This document shows, piece by piece, positions 1 through 64,000 of a stretch of 64,000 nt of DNA. The notes under the pieces were generated by a model that was not told the DNA's origin, made no database searches, and saw only the letters and a list, made by a program, of their open reading frames with translations. Every line of letters starts with the position of its first letter. Position 1 is the stretch's first letter. Source of the stretch: Nitrososphaera sp. (GTDB lineage Archaea > Thermoproteota > EX4484-205 > JAAOZO01); NCBI GenBank assembly GCA_039793485.1, contig JBAMLO010000053.1, positions 12,948 through 76,947 on the forward strand, given 5' to 3'. The translations under genes were made by a program, and so were the position numbers.

Positions 1-180
1 AGAACCGTAGACTTTTAGCTCTCCCGTTCGTCTAATTAATAAAATAGCAGTTCCAATCGGCCTCAGTCCTGTTAAGTAGTACAAGTTACTTTTTTTCCCA
101 ACAATTAAAGCGTCAATTCCTGTTTGTTCAATTAGTTTCACCACTTTACTGTGTCTTTTCTTCAGGATTTCCCTTTCCAT
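1..180 (-). CDS. Xaa-Pro peptidase / M24 family peptidase, N-terminal part (runs off window start)
   Basis: Not in the ORF track. ATG at 180-178 opens a frame to base 1: MEREILKKRHSKVVKLIEQTGIDALIVGKKSNLYYLTG..., matching the creatinase/prolidase N-domain pattern GIDAL(x)nNxYYLTG. Overlaps the scpB 3' end. Confidence 0.75.
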   Translation of the reverse strand, partial: MEREILKKRHSKVVKLIEQTGIDALIVGKKSNLYYLTGLRPIGTAILLIRRTGELKVYGS

Positions 181-694
181 TCTTAAGCTCTTTCTTAATT
201 TTTGCTCTTTTTATGTTTTCTTCTCCCACGAGCGAAGCAAATCTTTCAGTTGTTTTTAAAACAGAAGTTTTCCCTGCTTTTTCAGCCTTCACATAGCCTT
301 GTCTTATTAGTTCCTTTATGTGCTTATAGGCATGTTTACCTCTTATTTCAATAACCTTTGACTTCATAATGGGCTGCTCCATTGCTATCAACGAAAGTGT
401 TTTTAAAGCAGCTCTAGATATATCTAATCCTGGCGCAAATTTTCTCGCTAGTTTTGAATATTCCTTCCTGACTTGCATGACGTAATGATTTTGAAAATAA
501 AAAATCTCAAGCCCACTTTTTCTGTTATCATACTCTTCTTTTAGCTTATCCAAAGCGTTCTTTATTTCTTGCTCATCTATCTTTAAAATTTTTTTCAGCT
601 CTTCAATATTTATTGGTCTTCCAGATGAAAAAAGTATAGCTTCTAAAGTTGGTTTCAGTTTTTCTGGATCGAATCGTTTTCTCTTATGATCCAT
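146..694 (-). CDS. scpB: SMC-Scp complex kite subunit ScpB
   Basis: LEAILFSSGRPI, LSLIAMEQPI, IRG and TTERF motifs of ScpB; directly downstream of scpA. Confidence 0.93.
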   Translation of the reverse strand: MDHKRKRFDPEKLKPTLEAILFSSGRPINIEELKKILKIDEQEIKNALDKLKEEYDNRKSGLEIFYFQNHYVMQVRKEYSKLARKFAPGLDISRAALKTLSLIAMEQPIMKSKVIEIRGKHAYKHIKELIRQGYVKAEKAGKTSVLKTTERFASLVGEENIKRAKIKKELKNGKGNPEEKTQ

Positions 695-1365
695 ACCGAA
701 TCGCCTTCGTACGTAACTTCAAGGTCAGAGTTACTTAATATGAATAGGATGGCAATAAAGTTTCTTATAGTTTCATTCCAGTCTTCATCGTATATTACGT
801 CAGTTATTAAGGCTTTTCGACTATTTGCTAGCATTTCCTCTATTTTTCTCTTTAATATTTCTATTCTATTTTGAATACTTTCTAAGAATTCGTCTTTTGA
901 TATGAGTTCATACTCTATGCCTGCTTCACTTCCTTGCACTATGGTAGGTCTTTCTCTTAACACTTGATTAACAACCTTTATTAGTAAAGAAAAAACTTCA
1001 TTTGAATCGGGAGCGGGGTGCTTTATTCTTATTGGAATTTCTGACATTAAATTTAATAAGTTTCCGCTAACCGCCTCTATGTCGTAGTTCCCATTCTTCT
1101 GATTTTCATCGCTCCTTGGAGGTTCCTCTAACTCAAGTAATTCTTCGGTTTTCCTTCTGTAGATTATCGCTGCTGATAACAATGCTACACCAAACATTTC
1201 AAAGTCTAACTTTCCTTTTTCTCTAATTTCTTTAATAATTCCCTTTATTGCACTAGTAATATCTAAACTCCAAACTTTTACTTTGTTTATTCTTAAAACA
1301 TCAAAGAGTATACTGAAAGCACTACTCAAATAATTTCTGGACGTTTGTTCTTCTCCTGTTTCCAA
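655..1365 (-). CDS. scpA: Kleisin ScpA
   Basis: N-terminal VWSLDIT...LDFEMFGVALLSAAIIYRRKTEELL and C-terminal FIAILFIL winged helix; lies between smc and scpB; TTG start after an AGGAG SD. Confidence 0.88.
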   Translation of the reverse strand: METGEEQTSRNYLSSAFSILFDVLRINKVKVWSLDITSAIKGIIKEIREKGKLDFEMFGVALLSAAIIYRRKTEELLELEEPPRSDENQKNGNYDIEAVSGNLLNLMSEIPIRIKHPAPDSNEVFSLLIKVVNQVLRERPTIVQGSEAGIEYELISKDEFLESIQNRIEILKRKIEEMLANSRKALITDVIYDEDWNETIRNFIAILFILSNSDLEVTYEGDSVWIIRENDSIQKN

Positions 1366-1368
1366 CTA

Positions 1369-4300
1369 CTAACTCCTCCCCTTGCTTATTACTTGTTGTG
1401 CATCTAAGACTCTTGTTCTTCCATTTTTCATAAAGACTCCTATCACTTTATCCGCTTTAGATGCTATTAAGTCTTTAAGGGAAATAACAATGTATTGCGA
1501 ATCCTTTGATCTCAATTGAAGCAACCTTGCATAGTTCTGTACATTTACTGGGTCTAAGTGGGCATCTATTTCATCAAATAAGTAAAATGGTGCTGGCTTT
1601 AGGTGTTGTAATGCAAATATAAAGCATAAAGCTGCTACCGATTTTTCTCCTCCACTACATCCATAAACAGGCCTTGGATACTTGTTTGGAAAATGAACTA
1701 CTATGTTCACTCCACCTTTAAAAGGGTCTTCTTTGTTTTCTATTTCAAGCCAAGCGCTTCCCCCAACCATTAAGTTAAAATATTTATTAAATGCCTCATT
1801 TATAGAATCTAAAGCTTCAAGGAATGCCGCCCTCTTTTTACTCTCTATTTCATTTATGAAATCTATTATGCTCTTTTTTTCTTCTTCAAGCTTATTTAAT
1901 CTCTCGACAACTAAAACATAGTTCTCTGATTGTGCTTTATATTGTGTATCTGCTAGCATATTTACTTCTCCCATCTTTCTATATTCCTCATTAACTAGTG
2001 TTATAGTTTCTTCAGGAACTTCTATTCTTTCTTCAAGTGCCCCTACGTTTATTGCGCTTTCACTAAGCTTGAGCTCTAGCATCTGTATTTCCAAGCTTAT
2101 TTGCTGAAGTGCTCTTTCTTTTTCTTGCGCAATTGAGCTTATCTCTTTGTGCTTAGTTTCTAACTCTTCTATTTCTCCTTTTAGCAGGTTTACTTCTCTT
2201 ATTATATCTTCGTTTCTTACACTTGCATTTTTATCAATTTCTTTCTCTAATTCTAGCTTTTGTTTGTTCATTGCTTCCACTTCTTCTATTATGCTTTTCA
2301 TCTTGTTTGTTATTGTATTTTGAGTCTTTATTTTATCTCTCAATATGTTTTCTCCTTTTAGTATTTCTTCCCTTTTCTTATTTTTTAAATTAAAGATACT
2401 TCTAATGGTTGCTTCTAGGTTGTTTAGACTTCTTGTTATGCTTTCTTTTTCATTCTCCAAGCTTCGAATACTGTTGCTCATGTTTTCGCAAGCTTGTTGT
2501 AATGTCTTTATCTTTGCTTTCAAAATTATTACTTTTTTCTTAACCTGTTCCCTATCCTTCAAAGCTTTTAAGTACTTTCTTCTTAATTCATTTTTTTCTC
2601 TAATTAGTGCTGTAACGTTGTTTGTTGCTTTAAGAATCTCATTTTTTGTCTTCTCTAGCTCTTCTCGCAGTTTTCGCGCTGTTCTTCTTATCTTATTCTC
2701 ATTTTCTAATGTTTGAGTAATTTTTCTTTTAATTTCTTCAATGTCCCTTTTTAATCTTATGATTTTGTTCTCAGTTTCTGTTAGCTCCCTTTCCTCTTTT
2801 GCTACTTCGCTGTTTAACAGCAACGTTTCTTCTTTTTCAAGGTTTTTCAGCTTCTGAGTGTTTTGTAGTAACTCTGTTTCAAGCTTCTTCGGATCTTTCC
2901 TCCTTAATCCAATTTGAGAGAAAATACCTTTTGCAATCTTTACATTTCCACTTACAATTATATCTTCTTTTCTCCCTGTAGAATACTCCACTCTCGTTTT
3001 TCCAATTATCCTTTTAAGACTTTCTTTTAATCCTGGAATCTTAAACTCTATTTTTTCCAGAATACTGTTTTCATCGTTTTGGCTTCCTATGTCTTTGATG
3101 TTCGTTTGTTTTATCAAGCAAATTCCACTTATGCCTAACTGTTCAAGTACTTTACTGATAAGGTATATGTCCTCTTTTTCATCGATTACTATAGCTTCCA
3201 TAAAATCTTCAAGAATAAGATTGACTTCCCTAGAAAGCTCAGCTGGATACGAAATGAGATCTGCAACTATTCCTTTTGAGTTTATGCCTGCCTTTTTAAT
3301 AATTTCTGATAACTTTCTGGCTCTCTCTTCATTCTTCTTTAAAAATATAAGTTCGCCCATTTTTAGACTAATGTTTTTTTCTACTTTTTCTCTTAATTCT
3401 TCTATATCCTTATGAACCTTCCTTAATTCTTCTATTCTCTCAACTTTCATCCTTGCCTGTTTACTCATTTCTCTTAGTTCCGCTAATTTTCTTTCTAGTC
3501 TAATTCTTAACTTAGTCTCCTTTTTTTGCTCCTTTTTTAGTTTTAACTCAAGCATTCTGATGCTTCTTTTTATTACGTTCTTTTTTTCCCTTAAGACTCT
3601 AAGTTGACTTACGCTTACTTTGAGCTCTTCTTCTTTATTTTTAATACCGCTCTTGCTGTTTTCTAATTCTTTGCTTAACTGATTTTCTCTTGTGATGGCA
3701 TTTTCAAGGTAGTTGTTTAATTTTGCTATTTCTTTTTGTTTGATCAAAAGTTCATTTCTGGTCACTCTAAGCTTTTCTTTAACCCTATCATGCTTCTTTT
3801 TCTCCAGTTTTACTTTTTTCTTTAATCTCCTGATTTTTTCTCTTATAATTTGCAATTCTTTTTTCTTTTCTGTTAAGTCTGTTTCGACTTTTTCAATCTC
3901 CTGCCTTATCCTGTTCTCTTGAAGTCTTAACTCATTTACTTCATTACTGCTCTTTAAAATCTTAGAGTCTATTTCTCTCAGCTTTAAAACCATTTCATTT
4001 AGAGTATTATTCCTTTTCTCGCTTATATATCTAGATACAATGTCGTCGTATTGCTTCTTTTTTATCGAATAAACTTCTTCTATCTTCTCTAGTTCTTCGG
4101 CTATTCTTTTTACTTGTTCTTCAACTTCTTTTTTTGCGTTTAGCTTCTTTTCAATTTCTTTTCTTATCATCATCGCTTGAAGTTTTTGCACCATATTTTC
4201 TAAGCTCTTCTTTGCTGCTTTCCTGTTCATCTCTTCTTCAAGTTGTAAAAGTCTGTTTCTTACTTCTTCTAATTTGCTCATGGCTACCCTTAGGTTTACT

Positions 4301-5328
4301 TCAGCTTCCTTCAGCTCTTCTTCAGCTTCGGCCTTTTTCTCATCGTAGCTAGCTAGTCCAATAGACTCTTCTATTATTTTCCTTATTTCTTCTGGAGTTC
4401 TTTCAGACATTCTTGATATTTCTCCTTGCATAACTATATTGTACCCCCTTACGTACAATCCTGCCATACTTAGTAGGTTCTGCACTGCAACCTTTGTAGC
4501 TCTCTTTCTATTTACGTAATATACTGATTCCCCATTTTTATCTAAGTACCTACTGATTACAACTTCTTTTTCATCCAATGGAATTTTTTTATCGGAGTTG
4601 TCTAAGTATATTCGTCCATAAACTTTTGTATCCTTTTCCCTAATACTGTCTGAAAATAAATTCGCCATCTTGTCTACTCTTAGTAGTCTTGCGTTATTTT
4701 CTCCAAGAACAAACTTTATAGCATCTATTAAGTTACTATTATGCACAACTATTCCATATTCCCCTATCAAGTAATTGTGTTGCCGAGATAGATAAATATC
4801 GTATACGTCTCCTATGTACTTTATTGTCTTTATTTCGCAAATTTTTTCCCAATCTGTTTTTAATTCCCCAAAACTAAGCATTCTTATTCCTAAGTTTAAA
4901 TCCTTTGCATTTTTCCATCCTTGCTCGCTTAAAACTTTATGTTCTGGAGTAACTCTGATCTTACTTCCGTTCTCTCCAATTATCTCAAGTATCGTTCCAT
5001 TGTACTTCTTTTTCATTATTGCTAATGGCTTACTAAAAATAAGTTTGTGCTGCCTTTCTTCTAAAGAAGGCAACGCTGGTAATTCTAAGGAAATTAGGTA
5101 TTCTGCTTCGTCAGTTGTTAAAAGAATGTTCTTTTTTTCTTCATAAATTTTTTCAAAAAATCTTTTTACTTCGACTTCTTCTCCAAGCAGAAAAATTTTT
5201 TGCTCTCCTGCTATACACTTCCCGGAGCCGTTAGGTCCCGTTATAACATTTAGTCCCTTATCAAAGCTAACCACAACTTTATCAGAAAACGACTTAAACC
5301 CCTTTATCTCTATTTTTTTCAGGTACAT
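1369..5328 (-). CDS. smc: Chromosome segregation protein Smc (condensin), intein-containing precursor
   Basis: FKSF, Walker A GPNGSGK/S (split by an intein), Q-loop VMQG, long coiled coils with a central hinge (GIVADLI), signature SGGEKS, Walker B LFDEIDAHLD; about 1159 aa after intein removal. Confidence 0.97.
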   Translation of the reverse strand: MYLKKIEIKGFKSFSDKVVVSFDKGLNVITGPNGSGKCIAGEQKIFLLGEEVEVKRFFEKIYEEKKNILLTTDEAEYLISLELPALPSLEERQHKLIFSKPLAIMKKKYNGTILEIIGENGSKIRVTPEHKVLSEQGWKNAKDLNLGIRMLSFGELKTDWEKICEIKTIKYIGDVYDIYLSRQHNYLIGEYGIVVHNSNLIDAIKFVLGENNARLLRVDKMANLFSDSIREKDTKVYGRIYLDNSDKKIPLDEKEVVISRYLDKNGESVYYVNRKRATKVAVQNLLSMAGLYVRGYNIVMQGEISRMSERTPEEIRKIIEESIGLASYDEKKAEAEEELKEAEVNLRVAMSKLEEVRNRLLQLEEEMNRKAAKKSLENMVQKLQAMMIRKEIEKKLNAKKEVEEQVKRIAEELEKIEEVYSIKKKQYDDIVSRYISEKRNNTLNEMVLKLREIDSKILKSSNEVNELRLQENRIRQEIEKVETDLTEKKKELQIIREKIRRLKKKVKLEKKKHDRVKEKLRVTRNELLIKQKEIAKLNNYLENAITRENQLSKELENSKSGIKNKEEELKVSVSQLRVLREKKNVIKRSIRMLELKLKKEQKKETKLRIRLERKLAELREMSKQARMKVERIEELRKVHKDIEELREKVEKNISLKMGELIFLKKNEERARKLSEIIKKAGINSKGIVADLISYPAELSREVNLILEDFMEAIVIDEKEDIYLISKVLEQLGISGICLIKQTNIKDIGSQNDENSILEKIEFKIPGLKESLKRIIGKTRVEYSTGRKEDIIVSGNVKIAKGIFSQIGLRRKDPKKLETELLQNTQKLKNLEKEETLLLNSEVAKEERELTETENKIIRLKRDIEEIKRKITQTLENENKIRRTARKLREELEKTKNEILKATNNVTALIREKNELRRKYLKALKDREQVKKKVIILKAKIKTLQQACENMSNSIRSLENEKESITRSLNNLEATIRSIFNLKNKKREEILKGENILRDKIKTQNTITNKMKSIIEEVEAMNKQKLELEKEIDKNASVRNEDIIREVNLLKGEIEELETKHKEISSIAQEKERALQQISLEIQMLELKLSESAINVGALEERIEVPEETITLVNEEYRKMGEVNMLADTQYKAQSENYVLVVERLNKLEEEKKSIIDFINEIESKKRAAFLEALDSINEAFNKYFNLMVGGSAWLEIENKEDPFKGGVNIVVHFPNKYPRPVYGCSGGEKSVAALCFIFALQHLKPAPFYLFDEIDAHLDPVNVQNYARLLQLRSKDSQYIVISLKDLIASKADKVIGVFMKNGRTRVLDAQQVISKGRS
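4738..5217 (-). mobile_element. Mini-intein (160 aa, no homing endonuclease) in the Smc Walker A motif
   Basis: Starts CIAGEQ directly after GSGK; block B TPEH; block F VYDI; ends VVHN followed by Ser(+1). Removal restores GSGKSNLIDAIKFVLG. Confidence 0.95.
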
Positions 5329-5334
5329 TTAAGC

Positions 5335-6162
5335 TTAAATTTTTGATAGATAACTTTTTACTTTATTTACCATTTCTTTTGTGTTTTCTAACTCATCACC
5401 TTTTTTCTCATTTTCTATGGATAAAACTCCATTGTAGTTTACTTTCTTTAGTTCATTGAGGAATTCTACAAAGTCTGTATCTCCTTCTCCAGGTCCCACA
5501 CAAGTATACCTCTTTCCGTTTGTACTTAAAAATTCTGCTTCTTCTCCACCACTCTTAAAGTCTTTTAAATGCACATGATATATATACTTTCCAACGATCT
5601 TTACTGCGTCAACTGCATTATCTCCTGATAACAAGAAGTTTCCCATATCAAAATTTAATCCAAGCGCTTTCGAACCTACAGCTGTAACTATATATGCTAG
5701 TTGCTTTCCAGTTCCATAAAGCTCACCGTGGTTTTCGAGTGCAAGCTTGACTCCATGTTCATGCGCATAATCAGCTCCTTCTTTCAATCCCTCAATTATC
5801 ATTTTTATAGCATCTTCTCTCTTTATACCTTCCTTTGGCTCTCCTCCAAATACTCTAACAACTGGTGCATCCAATTTTAAAGCAACATTTACGCCTTCCT
5901 TTATCTTAGCTATTTGTTCTCTTCTTTTTTCATAACTGCTTTGAACTAAGTCGTTATCTATGTCATAAGCAGAAATTTTCAGGCCGTTCTCATCTGATAT
6001 TTTTTTAGCTAAATCAATTTCGTCGTTACTTTTCCAAAATACATTTAAAAGCTCAATGTAGCTTACGTTTAGTTGCTTAGCCAACCTAATAAAGGAAGCT
6101 ACGTCCAGTTTTCCTGAGTAAGCTGACCTGTGAAAACTCCACATACTTACTCCAACTTTCAT
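5335..6162 (-). CDS. Sugar phosphate isomerase/epimerase (xylose isomerase-like TIM barrel)
   Basis: Metal ligands in LENH, NFDMGN, HVHLKD and LSIE motifs; G-D-T-D-F near the C-terminus. Confidence 0.85.
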   Translation of the reverse strand: MKVGVSMWSFHRSAYSGKLDVASFIRLAKQLNVSYIELLNVFWKSNDEIDLAKKISDENGLKISAYDIDNDLVQSSYEKRREQIAKIKEGVNVALKLDAPVVRVFGGEPKEGIKREDAIKMIIEGLKEGADYAHEHGVKLALENHGELYGTGKQLAYIVTAVGSKALGLNFDMGNFLLSGDNAVDAVKIVGKYIYHVHLKDFKSGGEEAEFLSTNGKRYTCVGPGEGDTDFVEFLNELKKVNYNGVLSIENEKKGDELENTKEMVNKVKSYLSKI

Positions 6163-6234
6163 TTTCTTGTAGCAAATAACCTACTTTGGATAAATATAAA
6201 AGTCTATTGCTTTAGCTTGTTTCGTTGTACCAGT

Positions 6235-6248
6235 AACTTTTATTTATA
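6235..6248 (+). promoter_or_regulatory. Candidate TATA box for the rps8e-srp19-gar1-tfb cluster
   Basis: AACTTTTATTTATA about 28 nt upstream of the rps8e ATG. Confidence 0.45.
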
Positions 6249-6275
6249 CGTTAGAACTAACTAGGCGCATAGGTA

Positions 6276-6674
6276 ATGACCCTATACCATTGGGATTTAA
6301 GGAAAAGAAAAAGGACAGGTGGAAAGAAAGTACCATATAGAGGAAAAAGAGCATACGAAATGGGAAGGAATCCTATAGAAACTAAAATAGTAAAAGAAAA
6401 AGACATTGTAGAAGTTGTTCGAGTTCGTGGAGGAGGAGTAAAATTAAAGCTAAAAGCAACAGGTTTTGTTAACGTATCAACTAAGGATGGGCGGACTCAA
6501 AGAACTGAAATACAGGGCCTCGTGTCCAACCCTTCAAACATGCTTTATGCTAGACGCGGTATAATAACAAAAGGTGCAATAGTAAAGACGCCTTTAGGAA
6601 ATGTTAAAATAACTTCTAAGCCCTCGATCTCTGGCACTTTAAATGGAGTTTTGATTTCTTCTCAGGGAGCATGA
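6276..6674 (+). CDS. rps8e: 30S ribosomal protein S8e
   Basis: RKRTGGKK, RKRAYEMGR-like motif, RVRGG, IITKGAIV and G-x-LNG motifs. Confidence 0.97.
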   Translation: MTLYHWDLRKRKRTGGKKVPYRGKRAYEMGRNPIETKIVKEKDIVEVVRVRGGGVKLKLKATGFVNVSTKDGRTQRTEIQGLVSNPSNMLYARRGIITKGAIVKTPLGNVKITSKPSISGTLNGVLISSQGA

Positions 6675-6976
6675 AAAGAATTTCAAAGGAAAGGTACTTT
6701 ATTCTTTACCCACATTACTTTGATAGAAAGATACCAAGAAGCTTGGGTAGAAGAATACCCTACAACCTAGCAACTGATTTCCCAAGCAAAGACCAGATTG
6801 TTTCTGTTCTAAGAAGTCTAAATTTAAAGTTTGAAATTCAAGACAATATAGCTTATCCCAGAATGCCTACTAAGAAAAGTTTTAGAGTCATCGTATTTAC
6901 ACCAGGAAAGAAGCAGTCAACAATAAAGTTAATAGCTAGTAAGTTAAAAGAATTTTCTAGAGGCAATAAAACATAA
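6671..6976 (+). CDS. srp19: Signal recognition particle protein Srp19
   Basis: ILYPHYFD...RSLGRRIP and YPR motifs; ATGA overlap with rps8e. Confidence 0.92.
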   Translation: MKRISKERYFILYPHYFDRKIPRSLGRRIPYNLATDFPSKDQIVSVLRSLNLKFEIQDNIAYPRMPTKKSFRVIVFTPGKKQSTIKLIASKLKEFSRGNKT

Positions 6977-7006
6977 ATATTCCTTCTTACCAATAAGCTA
7001 GATTTT

Positions 7007-7267
7007 GTGGTAAAAGGTTTGAGCTTTTCTCATGTTGTTAAGGTGGGTGTAGTCAGAAAAAAGTTAAGTGGAAATAAGATACTTGTAGCTATGGAAAAAG
7101 AATTAAGTTTAAACGAAAAAGTCTATGATTCCAGCGGAAAACCAATTGGCATTGTAAAGGACATAATAGGGAAAGTGAATTCGCCTTTAGCTGTGGTTCT
7201 TTTGCTGGTTCCTCCAGACCAGGTGGCACTAGAAGCTACCGTGTTCAGAAAAAGGGACAAGAAATGA
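7007..7267 (+). CDS. gar1: H/ACA RNP protein Gar1/Naf1
   Basis: VYDSSGKPIGIVKDIIGKVNSPLAVV resembles the Gar1 core; conserved position upstream of tfb. Confidence 0.8.
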   Translation: MVKGLSFSHVVKVGVVRKKLSGNKILVAMEKELSLNEKVYDSSGKPIGIVKDIIGKVNSPLAVVLLLVPPDQVALEATVFRKRDKK

Positions 7268-8166
7268 GCTCAGAACATTTTTCCTGTCCACAGTGTGGCT
7301 CAAGCGAAATCGCATTTATCGAAGCTACTGGAGAATATGTTTGTAAGCGATGTGGTTATGTGGTGTACCAGGCTAACCTTGATAGGTCTCGAGAGTGGCG
7401 TGCCTTCAACGAAGAGGAGGCAGAAGAATTAAACAGGTCTGGGCCCCCTCATTCTTTAGACAATGATTTTTCCACAAAAATAGGTATTACAAAATCAAAA
7501 GAAGGAAATAAAATGGACCCCTCTAAGTATCTAAGGCTTTCTAAGTGGCAAAATAGAATTTCTAACCCATATTCTGCCTCAGTTTTAAAAAAGGCAATAA
7601 ATTTCATTTCAAACGTAAACAGTAGACTAAACTGTCCTAAACCAATAGTTGAGAAAACGATCGAACTTTACAAGTATGCGCATAAAAATAAACTAATAAA
7701 GGGGCGCCAGTTTGAAGTTGAAGTTTTGGCTTCCTTTTATTTAACTTGTAAAATGATGAACCAGCCAAGAAGTCTAGACGAAATTTCCAGTGCCTCTGGA
7801 GTTAGAAAGTCAGAGTTAGCAAGAGCTTACAGAGAATTAAGCTGGAAACTTGGTGTTAAGCCTAAAGTAACAGATGAAATGGAGCTTTTTCTACTTAGGT
7901 TAATGAACAAACTAAAGTTATCTGGAGAAACTGAGAAACTAGCTGTATCATACCTTAAGCTGGCTAAAGAAAACAAGCTTACCTCAGGTAGGTCTCCAAT
8001 AAGCCTCGCAGCCGCTTGTATTTACCTAGCCTCTTTAAACTCAGGCCTTTCTATTACTCAAAAAGAGGTCGCACGAGTTTCTGGAATCACAGAAGTTACG
8101 TTAAGGAATAGGTGTAAAGAACTTGTTGAGGTGGCGAAGCGAAGAGGCTTATTTTTGCATTTTTAG
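7264..8166 (+). CDS. tfb: Transcription initiation factor IIB
   Basis: Zn ribbon CPQC...CKRC, B-reader EWRAF, two cyclin repeats, ITEVTLRNR HTH. Confidence 0.96.
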   Translation: MSSEHFSCPQCGSSEIAFIEATGEYVCKRCGYVVYQANLDRSREWRAFNEEEAEELNRSGPPHSLDNDFSTKIGITKSKEGNKMDPSKYLRLSKWQNRISNPYSASVLKKAINFISNVNSRLNCPKPIVEKTIELYKYAHKNKLIKGRQFEVEVLASFYLTCKMMNQPRSLDEISSASGVRKSELARAYRELSWKLGVKPKVTDEMELFLLRLMNKLKLSGETEKLAVSYLKLAKENKLTSGRSPISLAAACIYLASLNSGLSITQKEVARVSGITEVTLRNRCKELVEVAKRRGLFLHF

Positions 8167-8245
8167 CTGCACTCTAATACTTTAAATTATAAACTAAGTA
8201 CAAGAGAAGAATAACATTAATAAACTGTTCGTTTAAAAGGAAAGA

Positions 8246-8629
8246 ATGACTTTGGCTTCAAGAGCAACTTCTAGGTTTATAACAAAAAGAAGCACACTAG
8301 AAAGGAGTGCTCTCGACATAGTTATGAGGGCTGGAGACAACGGAATCTTGCAAACGGAACTCTGGAAGAAAATTGGCGTTAGTAGTAGAGAAGGGTCAAG
8401 AATATGCGTGAGGCTAGAAAAATGGGGATTAATTAGAAGAGAGAAGTTTTTGCATGAGGGAAGATGGACTTATAAAATATTTTCAACAAAACCCCCGATA
8501 AAATTAGATTCCATAATTGGTGCTCCTTGCCTAACATGCCAATACTACTCAAAATGTGCTCCTGGAAACGAGATCTCTCCTGAAAAATGTACTTGGCTTG
8601 AGGAATGGGTGTTAACTTCTGAGGTATAA
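8246..8629 (+). CDS. tfeB: Transcription factor E beta subunit (Rpc34-like; winged helix plus 4Fe-4S domain)
   Basis: wHTH (GILQTELWKKIG...LEKWGLI) followed by PCLTCQYYSKC...SPEKC-x-WL with four Cys; next to tfb/gar1, the known context of TFE-beta. Confidence 0.85.
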   Translation: MTLASRATSRFITKRSTLERSALDIVMRAGDNGILQTELWKKIGVSSREGSRICVRLEKWGLIRREKFLHEGRWTYKIFSTKPPIKLDSIIGAPCLTCQYYSKCAPGNEISPEKCTWLEEWVLTSEV

Positions 8630-8635
8630 GTTAAC

Positions 8636-9274
8636 TTGGCCAAATCAAAAAGGAGATGGCTATTAGAAAGAAAAAAGGATGTTTTCTTTAGACGAGCAAA
8701 GGAGTTAGGGTACGAGAGCAGAGCTATATTTAAACTTAAATATATCGATAGCATGTTCAATATTCTTAAGGAGGGTAATACTGTTATAGAACTTGGATGC
8801 AGTCCTGGTGGGTGGAGTCTCTATATATTAGAAAAAATCGGAGAATCTGGTAAGTTGTATGCAATTGATAAAGTTCCACTATCAATTGAACATAAGTATC
8901 CACAGATTGAATTTATACAAACTGACGTCTTGCAAAGTGATTTTTTGGATATGCTTTCAAAGAAAATGGGCTTAGATTCAGTAGACGTTATTCTTTCAGA
9001 TCTAGCACCAAATATGACTGGAAAATACGAATTGGACTACTACAGGCAGATCGCTCTAGTAAAAGTTTCACTAGCAACAATAGAAAAGTTTCTGAAACGT
9101 GGGGGCTCAGCCGTGGTAAAAGTTTTTGAGGGTCCGGAATCTCAAAATTTGAGGAAGTTTTTCTTATCAAAATTTAAATTTGTTCATAGCGTAAAACCTC
9201 CTGCTTCCAGGAAGCATAGTTCTGAATTCTACTTGGTTGGACTAAGATACTTTGGTGGAGCCTACTTAACTTAG
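8636..9274 (+). CDS. rlmE: 23S rRNA 2'-O-methyltransferase RlmE/FtsJ family
   Basis: YESRAIFKL, ELGCSPGGW, SDLAPN, VVKVF, VKPPASR...SSEFY (K-D-K-E tetrad). Confidence 0.93.
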   Translation: MAKSKRRWLLERKKDVFFRRAKELGYESRAIFKLKYIDSMFNILKEGNTVIELGCSPGGWSLYILEKIGESGKLYAIDKVPLSIEHKYPQIEFIQTDVLQSDFLDMLSKKMGLDSVDVILSDLAPNMTGKYELDYYRQIALVKVSLATIEKFLKRGGSAVVKVFEGPESQNLRKFFLSKFKFVHSVKPPASRKHSSEFYLVGLRYFGGAYLT

Positions 9275-10447
9275 CTCACTATAAACTTTAATAAATTCGG
9301 AGTATGGCATATCTGTTTTTATCCCTTTAGGATTATAAAGTGTTCTCGTAGCTACGTACCCCTTTTCTTTTATTTTATCGACAAGTTTTTGTACCTTCCT
9401 TGAACTAACATTAAGTAACTTAGAAGTTAAGTCAGTATCGTAATACCCAACAATTTCGCTCTTTTCATTCATTATCTTAAAAATCATCTCTATTGATTCC
9501 TGAGAAAGTTCAAAAGAGTTGCTATACATCTTTTTTACAAGCTCATTGTTGATATATCTTGATATCCATATTGGTCCAACAATTTTGTGTTTTTCATCTT
9601 TTTCCCAGTTGTTTCTTATTACATCTTCCATTTTGATGATTTTCCAACTATTCTCTTCCACGTTGTACAGAATAAAACCTAAGTTTGACATAGATTCTTT
9701 AGCATATTTTTTCCCCCTTAGAACTTTAGCATAAACTCTTACGTAGTGCTTTTCACTGTAAGCTAATTCTGGTCTTATTCCAATTTCTTGCTTGGTTGCA
9801 GTTAGTACGATGCCTGCTATAAGTGCTCTTACTCCAAACTCTTTGTTAAACTGTATTCTACTAGCTATTGTTCCATACTTTAATAACGCTTTTGTTGGAT
9901 TGTTTCCAAATAAGGTTGCAGTATCTGTTGCCGTTATCCCAACATAGCCTTCATGCTTCACAGACAGTAGCGCGCTTTCAATGAACTCTGCAGGCGATCC
10001 GAATGGATCTAAGTCCAAATAATCAAACCTATCTTTTGGAGCCGAGTGCATCAAGGAAAATACTCTTGCGTCTGCACAAAAAGTTTTTACTCCGTCTCTT
10101 ACTCCATTTATGTCCAAATTTTTTTCTGCTAATTTTACGGCCTCTCTATTTATGTCGTTTATTTCACATATAGGCTTAGCATTCGTCTCTAAAAGTACTC
10201 GAATGCATCTTACTCCCACTCCTGTCATCATTTCTCCATATCTTAATTCCTTCGTTGTTCTTTGTAATGTTGTTCTCAGAAATGCTATCATTATATCTCT
10301 GTTTGATCTCATTACGGGGTTGTAAAAAACTGGAGTTAAAGCTGGTACGTAACTTCCCTTTACCCTATAACTTTCTAGCCTGTAAACTAAAAGTTTTGCT
10401 TTTCCTTCGGTTACGATTTCGTAATCCTTTGCTTTTCCTTCATCCAA
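9266..10447 (-). CDS. trm1: tRNA (guanine26-N2)-dimethyltransferase
   Basis: VFYNPVMRSNRD, NDIN, DLDPFGSP and TATD motifs; TTG start after GGAGG. Confidence 0.93.
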   Translation of the reverse strand: MDEGKAKDYEIVTEGKAKLLVYRLESYRVKGSYVPALTPVFYNPVMRSNRDIMIAFLRTTLQRTTKELRYGEMMTGVGVRCIRVLLETNAKPICEINDINREAVKLAEKNLDINGVRDGVKTFCADARVFSLMHSAPKDRFDYLDLDPFGSPAEFIESALLSVKHEGYVGITATDTATLFGNNPTKALLKYGTIASRIQFNKEFGVRALIAGIVLTATKQEIGIRPELAYSEKHYVRVYAKVLRGKKYAKESMSNLGFILYNVEENSWKIIKMEDVIRNNWEKDEKHKIVGPIWISRYINNELVKKMYSNSFELSQESIEMIFKIMNEKSEIVGYYDTDLTSKLLNVSSRKVQKLVDKIKEKGYVATRTLYNPKGIKTDMPYSEFIKVYSELS

Positions 10448-10569
10448 TTTGTTTCCTCCGATTTCATTTCTTGATTTTTAAGCTTTCTAATTGTTGTACA
10501 GTTTCCTACTAAAACAAGAAATATTTAAAAATCCCCCTAAACTTTACGGCCATAAAGGTGCTGAGGCGC

Positions 10570-11895
10570 ATGAAGTATGACGTTATAGTGGTAGGTGCTG
10601 GTCCTGCTGGTGCTATAACTGCTATGCATACTGCTAAGTCTGGACTATCAACCTTACTTGTTGATAAAGAGCCAAAAGATAAAGTTGGAGACAAAGTTTG
10701 TGGCAATGCTGTCTCTTTACAACACTTAAAAGAAATTGGTTTAAATCCCCCCAGTGAAGCTGTATATGGAACTATCGACTCTATAGAAATAATCTCGCCA
10801 GATTTAAAAAGTAAGTATCGTTTTTCCGCAGAAGGCGCTGGAGTTGAGATTGACCGACTGAAATTTGGTCAGTATTTACTAAAACTTGCATTAGATAGTG
10901 GTGCAAACTTCGTAGAAAGCGTAGCAATTACTTCACCAATAATAGAAAACAATGCAGTCGTTGGCGTTTCTGGTATTAACTTAAAAGATTCATCGAAAGT
11001 CGAATTTAAAGGAAGTGTAGTTGTCGATGCCTCTGGTGCAGCTGGAGTTTTAAGAAAAAAACTGCATAACTACGTCGATGATATCTTAGATGATGACGAA
11101 ACTATGGTGGCTTTTAGAGAAATTAGAACTGCAAGAAACTATGATAGAACCTTTAAGATTTTTATAAACCAGCAGTTTTCTCCGGGTGGATATTTTTGGT
11201 ACGTACCAATGGGTGAAAATCTTGCTAACGTCGGCATAGGGGTTAGAAAGAATTCTATAGATCCAAGGGTCGGGTACAAAGAGTTTCTAAAGTTTATTCC
11301 AAATCTAAAAGATTCAAAGGTTGTTCATGTTGGTTCTGGTATTGTACCAGTTAGAAGACCAATGGCTCCAGCCGTTTGGAATGGTATTGTTTTTGTTGGG
11401 GACAGCGGATTTACAGTTGATCCAATAACTGGAGGTGGAATAGGCTCATCGCTTGAAGCTGGAAAGATAGCGGCAGAATCAATAGTTAAAGCTCATGAAA
11501 GAGGTTCTTTCCTTCAGGATTCCTTGTGGGATTTTAGCTTAAGCTACAATAAGAAAATAGGTCATAAGTACGCTTCTCTAGACGTGATAAGAATCGCACT
11601 GCAGGCAAGAACTAACGAGGAGATAAACTTCATTATGAGTTCTGGAATCATATCTCAAGACGACCTCTTAAAAGCGACGAGCGGTGAAGAACTAAAGTTA
11701 AATTTCCTGGATGCTTTTATGAGAGCCGTCGCCGGTATGCGCCACTTTGGTTTACTATTCCTCTTACTCAGACTTGTTAAGCTTTCCAATGAAGCTAAAA
11801 CTCTTTACTACAACTTTCCAACTTTTAGTGAATTTAAAGCATGGAAAGAAAAAGATCTAAGGCTTCACAATGAGGCACATCGTCAACTGGCTTAG
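10570..11895 (+). CDS. Geranylgeranyl reductase family (digeranylgeranylglycerophospholipid reductase-like)
   Basis: YDVIVVGAGPAG, K-x-CG, PGGYFW, VGDSG...DPITGGGI; start placed at ATG 10570 (ORF track starts at 10558). Confidence 0.88.
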   Translation: MKYDVIVVGAGPAGAITAMHTAKSGLSTLLVDKEPKDKVGDKVCGNAVSLQHLKEIGLNPPSEAVYGTIDSIEIISPDLKSKYRFSAEGAGVEIDRLKFGQYLLKLALDSGANFVESVAITSPIIENNAVVGVSGINLKDSSKVEFKGSVVVDASGAAGVLRKKLHNYVDDILDDDETMVAFREIRTARNYDRTFKIFINQQFSPGGYFWYVPMGENLANVGIGVRKNSIDPRVGYKEFLKFIPNLKDSKVVHVGSGIVPVRRPMAPAVWNGIVFVGDSGFTVDPITGGGIGSSLEAGKIAAESIVKAHERGSFLQDSLWDFSLSYNKKIGHKYASLDVIRIALQARTNEEINFIMSSGIISQDDLLKATSGEELKLNFLDAFMRAVAGMRHFGLLFLLLRLVKLSNEAKTLYYNFPTFSEFKAWKEKDLRLHNEAHRQLA

Positions 11896-12010
11896 ATAAA
11901 TACTATTTTTTGTAAAGTATATCCTTTTTACGGGTTTTCTTCAGTATGTTTAAGAATAGTATGCGAAAACCTAATAAATAGCTATAAGTAGAGTTGACGA
12001 TGAGACAAAA

Positions 12011-13141
12011 ATGAATCCACGAGCTTCAAAAAGGAAAAAAGCAAAGAAAGTTACAAAAGTTATCCTTGGAGAAAAAACAAGAAAAGAAATCTTTGAAAGC
12101 CCCGATGCTATAAAGAATACTCTGCAATCACAACAAGACAATATTGCATCAATTTCAAAAGCAATTGTTGAAAGAAAGCCATCGAGAATATTCCTTCTTG
12201 GTAGTGGGACTTCTTACCACGCTGGAGTTGTAGGCGCTTATGTATTAAATAAGCTCACAAACATCCTAGCAGTTCCAGTTCAAGCTTCTGAGTTTGTTGA
12301 ATTTGTTGGAAACTCCATAGGTAAGAGTGACATCGTTGTGACATATTCTCAATCAGGGGAATCTACAGATACCCTTGTAGCTCTTAGGCATGCAAAGTCC
12401 AAAGGTGCTCTAATAATCGGAGTGACTAACACCCCTGGAAGTAGCTTAACAGTAGAATCGAACCATTCAATAGTAACTATGGCTGGAGTTGAAGAAAGCG
12501 TCGTAGCTACCAAGACATTTCAGGCTCAATTAGCAGTAACCTTTCTCCTTGCTGTAAGTGTTGCAAAAGAACTAGGCTTTGTTAGCGAAGCTGATCAGAA
12601 AGCAATTGTCAATGAGCTTGCCAATACTCCAAACGTTTTAGCATCAGAGCTTCCTACTTGGGAGAAGAAAACAAAGGAAGTAGCGTTAAAGTTCAAAAAC
12701 ATCCACGACGTATTTGTGTTGGGCTTTGGAGAAGGTTATGCTCTCGCACTAGAAGCCGGCTTAAAGCTAAAGGAAGCTTCGTTAACTCACTCGGAAACTT
12801 TCTCTGTAGCCGAATTTCGCCATGGCCCTATGTCGCTAGTTACAAAGGGCGTTGGAGTATTAATGGTAACTCCATATTCACAAGACAGGCTTGAATTTGC
12901 CGAAAAATTAGCAAAAGAATTAAAGGAAAAGAAAGCTACAATAGTTTCAATTTCTCAAGAAGGACTAAGCTTCAAGAGCAAGGTTTCAGACTTTGAGTTA
13001 AAGTTCCCGAAGATAAATCCAATTTTAGCTCCAATTTATCAAGTAGCAATAGTACAACTTTTAGCATACAACCTAGCACTCGTTAGAAAGATAAATCCCG
13101 ATAGCCCAAGACATCTAACAAAAGTAGTTAAGCTAGGATAA
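12011..13141 (+). CDS. Double-SIS sugar-phosphate isomerase/deaminase (GlmS isomerase module without glutaminase domain)
   Basis: GSGTSYHA, SQSGESTDT, ESVVATKTF, ALEAGLKLKE and EFRHGP motifs; no N-terminal Ntn Cys domain. Confidence 0.85.
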   Translation: MNPRASKRKKAKKVTKVILGEKTRKEIFESPDAIKNTLQSQQDNIASISKAIVERKPSRIFLLGSGTSYHAGVVGAYVLNKLTNILAVPVQASEFVEFVGNSIGKSDIVVTYSQSGESTDTLVALRHAKSKGALIIGVTNTPGSSLTVESNHSIVTMAGVEESVVATKTFQAQLAVTFLLAVSVAKELGFVSEADQKAIVNELANTPNVLASELPTWEKKTKEVALKFKNIHDVFVLGFGEGYALALEAGLKLKEASLTHSETFSVAEFRHGPMSLVTKGVGVLMVTPYSQDRLEFAEKLAKELKEKKATIVSISQEGLSFKSKVSDFELKFPKINPILAPIYQVAIVQLLAYNLALVRKINPDSPRHLTKVVKLG

Positions 13142-13308
13142 CCTGAAACTAAACGTAGCGGTTCTTAAGACGACTTTACTTTTTATTTTTTTGTTTACAC
13201 TAACTCATTTGAAAGTAGTGTTCGAAAATGGCCTATTTTCCCTTAAACTAAACTTTTCTTAAATGTTTACATAATTTTTCTATATATTAGAATTTTTTAT
13301 CTCCTTTT

Positions 13309-13788
13309 TTGGTTAAACTAAAGTTAGGAATGCTTTCTGTAGGCTGGGAAGAAGACTTTAACGAGATCCTTTTTTCGCTCAGAAAAAATAAAGAGCGCTT
13401 AAAGAACTTGAGAGAATTGACAACTTCAGGTAAAATTTCTTCTGAGACTTTCGAAGCTCTCTATAAAAAGTTTGAAACAGAGTTGCTAGAATCTGAATCA
13501 AAAAGACAAAATTTGCTCGAAAAATTATTAACTTTGCAAAAAGATTTGCAGGAAGAACTAGAGTTGCTAGAGTCTGAGCTTAAAAAACTTGAGGTCAAGC
13601 TAGCATATTCTCTGATAAACGAAGATCATTATGAGAAAGTTTCTACTGCCTTTAAGTATGCCATTGAAGAAGTTTCTAGAGAGCTATCGAGCGTTAGTAC
13701 AGCAATAGAACAGCTAGCTAGGGAGGCCCCAGAAGTTCAAGAACAAGTCGTAAATAAGGCATTAAAGAGGCTTGATGAGAGTTTCTAA
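13309..13788 (+). CDS. CdvA-like coiled-coil protein (no PRC barrel)
   Basis: All-helical 159 aa with two repeats of L-x-x-L-x-x-G/S-x-I-S/N-E-x-x-F/Y-E (GKISSETFE; LINEDHYE), as recalled for CdvA-like proteins of TACK archaea. Confidence 0.6.
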   Translation: MVKLKLGMLSVGWEEDFNEILFSLRKNKERLKNLRELTTSGKISSETFEALYKKFETELLESESKRQNLLEKLLTLQKDLQEELELLESELKKLEVKLAYSLINEDHYEKVSTAFKYAIEEVSRELSSVSTAIEQLAREAPEVQEQVVNKALKRLDESF

Positions 13789-13808
13789 TTGGCAATTAAA
13801 AGTGTCCC

Positions 13809-14138
13809 TTAGATTGTCTTTGGCGTTACTTCCTTAAATTCCACTTTGTTTTTCGAAACTATAACTTCGTACACGTCATTTATTTGCGGCCTTCCTATGT
13901 TATTGTATTCTTCCATCGTTAAGAAAAGAATCAGCCGTGCATTGTACACTTTTGGAAATAGCCCTGCTTGTTGCAATCCAGTCATTAAACCGAAAGCAAC
14001 GTCAGTCGCATACTCTCTTTCGTCGAACTGCTGACCTCTAGAAACAATCGTTGGAGTAATAGATGCCATTTCTACCCTCACACCAGCCTTTCCTTCAACA
14101 TCAGTTGAACTTATGGATACGACCTTAACTACTGCCAT
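13809..14138 (-). CDS. Arcadin-1 homolog
   Basis: 109 aa with the C-terminal motif RLILFLTMEEYNNIGRPQINDVYEV typical of arcadin-1 (RLxLxLTxEEY/W...P..G/ND); size fits. Confidence 0.65.
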   Translation of the reverse strand: MAVVKVVSISSTDVEGKAGVRVEMASITPTIVSRGQQFDEREYATDVAFGLMTGLQQAGLFPKVYNARLILFLTMEEYNNIGRPQINDVYEVIVSKNKVEFKEVTPKTI

Positions 14139-14239
14139 TCTTACCGCAGTCTAACTTACTTCATCGTCTCTTTTTAAGCTTATTCTTTTTAATAAAGGTA
14201 AACATTTTTAATTAGCTTAAAGTAATGCTTCTCTAACGC

Positions 14240-17095
14240 ATGCGACCAGGTATAGTCTGTGATGACGATCTTCAAGTTCTTAGCTTACTTACAAATAGGG
14301 TAGTAGAACTCATAAAGGAAAGAAACTTAATTCCTCTAAGCGATGTACAAAAGTTAGCTATACCTCAAATTCTTTCGGGAGAGAATGTCTTAGTAATTTC
14401 TCCAACAGGAACTGGAAAAACAGAAGCGGCAATACTGCCAATTTTTGATACTTTAATAAAATCAGGTTTAAAAAATGAACCTGGATTTAAAATACTGTAC
14501 ATTACTCCTCTAAGAGCTCTTAATAGAGACATGCTAGAACGCTTGATATGGTGGGCTTCAAAACTTGATATAAAGGTTGCAGTGAGGCATGGCGATACTT
14601 CGAAGAGAGAAAGGTCACTCCAATCTATGTATCCCCCCGATCTCATAGTAACTACCCCAGAAACATTTCAGATTCTTTTAGTTGGTAAAAAGCTTTCAAA
14701 ATATCTAAAAACTGTAAAATGGGTCGTTGTTGATGAGGTCCACGAACTTGCACAAGACAAACGTGGCTCTCAGTTAACTCTTGGTCTAGAAAGGCTTAGG
14801 TTGTTAACTGAATCTGAACCACAGATAGTTGGTCTTTCAGCTACTGTTGGAGATCCAAATGTACTCTCGAAGTTTTTATTTGGCACAAATAGAAGTTATA
14901 AGGTAGTTGATGCCTCACCTGAAAAATGGATTGAAATAGGCGTAGTCTTACCTCGACCCTCCGAAACTGAAGTAGAATTGGCAAGAGAAAACCTCGAGCA
15001 CCCAGAAGTATTAGCAAGGCTAAACGTTATCTCAGAAGTGCTGCTTTCAAATAACTCAACTTTAATATTTACTAATACCCGCGAGACTGCTGAAGCTTTA
15101 GCCAATAAGCTTACATTGTACAAAAGCGATATAGCTACAGCCGTTCATCATGGTTCTTTAGGAGTGGCCATAAGAGCAACTGCTGAAAAATGGCTGAAGA
15201 CTGGAGAAGTTAAAGGTGTAGTTGCTACTTCAAGTTTAGAGCTTGGAATAGACGTTGGGAATGTAAACTTCGTGATTCAATATGGCTCTCCCCGTCAGGC
15301 AATTCATTTAATTCAAAGAGTGGGAAGAAGTGGACATACAATTCAAGGTGTTTCTAAGGGACTAATTATAACGATAGATGAAGAAGATGCCATTGAATCT
15401 ATAGTTATAAGAAAGAGAGCACTCGAAAAGAAATTGGAAGAGCTCTCAATAATCGAGAAACCTCTTGATGTTTTAGCTCACCAGATAGTTGGCTTTCTTT
15501 TGTATAAGTCGAATTGGGAACTGAACGAGCTTTTAGGAATCATAAGGAATGCCTTTCCTTACAGAACACTTTCTTTAGAGGAACTGGATTTTTTAGTTTC
15601 ATTTTTAGTTAATAGGTATCCTTCTTTACTAATTTACGATAAGGAAAAGGGAATAATTAGGCGAGGAAAGTCCAATTTTTATACCTACAAGTTTTATTAC
15701 GACCATATCTCAACTATTCCTGAGATTAAGCAGTTTAAGGTAGTAGATTCACGCACAAATGAAATCATAGGAACACTAGACGAAGAATTCGTAGCAGAAA
15801 AAGGACTACCAGGTACAAAGTTTATAATGGGAGGTAGGGTTTGGGTATTTAATGAAGCAAAGGAAGATTTAATTTCTGTTACATCTTCTGATGACCCAAC
15901 TGGAGCCGTTCCGTTTTGGGTTGGAGAGGAAATTCCTGTAGTGTTTCAAGTTGCTAGGGAAGTCGGATTGTTTAGAAGAAGAGTACTCGAGCAGCTAAGG
16001 AGTGGCCTTTCTTTGGAAGAAGTTGCTAGTTACTTTTCCAAATTATTTTCAATAAACAAAGACGTTATAAAAGAAGCAATTCGTCCGATATATGAATCGT
16101 ACAAGGAAGGCTTTCCAGTTGCAACTGATGAAGAAGTAGTTATTGAGAATTGGAAAGGTACTACTATAATTCATGCATGCAATGGAAATCAAGTAAATTC
16201 TGCACTAGCTAAAGTTGTCTCCTCATTAATTCTAGAAAGAGAAGGAGCAATTGTTAGTAGTAGTGATCCATATCGTGTAATCATAAACTATGATTTGGAT
16301 CCCAAATTCGTTCTAGACCTCATGAAGAAAGTTAACGATAAAAACTTAGTTGACTCTTTAACTAGTGGAATTGAGTCAATAGGTTTGTTTAAGAGAAGGT
16401 TAATTCATGTAGGACGAAGGTTTGGAGTTATTGAGAAAGATGTTTCCTTGACCTCCCCAGAGTTAAATACCTTGATGAGTCTTCTAAAGGGAACTCCTGT
16501 TTTTGAAGAAGCAAAAAATGAGCTCTTTACTAAAGATTATGATGTAAAGAACCTAAAAATGTTCTTAGAAGAGCTCAAAAGTGGAAAATTAAAAGTAAGT
16601 TTCATAGAAAAAAGAGAAGCCCCCTCTCCCCTTGCGTACATAGGACTCCACTCTGCCGAAAGAAAATCTGAAATCTTTCCCCCAGAAAAGTTGGAAAAAC
16701 TGTTTAGAAAATATTCCTTAGCTAGACTAAAGAGCAGCTTGGTAAGTTTTATATGTTTAAATTGTTTTTACTTCTTTGGGCCTATTAAGGTCTCAAGTGT
16801 TACGTTTCCATTAAATTGCCCGAAGTGCAAGTCAGAGTATGTGGGTCTTATAAAAGACGAGGATGAAGCAAATTGGATAAAGTATCACTCAGATTCTACC
16901 AAAGCTAAAAAACTTATGGAGAAAGCAAAAAGAACAGCTTTACTTCTCTATAGGTACAAAAACCTTGCAGCCTTAGTACTTGCAAGCAATGTTTCCTTAA
17001 GGGATGCAGAGGTAATCTTAACAAAATTTAATTCTGAGGAAGAAGTTTTAAGCGCAATAATCGAGATAGAGAAAAGAAGAAGTTTCGTTCTTTAA
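14240..17095 (+). CDS. lhr: Lhr-family DEAD/DEAH helicase with C-terminal Cys4 zinc finger
   Basis: PTGTGKT, ITPLRALNRD, RHGDT, TTPET, DEVH, SAT, HHGSL, SSLELGID, QRVGRSGH; C-terminal CLNC...CPKC. Confidence 0.9.
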   Translation: MRPGIVCDDDLQVLSLLTNRVVELIKERNLIPLSDVQKLAIPQILSGENVLVISPTGTGKTEAAILPIFDTLIKSGLKNEPGFKILYITPLRALNRDMLERLIWWASKLDIKVAVRHGDTSKRERSLQSMYPPDLIVTTPETFQILLVGKKLSKYLKTVKWVVVDEVHELAQDKRGSQLTLGLERLRLLTESEPQIVGLSATVGDPNVLSKFLFGTNRSYKVVDASPEKWIEIGVVLPRPSETEVELARENLEHPEVLARLNVISEVLLSNNSTLIFTNTRETAEALANKLTLYKSDIATAVHHGSLGVAIRATAEKWLKTGEVKGVVATSSLELGIDVGNVNFVIQYGSPRQAIHLIQRVGRSGHTIQGVSKGLIITIDEEDAIESIVIRKRALEKKLEELSIIEKPLDVLAHQIVGFLLYKSNWELNELLGIIRNAFPYRTLSLEELDFLVSFLVNRYPSLLIYDKEKGIIRRGKSNFYTYKFYYDHISTIPEIKQFKVVDSRTNEIIGTLDEEFVAEKGLPGTKFIMGGRVWVFNEAKEDLISVTSSDDPTGAVPFWVGEEIPVVFQVAREVGLFRRRVLEQLRSGLSLEEVASYFSKLFSINKDVIKEAIRPIYESYKEGFPVATDEEVVIENWKGTTIIHACNGNQVNSALAKVVSSLILEREGAIVSSSDPYRVIINYDLDPKFVLDLMKKVNDKNLVDSLTSGIESIGLFKRRLIHVGRRFGVIEKDVSLTSPELNTLMSLLKGTPVFEEAKNELFTKDYDVKNLKMFLEELKSGKLKVSFIEKREAPSPLAYIGLHSAERKSEIFPPEKLEKLFRKYSLARLKSSLVSFICLNCFYFFGPIKVSSVTFPLNCPKCKSEYVGLIKDEDEANWIKYHSDSTKAKKLMEKAKRTALLLYRYKNLAALVLASNVSLRDAEVILTKFNSEEEVLSAIIEIEKRRSFVL

Positions 17096-17107
17096 ACTTT
17101 TCATCTC

Positions 17108-17650
17108 TCATGAGAAGATGTACTTTATTATGTTCTCTAAGTCGACTTCAGACTTAGTTCTCCATCCTAAAACAATGTAGTCTTCCTTCTCATCAAGATA
17201 ACCAGTTTTTACATATTTAGAGAGCAACCTAGTTGCCTTCCACTTCGGTAGCTTTTGACTTAAAATTTGCTCTAACTCTTGTCTAGTTGTTTTTCCTTCT
17301 TTTGATATTATTGTTGCAATACATACTGTGAGCCCAGCAATTTCGTCTATACTCCATCCCGAAGTTCTTAGGTCTGTAATCGTTAAAGGATCCTTAATTG
17401 AAATAAAAAACCTACAGTTAGATAAAACTTCATGAGGTTCTGAAAGTGTTTTTAGCTCGCCAGAATCAGAAACTATTTTTATGGTAAGTCCAAGTTCGCT
17501 AATTCTTTCTTCTAACTTTTTAAGAACCTTTGTGTAATCCTGTCCTAAAGCCTTTCTTAATTCCCACCCTTTTATGCCAGGATTCCTATGAGACTTAAAG
17601 AAAAGCAGTTGTGCTGCTCTTCTTAACTTTTTAGTGCTTTCCTCTTCCAT
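17108..17650 (-). CDS. Kite (tandem winged-helix) subunit, Nse1/Nse3/ScpB-like
   Basis: 180 aa, two predicted WH units, C-terminal GYL...LGWRTKSEV resembling the kite LGPR..EL motif; last gene of the SMC-like operon. Confidence 0.65.
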   Translation of the reverse strand: MEEESTKKLRRAAQLLFFKSHRNPGIKGWELRKALGQDYTKVLKKLEERISELGLTIKIVSDSGELKTLSEPHEVLSNCRFFISIKDPLTITDLRTSGWSIDEIAGLTVCIATIISKEGKTTRQELEQILSQKLPKWKATRLLSKYVKTGYLDEKEDYIVLGWRTKSEVDLENIIKYIFS

Positions 17651-17651
17651 T

Positions 17652-18407
17652 TTACTTCACTACTATCACAAAGCTCTCAGGATTTTTGCTTTCGGTAGTT
17701 TTTTCTTTTTTAACAACCCAAACTTTCCCTTTCAAAGGCTCTCGTATGATGCCCGCGTAACCATATGTAATCATAAAGCTTAGAACTACAGCTTTAAAGA
17801 TTTTATCAGAAAGGTTTTCGCTTTCAATAAGTTTTTCATACAGCTCTTTTCCACCTCTTTTCTCAAGCTCCTTGTACATTTTTTCAATTTCTTCGTTTAT
17901 TCCCCTTTCATCTAAAAAACTTATCTTACCTTCGCTTTCAACAGTTTTTTCTTCTCTTTCTTCTTCAAATGAGTACTTTGTTATATTGTTCCAATAGGTC
18001 ATTGCTTCCTTTAATAAGAAAGGGTTTATTATGTCCCTTCCAACAACTGGTCTCCAAGATTGAATAAATGCTCTGCTAAGTTTTTCTACATCACTTCCAA
18101 GTATAGCTAACTTCATTAAGAAGGGATCAATGTACAAAATTCCAGATCTGTTTTTTAATGCCTTAGTTTTTTCAAAAATTATTACTGCCAATCTTTGAAT
18201 AGCTTCAGAGCAGTTGTTAATTTCTTCTAAATTGTTACTGTTGCTCAATAGTTCTGCAAGTCTTCTTATTTTTTCATCAAGATTAATTTCAAGAATGTTT
18301 TCCTTCTTGCTTATTATATTGTCAAGTTCTTCTATTAACTTCTGTATTTCTTTTTCATTAGTTGTTTCTCTGTTGTTAAGCAATTGTAACGACTGCCTCC
18401 CTGCCAA
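17652..18407 (-). CDS. Divergent kleisin (ScpA/Nse4-like)
   Basis: N-terminal helical domain, charged linker, C-terminal KAVVLSFMITYGYAGIIREPLKGKVWV resembling the kleisin C-WHD; overlaps the SMC-like stop. Confidence 0.6.
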   Translation of the reverse strand: MAGRQSLQLLNNRETTNEKEIQKLIEELDNIISKKENILEINLDEKIRRLAELLSNSNNLEEINNCSEAIQRLAVIIFEKTKALKNRSGILYIDPFLMKLAILGSDVEKLSRAFIQSWRPVVGRDIINPFLLKEAMTYWNNITKYSFEEEREEKTVESEGKISFLDERGINEEIEKMYKELEKRGGKELYEKLIESENLSDKIFKAVVLSFMITYGYAGIIREPLKGKVWVVKKEKTTESKNPESFVIVVK

Positions 18408-20151
18408 CTTTTTGAACTATTATTCCAGTTGCATCTTTTATTCCTTTTGGTACTTGGCCTGGTGTAACAACTAAGAACAAAGTATTAGGATGTTTTTTTG
18501 CCTCCTCTTCTATTAGTCCAAAGAATGTCTCCCTTGTTTTTGGATCCATGTGAACATCAAACTCGTCAAGTGCTCTAATTGGCGACTTTATTAAACTTTG
18601 AAGGGAAAGAATGAAAGCTACAACAGAAGCACTTCTTTCTCCCCCACTTTGAGTGTAGTAGTTGAGTTCAGTGAGGGGTGCCCCTCCGAAACTAACAAGT
18701 ATTTGAATACCTGCCTGGTCTAAATCTTCAATGTTTATCAGCCTTACTTCTCCAACAGCATTAATTCTTGCCATTCTTTCCTTAAAGTTTCTGTCTATTT
18801 CTTCAACAATTTCCTCCATTTTTTTCTTCCACCTGTTTGTAAGCTCTTTAATCTCTTCTTCAACCTTTTCTTTTTCTATCTTTATTTTTGTTGCCTTCTC
18901 TTTTATGTCTTCGTATGTCTTTTTATAACTATTGTATATTTCTTCAGCATTTTCCACAACCGTACCCAAGCTGTTTAGTTCAATTCTAACTTTTTCTATC
19001 TCCTCTTTAATCTCTTCCTCGTTTCTAATTTCTTGAGGTTTAGGCCCTTTCTTCCTAGCTTCTTCTTCAATTTTATCTAATTCTTCTTTTAGCTTCGTAA
19101 TTTTTTCTTCTAACTTACTTTTTTCTTTGCTCATAACTTTTCGCACTTTTCTGACTATTGCTCTTCTTACCCTCAACTTTATGTAGTCTTTCAAATCATG
19201 TCTTAACTGGGTAGCGTAGATATTTCTTTTCGTGTTATCGTTTTCCCTCACCAATTCTTCAATAGTATCATTTATTTTTTGGGACTTCTCCTTCAGTTGC
19301 GTTGAGTATTTACTTAAGAGCACTTCAATCTCTTTCAACTTCTTCTCAATGCTTTCTCGTTTCTTTTCGCTTTCTTCTATAACATGATTTGTTTCCTCCC
19401 TCTTACACCATAGGAGTTCAATCTCTAGCTCTTCTAGCCTAAGTTTAAGAGAATCTCTTCTTGTTAGTTTGTCTACTTCTTCTTTCCACTTGTTTAATGT
19501 TCTTTCAGCTTCTGAAAGCAACGTCGTTACAACTTTTTCTTCTCCTGCAGTACTCTGTAACTTGCTCTTTGCATCGTTTATTTTTTCTCTAAAACTTATT
19601 AAACCAAGAGCTCTCTCAATTGATTGAAGCTTTTCTTGCGGGCTCATTCTCGCTATTTGTTCAATCATATACTGCTGCATTATGATTAGTATATTGTCGG
19701 GGTCGATTCCAAACGAGTTAAGAATTTCTTGAACCTCCATCTTAGTTACCGGTTTAAAATTAATTTGGTGCCAATATTCTCCGTCTTTTCTTATGTACCT
19801 AGTTATAATTAATTCATCGCTTCTTATTCTTTGACTTGGCCTTTTTCCATTAATCGGTCTGTTATCAAACACTAAAGTTACTCGTGCTATTTCTTCTCCC
19901 CATCTTATTAGGTCGCTAAGCTTTCTGCTTCTTTCAGTGTGTGCTTGTCCAAGGGCAACAGATAGGGCAAGAAGCAATGAAGATTTTCCTGCTCCATTTG
20001 GTCCCAAGATTAGGTTTAATCCCGGATTTAACTGAATCCTAGCATACTTATAAGCCATAAAATTTTCAAGTATCATCTCCTTTAAAAGAAGCGCAGGTTC
20101 TTGAGTATTTTCTAAGTTTTTTTGATTCTTCTGCATAACTACCAATTGCAT
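18376..20151 (-). CDS. Short SMC-family ATPase, ClsN/Arcadin-4 (SMC5/6-related) type
   Basis: ENFMAY, GPNGAGKSS, Q-loop IMQQ, about 330 aa coiled-coil region, QSGGERS signature, Walker B RALDEFDVHMD; 591 aa. Confidence 0.88.
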   Translation of the reverse strand: MQLVVMQKNQKNLENTQEPALLLKEMILENFMAYKYARIQLNPGLNLILGPNGAGKSSLLLALSVALGQAHTERSRKLSDLIRWGEEIARVTLVFDNRPINGKRPSQRIRSDELIITRYIRKDGEYWHQINFKPVTKMEVQEILNSFGIDPDNILIIMQQYMIEQIARMSPQEKLQSIERALGLISFREKINDAKSKLQSTAGEEKVVTTLLSEAERTLNKWKEEVDKLTRRDSLKLRLEELEIELLWCKREETNHVIEESEKKRESIEKKLKEIEVLLSKYSTQLKEKSQKINDTIEELVRENDNTKRNIYATQLRHDLKDYIKLRVRRAIVRKVRKVMSKEKSKLEEKITKLKEELDKIEEEARKKGPKPQEIRNEEEIKEEIEKVRIELNSLGTVVENAEEIYNSYKKTYEDIKEKATKIKIEKEKVEEEIKELTNRWKKKMEEIVEEIDRNFKERMARINAVGEVRLINIEDLDQAGIQILVSFGGAPLTELNYYTQSGGERSASVVAFILSLQSLIKSPIRALDEFDVHMDPKTRETFFGLIEEEAKKHPNTLFLVVTPGQVPKGIKDATGIIVQKVGREAVVTIA

Positions 20152-20223
20152 GTGTTTTCCTAAAGGAGATAAAAATATATTTTTATGAGGCTTAAAACAA
20201 GGTAATGGAAAAGGTGATAAGAA

Positions 20224-20901
20224 CTGGTTCTCGCGGGGAAAGTCTTTAAAGTCGTTGAAAAGATTCCATTTGATGTTTTGGTTGAAAAACTAAGCAACTA
20301 TAGGCAAGAGGATCATATAGAAGAATTTAACCTTTCTTTATTAACAGAAGTAAAAGATTTAAATGTTAAAGGAGATAAGGTCTTTGGCGAACTTTACAAA
20401 GACGTTATGGTAAGGCTGTTTCAAAGGGGAACTCTTCAAGTTTCCTACAAAACGATAAAAGTTCCTTTCATGTTTAAAATTAAAAATAATTCTCTTTTCT
20501 TAGTCGTTGCAGAAAAGAAACAAGTTGCAAATTCAGTTGCTAATCTTTTTTCAAATATACTTTTTCTAACAATTGGAGGAATAGTTAACGCTGAGATTCC
20601 TCCGGAAGCTCTTGCGAGATACCAAAGACAAAATTCAAGCTCAACAAAAGTAATCTTCTTTGATAACCTAAACCTTCCAAATCTTGAAAAAATTTCCTTG
20701 TATGGTCCTTCGTTGGCTGATACTAACTTATACGCTGACTATATGCAAAGGGGAAAAATATGGTACACTGTGCTAACTTCAGCAAAAAATAATTACGTTG
20801 TTGGGATTACAAGAGACTCTGTTGTAACTATCTTCAATAAGGTTAGTGTTGAAGATTTGTTCGCGTTTGTGGAAGAAGAAGTCTTGCAATTGATATCTTA
20901 G
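20224..20901 (+). CDS. Conserved archaeal hypothetical protein (probable CTG start)
   Basis: ORF track gives 20278-20901. The frame is open back to CTG at 20224, bounded by TAA at 20218-20220 and preceded by an AAGGTGA SD-like motif. Confidence 0.75.
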   Translation: MVLAGKVFKVVEKIPFDVLVEKLSNYRQEDHIEEFNLSLLTEVKDLNVKGDKVFGELYKDVMVRLFQRGTLQVSYKTIKVPFMFKIKNNSLFLVVAEKKQVANSVANLFSNILFLTIGGIVNAEIPPEALARYQRQNSSSTKVIFFDNLNLPNLEKISLYGPSLADTNLYADYMQRGKIWYTVLTSAKNNYVVGITRDSVVTIFNKVSVEDLFAFVEEEVLQLIS

Positions 20902-20905
20902 TAGT

Positions 20906-21502
20906 TCAAAACAGTCTTCCCTGTTTCTCCCTTAATGCTCTTAGCTCTTCTTCACCTATTACTCCAAGTTCATAAGCTTTCGCAATAAGTTCTTCAAGGG
21001 AAAATAGGCTAAAAAACTTTACATTCATTTGAGTTAACTTGTTGCTTCCCCCTATTCCTTTGTCTAATATTACAGCATAAACGTAAGGTTGTCCTCCTTC
21101 AAGCATAACTCTTTTTACTATCTTATTTGCTTTGTTACCAGTTGCTATAACGTCATCAACTATCATAACTTTTGCTCCAGGTTCGAAGGAACCAAAGATC
21201 TCATTTTCCGAAGCTATTACAAGCGGTCTTTTAAGGAGCTGAGAAACGATCGTAGCAAGAGGAGTTCCAGTATAGCCTGCACCACACACGGCATTTACTT
21301 CTTTACGTTCCTCGAAGTCTTCTAAAATTAATTCTCCAATGGCTCTCAATAGTTCTGGGGTCTTCCATAATCTAGTTAGGTCTAAGTAGTATGGTGTAAC
21401 ATTTCCTTCGGAATCTTCAAACATTCCAAACCGTAACACGTCTGACCTTGCTATCTCTTTTAGGACTATGCCTCTTTTATTCATATACTCCAACCTCTCC
21501 AA
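20906..21502 (-). CDS. Orotate phosphoribosyltransferase-like protein (PyrE fold, catalytic loop missing)
   Basis: TPYYLDL, PRPP-binding VMIVDDVIATG, AVILDK; lacks the RKxxKxHG flexible loop. Confidence 0.75.
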   Translation of the reverse strand: MERLEYMNKRGIVLKEIARSDVLRFGMFEDSEGNVTPYYLDLTRLWKTPELLRAIGELILEDFEERKEVNAVCGAGYTGTPLATIVSQLLKRPLVIASENEIFGSFEPGAKVMIVDDVIATGNKANKIVKRVMLEGGQPYVYAVILDKGIGGSNKLTQMNVKFFSLFSLEELIAKAYELGVIGEEELRALREKQGRLF

Positions 21503-22301
21503 TTTTCTTTATGTCTATTCTAACGTCCGGTCTCTTTTTCTTCATCTCGTTTTCAAATCTTTTGAACTCTGTTCCGTGGAAAGGTATAACTAGCTTTGGC
21601 ATAACTCTTAGAGCTATTTCAACTCCAACTTTATAGTTTATTCCAGGATCTAGGCCTATGGGCACAAATGCAATGTCTGGCTTCTCATTAATGCCTATTT
21701 TTCTCATATCTTCGTTTGGCATAGAGTCGCTTGCATGATACACTTTTATTCCATTCTCAAAAACAATTAAGTAAGTAAGTGGAGATGTTGCGGAAGGATG
21801 GTTGCTCTCAAAAGCTCTAACCGTAATCATCTCATGGTTGAACTCATCCCCAGGCTTTAAAACCTTTAAATTTCCCTTTGGAACAATATGTTTAACAAGC
21901 ATAGCTGAAGCTGTATTACATACTACAAGTGGCCCTTCTTCAGCATTTTCAATTTCCCTTTCTTTTTCAATTTCTCTTTTTTCAGTGTCAGCTGTCTGTT
22001 CAGTTTGGTTTATTATCTCCATTATTTTACTTTCTTCAGAAAATGTCTCTTTTGGTTTTTTGTAACTCTTAATAATTCTAGAAACCGCGTTTTCATCTAA
22101 GTGACGCTTATGTTCGTGTGTTATAAGAATTAAATCTATGTTTACTAACTTACTTTCGTCAATTTCTTCCAGAGTTGGGTCAACTACTACTGTATACATT
22201 GGAGACCTCAAAATCACGCCCGAATACTTGTTTATTAGGGCGTACAGTAGCTGGTTTCTTTTCAATGGAATTTCTTGCATTCTCTTTTCTTTCAACCTCA
22301 C
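21477..22301 (-). CDS. Metallo-beta-lactamase fold protein (UlaG-like) with variant motif
   Basis: VVVDP, LITHEHKRH, NHP, YHASDS, DIAFVPIG, VIPFHG. Confidence 0.8.
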   Translation of the reverse strand: MRLKEKRMQEIPLKRNQLLYALINKYSGVILRSPMYTVVVDPTLEEIDESKLVNIDLILITHEHKRHLDENAVSRIIKSYKKPKETFSEESKIMEIINQTEQTADTEKREIEKEREIENAEEGPLVVCNTASAMLVKHIVPKGNLKVLKPGDEFNHEMITVRAFESNHPSATSPLTYLIVFENGIKVYHASDSMPNEDMRKIGINEKPDIAFVPIGLDPGINYKVGVEIALRVMPKLVIPFHGTEFKRFENEMKKKRPDVRIDIKKIGEVGVYE

Positions 22302-22352
22302 TGTTGACTGTAGTTAAGCTTAAAAACTTAAAGGTTTTGTCTTCCAGAGACA

Positions 22353-23381
22353 ATGCCCGAAGTCCCAATCCCCTACTCCGATACTAAAGTTTACCTTTCT
22401 TTTTCTTTGGAAGAAGTTGAGTTCATAAAGGAGACAAAATTAAGAGAAATTTTAAACGAAGCTAGTAATCATTTTTCTCAGTTTACTTCTGAAAATACCC
22501 TTTTGTTTGACGAACTGTTCCTGCTTTTAATGAACAAAACTCAAGGTTCCTCCTTTAACTCAAATTTTTTTGTTTTAAGTCCATATGAGAAAAAAAGAGC
22601 TCATTCTATTTCAGAGCTAACTCAAATACAAGGCTTGCGTCTAGACGCTTTAGATGAAAGAATAAAAGAACCCAAGGTAATCATTTTTTCTACTATTTTT
22701 TGGTTTAATGACATGCTGAGATTGTTTGGAAAATTTGCTTGGAACTTCGACAAATCTGGCTTTTTCTCTGTATTGGATGCTGTAATAAAAGATAACTTCA
22801 GTAGTAGTTCGCTAGCTAACTTCATTAGCTTCATGAATGACTTTTTCGAAGAAGTACTACAGCCAAGTACGATTGTTCTTCTAGGTGGTGGTGAGAGCTT
22901 AATTAAAGAGTTTACGTCTCCAAGAGATTTTAAGAATTGGCTGCAGACAACTAACAAGGACTCTTTTAAGACCGAAGGTACGAATTCTTTGATATTCTCT
23001 TTAGGTGGTTACCCTTTTGACCTTCTGCCGAGTTACTATTTAATAGGTGTAAATGAACTATTGTCACGATTTAAAGATAAGATCGTTGGAATTCTTGCAT
23101 TTTGGAACGGAATTCATGAGGAAATAACGCTTCTCTCAAATACGGAAAGCAACTTCGCCACCGATGAGTGGAATTGGCTAAAGCTTAACTTGTACTTTCT
23201 TAACAAAAGCAAAAAAGGCAATCTAAGCTCAAGATTTTTTACTTCAGTTCCTCAGGCAATTATGAATAAGTTATTGCCGTGCAGAACTTTCTTTTCTTCA
23301 AAACTTTTTCTTGATTCAATGAGAAGAGGTGCTGGATTCAAAATGAGAGCAAACGTTTACAAAGATGCATTACTCACTTAA
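22353..23381 (+). CDS. Hypothetical protein, remotely LarA (lactate racemase)-like
   Basis: N-terminus MPEVPIPYSDTKV and internal SLGGYPFDL recall LarA (IPYG...; SxGGYPxD). The ORF is real-looking (ATG, divergent promoter); the family call is weak. Confidence 0.4.
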   Translation: MPEVPIPYSDTKVYLSFSLEEVEFIKETKLREILNEASNHFSQFTSENTLLFDELFLLLMNKTQGSSFNSNFFVLSPYEKKRAHSISELTQIQGLRLDALDERIKEPKVIIFSTIFWFNDMLRLFGKFAWNFDKSGFFSVLDAVIKDNFSSSSLANFISFMNDFFEEVLQPSTIVLLGGGESLIKEFTSPRDFKNWLQTTNKDSFKTEGTNSLIFSLGGYPFDLLPSYYLIGVNELLSRFKDKIVGILAFWNGIHEEITLLSNTESNFATDEWNWLKLNLYFLNKSKKGNLSSRFFTSVPQAIMNKLLPCRTFFSSKLFLDSMRRGAGFKMRANVYKDALLT

Positions 23382-23408
23382 AATTTATGATGAAGTTTTC
23401 AAATTATT

Positions 23409-24497
23409 CTAAAATGTTAGTGGAATTATCGTAGCTGACAGCAAAAACATCGCTAATCCTATAATTGCTTTTATCTTTGTTGCCGTAGAAACTTCGCTCA
23501 CGTCATCCAGCGGCCCAGGATGGCCTTCAAACTTCCATGTAAGTGCCACAAATAATGCCATCAACCAAAATCCCATTAGAGCATAAACTACTAATGAAAT
23601 TATTGTTAAAATTTTATGTCCCTTTTCCCCGAATACTGCTCTTGCCATGTGCCCCCCATCCAGTTGAGCTGCTGGAAACATGTTTATGAAGGTAACTAAA
23701 AAAGCCAGCCATACCGGGAACCCAAGCAAGCCCATAATAAGAGTGTAGCCACTTCCAACTGGCTTGAGAAGACGAGCAACTACGTCAACTATGGGTTGCA
23801 TTTCAATGAAACCTGAAGTCTGAAGCAAAGATCGAAAATCTTCAATTCTAATCGGGACTGCTTCCTTAACCGCAAAAACAGTAATGGCAGTCGCGGATAT
23901 GAAACCGAAGAAGGGTCCAGAAAATCCAATATCAAATAGCTCGTCTCTGTTTCTAGGTATGCCCTCTTGAAATATTACAGCACCGAAAGTTGGTATTAGG
24001 CCAGGTATGCCGGGAATGAAAAATGGCCCTCTAGTGGGTATGCCGTATAAAGTTGCCATTACCTTGTGTCCAATTTCATGTAAGCCAAATATTAGTAAAA
24101 AAGCAAGAGTATATTCTGAAAAGTCAATTAAGAATGAGCTCTGTCTTCCAATTAGTTTGTTAAGAACTACTATTCCGTTATATCTCTGTAAGAAATCTAA
24201 GCTAACAGTTAAAATAGTTGCAAGTAAAAGTATCATCATCATCTTTGAATCGCTTCTTCTTTTAGGAGTTGTCGATTCTACTATGGAAATTGCAACTTTC
24301 CCATCCTTTCTTTTTCTCATAAAAGGCAGCCTGTTTTCTGTTTTTAGTTCATTGCAAAGCTTTATGAAGTTCTCTTTGTTTTCTTTTTTATCTTTAACTA
24401 TAAAGCTTATGTAATAAGGATTTAACTCAACATTTTCTATTTCAAAGTTGTATTTTCTCATTATAGTTTCAAGCTGGCTAACTACATTGCTTTCCAT
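23409..24497 (-). CDS. Site-2 protease (M50 family intramembrane metalloprotease)
   Basis: HEIGH zinc motif, GPFFG, NMFPAAQLDGGH; multiple TM segments. Confidence 0.93.
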   Translation of the reverse strand: MESNVVSQLETIMRKYNFEIENVELNPYYISFIVKDKKENKENFIKLCNELKTENRLPFMRKRKDGKVAISIVESTTPKRRSDSKMMMILLLATILTVSLDFLQRYNGIVVLNKLIGRQSSFLIDFSEYTLAFLLIFGLHEIGHKVMATLYGIPTRGPFFIPGIPGLIPTFGAVIFQEGIPRNRDELFDIGFSGPFFGFISATAITVFAVKEAVPIRIEDFRSLLQTSGFIEMQPIVDVVARLLKPVGSGYTLIMGLLGFPVWLAFLVTFINMFPAAQLDGGHMARAVFGEKGHKILTIISLVVYALMGFWLMALFVALTWKFEGHPGPLDDVSEVSTATKIKAIIGLAMFLLSATIIPLTF

Positions 24498-24620
24498 CCT
24501 TTTACTGTAACCTCGTAATTACTTTCCTGTTCTCAATGGTATTAAAGTTTTATCGCAAGCTTCACCCTACTTTTGAAAAAGTTTATTTTCTTGATAATCG
24601 GGAAGTGTGCTGACGAAAAG

Positions 24621-25100
24621 ATGGAGGTCTTATACGTTATCAGAAGAGCAAAGCTTGAAGATATGGAAAAGGTAATGGAAATTAACAAAAAAGAACTTCC
24701 TGAGAACTACTCCTCAGATTTCTTTTATGAAATGCTAAGCAACTATGGCGATTTCTTCTTCGTTGCTGAGCTAAAAGGGGACATAGTGGGTTATGTCATG
24801 AGCAGAGTGGAAACAAGTTTCTCCTTTTCTTCCTCTCCGCCATTCTTCCTAAGAGGTCATGTAGTAAGTCTAGCTGTAAGCTCCAGCTTTAGAAGAATGA
24901 AAATAGGATCTTCTCTAATGCAAACCACTCATGAGGAAATGAAAAAACACGGCATAAGAGAAGTTTATCTTGAAGTAAGAGTCGATAATGCTCCCGCGAT
25001 CTCTCTTTACAAAAAATTAGGTTATTCAATAGTTAAGAGAATACCCTACTACTATGCGGATGGCACTGACGCATACATGATGTCCATGAAACTTTTTTAG
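24621..25100 (+). CDS. ard1: N-terminal acetyltransferase Ard1/RimI family (GNAT)
   Basis: LPENY, GHVVSLAV...RRMKIG, YLEVRVDNAPAISLYKKLGY, YYADGTDAY; start placed at ATG 24621. Confidence 0.88.
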   Translation: MEVLYVIRRAKLEDMEKVMEINKKELPENYSSDFFYEMLSNYGDFFFVAELKGDIVGYVMSRVETSFSFSSSPPFFLRGHVVSLAVSSSFRRMKIGSSLMQTTHEEMKKHGIREVYLEVRVDNAPAISLYKKLGYSIVKRIPYYYADGTDAYMMSMKLF

Positions 25101-25290
25101 TCTTTTTTGTTGTGAAAGCATTAAAAAGTTTTTTAGGAACTTTACTCAAGCTAGGGTAGCGTTTGTTTTGTTTAACTTATTCACTAAATTATCGCAAACT
25201 AAGAGAGCATAAAAAGAGGAACCAGAAACAAAAATACGTTAACCTTGTTGGTTAAGTTATCTCGTTGCAAACAAGCAAGAAAAAGTAGTT

Positions 25291-25319
25291 AAAAATAAAA
25301 TTCTTGTTTGCGGCAAGAA
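25291..25319 (-). terminator. Hairpin plus T-tract downstream of alba
   Basis: TTCTTG/CAAGAA stem (25301-25319) followed on the minus strand by TTTTATTTTT. Confidence 0.45.
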
Positions 25320-25326
25320 CGTCTTC

Positions 25327-25638
25327 TTAGCTTTTAGTTACTGTGATCTCTATTGTTGATACGTTCCTTGGCTTAAGCCCTTCTTGCTTTGGTGGAAGCA
25401 GTTCAGTTCCTATCTTAATGTCCTTTATTTTTAAGGCTTCTTGTAGGAATCTCCCTTTTAATATTTCAACTACATCTACAGCCTTTGAAATAGCTCTTCC
25501 TCTCGCTCTAATCATTACTTCGCTGCTGTTGTTTATTTGCATTAGTGCTGCAACTGCGTATACGAGGGCCGACTTCTTTCCTACGAATATTACGTTAGAA
25601 GGTGCTCTTGTTGCTTCTGGTTTTGTAGTCTCAGACAT
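25327..25638 (-). CDS. albA: DNA/RNA-binding protein Alba
   Basis: IFVGKK, IRARGRAISKAVDV, RNVSTIEI. Confidence 0.96.
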   Translation of the reverse strand: MSETTKPEATRAPSNVIFVGKKSALVYAVAALMQINNSSEVMIRARGRAISKAVDVVEILKGRFLQEALKIKDIKIGTELLPPKQEGLKPRNVSTIEITVTKS

Positions 25639-25707
25639 GTTCCTTGTTACACCTCTTCAGCGCCTTTCTTCTTGTAGCACAAGGTTTTAAACTTTTCCCG
25701 CATAGCT

Positions 25708-26001
25708 TTAGCTTATAAGCTCCTTAATCGGTAAGTCTATATAGCTACCATCAGGAAAAGTTCTCCTGATTGAAATTGGTAACACTCCAAGATTTAACTC
25801 CTGCTCTGCTATCTTCAGAGCATCCCACTCTGTTTCTTCCACAGACACCAGAGGTGGCGCTCCTAAGTTTAGTTGTAACGCTCGTATTCCGATGATTCTT
25901 GCCCTTTCAAACCTAGTGAGCCTCTTAGGGAATTTTGAAAAATCTTCTTCAGATGTCAATATTGCTCCTACTACTTTAAGCTTGTTCTCTCCTATGCTCA
26001 A
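25708..26001 (-). CDS. rpo6: RNA polymerase subunit Rpo6 (K)
   Basis: LTRFERARIIGIRALQL..GAP and LPISIRR; TTG start overlapping the thermosome TGA. Confidence 0.95.
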   Translation of the reverse strand: MSIGENKLKVVGAILTSEEDFSKFPKRLTRFERARIIGIRALQLNLGAPPLVSVEETEWDALKIAEQELNLGVLPISIRRTFPDGSYIDLPIKELIS

Positions 26002-27608
26002 TATTCTTGTCCTTCTTTCTTTCCTTCAGAAGGCTTAAACTTTGCTGCTGCAGTTATTCTGTCTATTCTAAGCAAAGATACAGCAGTTTCTGTTGCTGCA
26101 GATAGGACGCGTTTCTTTATTTTAAGCGGGTCCCATATCCCAAGTTCTTTTGCGCTTACCGCTAGTTCTTCGCTTAAGGCTCCGACTCCATACTCTGTTT
26201 TTCCACTTGTATGCTCTGACCTCAGAGTACTTAGTACTTCTTCTGGGTCTTTCCCAGAGTTTCGAGCGATGTTGGCGGGGATTCTTTCTAGTGCCTCTGC
26301 AAAAGCCTCTATAGCATACTGAACTCTTCCTTCTTCTCTAGTTGAGCGCTCTCTTAGTTCTCTTGCAAGCTCTACTTCTATTGCGCCCGCTCCACTTACT
26401 ACTCTAGGATCTTCAAAAACAGCTTCCAGTGCTTTTATAGCTTTTTTAATTGATCTCTCAGCTTCACTAACTATTTTGTCATTGTCGCCTCTAACTATGA
26501 TGTTTACACTTTTGCTCTTTTTTCCGCTTACAACAAAAACCCATTTTTCATCGCCAAGCTTTCTTTCCTCAAAGAGCTCCGCAGTTCCTAAAAGTTCTGG
26601 GCTTAGCTCCTCTAAGTTTGTGACAATTTTTCCTCCAGTTGCAATTTCTAATTTTTCCATGTCTGATTTCTTTATTCTCCTCACTGCTGCAATTCCTTCT
26701 TTTGAAAGCAAGTATTGCACAAAATCGTCAATTCCTTTTTGACAGAGGACTACGTTAGCTCCCGTCGCTTTAATTTTATCAACCATTTCTCGCATCGTAT
26801 CTTGTTCCTTTCTTATGAAACTTCTCAGCATCGTTGGGTCTTTAAATTTCAATTTTTCATCGTATTCTGTCTTTCTAACCTCTAAACTTGTGTCTAGCAA
26901 TGCAATTTTTGGATTCTTTATTAGTTTAGGCATAGCTGCGTGCACTATTTCCTTATCTAAAGCAACCCCTTCTACAAAGAGAGTATCTCTAAGAGTACCG
27001 CCTGACTTTTTGTCAATTTTTATTCTGTCTGTGTCAAGTTTTCCTTCCTCTAGTACTCTTGTTACTGCTTCGACGGCAAGCTCCGCTAAATATTCTGCAT
27101 CTTCCACGCTTGTAAAGCTAGTTATCGCTGTTTTTGCTACATTCAGTAAACTCTTTCTTTCATTGTAGTTTATCTTAAAGGCATTCCTTTCTAAGGCTTC
27201 TTGGGCATACTTAAGTGCCTTTTCGTATCCTTCGCAAATAATAGATGGATGAATACCCTTCTGAATAAGCTCATTAGCCTTGTTCACAAGTTCTGTGGCC
27301 AATATTATAGTTGAAGTTACTCCGTCTCCAACGTCTTTGTTAACGGTCTTCGCTGTCTCAACTAGCACCTTTGCTGCAGGATGTTCTACTTCGACTTCTT
27401 CTAGTGCAGTTGCTCCGCTACTTGTTATTGTTACATCTCCAAATGTGTCCATGATCAGCTTGAACTTACCGTTTGGTCCAAGCATCGAAGAGACAGCTTC
27501 GTTTATGACTTCCGAAGCTCCTAAGATAAAACTTCTAACTTCGTCCTCTTCCCTCTCAGAAGAACCCTCCTTTAGTATTATAACCGGAATATAACTTTGC
27601 TCGCTCAT
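25998..27608 (-). CDS. Thermosome (group II chaperonin) subunit, divergent ATPase motifs
   Basis: PVIILKEG, LGP, HPAAK, GDGVTS, LDKEIVH.MP, CQKGIDD, AVRR, GAGAIE and ATETA..LLRID motifs. Confidence 0.95.
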   Translation of the reverse strand: MSEQSYIPVIILKEGSSEREEDEVRSFILGASEVINEAVSSMLGPNGKFKLIMDTFGDVTITSSGATALEEVEVEHPAAKVLVETAKTVNKDVGDGVTSTIILATELVNKANELIQKGIHPSIICEGYEKALKYAQEALERNAFKINYNERKSLLNVAKTAITSFTSVEDAEYLAELAVEAVTRVLEEGKLDTDRIKIDKKSGGTLRDTLFVEGVALDKEIVHAAMPKLIKNPKIALLDTSLEVRKTEYDEKLKFKDPTMLRSFIRKEQDTMREMVDKIKATGANVVLCQKGIDDFVQYLLSKEGIAAVRRIKKSDMEKLEIATGGKIVTNLEELSPELLGTAELFEERKLGDEKWVFVVSGKKSKSVNIIVRGDNDKIVSEAERSIKKAIKALEAVFEDPRVVSGAGAIEVELARELRERSTREEGRVQYAIEAFAEALERIPANIARNSGKDPEEVLSTLRSEHTSGKTEYGVGALSEELAVSAKELGIWDPLKIKKRVLSAATETAVSLLRIDRITAAAKFKPSEGKKEGQEY

Positions 27609-27795
27609 TTTCCATTTCTTGAGAGTTTTTACTAGTTTTATTAACTTTTCGCTTTTAACTGGTTACGATTCCTATAATTTTTCTTGTAAATGGTCTAAAA
27701 ACGCCTAAAAAGGACATCTTTGCGCAAATTTACTAAAATTTTAAAAATTTTTATTGTTAAAATTGGCTAATGTACTTTGGTTTGGAAGAGTGCAC

Positions 27796-28014
27796 CTAGG
27801 GTGAACTTCCAGAAAGATAATTTATTTGAACAAGCCTATCCATTACTTCCACAAATTCTCTTTCTATCCTGTATTTTTCTCTTTCAAACTCTTCTTTACT
27901 AATTTCTCCTCTTTTTAACTTATTTTCTAAAGTTTCGTACTCCTTTTCTAGTTCTTCCTTTCTTCTCTCTAACCTCTTTTTTTCTCCTTCCACACTTTCT
28001 GGAGTGAACATCAC
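27796..28014 (-). CDS. Small coiled-coil protein with SHOCT-like motif
   Basis: 72 aa, highly charged heptads, LKRGEISKEEFE motif; GGGGAAG SD-like sequence upstream. Confidence 0.7.
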   Translation of the reverse strand: MMFTPESVEGEKKRLERRKEELEKEYETLENKLKRGEISKEEFEREKYRIEREFVEVMDRLVQINYLSGSSP

Positions 28015-28263
28015 TTCTTCCCCCTGAGTCCTTTAGGTTGCTTTAATTAAAGACTCACGTTTATTTAACTTTTTAGAAGAATGGGGAGACTACCAACCTA
28101 AAGACTTTAAGAAACCAATTCACACGTCAAGCAACACTATAAGCTGACGACAATAAGTATGAGTACTTTGTTTGCAATTCTTAAGCAGAAAATTCTACTT
28201 CTTAAGAGTCTAAATGCTTTTTATTCAGCTGAAATATGATTTTTTAGATTCTGGATAAACAGC

Positions 28264-29034
28264 TCAGCTAGTTACCGCTTCTAGTGCTACTTTAATTGCT
28301 TCGAGTTCTCCTAAGGTCTTAAACTCATTAGTTATCCTATTTGCAAATACTGCTAGTACACTACCTGTTTTTAGCTTGTATAAGCTTCCAAGCACAAACA
28401 GTAAACTTGTTTCCATTTCAAAACTAAGGACGTTTGCCTTTGATAAATCTGAAATTAAATTTTCCATCCAACTTTGTTTGTACCCATTATAGCCTTCTCT
28501 CCCTTGCCCAGTATAAAATGAATCAGTTGATGCTACTATTCCTATGTGATATCTTGTTCCTAACTTCTTCGCAGAGTTAATCAGTTTCATTGTTGTTTCA
28601 AAGTCTGAAATAGCGGGATATTCTGAAATTATGTATTGTTTTGAAGTTCCTTCTAGTCTAACAGCACCTGTAGCAATTATTATGTCTCCCACGTTAATAT
28701 ACGGTTGGATTGCTCCAGTTGAGCCAACTCTTACTATTGTCTTCACACCAACTCTTGCAAGTTCTTCAACTACGATTGCGGTTGAAGGTGCCCCCATACC
28801 ACTGCATACTGCTCCAACTTCTTTGTTTTTATAAAAACCCTTTCCAACTACTAAACCTCTGTGCTTCGTTATGATTTTTCCGTTGTCCAATAAGCTAACT
28901 ATTTTCTCTACCCTCTCTGGATCGCCTGGAAGTAAAACAGCTTCCGGTAAATCTCCTTTCCTAACTCTAACGTGGTACTGATACCCTCCTTCTAACTCTG
29001 GCCTATCTGCTGATGAAATCTTTTCATCAACCAT
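28264..29034 (-). CDS. udp: Uridine phosphorylase / PNP-UDP family nucleoside phosphorylase
   Basis: LLPGDPERV, GMGAPS, RVGSTG, AVRLEGTS, DSFY.GQ, EME. Confidence 0.88.
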   Translation of the reverse strand: MVDEKISSADRPELEGGYQYHVRVRKGDLPEAVLLPGDPERVEKIVSLLDNGKIITKHRGLVVGKGFYKNKEVGAVCSGMGAPSTAIVVEELARVGVKTIVRVGSTGAIQPYINVGDIIIATGAVRLEGTSKQYIISEYPAISDFETTMKLINSAKKLGTRYHIGIVASTDSFYTGQGREGYNGYKQSWMENLISDLSKANVLSFEMETSLLFVLGSLYKLKTGSVLAVFANRITNEFKTLGELEAIKVALEAVTS

Positions 29035-29123
29035 ACATTAAAGCTTTCATGCTTCTTTTTTAATTTTTACCCATAGTTCTGATCAACAATAACTTTAAAA
29101 TCCGTCCTTTAGAAGCACTTGGT

Positions 29124-30215
29124 ATGGCCTTAATTAGAGCGCTAGCTATACATTTAGGCAATTTTTCGAACTATAGGTCTCTTAAAATAGAAGCTCTTAA
29201 GGAGAAAATTTCTGCTGTTAAGCATAAATTTAGAACAAATGTTTGGACCACTCGCATAGTTTTTCCTAAAGTAGTTCGCGATGAACTAGACCTAGAAAAA
29301 GTTATTGAAAGGTCAGAAGGACTTACTAAAGAGTTGGGTGCAGACTTTGCTGCTGTTCCGTTAGATTATAGTAGCCTTATGAAAATTCGTACCAAATTTG
29401 TAGAACTGTTTTCTGTTAGTAGTAGCCTCTTTTTTTCGCTTAACATTGGAGACATCACAGGAAACTTACCAATAAAGGAAACAAAAGATTCAGTGCAGTT
29501 ATTAAAAGAAATATTTGAAAGTGGCGGGGAAGAAGCGTGTACAAGGTTCGCGATTTCTTTTGGAGGTCAACCTGAAACCGCATATTTTCCAGACACGGTT
29601 GCTAAAAACTTTGGTTTTTCGTTGAGTCTAAGATATGTTAATGATGTGTTGAATAAACTAAGTAACAAAAAGGACTTACCAGAGATAGTTGAGTCCATAG
29701 CAAGACCAATTCAAAACGAAGCTCTAGAAGCTCAAAATTATGCGAACATGAAGTTTTTAGGAATTGACCTATCTTTGTCTCCATGGATGAAAGAAAGCGT
29801 TCTAAGGTTAATAAAGGAGGTCGAAGGAACAAGTAAGCTCTCTCCAGGATTCTACACTTCTATTTGGAAACTCAACAAAGCAATAGCGGATGCAAAAGGG
29901 ATAAAAAAGACAGGTTTTAATGAAGTGATGTTGCCTGTTGCTGAAGATTCTCTACTCAAAGAATACTTTGCAAACGAAAAAATGACGATTGCTGAACTGG
30001 TTGGTGCAATATCGGTTTGTGTGGCTGGGTTGGACATGGTAGCTGTTTCAGCTAACTTGAAGAGTGAAACAATAGAAAAACTAATTTTAGACTCAATTTC
30101 TATTTCGAAGGCAAGAAAGAAGAAAATTGGGATAAGGTTAATTCTAGCCAACAGCAAAGCTGGAGGAGAAATAAAGTTAGCTAGATTCGGCAAAGTTCCA
30201 GTAATAAAAGTCTAA
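29124..30215 (+). CDS. DUF711 (UPF0210) family protein
   Basis: GIDLSLSP, GFNEVMLPVAED and VCVAGLDMV motifs. Confidence 0.78.
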   Translation: MALIRALAIHLGNFSNYRSLKIEALKEKISAVKHKFRTNVWTTRIVFPKVVRDELDLEKVIERSEGLTKELGADFAAVPLDYSSLMKIRTKFVELFSVSSSLFFSLNIGDITGNLPIKETKDSVQLLKEIFESGGEEACTRFAISFGGQPETAYFPDTVAKNFGFSLSLRYVNDVLNKLSNKKDLPEIVESIARPIQNEALEAQNYANMKFLGIDLSLSPWMKESVLRLIKEVEGTSKLSPGFYTSIWKLNKAIADAKGIKKTGFNEVMLPVAEDSLLKEYFANEKMTIAELVGAISVCVAGLDMVAVSANLKSETIEKLILDSISISKARKKKIGIRLILANSKAGGEIKLARFGKVPVIKV

Positions 30216-30218
30216 AGC

Positions 30219-30236
30219 TCTCCTTGCGTAAGGAGA
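30219..30236 (+). terminator. Perfect 7-bp hairpin right after the DUF711 stop
   Basis: TCTCCTT-GCGT-AAGGAGA beginning 4 nt after the stop; no adjacent T-tract. Confidence 0.35.
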
Positions 30237-30747
30237 ATCTTGATTCTAAGGGTTGTTGTTCTACTTCCTCATTAAGTTTTTGTTTTTTCATTCTTAAACA
30301 GGAAGTAAAGCGATAATGGGCTTCAGAGGATGGTGAAGCCATGAACCTGTAAACCAGCAAATTATGTTTCTGAGCTACTTTTAATAGACATATGTAGCCC
30401 TTGGAATTCATAAGCCTAAAGCTCCTCTTAGTTCATTGAAGCTCTCATCAGCTTTTTCTCTTGTCGCAACGAACTCATTCCAAGCCTTCATAAGCTCTTC
30501 AAAGAGCTTCAAATTTTAGAAAGTTTCTTCTGAAAGTTTACTGCTGCATTAAGTTATCTGTTAATCCTCAACTCACACCTTGAACGTCGTACAATGCTTC
30601 CTTCGGGGCATTTATCTTCGAACCCTAGGGCACCTTCCAGTAGGAATAGTATAGCTGAGTAACTTAACTTTATTTCCTTTTTTAAACTGCCAACTACTGC
30701 GTAAAGTCTACATAAACACTGGAAGCTCCTCTGAGAAGAAGGTTAGT

Positions 30748-32262
30748 TCACGCTATTGTTTTCAACTCTAAGCTCCAACCTCTTGCCCTTTCTACAGCTT
30801 TCTTCCAGTTTTCGTAGAGACTTTTTGCTTTTAACATTTCTTCTCCTGATGGCAAAAATCTTTTTTCTTCTTTCCAAATCTCTTTAAGTTCTTCAAAGTC
30901 CTTCCACAAACCAACAGAAAGACCTGCTAACATAGAAGCGCCTAAAGCAGTTGTTTCCTTTATTTTAGGTCGTAGTATTGGTACTCCTAAAAGATTTGAC
31001 TGAAACTGCATCAGTAAATCACTTGCACTTGCACCTCCATCTACCTTAAGCTCCTTTATTTTAATTCCAGTTTCTGATTCCATAACTTCAATTACATCTC
31101 TTGTTTGATACGCAATGGATTCTAAAGTTGCCCTTGCAATATGTGCACTAGTTGTTCCTCTAGTGATCCCAATTATTGTTCCTCTGGCATACATATCCCA
31201 ATATGGAGCGCCCAAACCAACGAATGCAGGGACAAAATAAACACCACCGTTGTCTTTAACTTTGCTTGCAAGTTCGTTCACATCTTTTGATTCTTTTATT
31301 ATGCCTAACCCATCTCTTAGCCATTGGATTGCTGCACCAGTTATGAATATGCTTCCTTCTAGAGCATAGTTAACTTTCGACTTTGCAGCAAAGGCAATTG
31401 TTGAAACTAAACCTCTTTTCGAGAAAACAATTTTATCTCCAGTATTCAGCAATATAAAGTTCCCAGTTCCATAGGTACATTTAATCTCACCTTCTTCAAA
31501 GCCAGTTTGTCCGAATAGAGCCGCTTGTTGGTCTCCAACTAGGCTACCTATGAAAATTTCTTTTCCTAAAAACTCTTTACTCGTAAAACCATAATGATCT
31601 GATGACTTCTTTACTTCGGGGGCCATTTCGATGGGAATCTTCATTATTTCAAATAAATCTTCATCCCACTTAAGTCTAGCAATGTTAAACAACATTGTTC
31701 TAGAAGCGTTTGTAACATCAGTTGAGTGAACTTTCCCACCTGTTAACTTCCAGAGTAGCCAAGAGTCAATAGTTCCAAACAAAAGCTTATTTGAATTAAC
31801 AAGCTCTTTAGCCTTTTGAACGTTGTCTAAAATCCACTTAATTTTTGGACCTGAGAAATATGCGTCTGGAACTAACCCTGTTTTTGAAGTTATTGTTTGA
31901 CTATACCCTGCTTTCTTCAATTCTTCTATGTAGCTTGATGTTCTTCTGCATTGCCAAACTATTGCGTTATAAACTGGCGTACCTGAGTCCTTATTCCAAA
32001 CCACCACTGTTTCTCGTTGGTTTGTTATACCAATAGCGGCTATGTTTTTTATTTCCAGTTTAGAAAGCCTTATTGCTTCTCTAGCAGTTTCTAAAACAGA
32101 GTTAAATATTTCGAGTGGATCATGCTCTACGTACCCTGCTTTCGGATATATTTGCCTTATCTCTTTTTGTGCTACACTCACTATTTCTCCCTGAGTCGAA
32201 AAAACAATAGACCTGGTGCTTGTAGTGCCTTGGTCTATTGCTAAAATATAGTTGCTTGCCAT
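30748..32262 (-). CDS. glpK: Glycerol kinase
   Basis: DQGTTSTR, ITNQRET, VWQCRRT, YFSGPKI, GDQQAALFGQ, TYGTG, YALEG, PAFVGLGAPYW, VDGG. Confidence 0.96.
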   Translation of the reverse strand: MASNYILAIDQGTTSTRSIVFSTQGEIVSVAQKEIRQIYPKAGYVEHDPLEIFNSVLETAREAIRLSKLEIKNIAAIGITNQRETVVVWNKDSGTPVYNAIVWQCRRTSSYIEELKKAGYSQTITSKTGLVPDAYFSGPKIKWILDNVQKAKELVNSNKLLFGTIDSWLLWKLTGGKVHSTDVTNASRTMLFNIARLKWDEDLFEIMKIPIEMAPEVKKSSDHYGFTSKEFLGKEIFIGSLVGDQQAALFGQTGFEEGEIKCTYGTGNFILLNTGDKIVFSKRGLVSTIAFAAKSKVNYALEGSIFITGAAIQWLRDGLGIIKESKDVNELASKVKDNGGVYFVPAFVGLGAPYWDMYARGTIIGITRGTTSAHIARATLESIAYQTRDVIEVMESETGIKIKELKVDGGASASDLLMQFQSNLLGVPILRPKIKETTALGASMLAGLSVGLWKDFEELKEIWKEEKRFLPSGEEMLKAKSLYENWKKAVERARGWSLELKTIA

Positions 32263-32280
32263 ATCAGCAAAAGTCCTTTC

Positions 32281-32392
32281 AAGAAATATAAGTTTATCGT
32301 CCGGCTTGTTCTTAGCTTACAAAGAAGTTTAACAAGAAGGCCTACAGCTTTTACTTTGAGATACGTTGTTAAAGTTTGCAAAAATTTATAAT
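32281..32392. promoter_or_regulatory. Divergent BRE/TATA promoters of glpK and cdr (likely leaderless transcripts)
   Basis: Minus strand CGATAAA-CTTATATT about 23 nt before the glpK ATG; plus strand GCAAAAA-TTTATAAT (TATA 32385-32392) 22 nt before the cdr ATG. Confidence 0.5.
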
Positions 32393-32414
32393 GGCGTAAT
32401 AACTAATAAAGTTC

Positions 32415-33755
32415 ATGAAAGATTCACAGAAAGTGGTGGTAATAGGCGGAGGAGCAGCAGGGATGGCCTCTGCTGCTAGTGCTAGAAGAGTTAACAAGGA
32501 TGCAAAAATAACAGTTATAGAGGCATCAAAGTACGTTTCTTATGGTTCGTGCGGCATACCTTATTATCTAGGGAATCTTGTAGATGATGTTTCAAAACTA
32601 GTAACTTATACTCCTGAGCAATTTAAGAAAGAAAGAAATGTAGAAGTCCTAATAAATTCTTATGTTACAAAGATTGATGTTAGTTCAAAAACTGTAAAAT
32701 ACATCTCAGAAAAGGGTGAAGAAAAAGAAATTGAGTTTGATAGCTTAGTACTTGCTACAGGTGCTAAGCCATTTATACCAAAAATGGAAGGTTTAAACCT
32801 AAAAGGAATCTATACAGTTAGATTCCTAGAAGGTGCGGCAAAATTAAAAGAAGACCTTGCGTCTTCAAAAAAAGTTACAATAATAGGAGCAGGGTATATT
32901 GGATTAGAGCTGGCTGAAAACTTTAAAAAATTGAACAAAGAAGTTACAATACTGGAACTTCTGCCTCGTCCAATGCCAAACGTTGACGTGGAAATAGCTA
33001 GTATAATAGAGCAAGAGCTTAAGAAAAATGGTATAAAGCTTGAACTCAATAAAAAGGTAGTAGGCTTTGAAGGAAAGGATAGGGTAGAAAGAGTAATAAC
33101 TGAAGACTCTAAATATGAAACCGATGTTGTTGTTGTTGCAGTTGGAGTAAGGCCTAATGTTACGTTAGCTAAACAAATAGGCGTTGAGCTGGGGAAAAGT
33201 GGCGCCATAAAAACGAATTCTCGAATGGAAACAAACATTAAAGGAATATTTGCAGCTGGAGATAACTCTGAAGCTTACCATATTGTTCTTAATGCTCCAG
33301 TTTACATACCTTTAGCTCAAACAGCAAATAAGATGGGTTACGTTGCAGGTGCAAACGCTGCTGGAGGAAACGAAGAATTTCCGGGTATAGTTGGAAGCTC
33401 TATAACTAAGGTGTTCAACCTAGAAATAGGTAGAACTGGTATTGGCGAAGAAGAGGCCAAAAAGTTTGGCATCGAAACAAGAAGTGTTTTCATTAAGTCA
33501 AAGTCAAGGGCTGGTTATTATCCAGAAGGGAAAGAAATATGGATTAAACTGATCTTAGAAAAGTCCAGCAACGTAATTATTGGTGGACAAATTGTTGGCT
33601 ACGAGGGTGTTTGGGGAAGAATTGCAGCTTTAACTTTTGCAATTACAAATAAGTTTACTCCCAAGCAGGTTCTCTTTACAGATTTGCCTTATGCACCTCC
33701 ATTCAACCCAGTATGGGATCCACTAATAGTTGCTGCAAGAGTTGCTTTACGGTAA
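32415..33755 (+). CDS. cdr: CoA-disulfide reductase / NADH oxidase family flavoprotein
   Basis: GGGAAG, redox Cys in SYGSCGIPY, LATGA, GAGYIGLE, FAAGD, YAPPF. Confidence 0.88.
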   Translation: MKDSQKVVVIGGGAAGMASAASARRVNKDAKITVIEASKYVSYGSCGIPYYLGNLVDDVSKLVTYTPEQFKKERNVEVLINSYVTKIDVSSKTVKYISEKGEEKEIEFDSLVLATGAKPFIPKMEGLNLKGIYTVRFLEGAAKLKEDLASSKKVTIIGAGYIGLELAENFKKLNKEVTILELLPRPMPNVDVEIASIIEQELKKNGIKLELNKKVVGFEGKDRVERVITEDSKYETDVVVVAVGVRPNVTLAKQIGVELGKSGAIKTNSRMETNIKGIFAAGDNSEAYHIVLNAPVYIPLAQTANKMGYVAGANAAGGNEEFPGIVGSSITKVFNLEIGRTGIGEEEAKKFGIETRSVFIKSKSRAGYYPEGKEIWIKLILEKSSNVIIGGQIVGYEGVWGRIAALTFAITNKFTPKQVLFTDLPYAPPFNPVWDPLIVAARVALR

Positions 33756-33809
33756 GATCTTAGCGTTCTACGATAAAGTTAAAAAATGACTTTACTTTGC
33801 TTGTGAACA

Positions 33810-34970
33810 ATGAATTCAAACAAAGACGCGTTTGAAGTTACTCCCTGGAGCGTTTCAGGAGTAGTTGACTACGAAAAGCTAATTAAAGACTTTGGGACGC
33901 AACCTCTAACTGATGATTTAATTAAAAAAATAGAGCTTCTTGCTGGAGAAGCGCACTTCATGATAAGAAGAAAGGTCTTTTTCTCTCACAGAGACCTAGA
34001 CTTGGCGCTCTCAGATTATGAGAAAGGCGACGGTTTCTTTTTGTACACCGGGAGGGGTCCAAGTGGGCCTATGCACTTAGGACACATTATTCCATTTTAC
34101 TTTACAAAATGGTTGCAGGATAAGTTTAATGTAAATTTATATATACAAGTCACTGATGACGAAAAATTTTTAGAAGAAAAAAGAAATCTGACGTGGGAAG
34201 AAGTAAGGAAATGGACTTACGAAAACATTCTTGACATAGCTGCTGTTGGGTTTAATCCTGATAAAACTTTCATATTCACCGACGTTGAGTACATGGGAAA
34301 AATTTATCCCATGGCCATAAAAGTAGCAAGAAAGATAAACTTCTCTCTAGCAAAAGCTGTTTTTGGTTTTGACTTTCAAACAAATATAGGTATGATTTTT
34401 TATCCTGCTATTCAAATAGTTCCAACTTTGTTTGAGAAAAAAAGGTGTCTTATTCCATCAGCTATTGACCAAGATCCTTACTGGAGAATTCAAAGAGATA
34501 TAGCAGAGGATTTGGGATACTACAAAACTTCAGCAATACATTCAAAGTTCATTCCTCCCCTAACTGGATTTCAAGGTAAGATGAGCTCTTCAAAACCAGA
34601 GACAGCAATCTACTTATCAGATGATGCAAAGACAGTAAGAACCAAAATTTACAGGTACGCCTTTTCTGGTGGCCGGGCCACAGTCGAGGAACATAGAAAG
34701 TACGGCGGAGATCCATCAGTAGACGTATCTTTCCAGTGGTTGTACATGTTCTTGGAAGAAGACGATAAGAAGATAAAAAGAATAGAAGAAGATTACAGAA
34801 GTGGAAAATTACTAACTGGAGAACTCAAGGACATACTCATTGAAAAGCTCGTTGCATTTCTAGAAAAGCATAGAGAAATGAGAGAAAAAGCAAAAGAACT
34901 TGTGGACTTGTATAAGTATGAAGGGAAACTTGCAAAAGAAATGTGGAGTGATTTAAAAACAAAAACTTAA
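33810..34970 (+). CDS. trpS: Tryptophanyl-tRNA synthetase
   Basis: VTPW, GRGPS..MHLGH, DQDPYWR, KMSSS, YAFSGGR. Confidence 0.96.
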   Translation: MNSNKDAFEVTPWSVSGVVDYEKLIKDFGTQPLTDDLIKKIELLAGEAHFMIRRKVFFSHRDLDLALSDYEKGDGFFLYTGRGPSGPMHLGHIIPFYFTKWLQDKFNVNLYIQVTDDEKFLEEKRNLTWEEVRKWTYENILDIAAVGFNPDKTFIFTDVEYMGKIYPMAIKVARKINFSLAKAVFGFDFQTNIGMIFYPAIQIVPTLFEKKRCLIPSAIDQDPYWRIQRDIAEDLGYYKTSAIHSKFIPPLTGFQGKMSSSKPETAIYLSDDAKTVRTKIYRYAFSGGRATVEEHRKYGGDPSVDVSFQWLYMFLEEDDKKIKRIEEDYRSGKLLTGELKDILIEKLVAFLEKHREMREKAKELVDLYKYEGKLAKEMWSDLKTKT

Positions 34971-35044
34971 ACTTCAAGAATTAGTTCTAAAGGCTAAACT
35001 TATTAGATAAAATGGATGAAAAGGCTCTTGGATTTGTTTAACTC

Positions 35045-35626
35045 TTATTGCTCCAGCTCTTCAATTGATACACCATAACTTGAGAGGCAATCTTCGCAGA
35101 TATACTTTCCTTGGTAGAATACCAAGCGCTCGCTCCACTGGCCGCAATCTTCGCAGTACCCTTCATAATATTCTATCTTGTTTGCAAGAGTTAAGGGTGA
35201 GATCTTCGAGTAGTAAGTTTCAAGGATTGCTGGGACTGCTAGCGCAATATCTCTCTCAGTTATAATTCCCACTAGCCTGTCATTTTTCATGACGCCTAGT
35301 TTGTGAACCTTATGTAAACGCATAGCATCTAGCGCTCTCTCTAGGTCTTTGTTGTAATCTATTGTTATTAGGGGAGAGCTCATAACTTCTTCTACTGTTA
35401 CTTTTTTTGGATCAAGGCCCCTCGCTACAACTTTAACTACTATATCTCTTTCAGTTATCATGCCTACTGGGTTGTTCGAAGAATTAACTACGATTATGCT
35501 TCCTATTCCTCTAAGGTCCATCTCCTTAGCAGCTTCTTCGACAGTCTGGTTCTTGTTTACTGTATAAACTGGAAAAGTGGCGACGTCTCCTACCGTTATC
35601 TTGTTCGCTCCCGTTATTCTTCTCAT
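35045..35626 (-). CDS. CBS-pair protein with C-terminal zinc ribbon
   Basis: Two CBS repeats (GMITERDI, GIITERDI) plus CEDC...CEDC; architecture of Thermoplasma TA0289. Confidence 0.87.
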   Translation of the reverse strand: MRRITGANKITVGDVATFPVYTVNKNQTVEEAAKEMDLRGIGSIIVVNSSNNPVGMITERDIVVKVVARGLDPKKVTVEEVMSSPLITIDYNKDLERALDAMRLHKVHKLGVMKNDRLVGIITERDIALAVPAILETYYSKISPLTLANKIEYYEGYCEDCGQWSERLVFYQGKYICEDCLSSYGVSIEELEQ

Positions 35627-35992
35627 GCCCTCTCAGTATGGTTAACTTGTAAAAACTAGCTAAATAAGTTTTTTCCTCGTTCTGGCATTGGTGAGTAACA
35701 TCCTAAAGAAAAGGCAGGTCTTCTACTTTTGTAGAATCTCGAGTCTTTTCTTTTAATTGTCTCTTTACCCTATTTTACGTCCTCTTTTTAAGCTCTTTTT
35801 TAAAGCTCGTAGGCTCGTACAAATGTTATTTATTAAATAACGGTACTAGAAAATCAAGTGCTAATTTCTTCCTTTATATTTTTAAGTAAACTACCAAATC
35901 TTTTTGTTAGCTCTCAAAAAGAAGACTTCCTATAAGAAATAAAAAACAGTTAAATAACTAAACCTAAAAAAGGCATACCCAGAAAACCAACA

Positions 35993-37153
35993 ATGGGACT
36001 CACGACCTACTTACTTAGGTACGCGCTTAGGGATATGGTAGCTAGGAAGACAAGAACAACGTTGACGCTTCTTGGAATAACGATAGGAGTAGCTTTCATG
36101 ATAATGCTGAGTAGTTTAACTGCTTCAATGAAAGAAAGAGTGAAAATGGATGTGGAGTCTCTACTAGGTTCGGCCATAATTGTTTCAGATAAGGATGTGG
36201 AGCCTATTCCGATTTACATAGGAGGAGAAATAAGCAAAATACCAGGAGTAAAGTCAGTTGTACCAGTTATTCTTGGGGGATGCATGGTTAAAGGAGAGGG
36301 TGCGCTTTTGTTAGGAGTGCCAGTTTCAGAAATTCCTTCTTTTGTACCTATGCCGACAGGTAGACTTCCGACTTCTGACTCAAGCTACGAATTTCTTACA
36401 ACAGACATTAGCGCACAACAAATGCATGTAAAAATCAATGGAACCATAAAAATTTTTACTCAAACAGAAAGGTCAGGGGTTAACTTGAAGCTTGTAGGCA
36501 CTACTGAAATAGGAGGATTCTTTCAAGGGTTGGCAGCAGGTAAAGGAGCCGTAATTGTAGTTGGTCTTGAAATGGCTCAAAAATTGTTGAGTTTAAATGG
36601 CTACGTTACATACTTTGTTATAAGGCTTAACGACACTACTTTTGCAGACAGTGTTATAGTTGCAATAAAGTCAATAAATCCTAGAGTAAAAGTTTTAACA
36701 GAGTGGGATTTGCTGAAGGGCTTGACAAACATACTAGATACCATAGATGCACTTATGATAGCAATTAGTGGAGTTAGTTTAACAGTTGCAGGTCTCAGTA
36801 CGATGAACGCAATAACTATGAGCGTTACAGAAAAAAGAAGAGAAATTGGAGTTTTAAAATCAATTGGAGCGGAAAGGTGGCATGTATTGTTTATATTTTC
36901 TTCGCAGGGAATAATCTTAGGAATTTTTGGTGGTTTACTTGGAGGTATACTCGGATATGTTGGAGCTTATTACCTTGTAAGTTACATTCTGCCAAATTAT
37001 ATAATAAAAAGCTTAACATTTCCGTTTGTATTTGACGTACAATCCTATGCAAAGGGGTTTGTGGTAAGCATACTGGTTAGTTTTATTTCAAGCTTAGTAC
37101 CTTCTTATGAAGCTAGTAAAGTAAGACCAATAGAGGCGTTGAGATATGAGTGA
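35993..37153 (+). CDS. ABC transporter permease, MacB/FtsX (type VII) family
   Basis: RKTRTTLTLLGITIGV, large extracellular domain, SVTEKRREIGVLKSIGA, three C-terminal TMs, PSYEASKVRPIEALRYE. Confidence 0.92.
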   Translation: MGLTTYLLRYALRDMVARKTRTTLTLLGITIGVAFMIMLSSLTASMKERVKMDVESLLGSAIIVSDKDVEPIPIYIGGEISKIPGVKSVVPVILGGCMVKGEGALLLGVPVSEIPSFVPMPTGRLPTSDSSYEFLTTDISAQQMHVKINGTIKIFTQTERSGVNLKLVGTTEIGGFFQGLAAGKGAVIVVGLEMAQKLLSLNGYVTYFVIRLNDTTFADSVIVAIKSINPRVKVLTEWDLLKGLTNILDTIDALMIAISGVSLTVAGLSTMNAITMSVTEKRREIGVLKSIGAERWHVLFIFSSQGIILGIFGGLLGGILGYVGAYYLVSYILPNYIIKSLTFPFVFDVQSYAKGFVVSILVSFISSLVPSYEASKVRPIEALRYE

Positions 37154-38033
37154 AAAGTATGCACTAGAATGCATAGATGTAGACAAATACTATGTAATGG
37201 GAAGTTACAAAATATACGCGCTGAAAAATGTAAGCTTTAAGGTAAGCTATGGAGATTTAGTTTCTATAGTAGGGCCTTCCGGCTCAGGTAAGTCAACTCT
37301 TCTTCATATAATAGGCACATTAGATAAACCCAGTAAAGGTATTGTAAAAATAGATTCCATTGACGTTACAAACTTTAACGAGAGTGAACTTTCTAGATTT
37401 AGGAGAGAAAAAATAGGGTTTGTATTTCAGTTCTTTAACTTGGCAACGCACTTAACAGCAATAGAGAACGTTGCTTTGCCAATGCTATTTTCAAGAAAAT
37501 ACAACAGCAAGGAAGCAGAAATTAGGGCCAAGTTACTGCTTTCGTTAGTTGGACTACCAGAGCAAAGGTTCAAGAACACACCAAGACAACTTTCTGGTGG
37601 TCAACAACAGATGGTAGCAATTGCGAGAGCCCTAGCAAACGACCCTGCAGTAATTTTAGCTGATGAACCTACTGGAAATCTTGACCTGGAGTCTACCTCT
37701 AAGGTTCTGTCTACAATAAAGTTTCTTAACGAAATAACAAAGAAAACTTTTGTTATAGTTACGCATAATGTTGAAGTTGCAACCTTTACAAAAAGCATAC
37801 GGTTCATTAGAGATGGAAAGATATTTGAAAAACCGCCGGATGATTTCCTAAAGATGAAAGTTACAGGAAGTGAAGATTTTCTGAGAAAGGACGAAGGAAG
37901 AATATACAAAGCAATTATAGACTTTGAAGAAGAAGTTGTGAAGCGAAGGTTCATAGATGGAGAAATCGATGAAGCAACGTTGGAAAATGAGATGCTGGAA
38001 ATAGAACAAAAAAGAAAAACTCTTAAGTTATAA
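37146..38033 (+). CDS. ABC transporter ATP-binding protein (LolD/MacB-like) with C-terminal SHOCT-like extension
   Basis: GPSGSGKST, FVFQFFNL, LSGGQ, ADEPTGNLD, VTHN; about 65-aa tail containing GEIDEATLE. Confidence 0.92.
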   Translation: MSEKYALECIDVDKYYVMGSYKIYALKNVSFKVSYGDLVSIVGPSGSGKSTLLHIIGTLDKPSKGIVKIDSIDVTNFNESELSRFRREKIGFVFQFFNLATHLTAIENVALPMLFSRKYNSKEAEIRAKLLLSLVGLPEQRFKNTPRQLSGGQQQMVAIARALANDPAVILADEPTGNLDLESTSKVLSTIKFLNEITKKTFVIVTHNVEVATFTKSIRFIRDGKIFEKPPDDFLKMKVTGSEDFLRKDEGRIYKAIIDFEEEVVKRRFIDGEIDEATLENEMLEIEQKRKTLKL

Positions 38034-38039
38034 CAGATA

Positions 38040-40256
38040 CTAACTGGATTTTTGGGCTAACTTAATTCTGTTCAAGATTTTGTTGAGCTCTTTTCTTCTT
38101 TTACCTTTTTTCATTAAAGATAGAGAATGCACTGTTACTAAAGCAAATCCAACAATTACAGAAGCTAAGACCAGTATGCGCTGACAGTTAGCAAGGGAGA
38201 GTTCTTGCTTTTTGGGTGGGTTGAAACTAAATTGATTCTTTGAAATATTTAGATTTGCTATATCGTATTGTGCTATGTTGGCAAAGTAATTCTCCTCTAA
38301 GCTGTTAGTGTTGTCTAACCTAGCTATTGCAATAGCATAGCTACTAGATGAGTTTAGTATAACGTTTACTGGTGTTCCATTAAGATCTAACAATTTTTCA
38401 TTCGTTTCTTTAGCAAAGTTAAAAATTGGAATTATTGCAGGTTTATCTGGGTTACTGTAGAGTATTAGATACTGAACGAAAACGCAATCTCTTCCGAAAG
38501 CACGTGTTACATTCTCTTGGAGTATAGTTCCTTTTCCATTTATTATGGTCGTGTAGTTCTCAAGTAAAATTTCAGGAGAAATATAAGACAGCTCCTTTTG
38601 TTTATTCTCTAAGCTTTTTATTTCGTTTCTTATTCTTTCTAAATTTTTTTCAACTTCATTAATTTTGTTCATGAGCTCGTTTAGCTGAGATTGAGTGGTG
38701 TTTATTTGATTTCCAAGGTTCACAGATGCATTTTTTATTATATTGCTTTGCTCAATATTCATCTCACCAGCTTTGACTAAAGAATTACCAAGCGTTACTA
38801 ACGAACTCTTAAATAATAGTAAGTTATTTTTCATACTTGAAAGAGAAGAGCTTAGCTGTAGTACTTGATTTCTAGCATTGCTTAAAGTGTTTTTCAAAGC
38901 TTCAGCATCAACCTGAGATAGGAGGTTTAAAGTGCTGTTTACTACGATTTGCCTTTGCTGCGCATTTCTTATTAAACCATTTACTATGTTAATTGAATTC
39001 AGAATGCTTTGTTTTAACGAACTATTTGTAGTATAGTAGTACACGTAACTTAAAGTTTGGTTTAACTCTAACAACCGCGTAATGTCGGACGCTTGAGAAG
39101 AACTAATACTCTGCAACTTGCTCTTTGCTTCTTGCACCAATTGTGGTAAATTGTTTATGAAGTAGTCAACTTGCGGTGTACTTAGAAAACTTGCTATGCT
39201 ACTTACTGAAGAAATTACTACATCCAATTGTGAAACAGCACTGTCGATATTTTTTGACGCAGAAGTCAAATTCCTTCCTATTGATTGAAGAGTTTTTCCT
39301 TCTAAACTTAGAGAGTTGGCTAGCAAATCCAGTTTGTTCTTAAACTCCACCAAAGTATTTAATGAGTTATTTGCTGAAGCATAGCTACTATTCAAGAAAT
39401 TAAGATAATCACTTAAGCTTTTGTTGGCATTCGTTAGCGCATCTTTAACTTTATCAAGTTGAGATGACGAATAAGACAGAGTAAACGGAGACAAGCTAAT
39501 TATACCCCAGTCACTAAAGTTTTTTACTCTTGCGTTGATAATTATTGTAGCAACGTTGTTTACTAACAAAGTCCAGCTGTAGACACCTCCTGATGTCGTA
39601 GAATTTGGTTGCGGGTTTAGGTCTTGAACTTCTACAAACTGGTTGTTAAGTTCAACTGAAAAAAGCACTGGAATTTTAAGGTTACTTGCGTATTTGTTGA
39701 AGGCTTCGTTATTTGTTATTGTAATGTTCCAACTTATAGAGTCATTAATGTTTAGATTCATAAATTCATAATTTTTAAAGTAATTTAGTTTCGGAGTCTT
39801 TGAGTTAACTGACAAGTGACACTCAACCCTTAGAGGAGGTACTGTTGGCACTGCTTCAATTTCTATGGTACTATCTCCCTTTGGTGCATTTACTTTCAGA
39901 TTAACTAAAGTTAAGTTTTCATAAGTTCTAATACTAACTATGCTAGCGTTGCCTTCACTAACTTTTACTGAGCTTGGGACAACATCCTTCAGAATTATTT
40001 TGATTAATATAGTAGACAGGTTATTACCTTGGTTGTTTATGTAAATTGTGTACGTAAGGTAGCTTTCTTGGCTATGTTTTATAGGATCTAGGTTAACATT
40101 GTAAGAGATTACTCCTTTCAATCGTATTGAACTTTCAGCTGATGTTAATCCAGTAAACAAAGAAGAAAAAATTAAGAGAAAGACTAAGCTCTTTAAAAAT
40201 GCACGACCTTTAGCTAGATAAAGTATTCTCATAAGAGCAACTTTCAAGATAGTCAA
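38040..40256 (-). CDS. Membrane-anchored extracellular protein with long coiled coil
   Basis: Signal-like N-terminus, beta-rich domain, about 300 aa heptad region, second beta-rich segment, C-terminal TM with basic tail; about 20 N-x-S/T sequons. Confidence 0.8.
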   Translation of the reverse strand: MTILKVALMRILYLAKGRAFLKSLVFLLIFSSLFTGLTSAESSIRLKGVISYNVNLDPIKHSQESYLTYTIYINNQGNNLSTILIKIILKDVVPSSVKVSEGNASIVSIRTYENLTLVNLKVNAPKGDSTIEIEAVPTVPPLRVECHLSVNSKTPKLNYFKNYEFMNLNINDSISWNITITNNEAFNKYASNLKIPVLFSVELNNQFVEVQDLNPQPNSTTSGGVYSWTLLVNNVATIIINARVKNFSDWGIISLSPFTLSYSSSQLDKVKDALTNANKSLSDYLNFLNSSYASANNSLNTLVEFKNKLDLLANSLSLEGKTLQSIGRNLTSASKNIDSAVSQLDVVISSVSSIASFLSTPQVDYFINNLPQLVQEAKSKLQSISSSQASDITRLLELNQTLSYVYYYTTNSSLKQSILNSINIVNGLIRNAQQRQIVVNSTLNLLSQVDAEALKNTLSNARNQVLQLSSSLSSMKNNLLLFKSSLVTLGNSLVKAGEMNIEQSNIIKNASVNLGNQINTTQSQLNELMNKINEVEKNLERIRNEIKSLENKQKELSYISPEILLENYTTIINGKGTILQENVTRAFGRDCVFVQYLILYSNPDKPAIIPIFNFAKETNEKLLDLNGTPVNVILNSSSSYAIAIARLDNTNSLEENYFANIAQYDIANLNISKNQFSFNPPKKQELSLANCQRILVLASVIVGFALVTVHSLSLMKKGKRRKELNKILNRIKLAQKSS

Positions 40257-40306
40257 AATAGCAAGAATGTTTCTTATTTAAACGTTTCCTCAAAATAATA
40301 GATATT

Positions 40307-41230
40307 TTACGATATTAAAAGTTTTAAGATTGCTTCTTGAACATAAAGTCTGTTTTCAGCCTGTTGAAAGACTACAGAATGGGGCCCATCTATAACTTCG
40401 TCTGTAACTTCTTCATTTCTATGAGCGGGTAAGCAGTGCATAAATATAACATCCTCTTTTGCTTTTTTCAAAAGTGATGTGTTTACCTGATAAGCAGAAA
40501 ACGTTCTTTTTCGCTCTTCCTTTTCTTTTTCAAAGCCCATGGATACCCAAACATCAGTATAAATGATATCAGCATCTTTTACTGCTTCTGAAGGATCGTG
40601 CGAAAGTAAAAGTTTTCCTCCTTGTTTGTTAGCAATTTCTAATGCTTTTCTTAACAACTCTTTGTTTGGCTCGTAACCAACAGGCGTACAAATAACTACT
40701 TCCATTCCAAGCATGCTTCCAGCCAGCATTAGAGAATTCGCAACGTTGTTGCCGTCTCCAACATAGGTTATCTTTAACCCTCTTGTTTCTCCTTTTACTT
40801 CTTGGATTGTAAACATATCTGAGATAGCTTGGCAAGGATGCTCTAAGTCGGAGAGGGCATTAATTATAGGTATCGAAGAATTTTCAGCTAACTCAACAAG
40901 ACTATTATGAGAAAAAACTCTTGCTGCGACAGCATCAACGTATCTAGAAAGAACCTTTGCTGTGTCTGCAATAGTTTCGCCGCGTGAAAGTTGGAGCTCA
41001 TTTGCGCTTAAATAAATAGAGTTCCCCCCTAAAAGATACATAGCAACTTCAAACGAAACTCTTGTTCGAGTGGAGGGCTTCTCAAATAAGAGGGCCAAAG
41101 TTTTTCCCTTTAAGTCCTCTCTCACCCCTTTTTTTAGTTTAACCTCGTCCTTGAAATCCTTTGCCAGCTCTAGAATTTTCTCTAATTCTTCAGGGCTTAG
41201 ATCTAGAATAGAAAGTAGGTCCTTTTTCAT
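40307..41230 (-). CDS. argF: Ornithine carbamoyltransferase
   Basis: STRTR, HPCQ, GDGNNV, YTDVWVSMG, HCLP, QAENR. Confidence 0.97.
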   Translation of the reverse strand: MKKDLLSILDLSPEELEKILELAKDFKDEVKLKKGVREDLKGKTLALLFEKPSTRTRVSFEVAMYLLGGNSIYLSANELQLSRGETIADTAKVLSRYVDAVAARVFSHNSLVELAENSSIPIINALSDLEHPCQAISDMFTIQEVKGETRGLKITYVGDGNNVANSLMLAGSMLGMEVVICTPVGYEPNKELLRKALEIANKQGGKLLLSHDPSEAVKDADIIYTDVWVSMGFEKEKEERKRTFSAYQVNTSLLKKAKEDVIFMHCLPAHRNEEVTDEVIDGPHSVVFQQAENRLYVQEAILKLLIS

Positions 41231-41746
41231 AGTTTATTACTTTCATTTTTTAAGTTTATAAATGTTGGTCTAGGGAGGGGTCAGCCAACGGAGATTTAAA
41301 GGATCTATCTTTACTACAAAGCAAAAAATATTATGTGAAGTGAATAGACCTATGCGAGTATAAGGCAGCTTACGTACTGTTCAAGACAGAAAATCTTTTT
41401 CTAGGAGGATTGAGCCTTATCGAAGCAGTTACAGCTAAAGCTTTATACTTTGAGACTAAGTCGAAGGCACTTTAAATTTCTTAGAGGAACTGAGGTTTCA
41501 AAATTAAAAAGATACCGTGCTTTAAAGAATAGAAGTTGCTTTGACCAAATTTTCTCACATAGGGCAATGAGTAGTTTTCGGCATTAAGTATTTTATCCAA
41601 ATTCGACAGGCAAAACAGCCAGCTTTTAGCAAGAACTCTAAAAGAAAACCAGCGTGAATAAGAATTGTATATTATTTAACCTGACTGAGAAAGCTTATCC
41701 TTTGATAGGAACCAAAGGTCCTGGGTGGCTTTTGCTTGAGTAGAAG

Positions 41747-43063
41747 CTATTTTATTCTTTTTTTAATCGCCTCTTCTAGAGACCCTTTGATTTCTTGTAG
41801 CTCGTACTTAACTTGAACTAGTGGCTTATTCAACTTTAACAATCTTTTCAGATTCACTGGCGTTCCACTTACAACTACTTCAGCTGGACATGAATTCAAA
41901 GAAACCTCAAGGTCTTTTATTTGCTCTTTACTGTATCCTACTGCTGGCATTGATTTCAAGGGATGCTTATAGCTTTCTATTAGGCTTTTTACTTCACCTA
42001 CTGCATAAGGAGTAGGATCCAAAATTTTAGCAGAACCATTGTTCACAGCCGCAATATAGCCTGCACCGTACTCAAGTTCACCATGCGTTAAAGTTGGACC
42101 ATCATCCACAGCAACTGCAACTCTACCGCGAATTAGTTCAGGTTCATCAACCAAAAGCTTAAGCTCTGCTTCTATAATCTCCGCCCTAGGATTCAACTTC
42201 TTTATGTTGCTTTTAACTTTTTCTATGTTCTCTTTTGGAGCAGAGTTAACTTTACTTATTATTACGACGTCAGCCATTCTGACGTTTGTCTCTCCAGGGT
42301 AGTATAGGACTTCATGTCCAGGCCTAAGAGGATCTACAACAGTAATTGTGAGGTCAGACTTAAAGAAAGGAAAATCGTTGTTTCCGCCATCCCATAGAAT
42401 TACGTCAGCCTCCTTCTCTGCCTCTCTTAGAATCTTTTCATAGTCAACTCCAGAATAAACTATGTTTCCATTCTCAATGTGCGGCTCGTACTCTTCCCTC
42501 TCTTCTATTGTGCAACCATACTTGTTAAGGTCGTCTATACTTTCAAACCTCTGAATTACTTGCAATCTTAAGTCACCGTATGGCATTGGATGCCTTACAA
42601 CTACAACTTTCTTACCCATTTGCTTTAGTATTTTTGACACTCTCCTAGTTGTTGGGCTTTTTCCAGATCCAGTTCTTGAGGCTACGATAGATATAACTGG
42701 TTTTTTTGAGTGCAGCATTGTATCTTTAGGACCAAGAAGAAGAAAAGAAGCCCCAGCAGCCTGTACCTCAGAAGCCTTATGCATAACGTATTCGTGAGAA
42801 ACATCTGAGTAAGAGAAGCAAACCAAATCAACGTTTTCTTTCTTTATTAATTCCACTAGCTCTGATTCTGGGTAGATATCTATTCCATTGGGGTACAGTG
42901 GCCCTGCCAGTTCAGGAGGGTATTTTCTTTTTTCAATGTTTGGGATTTGTGTTGCTGTAAAGGCAACTACTTTATAGTTTGGATTATTCCTAAAGTAAAC
43001 ATTAAAGTTATGAAAGTCTCTTCCTGCAGCACCCATTATGATTACCCTTTGGGTCATCGCCAC
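41747..43063 (-). CDS. arcE: Arginine synthetase ArcE-like P-loop protein (cyclic 2,3-diphosphoglycerate synthetase-like family)
   Basis: IMGAAGRDFHNFN, RTGSGKS, RHPMPYG, TIEEREEYEPH, WDGGNND, DGPTLTHG; adjacent to argF. Confidence 0.78.
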   Translation of the reverse strand: MAMTQRVIIMGAAGRDFHNFNVYFRNNPNYKVVAFTATQIPNIEKRKYPPELAGPLYPNGIDIYPESELVELIKKENVDLVCFSYSDVSHEYVMHKASEVQAAGASFLLLGPKDTMLHSKKPVISIVASRTGSGKSPTTRRVSKILKQMGKKVVVVRHPMPYGDLRLQVIQRFESIDDLNKYGCTIEEREEYEPHIENGNIVYSGVDYEKILREAEKEADVILWDGGNNDFPFFKSDLTITVVDPLRPGHEVLYYPGETNVRMADVVIISKVNSAPKENIEKVKSNIKKLNPRAEIIEAELKLLVDEPELIRGRVAVAVDDGPTLTHGELEYGAGYIAAVNNGSAKILDPTPYAVGEVKSLIESYKHPLKSMPAVGYSKEQIKDLEVSLNSCPAEVVVSGTPVNLKRLLKLNKPLVQVKYELQEIKGSLEEAIKKRIK

Positions 43064-43140
43064 TCACATACTAGTAATTACTTTTACTAATAACTGTTTT
43101 GCTTTTAACAACAAAAGTTAGAAAAGCTTACTCTTTTAGT

Positions 43141-43914
43141 TTATACACTTGTAATGCTTCTTAAGTTTCCCAATTTTCCAAAGTATAGCGGACCGACTTC
43201 TTCATCAATTGCTAGGACTTTTAAGTCGTCTACCAAGGCGTACTCTCTGAGAATAGGAGAAAGAAGCTCTTCTTTTGGCAACAAGTTAATTTCGGATCCT
43301 GTTGATACGTATGAAAAAGCAGGTGAGACAACGAGGTTTCTACCATCGACCAATTTGCCATATAGAAAGCATTCTAACTTGTCTTTTATTCCAAGCTCAT
43401 CAAACAATGCAATTGAGGGATGCTCATGCCCTATTATCATTGTGTCCCAATCTTTATCGAAAAAAGATTCTGGCAAAACATGCCCATGTGTTATCAAGTA
43501 TTTGTTTATCTTTATTTCATCAACAACTTCAAGTTGAAATTTTTTTGTTACTCTAGTGATGAATGTGTCATGATTTCCTCTTACAATTACTATATCTTTG
43601 AACTTAGTTTTAACATAGTCCAAAAAGTTAAGGACTTCCTTGTATTCGTGATAAGAAGTTTCAGAAAATTCATACTTGATGTCGCCATTTAGAACCAACG
43701 TCCTGAACTTAAATTCGGATAAACGTTTTATAAGTGCTATTTCTTTTTCATACTGAATCTTTGGCAGAAATATTCCTTTCTCAGCCATTGCAACTTCGTA
43801 TCCAAGGTGAAGGTCTGAAATTACTATCGTACTTACATCAACTAAAAACAATGCTGGAACAGAGTCATAAACTTCTACATTTTTAAAAAGTTCTATGAAC
43901 TTCTTAGTTTCCAT
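43141..43914 (-). CDS. Metallophosphoesterase (MPE, Lhr-associated)
   Basis: SDLHLG, NGD, RGNHD, HGH, GHEHP, PAFS; abuts the lhr stop. Confidence 0.9.
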   Translation of the reverse strand: METKKFIELFKNVEVYDSVPALFLVDVSTIVISDLHLGYEVAMAEKGIFLPKIQYEKEIALIKRLSEFKFRTLVLNGDIKYEFSETSYHEYKEVLNFLDYVKTKFKDIVIVRGNHDTFITRVTKKFQLEVVDEIKINKYLITHGHVLPESFFDKDWDTMIIGHEHPSIALFDELGIKDKLECFLYGKLVDGRNLVVSPAFSYVSTGSEINLLPKEELLSPILREYALVDDLKVLAIDEEVGPLYFGKLGNLRSITSV

Positions 43915-46563
43915 TTATCCCAACGCCGAAATTCTTTTCATTATTTTTTCATGCAACTCAAGAAGCCTTTTCTTCTTGTCTCTCATCAGAACGACATCTT
44001 CTTCGCCAAGTACTATTAAGTTGTGAGCGAAGGGCGAGGGTACGTTTGTTTCTATTATTCTTACTTTTAGTTTTCCTTCTTTAATCCAATCTAAAACTAA
44101 ATTTGCTCGCTTCAGGTCCATGACATCTTGAAGGATTTCTCTATATGTTTCTTTTAGAACTGGGAAATCTGGATCTTTATCTTCGATTATGTTTAGAATC
44201 GTTTGAGAACTAAGCTGTTGTTTGTTAACGCTTATCTTATATCCTTTGTAGTTTCTTAGAACTAAGAAGCTTCTTGCAGCACAATGTCTAAACCTACGCT
44301 TCATAAGCTCAGTTCTTCTTACATTATCTTTTAGGACGCTTTCTAAATCCATTGATTTTGACTTTTCGATGAGTTTTTGCAAGTCTAAGTTGTAAGATCT
44401 GGGCATTATCAGCGCAAACCCAGTATCACTTATAACTATTCCGATGTTTTTTCGCAACTCGTCGGAGACTAAAATAGAGAAGAACCTAGAGAGAGCATCG
44501 TTCACTCTTCTTCCAAAAAGTGCATGAAAAACCAAGTAGTTTGCCTTTTCATCTCTGGTTTTCTCTATGAGAATTTCCATGTACCCAGGAATAGTTTTAG
44601 TGAAAAGATATTGCTCCTTGAAGTATTCGTAAACTTCATTTGCAACATCTTTACTTACCGAAAATGAACTTCTTAACCATTTAATAATTTCTAACTTTCT
44701 CTTTCCGCTAATAAACATATTCCTTAGATTTTCTCTAAATTTTTGAATTTGCAAAGCTAATTCAAAACTTAGTGGCAACATTTCTGAGAACCAAGAAGGT
44801 ATCGTTGGAGAACTTCCCTTTGGAGCAGGTTCCACGTAACACTTCATTGCTCTAGCATACCTAAACTTATACAACTTCCCTCCGAGCACGAAAATGTCAC
44901 CAGGCCTTAGTCTTTCTAAAAAGCTCTCTTCAATACCACCAATGAACTTTTTATTTGGAAGCTTGTAAACATCAACTTTTACTTCGTCTGGGATTGCACC
45001 AATGTTCAAATAGTAGATTACTCGGGTATACTTACCCCTCTTTCCAAAAGTACCATCTGAAGGATCAAACCATATTTTCCCATAAACTTTTCTATCTTCA
45101 AGCTCTACGTACTCACCAGCAAGATACCTAAGTAGAGACGTAAATTCGTCTTTGGTTAGCTCCCTATAAGCATAACAAGATCTAATTAAGCTTAAGGCTT
45201 CTTCAACATTCCACTTTTTAGTTAAAGACATCCCAACCACATGCTGAGCAAGTATGTCAAGGGGTTTCTTTGGAACTTCAATGCTGTCTAAGTGTCTAGA
45301 TCTTGCTTCTTGAAGCATTACCATCAGCTCTACTAGGTCGTCTCTATCCATTGCAATGAATATACCTTTCGCAACATCTTTAAAGCCATGACCACTTCTT
45401 CCAACCCTTTGTATTGCCCTACTAACACTCTTAGGCGAGCCTATTTGAACTACTTGATCAATAAAGCCGACGTCTATGCCTAACTCTAAACTTGTTGAGC
45501 TTACAACGGCTTTCATTTGACCATTCTTTAACTTGTTTTCAACTTCGAGCCTAATGTCTCTTGATAAAGAGCCATGATGGGCACCTAAGTTTTGATCATT
45601 GTACTTGTCACCCCACTTTTCTTTCAGATGAAAGACAACTCTTTCTGTGCCACTTCTGGTATTGGTAAAAATTAAGGTTGTTTTTCCTTTTGATATAATC
45701 TTATTCAGAATATTGTATAAGGAATCATTAAGTTCGTCTGCAGAAGAGTATACAAGGCTTTTTACAGGAGTTATAAGCTTTAGATCGTATTTTTTATCCC
45801 AACTTACATCAACTATGTAGCATTCGCGGGGAGCATTGTTTTCATAGCCAACTAAGAACTTAGCGGCTTCTGAAAGTGGATGTAGAGTTGCGCCAAGGCC
45901 TATTCTAACTATTCTCTTTCCTACTAAGTTTTGAAGCCGCTCTAATGACAAACTAAGATGAACTCCTCTCTTGTTTGAGGCTAGTTCATGAATTTCGTCT
46001 ATTACAACCCATTTTACTGTCTTTAAATAAGCTGAAAATTTAGGAGCATTCAAAATAACAGCTAAGCTTTCTGGAGTTGTTATTAAGATATGAGGCGGTA
46101 ACTTCAGCTGACTTTGTTTTTCTGAACTTGAAACATCTCCCGTTCTGAGGGAGATTCTTATTTCTGGCAAAGTTATGCCATTTTCTGAAGCAAGTTTTCT
46201 AACCTCAGTTAAAGGAATCATTAAGTTTTTCTTAATGTCGTTGTCTAAGGCTTTTAGTGGCGAAACGTACACAACATAAATTGAATCTAAAAGCTCCCCC
46301 CTTTCCCCCAATTTAAAGAGTTCACTAAGTATAGACAAGAAAGCAGCTAAAGTCTTCCCTGAGCCTGTAGGACCAGTTATGATTACATTCTTTCCCTCAG
46401 AAACTAGCTTTAGAGAAAATCTCTGTGGTGGAGTTAGGTCTTCAAAATTTTTCTCAAACCAAGCTCTAACGTAAGGTTGAAGAACAGATAAAGACTCCTC
46501 TCTACTAAATGGCTTTCTAAGGAAAATGAAGTTATTTTCTGAAGAGGAGTCCATCTTTAGCAT
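43915..46563 (-). CDS. lhr: Lhr-core ATP-dependent helicase
   Basis: PTGSGKTLAAF, YVSPLKALDND, RTGD, ITTPESL, DEIH, HHGSL, SLELGID, QRVGRSGH, PSWFSE. Confidence 0.95.
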   Translation of the reverse strand: MLKMDSSSENNFIFLRKPFSREESLSVLQPYVRAWFEKNFEDLTPPQRFSLKLVSEGKNVIITGPTGSGKTLAAFLSILSELFKLGERGELLDSIYVVYVSPLKALDNDIKKNLMIPLTEVRKLASENGITLPEIRISLRTGDVSSSEKQSQLKLPPHILITTPESLAVILNAPKFSAYLKTVKWVVIDEIHELASNKRGVHLSLSLERLQNLVGKRIVRIGLGATLHPLSEAAKFLVGYENNAPRECYIVDVSWDKKYDLKLITPVKSLVYSSADELNDSLYNILNKIISKGKTTLIFTNTRSGTERVVFHLKEKWGDKYNDQNLGAHHGSLSRDIRLEVENKLKNGQMKAVVSSTSLELGIDVGFIDQVVQIGSPKSVSRAIQRVGRSGHGFKDVAKGIFIAMDRDDLVELMVMLQEARSRHLDSIEVPKKPLDILAQHVVGMSLTKKWNVEEALSLIRSCYAYRELTKDEFTSLLRYLAGEYVELEDRKVYGKIWFDPSDGTFGKRGKYTRVIYYLNIGAIPDEVKVDVYKLPNKKFIGGIEESFLERLRPGDIFVLGGKLYKFRYARAMKCYVEPAPKGSSPTIPSWFSEMLPLSFELALQIQKFRENLRNMFISGKRKLEIIKWLRSSFSVSKDVANEVYEYFKEQYLFTKTIPGYMEILIEKTRDEKANYLVFHALFGRRVNDALSRFFSILVSDELRKNIGIVISDTGFALIMPRSYNLDLQKLIEKSKSMDLESVLKDNVRRTELMKRRFRHCAARSFLVLRNYKGYKISVNKQQLSSQTILNIIEDKDPDFPVLKETYREILQDVMDLKRANLVLDWIKEGKLKVRIIETNVPSPFAHNLIVLGEEDVVLMRDKKKRLLELHEKIMKRISALG

Positions 46564-46721
46564 AACCAGCTTTTTATGGAATGTTCGTTAAGACAACGTT
46601 ATAAAAACTTTTTTAAGTAAAAAAAGAAAGCTTTTGAGCTTATGTACTAAAGCTTTATTTTTTATTTTAAGTGAGAAAGATGTTTTGTTTAAGATTAAAA
46701 ATTTTATAACTTAAGACGACT

Positions 46722-47099
46722 TTACGTTTTAAGTTTAGCTTTCCTTAGCTTATCAAGCTCAGCCTTGTACTCTCCAGAATCCATAGAGGCCTTAATTTCG
46801 TTTAAAGAATCATAGATTTCTTTGAAATATCTATGATCATCGTCTAAGTAGCTTCTAGAAGCTATCTGCTCAGCTCTTGCCCACAGCTCAAGTCCAGCAT
46901 CTCTTAAGGTAAAGGATAGAATTGAATGCCTTTCCGCTTTTAGTCTACTGCCATACTTACTAGAAATTCCAATCAGAGCATCAGAAGCCTCCTGAATCTT
47001 GTCTAACTTTCTCTTATTTATACCTTCAAGGAGCGAAGCAAGGGCAAAACCTAAGTCATTTGAAACCGAAACAATTAGTTCCTCAAACGAGTCTGACAA
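46722..47099 (-). CDS. Hypothetical helical protein
   Basis: 125-aa ORF with host-like composition in a co-directional run; no recognised motif. Confidence 0.65.
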   Translation of the reverse strand: MSDSFEELIVSVSNDLGFALASLLEGINKRKLDKIQEASDALIGISSKYGSRLKAERHSILSFTLRDAGLELWARAEQIASRSYLDDDHRYFKEIYDSLNEIKASMDSGEYKAELDKLRKAKLKT

Positions 47100-47134
47100 A
47101 CTTAACTTCTCTTCTTAAAGCCAAAAAAAAGAAT

Positions 47135-47353
47135 TTAAGCTTTTTCTTTCTGTTCAGTAGGCCATTTTATTTTAAGGATTGTTATTCCTAACCACCCAAC
47201 TAGTCCGAAAAACAGAATTACAAAAAGAGTAGAAGCCATTATAACTGCATATTGCCATAAATCGTTTAGAACGAGATAAAGGTACGAAAGCAAGCCTAGA
47301 ACAGAAAGACAAACCAAGGCGATACCCCAAACTTTGTATGAAATGCTTGACAT
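47135..47353 (-). CDS. Small two-TM membrane protein
   Basis: Two hydrophobic helices (WGIALVCLSVLGLLSYLYLVL; AVIMASTLFVILFFGLVGWLG) and a charged tail; GAGGT SD. Confidence 0.7.
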   Translation of the reverse strand: MSSISYKVWGIALVCLSVLGLLSYLYLVLNDLWQYAVIMASTLFVILFFGLVGWLGITILKIKWPTEQKEKA

Positions 47354-47408
47354 CTGAGACCTCTATTTTGCAACAGTAAAGGATAAAAACATTTTTTTAG
47401 GAAGGGTA

Positions 47409-48986
47409 CTAACTAAAGTCTTGATTTTCTCTCATTTGTTCAAGTTCAACAACCATTCCAAATCTTCTCCCTACCTTTACTAAGTTCTTTTGAACTTTCT
47501 TAGTAAAGTCCCTCATGTACCTTGTTGGAATTGAGATCTTTATCTTTCTTCTGTCAATTTCAACCTTATACTCTTTGATGTAGCCACCCATTGCTTCTTC
47601 AACTGCTTCGTTTATTGCTTTCTCCTTTTGAGATTTAGCATTACTTATAGGCACTACGAAGGTCTTCTCTCCAAACACGTAGAGTTCATACTCGGGTTTT
47701 CCGGTAAAGAGGTTTGTCATTATTACTGTAGGGCGTGCTAGGTCAGCCCTTGCCAAGCCAACAGGCGTCTTAACAGCAGTCTCAAGTATATATACTGACT
47801 CAACCTCTCCGCTGTTCATGAACAATATAGTATCTATAATTGAAGGTACGAGGCCCAAGTCAACCCTGTGAATAAACCTTTGAACTGCATCTATCGCAGA
47901 AGTTGAGTGAATTACGCCCACCATACCTATACCAGTAAGTCTTAAATCTATGAATAAATCAAAATCAGGGTCAGTTCTAAGTTCATCAAAAATGGTATAA
48001 TCAGGACGACTTAGCAATAAGACATCATGTATCTCATTTGACGATGCAGCTGTTTTTGAGTATTGAGTTATATCAGGAGGCAATTGTAAATCTCTTGGGC
48101 TTTCCACAGTTTTAACGATTTTTCCTTTTGACCTATAGAACTCAGCTAGAGCTTGAGCAAATGTAGACTTACCCATTCCTGGTGGACCAGCAATAAGTAT
48201 TCCTTCTGCTCTTTGTTCAATTCTATTTACGACTACTGGAGGTAGATGGTATTCCGCCAAAGCCTTCTTTATTATTGGTTTAACTGCGGTAACTTCTAAC
48301 CCGTCTGAAAAAGGTGGTCTTGTGATAACTATTCTGTAGTCCTTAAGCTGAACTATTGTTGATCCAGGCTTGTCTATTTCTACAAACGAAGTACCATCAA
48401 CTGAAGAAGATTGGACTGTAGCCATTATCTCTAACACTAGAGATTCAAGTTCTTCTCTCTTTATTGGTTCATGAGAGACTTCTTCAAAGATCCACTTTCC
48501 AGGTACACCTTTTTTAACTTTTGGAGTCACGTTCTCTTTAAGATGTACCGACATTACTCCAGGCTTGAAAAAGTCGCTCAGAGATATTTTCTTGCTTGGC
48601 TCAATATATATACATCGTATGCCCATGGCCATGCTCGACCTATAGAGAAGTGGATCGCTTGTTAACAGTGTAGCTTTAGTGTTGTAAGCTATTTCTCTGG
48701 CAGCCTCTCTTGGGTCTTGATCCTGCTTACTAGAGTGAACAAACTTAACTTCTATATTCAGTTTATTGGCAAGTTCAATTAGGTGTCTTAAACCTTTAAT
48801 ACCCAGCTCATCACCAAACTTTGCTCTTTCTTCAAAACTCTTAACGACTTCAATGGGAAGTACAATTTTTCTTATAAAAACTTCGCTACTTCCAACTACC
48901 TTCTCAAAGCTTCTTGTGTAGATTGAAGAGGGCTCAAATACAAAGAGCGCCTCCTCATCTCTTGTTTTTTCACTCAACTTATGCAC
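47409..48986 (-). CDS. PINA-type ATPase (PIN domain, P-loop ATPase, KH-like domain)
   Basis: PIN-like N-terminus (ATLLTSD), GPPGMGKSTFAQAL, ESPRDL, RPDYTIFDELR, GMVGVIH. Confidence 0.9.
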   Translation of the reverse strand: MHKLSEKTRDEEALFVFEPSSIYTRSFEKVVGSSEVFIRKIVLPIEVVKSFEERAKFGDELGIKGLRHLIELANKLNIEVKFVHSSKQDQDPREAAREIAYNTKATLLTSDPLLYRSSMAMGIRCIYIEPSKKISLSDFFKPGVMSVHLKENVTPKVKKGVPGKWIFEEVSHEPIKREELESLVLEIMATVQSSSVDGTSFVEIDKPGSTIVQLKDYRIVITRPPFSDGLEVTAVKPIIKKALAEYHLPPVVVNRIEQRAEGILIAGPPGMGKSTFAQALAEFYRSKGKIVKTVESPRDLQLPPDITQYSKTAASSNEIHDVLLLSRPDYTIFDELRTDPDFDLFIDLRLTGIGMVGVIHSTSAIDAVQRFIHRVDLGLVPSIIDTILFMNSGEVESVYILETAVKTPVGLARADLARPTVIMTNLFTGKPEYELYVFGEKTFVVPISNAKSQKEKAINEAVEEAMGGYIKEYKVEIDRRKIKISIPTRYMRDFTKKVQKNLVKVGRRFGMVVELEQMRENQDFS

Positions 48987-49120
48987 TCTTTGCTTACGGC
49001 TCGAGAAATTAGCTTAATAAACTTTATCTACTTATTTTTTCTTTTAAAATAATGTAAATAAGAGTAATTATTGAGCTTGCAAACCTTAAAAACAGGTAAA
49101 AAGAGGCTTATTCTTAAAAA

Positions 49121-49807
49121 ATGAGCGGTAACCTTGAAAAAGCAAAAACGTTTGCTGCAAGAGAAGCGATAAAATACATCGAGGAGCCGAAGATAATAGG
49201 AATAGGAACCGGCTCAACGGTTGGGGTACTTTTAAAGGAAATGAAGGGGATGAACTTTCTGGATAAAGTCTTTGTCCCATCTTCTTTAGAAACAGCCTTA
49301 ATCCTCTCAAGTTACGGATTAAACGTAGCGAACCCAATTTCTGTAAAGAAAGTAGACGTCTACTTAGACAGTGCCGACGAGGTAGATCAGAACATGAACA
49401 TGATAAAGGGCGGAGGCGCTGCCTTAACAACTGAAAAAATATTAGCACACTTCTCTAAAAAAAGAGTATTCTTAGTGGATTACTCAAAACTCGTGAAAAG
49501 ATTGGGAGAAAAAACACCTTTGCCTATAGAGATAATTCCTCAATTTACGTCAATGATACTAGAAGAGCTTCAGGAGAAGGGCTACAAAGCTACAGTTCGC
49601 AGAGCAAGTAAAGCAAAATATGGGCCTGTGATTTCAGACTTAGGAGGAGTAATAGTAGACGTTGCATTACCGAAGGAAAAAGAGCTAGCTGAAGTTGAAA
49701 AAGAGTTAAAGAGCATCCCCGGTATTATTGAAACGGGCCTCTTTTTGAACATGGCAGACGTGCTTATAGTTGGATGGGAAAACAAAGTAGAAGTATTTAG
49801 GAAGTAA
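49121..49807 (+). CDS. rpiA: Ribose-5-phosphate isomerase A
   Basis: GIGTGST, DSADEVD, IKGGGAAL..EK, GIIETGLF. Confidence 0.96.
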   Translation: MSGNLEKAKTFAAREAIKYIEEPKIIGIGTGSTVGVLLKEMKGMNFLDKVFVPSSLETALILSSYGLNVANPISVKKVDVYLDSADEVDQNMNMIKGGGAALTTEKILAHFSKKRVFLVDYSKLVKRLGEKTPLPIEIIPQFTSMILEELQEKGYKATVRRASKAKYGPVISDLGGVIVDVALPKEKELAEVEKELKSIPGIIETGLFLNMADVLIVGWENKVEVFRK

Positions 49808-49853
49808 AGCCTTTATTAACTCTTCTTTGCTACTATATTAAAGAAAAAAGAGA

Positions 49854-51014
49854 ATGAAGATACTAATTGGCACTTCTGGTTGGAATTACAAAGAATGGGT
49901 AGGGCCATTCTACGATGACTACGAAAAACAATTTTCGTATTACTCTGAAGTTTTCCAAACAGCAGAGATTGACTCAACTTTTTACAGTTTCCCAAGTCTT
50001 TCTTTTATGAACGGCCTTTCCAGAATTGCACCAAAGGATTTTAAGTTTTCTATGAAAATTCCAAAAGACATTACACACAAAGAGTTGTTAAACATAAAAA
50101 AGGGTGCTTTAGAGGACCTTAACAAGTTTCTTAGGCTTATACAGCCTTTAAAGGAGAGTGGAAAATTGGGAGCTCTGCTAATGCAGCTACCTCCAAGAGG
50201 TAAAGGAGAACTTCTAGAAAATTTCACTAGCTTTATAGGTAGTCTAGATACCAGTAAATATGACTTTGTAGTAGAATTTAGAGAAAAATCTTGGATTCAA
50301 GAAGAAACGTTTAAAATTTTAAGGAACTACAACATAGGCTATTGTATAGTGGATGAACCTCTCCTTCCACCTGTGCTTGAAGTAACAAGCAATTTAGCGT
50401 ATGTAAGATGGCACGGAAGAGGAGGAAGACCATGGTACTACTATGAGTACAGAGAAGATGAACTTAAGGAGTGGAAAGAAAAGATAGATAGCATTAAGGA
50501 TAAGGCAGAAGTTTTGTATGGGTATTTCAATAACCATTTTAGAGGTTATGCTCCAAAGAATGCTCTTCAAATGCTAAGAATTTTAGGAATAGCTAATGAC
50601 AAGCAAGAGAAGGCACTCAACAAAATACTAAGGTACTTTGAAAATACGGTTATAGAAGAGACAAAGAAGAAAGGACTTAATGCACTAAGTAGTGGAAACG
50701 TAAATGACATGATTTTAGTTTTTATAGATAAGAAAAGATTTGAAAGGGCTGAAGAGGAAAAGAGCAGTGTTGAAATACTAGAGATGAATGAAAACAAGAT
50801 CAGAGGCAAAGTAAAGGAATATGATTTTGAGATAAGAGTTGGTGAAAAAAAGATAATACACAATTGTGAAGATTGGAAGAAAAGAGCGAGTTCAAAGCAA
50901 TTTTGTAAACACATTGCTAGCGTTTTCTTGTACATGCCTGAAGAGACCTCAAAAAAGGTATTGAAGGAGGTTATAACAAACTTAGACGAATGGGTTTTTG
51001 AACTTTGGGGGTAA
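49854..51014 (+). CDS. DUF72 TIM-barrel protein fused to a C-terminal SWIM-like zinc finger
   Basis: IGTSGWNY..W, EIDSTFY, QLPP, VEFR, YVRWHG, YFNNH (DUF72), then HNCEDW...FCKH. Confidence 0.85.
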   Translation: MKILIGTSGWNYKEWVGPFYDDYEKQFSYYSEVFQTAEIDSTFYSFPSLSFMNGLSRIAPKDFKFSMKIPKDITHKELLNIKKGALEDLNKFLRLIQPLKESGKLGALLMQLPPRGKGELLENFTSFIGSLDTSKYDFVVEFREKSWIQEETFKILRNYNIGYCIVDEPLLPPVLEVTSNLAYVRWHGRGGRPWYYYEYREDELKEWKEKIDSIKDKAEVLYGYFNNHFRGYAPKNALQMLRILGIANDKQEKALNKILRYFENTVIEETKKKGLNALSSGNVNDMILVFIDKKRFERAEEEKSSVEILEMNENKIRGKVKEYDFEIRVGEKKIIHNCEDWKKRASSKQFCKHIASVFLYMPEETSKKVLKEVITNLDEWVFELWG

Positions 51015-51081
51015 GAAGAGTATAAATTCACATCTAGCAGTAAATAAATTTCATGTTAAAGACCACTAAAACAGGGCCATT

Positions 51082-51139
51082 AACCTTTAAAGGTTCGACA
51101 AAAAGGTTAGAAGGTATTAACTACTAAGAAAACCTTTTT
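51082..51139. promoter_or_regulatory. Palindromic operator-like array upstream of the polyprenyl synthase
   Basis: Perfect 14-bp palindrome AACCTTTAAAGGTT (51082-51095) plus AAAAAGGTT (51100-51108) / AACCTTTTT (51131-51139) inverted pair. Confidence 0.35.
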
Positions 51140-51173
51140 AAAATATTCACGCTTTTACTCAGCCGGAATAAGG

Positions 51174-52178
51174 TTGGAGAAGTTACTTACTTATGGTAAA
51201 AACATAGACTCGGACATAGAAAAATTTTTGGTTCAAAACATCCCAATTGAGTTTAGGGAAGCGATGCTTTATCCAATTAAAACTGGGGGGAAGAGAATTA
51301 GACCCACCCTAGTTCTACTAAGTGCTCAAGCAGTAGGCGGAGACATAAATTCAGCCCTACCTGTTGCTGTAGCTTACGAAATAGCTCACAACACTACTTT
51401 AATTTTTGACGACATAATAGACAAGGGAGAAACAAGAAGAGGAGTACCAACGTTAAGAAAGGCATTTGGAGAAGTAACTTCGCTCCTTGTTGGACTGAAG
51501 TATAGAGAAGCGGTAGTAAGAGCTCTAGAGCAGACCCCACAATTCCTTAGGCTAATTAAAGTTCTAACAAGAACTATAGATGAAATACTTGAAGGTGCTA
51601 TGCTTGAAATACTATTTGAAAGGGGAGTGAGAGAAAACGAGCCGTTTATTAACTCAAAAAGAAGGTCAAAAATTGACATAAATGATTACTTTTATATGAT
51701 AGATAAAAAAACAGCCGCTCTCTTTAGAGCAAGTTGTGAATCTGGCGCGATAGTTGGGGGAGGCACAGAAGAAGAAATAACTGCGCTGAGGAATTATGGA
51801 ACTAATCTTGGTATAATGTTTCAAATTACTGACGATTACTTGGATATATATGGAGATGAAGAGCTCATAGGAAAAATTGTTGGCAAGGACATAATGGAAC
51901 ATAGAATTGCAAACATTGTCATACTGTTGTCGATGAAAAAGATGGATGAAGAAAATAGAAATAAGCTGATTAGAGTAATATCAAAGCAAGAGACAACAAA
52001 AGAAGAAATCTTAGATGCTATAAAGATGATAAAAAGCACAAACGTAGAAAAAGAAGTATTTGAGATCTTAGATTCATATAAAGTAAAATTAAAGGAAGCT
52101 TTAAAGCCACTAAAGCAAACAGAAGCAAAATTTATCCTAGAAAACATAGCAGACTTTGTCACAAGTAGACAGTTTTGA
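51174..52178 (+). CDS. Polyprenyl diphosphate synthase (probable GGPP synthase)
   Basis: GGKRIRP, FARM DDIID...RRG, KKTAALF, SARM FQITDDYLD, GKD. Confidence 0.92.
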   Translation: MEKLLTYGKNIDSDIEKFLVQNIPIEFREAMLYPIKTGGKRIRPTLVLLSAQAVGGDINSALPVAVAYEIAHNTTLIFDDIIDKGETRRGVPTLRKAFGEVTSLLVGLKYREAVVRALEQTPQFLRLIKVLTRTIDEILEGAMLEILFERGVRENEPFINSKRRSKIDINDYFYMIDKKTAALFRASCESGAIVGGGTEEEITALRNYGTNLGIMFQITDDYLDIYGDEELIGKIVGKDIMEHRIANIVILLSMKKMDEENRNKLIRVISKQETTKEEILDAIKMIKSTNVEKEVFEILDSYKVKLKEALKPLKQTEAKFILENIADFVTSRQF

Positions 52179-52294
52179 AAATCATTTCTACTGAAAGGGA
52201 AACAACACTATTTAACTAAAATAAAAATGCTTCTATACGTTAAAGAACTTAAAACTAAAAGTTGTACAAAGGATGATAAAAGATTTCTAAAAAT

Positions 52295-54451
52295 TTACTT
52301 TTCGTTTGAAGATTTTTTCAGGATTACTTTTACGTCAGCAGCGAGAGCCGTAGTAGCGTATTCGCCAACACCGTAAACGAATAGCGGATTTATATCGATA
52401 TCTTCTATTTCTGGAAAGTCTTCTGCTAATTTTGCAACCCTAACTATGACCTCTTTAACTTTTTCTTTATCTGAAGGTTTCTCGCCCCTTATACCTTCAA
52501 TAAGTTTTGCTGCTTTTGTTTCATTTATCATTTCTTCCGCATCTTCTTTTGTTAGTGGCGCAACTCTGAAGGTTACGTCTCTGTAAAGTTCTATTAAGGT
52601 GCCACCGCTTCCAAACATTATCAGCGGACCAAAAGTTACATCTCTGTGAACGCCTATAGCCACCTCTCTCCCTTGTGGAACCATCTTTCTAACAAGTATC
52701 CCTCTTATCTCAGCATTTGGTGCTTTTTCCTTCACACTTTTCATAATCTTTTCATATGCTTGCTTTACTCCATCTTGGTCTTTAATGTTAAGTATTATCC
52801 CTCCAACGTCAACCTTATGGAGTATATTTGGAGACTCTACTTCTAAAACCACCGGGTATCCAATCTTGTTTGCGGCCTTTATTGCTTCTTCTATGCTGTT
52901 TACTCTAACTTTACTAACTACTGGAATTCCATACGATTCCGCCAGCTCAGTAGCTTCAGAAGGCAGAAGGATATTTCTTTTTTCTTTTAACACAGCTTTT
53001 ATTATTTTTTCTGCTTTATTCTTATCCACTTTAACTTCTTGCGCTTCTCCTGCAGCAACTCTCTGCTTCTTTAAGAACCTGCTGTACTTCAACAGTTGAC
53101 CAAGGGCAGAAACTGCTTTCTCAGGCACGTCGTACGCTGGAATTCCATTTGAAATAAGTAACTTTATGGCATCGTCACACTCCTTGCCTCCGATGAACGT
53201 CGCCGTTATTGGCTTTCCATTGTTTAGCGAACTTTTTGCTCTTATAATTGCATTTGCTACGTCTACCGGATTGGTTTGTGCCGTATGACAGTATAATACT
53301 ATTATGTTGCTAACTCTTTCATCTTCTAAAAGTGTCTTTAACGCACCTTCATAGTCGTTTGGTGAAGCCATTCCAGTTAGGTCAACTGGATTATACACGC
53401 TACCAAAGGGAGGCATAAACTTCCTAAGTTTTTCAGCTAAGTCCTTTGGAATATCCATAAGCTTCACTCCGAACTCTTCAGCAGCATCTGTTGCCATGAC
53501 TCCAGCTCCGCCTCCATTTGTTAAGATGACAGAATTTTCACTACGAGGTAGTGGAAGCAAGTCAAATGCCGTAGCCCAATCGAAGAGCTCAACTATCGTA
53601 GGCGCTCTTATTATCCCAGCCTGCTTAAAAGCCGCCTCGTAAGCTTTATCCGAGCCAGCCAAAGAGCCAGTGTGAGACTTTATTGCTTGTGAGGTTCTTT
53701 CTGCCTTTCCTGGCTTTAGCACTATTATTGGCTTCTTCTTACTTACTTCTTTGGAAACCTTTAGGAATCTTCTTCCGTCGTCCACACCTTCTAAGTACAA
53801 AGTTATAACCTTGGTGTACTTATCGTCCCCAAAGTACTCTATGAAGTCAACTTCATTCAAGTCTGCCTTGTTACCTATGCTAACTAAGTCAGACAGTCCA
53901 ATTTGCTTTAGAGAAGTCCAGCCAGCTAAGCCTATTGCCAACGCACCACTTTGACTAATGAAAGCAATCCTTCCTTCTTTAGGCAATTGCTGTATGAAGC
54001 CCGCATTTACTTTTTTTACAGTATCTGCTACCCCAACTATGTTCGGACCTAAAATTCTCGCATTTCCATTCCTTGCAATCTCAACAAGTTCTAGTTCTTC
54101 TTTTATGTTGCCTACTTCTTTAAACCCTGCAGAAATTATAGCAATTGCCTTAACGCCTTTTTCTATACTTTCCCTGAGTACCTGGGGTACTATTTTTGCA
54201 GGAACGACTATGATTGCCAAGTCGATACTGTACGGAACGTCTTTGATAGACTTGTAACACTTTAAACCCAAAATCTCATCCGCATTTGGATTTATGGGAA
54301 AAACTTTTTCTTTCGAAAAAGAGCTTTCTAAGATGTTTTTTACCACAACGTGACCAATTTTGTTTGGTTCTCTTGCCGCCCCTATAACGGCTATGCTGTT
54401 TGGCCTAAGAAGCTTAGTTATTACTTCACTTAACTCAGTCATTTCCTCCAC
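52295..54451 (-). CDS. Acetate-CoA ligase (ADP-forming), alpha-beta fusion
   Basis: CoA-binding domain (AVIGAA, PINP), GPN, SQSGA, phospho-His SHTGSLAG, TNGGG, NPVDL; ATP-grasp beta part (HKVDVGG, FGPLIMFG.GG, DINP). Confidence 0.93.
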   Translation of the reverse strand: MEEMTELSEVITKLLRPNSIAVIGAAREPNKIGHVVVKNILESSFSKEKVFPINPNADEILGLKCYKSIKDVPYSIDLAIIVVPAKIVPQVLRESIEKGVKAIAIISAGFKEVGNIKEELELVEIARNGNARILGPNIVGVADTVKKVNAGFIQQLPKEGRIAFISQSGALAIGLAGWTSLKQIGLSDLVSIGNKADLNEVDFIEYFGDDKYTKVITLYLEGVDDGRRFLKVSKEVSKKKPIIVLKPGKAERTSQAIKSHTGSLAGSDKAYEAAFKQAGIIRAPTIVELFDWATAFDLLPLPRSENSVILTNGGGAGVMATDAAEEFGVKLMDIPKDLAEKLRKFMPPFGSVYNPVDLTGMASPNDYEGALKTLLEDERVSNIIVLYCHTAQTNPVDVANAIIRAKSSLNNGKPITATFIGGKECDDAIKLLISNGIPAYDVPEKAVSALGQLLKYSRFLKKQRVAAGEAQEVKVDKNKAEKIIKAVLKEKRNILLPSEATELAESYGIPVVSKVRVNSIEEAIKAANKIGYPVVLEVESPNILHKVDVGGIILNIKDQDGVKQAYEKIMKSVKEKAPNAEIRGILVRKMVPQGREVAIGVHRDVTFGPLIMFGSGGTLIELYRDVTFRVAPLTKEDAEEMINETKAAKLIEGIRGEKPSDKEKVKEVIVRVAKLAEDFPEIEDIDINPLFVYGVGEYATTALAADVKVILKKSSNEK

Positions 54452-54512
54452 AACCTACTTTTTCTTTTCAATAAAAAGTTTTCTTGAAAGTTATTAAGGT
54501 ATCTATATAATC

Positions 54513-54591
54513 TATTAGCTAAAGTATCCAATCTCGCTATGGTTATAAGAACTTACTGGGACGAAATGAGCATAGTTTACTTTAGCTAATA
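54513..54591. repeat. 79-nt intergenic element bounded by 14-bp perfect inverted repeats
   Basis: TATTAGCTAAAGTA (54513-54526) and TACTTTAGCTAATA (54578-54591), 51-nt spacer. Confidence 0.6.
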
Positions 54592-54657
54592 ACTCTAGCT
54601 AGTGATAGCAAAAGCTTTATTTATTTATTTCTTAAGCTACCTTCTTCTAGAGTAGTT

Positions 54658-55680
54658 TTGGGGACAAGGCTCTCGCCTCTTGTAAAACCAAGAAAGGTAA
54701 AATTATCTCAACTATACTCAAGAATTGTTGCATTTGATGCAAACAACTTGTTGTACCAATTTCTCTCTCTAGTTAGGATGCCAAATGGTGAACTATTGAA
54801 AGACAGAGAAGGCAGAATTACCTCACACTTGTTGGGTGCTTCGTTGAGAATCTCAAGACTTATGGCTGAGTACAGTATTAAACCAATAATGGTTTTTGAT
54901 GGCACGCCCTCTGAGCTAAAACTTAGAACGTTGGAAGCTAGAAGAAAAGAAAGAGAAAAAGCACTAATGGAATGGAAGAAAAACATAGAGCAGGGTAACG
55001 TAGTAAAAGCTTTCTCAAAAGCAGTAGTTTCAGCAACACTAACTAAGGAGTTAGCCAACGATGCAAGAGAAATGTTTAGACTTATGGGAATTCCAGTAAT
55101 TAACGCTCCTGAAGATGCTGAGGCACAAGCATCGTACATGTGCATGAAGGAAGATGCATGGGCCATTGCCTCTCAGGACTATGATTCTCTTCTATATGGA
55201 GCTCCACGAATTGTAAGATACATAACAATAAGCGGAAAAGACTTCTTGCCCTCAAAGCTCAGGATGAAGCCGCTAGTTCCTGAGATCATAGAATTAAAAA
55301 GTACACTTGAACGTCTCGGGATTTCGAGGGAACAGCTCATCGATATTGCAATTCTCTCTGGAACTGACTTTAACGAGGGTATACCAAAAATAGGCCCAAT
55401 AAGAGCTTATAGATTAATAAAAAGGTACGAACGTATAGAAAAAATTCCTACGAATATCCTTAACAAAAGTATTGAAAACCTGGAAAAAATTAGGGAAATA
55501 TTCATGAAGCCAAAAATTGTAGCAGATTATTCCATAACTTTCTCTAAGCCAAGTTTTGAAGAGCTTAAAAGATTTCTTCGTAGTAGGTCCTTTTCGGAAG
55601 AAAAAATAGAACTCATAACAGATCGACTCTCATTGTTTTATAATTCATTGGAGAAGCTTTCCTTAAGTAAGTGGCTTTAA
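54658..55680 (+). CDS. fen: Flap endonuclease 1
   Basis: FDANNLLYQFLS.VR, VFDG, EDAEAQA, SQDYDSLLYGAP, GTDFNEG; C-terminal PIP-like LSLSKWL. Confidence 0.96.
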   Translation: MGTRLSPLVKPRKVKLSQLYSRIVAFDANNLLYQFLSLVRMPNGELLKDREGRITSHLLGASLRISRLMAEYSIKPIMVFDGTPSELKLRTLEARRKEREKALMEWKKNIEQGNVVKAFSKAVVSATLTKELANDAREMFRLMGIPVINAPEDAEAQASYMCMKEDAWAIASQDYDSLLYGAPRIVRYITISGKDFLPSKLRMKPLVPEIIELKSTLERLGISREQLIDIAILSGTDFNEGIPKIGPIRAYRLIKRYERIEKIPTNILNKSIENLEKIREIFMKPKIVADYSITFSKPSFEELKRFLRSRSFSEEKIELITDRLSLFYNSLEKLSLSKWL

Positions 55681-55727
55681 CCAATTAACACAAAATCTCT
55701 AACCAAAGAAAAAACTTGCGTACTTGC

Positions 55728-56660
55728 TTATTTTTCGAATGCCCAAACACTTGAGACTTCAGAAGTTTTAGCACGTAATGCTTCAGAGTCTTCTATGATT
55801 TTTGAGCCCTTCTCGATCTTTTTCCTTATTTCATTTGGAATAGAAAAGTTTGCAATGTAAGTTTCTCCATTCAGGTACTTAGGAGTTTTTCTTAGCTTGC
55901 TTTTAATCCATAGCTCAACTTCATCTTTTTCTCTTGTTGCGTTTTTTCCATTCTTAGTAGCCATTACGAAGCCCCAATCGTCCCCGAAAGATTTCACAAA
56001 AGAGTGAGAACAAACAGCGTTGCCAAAAACTTTCTTTATAGTTGAATAAATTCGCGTATACTGATTAGACCCAAAAACTGTTGCCTGCGTTACAAAGGCG
56101 CCACCATCTTCCAACTTACTTTTAACTACTTCATAAAATTGTCTTGAGTAAAGAAGCAAGGAAGGCCCAGAGGGTATAGGATCGGTAGCATCTATAACAA
56201 TGATATCGTATTTATTCCTAGTTTTTTCTAAAAATTTTCTCCCATCGCCAACTACTATTTTTACTTTTTTGTTCTCTAATGAGCCCTCATTTATTTTTTT
56301 CAAAAATTTTTTGCTAACTTCTATTACATCTTTGTCGAGGTCAACCAACGTGATCTCCCTTATGTCAACATCTTTTAAAAGCTCTCTTGCAGCACATCCA
56401 TCGCCTCCTCCAACTATAAGTGCACTTCTTGGATAGTCGACGCTAATTAAAGTTGGGTGAATTAGAGATTCATGGTAAATATACTCATCATCCTCGTGGA
56501 TCTGAACCAATCCATCTAGTATAAGAGCTATTCCTTTATTTGTTTCTATTACTTCAATCTTTTGATACTTACTTTCCTTTGAATACAACACTCTCTTAAG
56601 AGGAATAAGTTGAAAAAAATTGTCACTTGTTGGCGTTAAGTAGTAACTTCCTGCTATCAT
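55728..56660 (-). CDS. speE: Polyamine aminopropyltransferase (spermidine synthase)
   Basis: SKYQKI, LDG..Q...DE..YHE, GGGDG, DGR, DATDP. Confidence 0.93.
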   Translation of the reverse strand: MIAGSYYLTPTSDNFFQLIPLKRVLYSKESKYQKIEVIETNKGIALILDGLVQIHEDDEYIYHESLIHPTLISVDYPRSALIVGGGDGCAARELLKDVDIREITLVDLDKDVIEVSKKFLKKINEGSLENKKVKIVVGDGRKFLEKTRNKYDIIVIDATDPIPSGPSLLLYSRQFYEVVKSKLEDGGAFVTQATVFGSNQYTRIYSTIKKVFGNAVCSHSFVKSFGDDWGFVMATKNGKNATREKDEVELWIKSKLRKTPKYLNGETYIANFSIPNEIRKKIEKGSKIIEDSEALRAKTSEVSSVWAFEK

Positions 56661-57036
56661 CTTCTATTTCACTCAGTAGACCCCTTTTTATCTTTTTGAA
56701 CTTAACTCTCTTTGCTCCTAAAAGTTTAGCTAAAACCTTTAGACCTTCTTCTGGTTTTGTACGCTCGCCGCAGGTAAAAATGTCTACAGCGGCATACCCA
56801 TACTCGGGCCAAGTATGAATTGCTAAGTGTGATTCTGCGACTACAACAACTCCAGAAATTCCTTGGGGATTAAACTTATGAAAAACGCTTCTTACAACTG
56901 TAGAGTTTGAGGCTCTTGCTGCCTCAAGCATTGCCTTCTTTACAGTACTCAAGCTATTTAAACGCCCGGTTTCGCATTCAAACAGTTCAGCGATTATTTG
57001 TTTTCCAAGGTATCCCATCATTTCCTCCAATTCCAT
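56623..57036 (-). CDS. speH: S-adenosylmethionine decarboxylase proenzyme (class 1B)
   Basis: FNPQGISGVVVVAESHLAIHTWPEYGYAAVDIFTCG with the ES autocleavage site. An arginine decarboxylase paralog cannot be excluded. Confidence 0.88.
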   Translation of the reverse strand: MELEEMMGYLGKQIIAELFECETGRLNSLSTVKKAMLEAARASNSTVVRSVFHKFNPQGISGVVVVAESHLAIHTWPEYGYAAVDIFTCGERTKPEEGLKVLAKLLGAKRVKFKKIKRGLLSEIEDDSRKLLLNANK

Positions 57037-57340
57037 TAAATATTGAATATAAATTTAAATGTTTCTCTTTTTTTGCCTAAAAATTGCCTATTTTGAATTT
57101 TTTTACGACAATTTGGAATAAAGTTGAAAATACAAGTAGTTTCTTAATTAGTTGTAAAAGCAGTAGTAAGAATATACAAAATATTAAAAAAATTGAGTTG
57201 TTTAGTTTTTAACCAAAAAAATGAGGTATTTTGATAAAAAGAGCTAAAAATAAGGAAAAGAAAAATAGTAAACGTATTTTTAAAGGCAGAATGTTTAGTA
57301 CGTCGCTTCTTTAAGTCTTGAATATAGAGAAAACGTAAAA

Positions 57341-58225
57341 CTAATGTCTTAAAGAAGAATGGAAATAAGCCAGCTTAAACAAAGATGGACTATAATTAAC
57401 TTTATTTGCATAACTCAAGGGATCTTTCCTCAACTCTTCAACCTCTTCCTTACTTAGATTTTTTGCCACCCATTTTAGGTACTTGTGCCTAGCAAGAATA
57501 CTTGCTGAAGCTACAGCGGGTACTGATTCCGCCTTTGTAAACGAACGAACGTTTGGTTCCCTTAACTTGTTTGTGATCCATTTTATTTTCTCTTTACTTT
57601 TCGAGCTATCAAATTCGTCTATGACTATACTATAGCTTTTTTCTCTTAGCTTTGAGATTACTCTCCTTATAACTACAGAATGAGCTAAAGCTAAGATGTC
57701 GTTTAACCCAAGACCCTTTGAAGAATATTTTTTAAGTAAAATGTTAAATTTCATTGGAGAAATGGACAGCGTAGAACTTGCTTGACAGTTACGATTTATT
57801 TCTCTTGCTAACCTTTCAATTCTGCTATCTGGAATCAGTTTGCTATCAGTAACGCCAATAGAACTTAAGTATGCGGCCTGTTTTGGAGTTAAAGCGACTG
57901 CAGCCGTTACCAGTGGACCAACAATTTCACCCTTACCAGCTTCGTCTGAGCCAATCGTAGTATTTTCGTCCTTTAACTTTTTATAAAACAAGGATTCAAG
58001 GAGTTTTCTGATTTTTTCATTTTTCTGGTAAACAAGTTTTCCAGTTTCGTAAACTATAATAAGAGAATTATCTACAATACCTCTTAGAAGTTCGAATTCA
58101 TTTGAAGCAGGCAGTCTTCTGAAGGTTGCTTCTTTTGAGATTATTTTAATAAAGTCATTTATGTTTTCCGCGCCTAAAAACACTGGAATTTGCTCGTTTT
58201 CCCTATCTTTATTTGGTTGCAACAC
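57341..58225 (-). CDS. rnhC: Ribonuclease HIII-like (type 2 RNase H with N-terminal TBP-like domain)
   Basis: About 85-aa N-domain with IIVYETGKLVYQ, then GSDEAGKGE..GP, DSK, IDEF and KAES..AVASASILAR; 294 aa. Confidence 0.75.
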   Translation of the reverse strand: MLQPNKDRENEQIPVFLGAENINDFIKIISKEATFRRLPASNEFELLRGIVDNSLIIVYETGKLVYQKNEKIRKLLESLFYKKLKDENTTIGSDEAGKGEIVGPLVTAAVALTPKQAAYLSSIGVTDSKLIPDSRIERLAREINRNCQASSTLSISPMKFNILLKKYSSKGLGLNDILALAHSVVIRRVISKLREKSYSIVIDEFDSSKSKEKIKWITNKLREPNVRSFTKAESVPAVASASILARHKYLKWVAKNLSKEEVEELRKDPLSYANKVNYSPSLFKLAYFHSSLRH

Positions 58226-58355
58226 TTTAACCGTGTTAACTCAAGTGAATTTAGTTGATTATTAATCTTTTCCTCTATTTTTGTTCTGACTTATTTGGTG
58301 TTATTGAAAAGAAAAGGTTAAATATACTTTTTATAAAATAAATTAATTATATAAA

Positions 58356-58943
58356 ATGAAAAACGCCTTAATAGTTGTGGATGTTCAAAAGGACTTTTGT
58401 AAAAACGGAGCGTTAGAAGTGCCAGAGGGAGACGAAGTTGTAGATCCTCTGAATAAATATATAGAAGTTTTTGAAACAACAAAAAATATTGTAGTTTTCA
58501 CGAGAGATTGGCACCCACCAGACCACATATCATTCAAGGGAAGAGGTGGGCCTTGGCCACCTCATTGCATAAAGAACACTGAGGGAGCGGAGTTCCATCC
58601 TAAATTAAATTTTCCAAGCGTAGCAATTGTTGTGTCTAAGGCAAGCGAAAGAGATAGAGAAGCCTACTCTGGGTTTGAGAACACTGGATTGCACGAGCTT
58701 TTAAAAGAACTAAAAGTTGAAAAAGTTTTTGTTGGGGGCTTGGCTACAGACTACTGTGTTAAGAATACAGTATTAGATGCTCTAAAGTTTGGCTTTAAAA
58801 CTTATTTGTTAGTTGATGCTATAAAAGGGGTTAACGTTAACCCTAGAGACAGTGAGCTTGCTATAGAAGAAATGAAGAAAAAAGGGGCGGTAGCGATCAC
58901 ATTTGATGAAGCAAAAAAGCTGATAGGGTTAAGCGAAAAATGA
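58356..58943 (+). CDS. pncA: Nicotinamidase/pyrazinamidase
   Basis: VVDVQKDF, RDWHP..H, WPPHC, YSGF, GLATDYCV. Confidence 0.93.
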   Translation: MKNALIVVDVQKDFCKNGALEVPEGDEVVDPLNKYIEVFETTKNIVVFTRDWHPPDHISFKGRGGPWPPHCIKNTEGAEFHPKLNFPSVAIVVSKASERDREAYSGFENTGLHELLKELKVEKVFVGGLATDYCVKNTVLDALKFGFKTYLLVDAIKGVNVNPRDSELAIEEMKKKGAVAITFDEAKKLIGLSEK

Positions 58944-59431
58944 TAAGGCTCGTTGTTCTTGATGCTGACAGAACAATATGGGACCATCACAACGTTACTG
59001 AACTTAGAAGTCCATTTAAGCTTGTATCTAAAGATGTGGCTGAAGATGCAAATGGAGTAAAGGTAAAGTTAAACGATAAACTAATAGACTTTCTAGAGTT
59101 CGCTAGAGAAAAAGGAATTCTTGTATCATTGGCGAGCTGGAACGAACCAAAAAACGTTTTTGAGCTTCTATCTTTATTTGGAATAGACAAGTACTTTGTT
59201 TTCCCTATAGCAGAGCCTCATCCGAATAAGCATCTAATGATACAAAAAATAATAAGTAACCTAAGTAAAAGAGGAATAGATATTTCTCCAAATGAAATCC
59301 TATATATTGATGATAGAGATATTCATTTAAGCGAAATAAGAGAAAAAATTGGGAATGTAAAATTTCTTAAGTTTGGCGCGGATATAAAAGATTGGCAGGA
59401 AGCTATAAATAAAATTGAAAACAGCCTCTAG
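58940..59431 (+). CDS. Magnesium-dependent phosphatase-1 (HAD IIIC)
   Basis: DADRTIWD, ASWN, HPNK, YIDDR; ATGA overlap with pncA. Confidence 0.87.
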   Translation: MIRLVVLDADRTIWDHHNVTELRSPFKLVSKDVAEDANGVKVKLNDKLIDFLEFAREKGILVSLASWNEPKNVFELLSLFGIDKYFVFPIAEPHPNKHLMIQKIISNLSKRGIDISPNEILYIDDRDIHLSEIREKIGNVKFLKFGADIKDWQEAINKIENSL

Positions 59432-59472
59432 CAACAAAAGACTTAAAAAGATTAATTGAGTAGGTATTTCTT

Positions 59473-59838
59473 ATGTCTTGGGAAGATGCAAAAGAAGCTT
59501 TAAAGAAAAACGAAGAGATAAAAATTACTTTCGTAGGAAGAAAAAGCAAAAAGAAGGTTTCAACGCCTGTTTGGTACGTATTTGAAAACAACAGCATTTT
59601 ACTGCTCCCAGTTTCTGGAAGCAAAACAAACTGGTTTAAAAATGTAGCAGTAACTCCTCAAATAGACATAGAAGTAGATAGCATAAAAATCTCAGGGAAG
59701 TGCGAAATTTTAACTAACAAGAAGGACGTAGAGTATGTTGTAGCAAAGTTTAAAGAAAAGTATGGAGAAGAAGAAATTAAGAAATGGTACTCTGGGTTTG
59801 ATGTCGCAGTAAGGGTACGACCTGCGTTGTCAAAATAA
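59473..59838 (+). CDS. Split-barrel protein, deazaflavin-dependent nitroreductase (DDN)-like
   Basis: GRKSKK..STPVW and NWFKNV..TP motifs recalling T.GRKSG..R.TP / WY.NL.ANP. Confidence 0.65.
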   Translation: MSWEDAKEALKKNEEIKITFVGRKSKKKVSTPVWYVFENNSILLLPVSGSKTNWFKNVAVTPQIDIEVDSIKISGKCEILTNKKDVEYVVAKFKEKYGEEEIKKWYSGFDVAVRVRPALSK

Positions 59839-59884
59839 AAAGTTAAATACCGCAATGGTAAGGCGTATAAGAATGTGAACAAAA

Positions 59885-60925
59885 ATGGAGAAAGTGAGGA
59901 TAGCTTTAGTTGGTGCGGGAAGCATAGGAAGGGTTCATGCGCGAAACATAAAAGCAACTAAAGATGCTGAACTGGTAGCAATTTGTGACGTAAAAGAAGA
60001 AAGAGCAAAAAGCTTAAGTGAAGAAACGAAAGTAAACAGAATCTATACGAACTACGAAGAAATGATAGACAAAGAACAACCCGATGGAGTTGTTGTAGCT
60101 GTTCCAAACTACTTACACTCTAGCGTTACGGTTTATGCGTTATCCAAAGGAGCAAATGTCTTATGTGAAAAGCCAATGGCTATAAATTCCAAAGAAGCTG
60201 AGAAAATGGTAGAAGCTTACAGGAAATACAAGAAAACGCTCATGCTTGGGATGACTCAGAGATTTACTTGCGAAGCTCAAATGCTAAAGAAGCTCATTGA
60301 ACAGGGAGAACTTGGAGAGATATACTTTGCTAAAGCAGACCTTCTTAGAAGGCTTGGCATTCCGGGCATGGGTAGCTGGTTTACCACAAAGAAATACTCT
60401 GGAGGAGGACCACTTATAGACTTAGGACCACACATGATTGACTTGGCAACCTGGTTAATCGGATTTCCAAAACCAAAATCTGCAAAAGGATATACCTTTT
60501 CTAAGATAGGGGTACAAAACAAAGGACTTGGAGGCTGGGGAATACCGGAGCCAGGAGGACCATTCGATGTTGAAGATCTAGCAGTTGGTTTAGTGGAGTT
60601 TGAGAAAGGAATAACATTGTATGTTCAAGTCAGCTGGGCAACTTACACTGACGAAACCTTTAACGTAAACATATTTGGAAATAAAGCTGGAGCATCATAT
60701 CGCCCGCCAAAAATAATTACTGAGGTTGAAGGTGGAAATGTTATAGAAAAAAACCTCATCTGCCAACAGGTTGATCCTTATAAGAAAGAAATGGAGCATT
60801 TTGTTAATGTTATAAAGGGAAAAGAAGCACCACTTACAGCGCCAGAAGAGGGACTAACTGTTATGAAGATAATAGATGCAATTTACGCTTCTGCTGAAAA
60901 GAATAAAGAAGTGAAAATAGAGTAA
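59885..60925 (+). CDS. Gfo/Idh/MocA family oxidoreductase
   Basis: VGAGSIG, LCEKPMA, GGGPLIDLGPHMID. Confidence 0.93.
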   Translation: MEKVRIALVGAGSIGRVHARNIKATKDAELVAICDVKEERAKSLSEETKVNRIYTNYEEMIDKEQPDGVVVAVPNYLHSSVTVYALSKGANVLCEKPMAINSKEAEKMVEAYRKYKKTLMLGMTQRFTCEAQMLKKLIEQGELGEIYFAKADLLRRLGIPGMGSWFTTKKYSGGGPLIDLGPHMIDLATWLIGFPKPKSAKGYTFSKIGVQNKGLGGWGIPEPGGPFDVEDLAVGLVEFEKGITLYVQVSWATYTDETFNVNIFGNKAGASYRPPKIITEVEGGNVIEKNLICQQVDPYKKEMEHFVNVIKGKEAPLTAPEEGLTVMKIIDAIYASAEKNKEVKIE

Positions 60926-60994
60926 ATAAGTTTTTATACTTTTTTAAATTTTTTATACTCCTTCCCGTTTGTTCTGAAGTAGAGTAGATACGAG

Positions 60995-62002
60995 ATGGAT
61001 GCTTATGTTTTAGGTTCAGCATTTTTAGAACTTTCTCCAAAGGCCTTAAGCAAGAGAATAAGGGAGAGCAACGAATTTCTTGGCAATGCCGGAGGATCTG
61101 CAACGAACACAGCTGTCGCAACTTCAAAGCTTGGTTTAAAAGTTGGACTGTTAAGTTGTATTGGAGACGATGAAATAGGGAAAAAAGTACTAAATGATCT
61201 CAGAAGTTACAAGGTAGTTACAAGAAACATAAGAAAAGTTCATGGAATAAGAACAGGAATTAGCTTCTATGAATACAAAGGGAAAAAGAAAGTTTACTAT
61301 TTTTATAGATTTTCTGGCTACTCAGACCCAGAAAATTACATAGTGCTTGACAAAAAACTTGCAAGTGAAGTTCAAAGTGCGAGAGTTTTTCACTTTACAG
61401 AAGCCACAATAAGAAAAGAAGAGAGACTTAAAGAGGTAGTAGGCTTCGTAAACAAATTAAGAAAAAAGTTAGTTGTAGTTTATGACTCGAACCTACGGCT
61501 AGACCTATGGAGATCAAGGAGAGATGCCATTAACGCCTCAAGAAAGGCAATAGAAATTTCTAAAGTAATTACTATGAACGAAGAAGAAGCTAAAGTAATA
61601 TTTGAGTCCAAGACTCTTGCTGACGTTTTAAGAAAAATGTCAAAGATGGGCGAAAAGGTTTTCTTTATAAAAAGAGGTTCAAAAGGTTGCTTAGCCCATT
61701 ACGGTAATAAAGTCTATAGCGTTAAAGCATTCAAAGTTAAGGTTATAGACGATACGGGCGCTGGAGATTGTTTCTCTGCAGGTGTAATTTTTGGAATAGT
61801 TAGAGGACTAAGCATAGGAGAAACAGCAACATTTTCAAATGCTGTTGCGGCTCTTAAAATATCTAGAGCTGGGGGATTAGGTGCAATCCCGAACTTAAAT
61901 GAAGTTTTAAGCTTCTTAAAGAGAGAGGGCTACGAAGAGCTTGCAAAGAAGATAGTAAAACTAAAAACGAACTTTGCTGAGGAACTATTTCCAGCTTCTT
62001 AA
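60995..62002 (+). CDS. PfkB family carbohydrate kinase
   Basis: GGSATNTA, GDDEIG, DSNLR..LW, MNEEE, KRGSKG, DDTGAGDCF. Confidence 0.92.
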   Translation: MDAYVLGSAFLELSPKALSKRIRESNEFLGNAGGSATNTAVATSKLGLKVGLLSCIGDDEIGKKVLNDLRSYKVVTRNIRKVHGIRTGISFYEYKGKKKVYYFYRFSGYSDPENYIVLDKKLASEVQSARVFHFTEATIRKEERLKEVVGFVNKLRKKLVVVYDSNLRLDLWRSRRDAINASRKAIEISKVITMNEEEAKVIFESKTLADVLRKMSKMGEKVFFIKRGSKGCLAHYGNKVYSVKAFKVKVIDDTGAGDCFSAGVIFGIVRGLSIGETATFSNAVAALKISRAGGLGAIPNLNEVLSFLKREGYEELAKKIVKLKTNFAEELFPAS

Positions 62003-62539
62003 GTATCTTGTTCTGATACCAAAGTAGGATAAGGCCCTTGCCGTAGTATAGTTAACCAGCTCCTCAATCGACTTTGGTTTTAGGTAAAATGGAGGCATAG
62101 GAGGCATTATTACAACGTTGTTATTTGTTGATAACTTAAGCAAATTCTTTAAATGAATTGAACTTAATGGGGTTTCTCTTGGCATGAGGACAACTTTTCT
62201 TTTTTCTTTAATACAAACGTCTGCAACCCTTGTAAGGAGGTTATCTGAAATGCCGTTCGCAATTTTTGCAACAGTAGACATTGAGCAAGGAGAAATTAAG
62301 AGCCCATCATACTCAAAGGATCCACTTGCTAAGGGAGAATCAAAATCTGATTCGTCGTAGTACTTAAAGGCAAGCGACTTAACATATTCTTCGGTAAGAT
62401 CTGTTTCTTCACGAAGAACTTTCCACCCGTTCTTTGTTACAATCAGATAAGTTTCGACTTTAGCCTCTTTAAGGAGTTCAAGTGCAGTAATACCATAGAT
62501 AGAACCACTACTACCGGTTATGCCAACTACAATCCTCAT
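61985..62539 (-). CDS. ubiX: Flavin prenyltransferase
   Basis: VGITGSSG, ASGS, PCSMST, NLLTRVADV..KE.R, PRETP, PPFY. Confidence 0.93.
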   Translation of the reverse strand: MRIVVGITGSSGSIYGITALELLKEAKVETYLIVTKNGWKVLREETDLTEEYVKSLAFKYYDESDFDSPLASGSFEYDGLLISPCSMSTVAKIANGISDNLLTRVADVCIKEKRKVVLMPRETPLSSIHLKNLLKLSTNNNVVIMPPMPPFYLKPKSIEELVNYTTARALSYFGIRTRYLRSWK

Positions 62540-62737
62540 TAAAACCAGTAAGGTTAAGGGAGGTTTATAGATTTATTCCTTACGTTTTAAACAAGAGTTT
62601 TGCACTTCCTAAGTTTTTTACTTTCACCTTGATTTTTAAGACTCAACTTCAACAAGTTTTAACAAGAAGAAATTTACTCCAATGAATTTTTAAAGAAAAT
62701 CTTTTTAAGCTCTTTATTCAATGCTAAATAAAAAGAG

Positions 62738-63190
62738 ATGAGCCTTCAGTCTAGTATAATTAAAGACCTAGAAGCAAAAATGAAAAACATGAAGAAAGAT
62801 GATTTTCTAAAATATGTTGTGAAAAAACTCAATGAAGTTGATCATTATAGTTGGGTTGGAATTTATCTCGTTAATGGTAATGAACTAGTCTTAAAAACTT
62901 TTTCTGGACCAAGAGAAACGGAGCACAAGATAATTCCCGTAGGGAAAGGAATTTGTGGATTAGCTGCAGAAATTGGAAAAACTGTTGTGGTTCAAGACGT
63001 TAGTAAAGATACCAGGTATATTTCTTGTTTTCCCTCGACGAAGTCTGAAATTGTAGTGCCGATAGTTAAAGATGGAAGAGCAATAGGTGAAATTGACATA
63101 GATAGCGACTACCTAAATGCTTTTACTGAAGAGGATGAGAACTTCTTAGAAGAAGTTGCTAAAATGATTGAAAGAAAATTAGAAGAGTGA
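62738..63190 (+). CDS. msrC: GAF-domain free methionine-(R)-sulfoxide reductase-like protein
   Basis: WVGIYL, KGICG, DV....YISC, SEIVVP, IDIDS. Confidence 0.8.
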   Translation: MSLQSSIIKDLEAKMKNMKKDDFLKYVVKKLNEVDHYSWVGIYLVNGNELVLKTFSGPRETEHKIIPVGKGICGLAAEIGKTVVVQDVSKDTRYISCFPSTKSEIVVPIVKDGRAIGEIDIDSDYLNAFTEEDENFLEEVAKMIERKLEE

Positions 63191-63291
63191 ACTAACTAAA
63201 AATTCTTATTCTTTAAAACAAAGCAAGAGAATTAAAATGAATAAGCAGCTATTAAAAGAACTTAGATTTTAAAAGTTAATTTTGTTTTTTA

Positions 63292-63444
63292 TTAAAAAGT
63301 AGACTTAACAAACAAAGTTAACAAAAATGAAATAATAATTGCAACTAAGATAAATACGATTAAAGGTAGAAATACTGTTTCTAAGAAAGCTATAAACAAT
63401 GCAAGAAAGTCTTTGATGTTTATTTTCTTGTCACCAGCCAGCAT
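63292..63444 (-). CDS. Small membrane protein (50 aa) at the end of the peptide ABC operon
   Basis: Not in the ORF track. ATG 63444 to TAA 63292: MLAGDKKINIKDFLALFIAFLETVFLPLIVFILVAIIISFLLTLFVKSTF; overlaps the ABC ATPase stop. Confidence 0.7.
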   Translation of the reverse strand: MLAGDKKINIKDFLALFIAFLETVFLPLIVFILVAIIISFLLTLFVKSTF

Positions 63445-64000
63445 CTTACTTTGTGTTCGTCTTCAACGCTTTCAACGGGTGGTATTTCAGTCTTGCAAAT
63501 GTCCATGACATAAGGACATCTATCGGCGAAAGGACATCCCTTTACTGGTGTGGTTGGATTGGGAGGCTCTCCACTTATTAAGAACTTGTCCTTCTTCACA
63601 TCTGGGTCAGGAATCGGAACACTTTTCAAAAGAGCCTGAGTATAAGGATGTTCTGCTTTCTTAAACAATTCCTTAGTACGACTTGTCTCAACCCACATCC
63701 CTCTATACATTATGACAGTCCTTTCACTAACATATCTTACAACAGCTAAGTTATGAGTAATTAGAAGATAAGTATAGTCATACTTTTCTTGTAATTCCTT
63801 CAGCAGGTCTAAAACTTGAGCCTGAACAGAGACGTCTAAAGAAGCTGTGGGTTCATCTAAGATAAGAAACTCAGGCTCAACTGCTAATGCTCTTGCTATT
63901 ACCGCTCTTTGCCTTTGGCCTCCGCTTAGCTCGTGAGGAAACCTATACAGATGTTCCTCACTTAGACCAACCCTTTCCATCAGCCTAAGAGCATTATCAT
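63420..64000 (-). CDS. Oligopeptide/dipeptide ABC transporter ATP-binding protein (AppF/OppF-like), 5' part outside window
   Basis: PHELSGGQRQR, LDEPTASLD, ITHNL, HPYT..LL..VP, GC.F..RC C-terminal domain; the frame stays open to base 64000. Confidence 0.92.
   Translation of the reverse strand, partial: DNALRLMERVGLSEEHLYRFPHELSGGQRQRAVIARALAVEPEFLILDEPTASLDVSVQAQVLDLLKELQEKYDYTYLLITHNLAVVRYVSERTVIMYRGMWVETSRTKELFKKAEHPYTQALLKSVPIPDPDVKKDKFLISGEPPNPTTPVKGCPFADRCPYVMDICKTEIPPVESVEDEHKVRCWLVTRK

What the first reader, a model, noticed from the sequence alone, without database searches (positions are those of the whole stretch)
25998..27608. Thermosome subunit with catalytic ATPase residues replaced, translationally coupled to rpo6
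Seen: TNDG is TSSG (S64); GDGTTT is GDGVTS; TGK of the nucleotide-sensing loop is TSF; SLHDA/AVDDA is SIKKA (K389, bases 26442-26444). There is no GGM-type tail. The TGA stop overlaps the TTG start of rpo6 (TTGA), and alba follows. Established: D60, K161 and D386 (Methanococcus maripaludis numbering) drive hydrolysis and nucleotide sensing in group II chaperonins, and eukaryotic CCT has low-ATP-usage subunits. Inference: a hydrolysis-deficient subunit of a hetero-oligomeric, asymmetric ring, or a chaperonin repurposed for RNA polymerase assembly.
Basis: partly seen in the sequence, partly recalled or inferred. Interest (0 to 1): 0.65.

Follow-up and report, generated by a model that had tools for sequence, protein, structure and literature searches.

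The report
Catalytically dead thermosome subunit in Brockarchaeota
This archaeal gene encodes an intact, strongly conserved chaperonin (thermosome) subunit that has lost every residue needed to split ATP, most likely a non-catalytic member of a multi-subunit chaperonin, and its position next to the RNA polymerase gene rpo6 is an old gene order shared with normal thermosomes.

Summary
The ORF at 25998..27608 (-) is a full-length group II chaperonin. Gapless alignments show D60->S64, GDGTTT->GDGVTS, K161->F165, D386->K389 and GGG->GAG. There is no Asp in a shifted register.

The changes are not chance or decay. All 12 members of its clade carry them, all 108 canonical relatives keep D/K/D, and dN/dS among close orthologs is about 0.06.

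The organism is a low-GC Candidatus Brockarchaeota.

The rpo6 inference fails. Canonical thermosomes of Bathyarchaeia and Aigarchaeota are also followed directly by rpo6 (23 of 25 rpo6-linked copies in a metagenome sample are canonical). This gene is therefore the positional ortholog of a normal thermosome. Its Brockarchaeota-type relatives show graded loss of the ATP site.

The TTGA overlap exists, but a second TTG with a GGAG Shine-Dalgarno motif 39 nt downstream is an equally good rpo6 start.

Brockarchaeota carry at least two further thermosome genes. One, next to S17e, is also catalytically degenerate. The other, 550 aa and next to EF-2, I could not read.

Best reading: a non-hydrolysing, possibly still nucleotide-binding subunit of a hetero-oligomeric thermosome. 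I found no published description of this. It is a new variant of a known kind and of moderate interest.

The parts
25998..27608 (-). Thermosome (group II chaperonin) subunit, 536 aa, with a degenerate ATP site
   Evidence: Pfam PF00118 at 528.8 bits. NCBIfam NF041083 at 589 bits, cut-off 400. PDB 1a6d_A E 7.5e-135. AlphaFold model pLDDT 81, TM 0.83-0.88 to solved group II chaperonin subunits. dN/dS 0.06.
27417..27419 (-). Codon of S64, in place of the Asp of TNDG (Mm-Cpn D60)
   Evidence: Alignments. S is invariant in clade A and D is invariant in 108 canonical relatives.
27312..27329 (-). GDGVTS (residues 94-99), a degenerate phosphate-binding loop (canonical GDGTTT). G94, D95 and G96 are kept.
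27114..27116 (-). Codon of F165, in place of the nucleotide-sensing-loop Lys (Mm-Cpn K161)
26442..26444 (-). Codon of K389, in place of the catalytic Asp (Mm-Cpn D386). K388-K389 are invariant in clade A.
26385..26393 (-). G406-A407-G408, in place of the canonical GGG
25708..26001 (-). rpo6/rpoK (RNA polymerase subunit K). The longest ORF starts at TTG 26001, which overlaps the thermosome stop. An alternative start is TTG 25959, preceded by GGAG at 25968..25965.
   Evidence: Pfam Rpb6. NCBIfam NF002207 at 91 bits. Sequence and comparisons.
25327..25638 (-). Alba chromatin/RNA-binding protein, 69 nt downstream of rpo6. It is a neighbour in Brockarchaeota-type loci but not in the canonical loci.
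   Evidence: Pfam Alba. Present in L001, L009 and L016. Absent in L003 and L011-L013.
27796..28014 (-). Conserved 72-aa coiled-coil ORF (motif IEREFVEVMDRL), 187 nt upstream of the thermosome gene on the same strand
   Evidence: Conserved directly upstream in all clade A, clade B and P0300-type loci. Only a weak, sub-threshold Prefoldin_2 hit and no NCBIfam hit. It also occurs 1-3 kb from the rpo6-linked thermosomes in L042 and L043 (canonical) and L061 (only the sensing-loop Lys lost), so it is a regional neighbour and not specific to the dead copy.
24573..25100 (+). GNAT acetyltransferase, a syntenic neighbour
   Evidence: Pfam. Same position in L001, L003, L009 and L016.
23409..24497 (-). 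M50 site-2 protease, a syntenic neighbour
   Evidence: Pfam. Same position in L001, L003 and L009.

Best explanation
The gene encodes a structurally complete thermosome subunit that has lost ATP hydrolysis and gamma-phosphate sensing. It keeps the parts needed to fold, to assemble into a ring and to bind substrate, and possibly to bind nucleotide.

It descends from the ordinary rpo6-adjacent thermosome gene of TACK archaea. In the Brockarchaeota lineage that copy lost its ATP-site residues in steps. Across the lineages the states are:
1. Sensing-loop Lys lost.
2. First Thr of the phosphate loop also changed to Val.
3. D386 also changed to Asn.
4. In the window's clade, D60 changed to Ser and D386 changed to Lys.

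I infer that it works as a non-catalytic subunit in a hetero-oligomeric thermosome ring. Another paralog would supply the ATP-driven lid closure. That would make a hard-wired version of the uneven ATP use known in eukaryotic CCT.

Shown:
- the residue replacements;
- their conservation;
- purifying selection;
- the intact fold;
- positional orthology to canonical thermosomes;
- more than one thermosome paralog in Brockarchaeota genomes.

Inferred:
- loss of hydrolysis, from mutational knowledge of D60/D386 in Mm-Cpn and of the equivalent Asp residues in GroEL;
- retention of nucleotide binding;
- co-assembly with a catalytically active partner.
For: - Replacements at all three key positions plus the P-loop and GGG, in gapless alignments.
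- They are invariant or near-invariant in 12 of 12 clade members at 56-96% identity. All 108 canonical relatives keep D/K/D.
- dN/dS is 0.057-0.063 at dS 0.3-0.9 among the window, L006 and L007, so the gene is functional.
- The fold is intact: pLDDT 81, TM 0.83-0.88 to Mm-Cpn, thermosome, TF55 and CCT subunits. The lid region aligns without gaps.
- GP of GPxG, G94-D95-G96, T98, G406/G408, and the N-terminal P8..E14-G15 and C-terminal LLRID segments are kept.
- Within the clade the apical domain is 73% identical against 46-51% for the equatorial and intermediate (ATPase) domains. In canonical pairs the figures are 77% against 60-71%. Constraint has shifted from the ATPase to the substrate/lid end.
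- The branch is accelerated: distance to canonical copies is 0.96, against 0.26 among canonical copies.
- Positional orthology to canonical rpo6-linked thermosomes, with graded decay (L061, clade B, P0300 type, clade A).
- Further paralogs exist in Brockarchaeota. The S17e-adjacent P0157/P0321 family is in MAGs QC4_43 and DRTY-6.80. The rpo6-linked P0300 type is in the same DRTY-6.80 MAG (accessions MBO3797455 and MBO3797924; contig 266,602 bp). In at least 10 other MAGs the accession numbers pair up. A third COG0459 gene of 550 aa lies next to EF-2 on the same DRTY-6.80 scaffold.
- PDB entries use Mm-Cpn D386A to trap the ATP-bound pre-hydrolysis state (3izh and 3j02).
Against: - No catalytically canonical thermosome from a Brockarchaeota genome was seen in sequence. 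The only candidate, the EF-2-adjacent 550-aa gene, is known to me only as a COG0459 line in a supplementary table.
- Both paralog families I could read (rpo6-linked and S17e-linked) are degenerate.
- Co-occurrence of paralogs in one genome is shown for the 47% GC Brockarchaeota group, not directly for the window's low-GC group.
- There is no expression, interaction or biochemical evidence.
- Loss of the sensing-loop Lys alone does not abolish ATPase. Group III chaperonins lack that loop (PMC5220055).
- The invariant Lys at position 389 suggests a gained role that I cannot specify.
Confidence: 0.6

Rival explanations
1. It forms its own homo-oligomeric ring, or a smaller assembly, that acts as an ATP-independent holdase or anti-aggregation chaperone, separate from the ATP-driven thermosome.
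For: The apical domain and lid are the best conserved parts. Ring-forming termini are kept. No active partner was seen in sequence. Several independent lineages carry similar dead paralogs, some also with Asp->Lys at the catalytic position (P0436, P0164 and the C-terminal half of P0146).
Against: Lid closure in group II chaperonins needs hydrolysis, and D386A Mm-Cpn is trapped before hydrolysis (PDB titles). A ring made only of such subunits would be locked in one state. Nothing in the sequence separates a homo-oligomer from a hetero-oligomer.
Confidence: 0.2
2. The chaperonin fold has been repurposed for a job tied to its neighbours: RNA polymerase assembly (rpo6) or RNA/chromatin handling (Alba).
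For: Tight same-strand linkage to rpo6, with at most 39 nt between the genes. The linkage is conserved in all Brockarchaeota-type loci, and Alba follows in most of them.
Against: The thermosome-rpo6 pair is equally present, and sometimes overlapping, for canonical thermosomes of Bathyarchaeia and Aigarchaeota: 23 of 25 rpo6-linked copies in the metagenome sample are D/K/D. The linkage therefore predates the loss of the ATP site and is independent of it. Alba has a 69-nt spacer with a TATA-like TTTAAAA and is missing in L003.
Confidence: 0.07
3. It is still an ATPase that uses other residues, for example K388/K389 or a neighbouring acidic residue, in a rewired active site.
For: The Mg-binding D95, the GP dipeptide, T98 and GxG are kept. 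K389 is invariant, which suggests function rather than mere loss. Half of the clade has an Arg one position after the lost sensing Lys.
Against: Both general-base and water-positioning Asp residues are gone together with the sensing Lys and the first P-loop Thr. No acidic residue is available in a shifted register. The sister lineages show different replacements (D386->N; S17e family D386->H or S), as expected for relaxed rather than rewired chemistry. The window protein itself has no Arg after F165.
Confidence: 0.1
4. It is a decaying gene on its way to becoming a pseudogene.
For: Accelerated divergence. It fails the TIGR02339 cut-off, 575 against 671 bits.
Against: Intact 536-codon frame in every ortholog. 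dN/dS is 0.06. 111 of the 278 columns that are at least 97% conserved in the canonical set are retained and invariant in the clade. The gene is conserved across lineages with GC from 34% to 55%.
Confidence: 0.01

Closest known systems
Canonical archaeal thermosome subunits (for example T. acidophilum alpha/beta 1a6d, M. maripaludis Mm-Cpn, Sulfolobus TF55)
   Same: Same family, same length and the same three-domain fold with a built-in lid. It is the positional ortholog of the rpo6-adjacent thermosome gene of Bathyarchaeia and Aigarchaeota.
   Different: D60, K161 and D386 are replaced by S, F and K. The P-loop is GDGVTS and GGG is GAG. Identity to canonical orthologs is about 45-50%, against 67-78% among those orthologs. 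It scores below the TIGR02339 cut-off.
Low-ATP-usage subunits of eukaryotic CCT/TRiC
   Same: The idea is the same: a hetero-oligomeric group II ring in which only some subunits drive the cycle. Structural similarity is TM 0.83-0.85 to CCT subunits.
   Different: From my own knowledge, CCT subunits all keep GDGTT[ST] and the catalytic Asp residues. Their asymmetry lies in affinity, not in loss of chemistry. Here the chemistry itself is removed. The gene is not related to any particular CCT subunit (all CCT models score far below cut-off). Membership of a hetero-oligomer is inferred, not shown.
Vertebrate chaperonin-like proteins MKKS/BBS6, BBS10, BBS12 and CCT8L
   Same: They are divergent group II paralogs with degenerate hydrolysis motifs but a retained Gly-Pro nucleotide-binding dipeptide (PMC2846930). 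The pattern here is analogous.
   Different: Those are eukaryotic and derived from CCT, carry insertions, and are thought not to enter the ring. This protein has no insertions and keeps the ring-contact termini.
Other degenerate thermosome paralogs found here (S17e-adjacent TK[TS]G family of Brockarchaeota and Bathyarchaeota; P0164, P0222, P0331)
   Same: They have lost D60, K161 and D386. Asp->Lys at the catalytic position recurs, as in P0436 ERAMKKAL.
   Different: They are separate paralog lineages, about 40% identical to the query, in another genomic context (S17e), and they keep the P-loop as GDGTTS.
Multi-subunit thermosomes of Methanosarcina acetivorans (five group II genes)
   Same: A prokaryote with several group II paralogs (PMC5220055).
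   Different: Whether those subunits have dead ATP sites was not checked here. My recollection that two of them are divergent (Maeder et al. 2005) is unverified. It is a different phylum with independent duplications.
Group III (bacterial thermosome-like) chaperonins
   Same: They lack the nucleotide-sensing loop Lys (PMC5220055).
   Different: They are bacterial, still ATP-driven and keep the catalytic Asp residues. This protein is a group II member by sequence and fold.

Membership tests
Group II chaperonin / thermosome (Cpn60_TCP1) | Significant match to the family profile over the full length | tested here: met
   PF00118 at 528.8 bits, residues 35-521 against profile positions 1-488 of 490. 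NF041083 at 589 bits (cut-off 400) and NF041082 at 586 bits (cut-off 450).
Group II chaperonin / thermosome (Cpn60_TCP1) | Stricter archaeal thermosome subfamily model TIGR02339 (cut-off 671.1 bits) | tested here: not met
   575.4 bits, below the cut-off. Canonical P0016 scores 820. All the Brockarchaeota paralogs tested fall below it, at 529-616 bits.
Group II chaperonin / thermosome (Cpn60_TCP1) | Three-domain fold with a built-in helical-protrusion lid | tested here: met
   AlphaFold pLDDT 81, pTM 0.78, helix 258-282. Foldseek TM 0.83-0.88 to 3rus, 1a6d, 4xcd and 3ko1. Gapless alignment through the lid region to 1a6d_A.
Group II chaperonin / thermosome (Cpn60_TCP1) | Catalytic and sensing residues D60, K161 and D386, and the GDGTTT loop | tested here: not met
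   S64, F165, K389 and GDGVTS.
Group II chaperonin / thermosome (Cpn60_TCP1) | Assembles into double 8- or 9-membered rings; ATP-dependent folding | not testable with these tools
   Only indirect: the N-terminal P-V-I-I-L-K-E-G and C-terminal LLRID..I.A segments are conserved.
CCT-like asymmetric hetero-oligomer (working analogy, not a family assignment) | Several distinct subunit genes in one genome | tested here: met
   Met for the phylum. DRTY-6.80 carries the rpo6-linked P0300 type, the S17e-linked P0551 and a third COG0459 gene. Not shown directly for the window's own genome: there is only one copy in the 64 kb.
CCT-like asymmetric hetero-oligomer (working analogy, not a family assignment) | At least one catalytically competent subunit in the same genome | tested here: inconclusive
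   The candidate 550-aa EF-2-adjacent gene was seen only as an annotation line. Searches with P0157 and P0395, context look-ups of P0147, P0033, P0332 and P0337, and the contig-length check did not find it.
CCT-like asymmetric hetero-oligomer (working analogy, not a family assignment) | Subunits co-assemble in a fixed arrangement | not testable with these tools
   No proteomic or structural data.
   rpo6 lies directly downstream of canonical thermosomes in L011, L012, L013, L019 and 23 metagenome loci.

The most novel reading that the evidence does not exclude
Brockarchaeota build a prokaryotic chaperonin with hard-wired ATPase asymmetry. Two of their three thermosome subunit types, the rpo6-linked one in this window and the S17e-linked one, are obligate non-hydrolysing subunits, and a single competent type powers the ring. 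This would be an independent, more extreme archaeal counterpart of the CCT power-stroke gradient.

The invariant Lys that replaces the catalytic Asp recurs in unrelated dead paralogs. It may act as a built-in mimic that holds the site in one nucleotide state.

The still more radical version is that the third gene is degenerate too and the whole chaperonin works without ATP hydrolysis. My data do not exclude this, but I think it unlikely (about 0.05).
Probability: 0.4. Interest if true: 0.75.

Novelty: new variant of a known kind. Interest (0 to 1): 0.55.

Why it matters
Group II chaperonins are usually described as rings in which every subunit can hydrolyse ATP. The uneven ATP use of eukaryotic CCT is seen as a eukaryotic refinement.

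A naturally occurring archaeal subunit with all hydrolysis residues removed, kept under strong selection, would show that the split between power subunits and passenger subunits arose in archaea as well. The stepwise intermediates in sister lineages and a second dead paralog family add to that case.

It also offers a simple system of about three genes for studying how many active sites a ring needs.

There is a practical point for annotation. These genes are currently labelled plain 'thermosome subunit alpha/beta', and the thermosome-rpo6 gene pair should not be read as a functional link.

Tried and rejected
1. Finding the catalytically competent Brockarchaeota partner failed.
   - Context look-ups of P0147, P0033, P0332 and P0337 gave other organisms or other contexts.
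   - Homolog searches seeded with P0157 and P0395 listed no canonical protein named Brockarchaeota.
   - Using amino-acid composition as a proxy for genome GC did not discriminate.
   - A search for EF-2 next to a thermosome in the fetched loci gave only L099, in a different arrangement.

2. The window holds no second Cpn60_TCP1 gene.

3. Transcript evidence for co-transcription: there are no RNA runs.

4. The bacterial promoter/terminator scan is uninformative for an archaeon.

5. The upstream 72-aa ORF as a dedicated co-factor: rejected as specific to the dead copy, because homologs lie 1-3 kb from the rpo6-linked thermosomes in L042 and L043 (canonical) and L061 (only the sensing-loop Lys lost). 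The Prefoldin_2 hit is below threshold and typical of coiled coils.

6. Literature searches for ATPase-dead thermosome paralogs in TACK archaea found nothing relevant.

7. The pseudogene reading is rejected by dN/dS.

Full report
**What is there.** The ORF at 25998..27608 on the minus strand encodes 536 residues. It matches Pfam Cpn60_TCP1 over its whole length at 528.8 bits. It aligns to solved thermosome chains from residue 6 to 530; the best is T. acidophilum alpha, 1a6d_A, E 7.5e-135.

| Canonical | Window protein |
|---|---|
| TNDG | TSSG (S64) |
| GDGTTT | GDGVTS (94-99) |
| sensing-loop Lys | F165 |
| catalytic Asp of ...HDA... | K389 (codon 26444..26442) |
| GGG | GAG (406-408) |

No Asp or Lys sits one or two positions away that could take over. 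The acidic residues nearby (D58, E382, E384, E399, D400) all have counterparts in canonical sequences. Mapping to Mm-Cpn numbers D60, K161 and D386 uses my recollection of that sequence; the columns themselves are tool-verified. An AlphaFold model built on 17 relatives has mean pLDDT 81 and pTM 0.78. It superposes on Mm-Cpn, thermosome, TF55 and CCT subunits with TM 0.83-0.88. The three-domain fold and the lid helix are therefore intact.

**More than chance, and not decay.** A search of 5.8 billion proteins gave a small clade of 11 clusters at 56-96% identity to the query (P0001-P0011). After a gap come canonical thermosomes at 50% identity or less. In the 121-sequence alignment:
- all 12 clade members have Ser at position 64, Lys-Lys at 388-389, Val at 97 and no Lys at 165;
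- all 108 canonical sequences have Asp, Lys and Asp at the three key columns.

Codon comparisons among the window and its 91-96% identical orthologs give dN/dS of 0.057-0.063 at dS 0.3-0.9. The gene is under strong purifying selection.

Divergence from canonical copies is about four times the divergence among canonical copies: Kimura distance 0.96 against 0.26. It is also uneven. Within the clade the apical (substrate and lid) domain is 73% identical, while the equatorial and intermediate (ATPase) parts are 46-51%. In canonical pairs the domains are more even, 77% against 60-71%.

The elements that bind the adenosine and the first phosphates, and the termini that knit subunits into a ring, are kept. 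These are:
- the GP dipeptide;
- G94-D95-G96 and T98;
- G406 and G408;
- P8..E14-G15 at the N-terminus;
- LLRID at the C-terminus.

**Organism.** The closest genomic matches are MAGs SJ3.Bin70 (96%), DRTY7.bin_36 and Candidatus Brockarchaeota DRTY-1.bins.18 (91%). Cluster members are named Candidatus Brockarchaeota. The window's 36% GC fits the low-GC Brockarchaeota group of De Anda et al. 2021 (PMC8065059, Table 1). The DNA occurs in hot-spring metagenomes.

**The rpo6 linkage is old gene order.** The Rpb6/RpoK ORF (25708..26001) and Alba (25327..25638) do follow on the same strand. The same order recurs in the more distant clade members (L001-L005), in a sister group here called clade B (L009/L010) and in a third Brockarchaeota type (P0300, L016). 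That order is small ORF, thermosome, rpo6, usually Alba, GNAT, and (except at L016) M50 protease.

Fully canonical thermosomes have rpo6 directly downstream as well:
- Bathyarchaeia P0046 (L011);
- P0064 (L013), where the two genes overlap by 14 nt;
- Aigarchaeota P0091 (L012).

In 80 metagenome loci retrieved with a profile of the clade, 25 of 85 thermosome ORFs are directly followed by rpo6, and 23 of those 25 are D/K/D. The window gene is thus the positional ortholog of an ordinary thermosome gene. The neighbourhood says nothing specific about its altered function.

The TTGA overlap is real, but the true rpo6 start is open:
- TTG 25959 is preceded by GGAG at the right distance. That 18-nt stretch is identical in the window and L006-L008. 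It gives an N-terminus of the length seen in L003.
- The longer frame stays open in the close relatives and carries one in-frame indel, which weakly favours the upstream start.

Either way the genes are at most 39 nt apart with no T-run between them. Co-transcription is likely but untested, because there are no RNA runs.

**Graded loss.** The rpo6-linked orthologs form a series:

| Lineage | State of the ATP site |
|---|---|
| Bathyarchaeia, Aigarchaeota | Canonical |
| L061 | Only the sensing Lys lost (TAISGSL) |
| Clade B | GDGVVS, Lys->Tyr, GAG; both Asp kept |
| P0300 type (47% GC Brockarchaeota) | GDGVTS, no Lys, D386->Asn |
| Window's clade | D60->Ser and D386->Lys |

This is the pattern expected if hydrolysis by this subunit became dispensable early, after which the catalytic residues drifted or were recruited.

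**Other paralogs.** A profile search of 1.84 billion cluster representatives showed that thermosome-like proteins lacking D60, K161 and/or D386 are common among the nearest clusters. Two of these clusters carry Brockarchaeota names.
- One is the P0300 type already described.
- The other, the P0157/P0321 family (530-538 aa), has TKTG, GDGTTS, Lys->Phe and ERE[LF]KH[SA]. It lies next to ribosomal protein S17e, not rpo6.
- A related TKSG family (P0395, named Brockarchaeota; P0436 from a Bathyarchaeota MAG, with ERAMKKAL) is degenerate too.

Several links tie these paralogs to single genomes:
- Contig lengths tie P0157 to MAG QC4_43 (135,049 bp).
- They tie P0551 to DRTY-6.80 scaffold NODE_1 (266,602 bp).
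- The accessions MBO3797455 (S17e type) and MBO3797924 (rpo6 type) lie 469 apart in the same DRTY-6.80 assembly.
- The same pairing of accession numbers recurs in at least ten other MAGs.

Supplementary Data 9 of De Anda et al. lists two COG0459 genes on that DRTY-6.80 scaffold. One is the 532-aa gene next to S17E. The other is a 550-aa gene next to EF-2. Brockarchaeota therefore have at least three thermosome genes, and two of them are catalytically degenerate. I could not obtain the sequence of the third, which is the obvious candidate for the active subunit. Co-occurrence is shown for the 47% GC group, not directly for the window's genome; the 64 kb holds one copy.

**How it most likely works.** From established work on Mm-Cpn and GroEL, removing D386 or its equivalent stops hydrolysis but not ATP binding. 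PDB entries 3izh and 3j02 use D386A to trap the pre-hydrolysis state. With D60, D386, K161 and the first P-loop Thr all gone, this subunit should not hydrolyse ATP or sense the gamma-phosphate. It may still bind nucleotide.

The fold, the apical domain and the ring-contact segments are conserved, and other paralogs exist. The best-supported reading is therefore a non-catalytic subunit of a hetero-oligomeric thermosome whose cycle is driven by another subunit (confidence about 0.6).

The main rival is a separate ATP-independent holdase ring (about 0.2). A rewired ATPase (about 0.1) and an RNA polymerase- or RNA-related role (about 0.07) are less likely. A pseudogene is excluded.

The invariant Lys at 389 also arose independently in P0436, P0164 and the second half of P0146. 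This hints at a positive role, for example pairing with D95 in place of Mg and gamma-phosphate. That is speculation.

**Comparison with what is known.** By family profile and fold it is a thermosome. It passes NCBI's thermosome_beta and thermosome_alpha models but falls below the stricter TIGR02339 cut-off, 575 against 671 bits; a canonical ortholog scores 820.
- It works like the low-ATP-usage subunits of CCT in concept. Those, to my knowledge, keep all catalytic residues.
- In its pattern of loss (hydrolysis motif gone, Gly-Pro kept) it resembles the vertebrate chaperonin-like proteins MKKS, BBS10 and BBS12 (PMC2846930). Those are unrelated CCT derivatives with insertions and are thought not to enter rings.
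- Group III chaperonins show that losing the sensing loop alone is compatible with activity (PMC5220055).

Searches of the held literature found no description of ATPase-dead thermosome paralogs in TACK archaea. Public annotation calls these genes simply thermosome subunit alpha or beta.

**Verdict.** The 'hydrolysis-deficient subunit' reading is supported but not proven. The RNA polymerase reading is not supported. It is a new variant of a known kind and of moderate interest. The decisive missing item is the full paralog inventory of one complete Brockarchaeota genome, followed by biochemistry.

Noticed in passing
window 1369..5328 (-): A 1319-aa SMC-type ATPase with an Intein_splicing domain (residues 94-197) inserted near the N-terminal P-loop region.
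   Followed up: no
window 27796..28014 (-); L001 5719-5928; L003 5633-5908; L009 4709-4939; L016 4609-4839: A small conserved coiled-coil protein (motif PPGVE...GEIS.EE[YF]...IEREFVEVMDRL) with no family assignment. It always lies directly upstream of the degenerate rpo6-linked thermosome. Homologs also lie 1-3 kb from the rpo6-linked thermosome genes in L042, L043 and L061.
   Followed up: partly
P0157/P0321/P0395 families; loci L014, L015: A second, independent family of thermosome paralogs with dead ATP sites (TK[TS]G, no sensing Lys, D386->H/S/K). It lies next to ribosomal protein S17e in Brockarchaeota, with relatives in Bathyarchaeota MAGs such as P0436.
   Followed up: partly
P0145 (1057 aa, named Candidatus Freyarchaeota) and P0146 (1047 aa): Single polypeptides made of two tandem thermosome modules. 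The second module of P0145 and both modules of P0146 lack the catalytic Asp, and one has Asp->Lys. They could be natural fused hetero-dimers of an active and an inactive subunit, or gene-calling fusions.
   Followed up: no
Representative clusters P0149-P0292: Among the 150 cluster representatives nearest to the clade profile, a large share lack D60, D386 and/or K161. Degenerate thermosome-like paralogs seem widespread in metagenomic archaea. Some alignments of distant members may be imprecise.
   Followed up: partly
L022/L023, L046, L050, L092, L101: Tandem pairs of thermosome genes, head to tail and less than 50 nt apart, in other archaeal contigs.
   Followed up: no
window 14240..17095 (+) and 43915..46563 (-): Two Lhr-type large helicase paralogs (DEAD, Helicase_C, WH_Lhr, DEAD_assoc) within 30 kb.
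   Followed up: no
window 38040..40256 (-) and 22353..23381 (+): Long ORFs of 738 aa and 342 aa with no Pfam match. The 342-aa ORF sits in the position of an unannotated 365-375-aa gene in the syntenic loci.
   Followed up: no
window 1..64000: No tRNA gene, no Rfam family at gathering score and no tandem repeats in 64 kb.
   Followed up: yes
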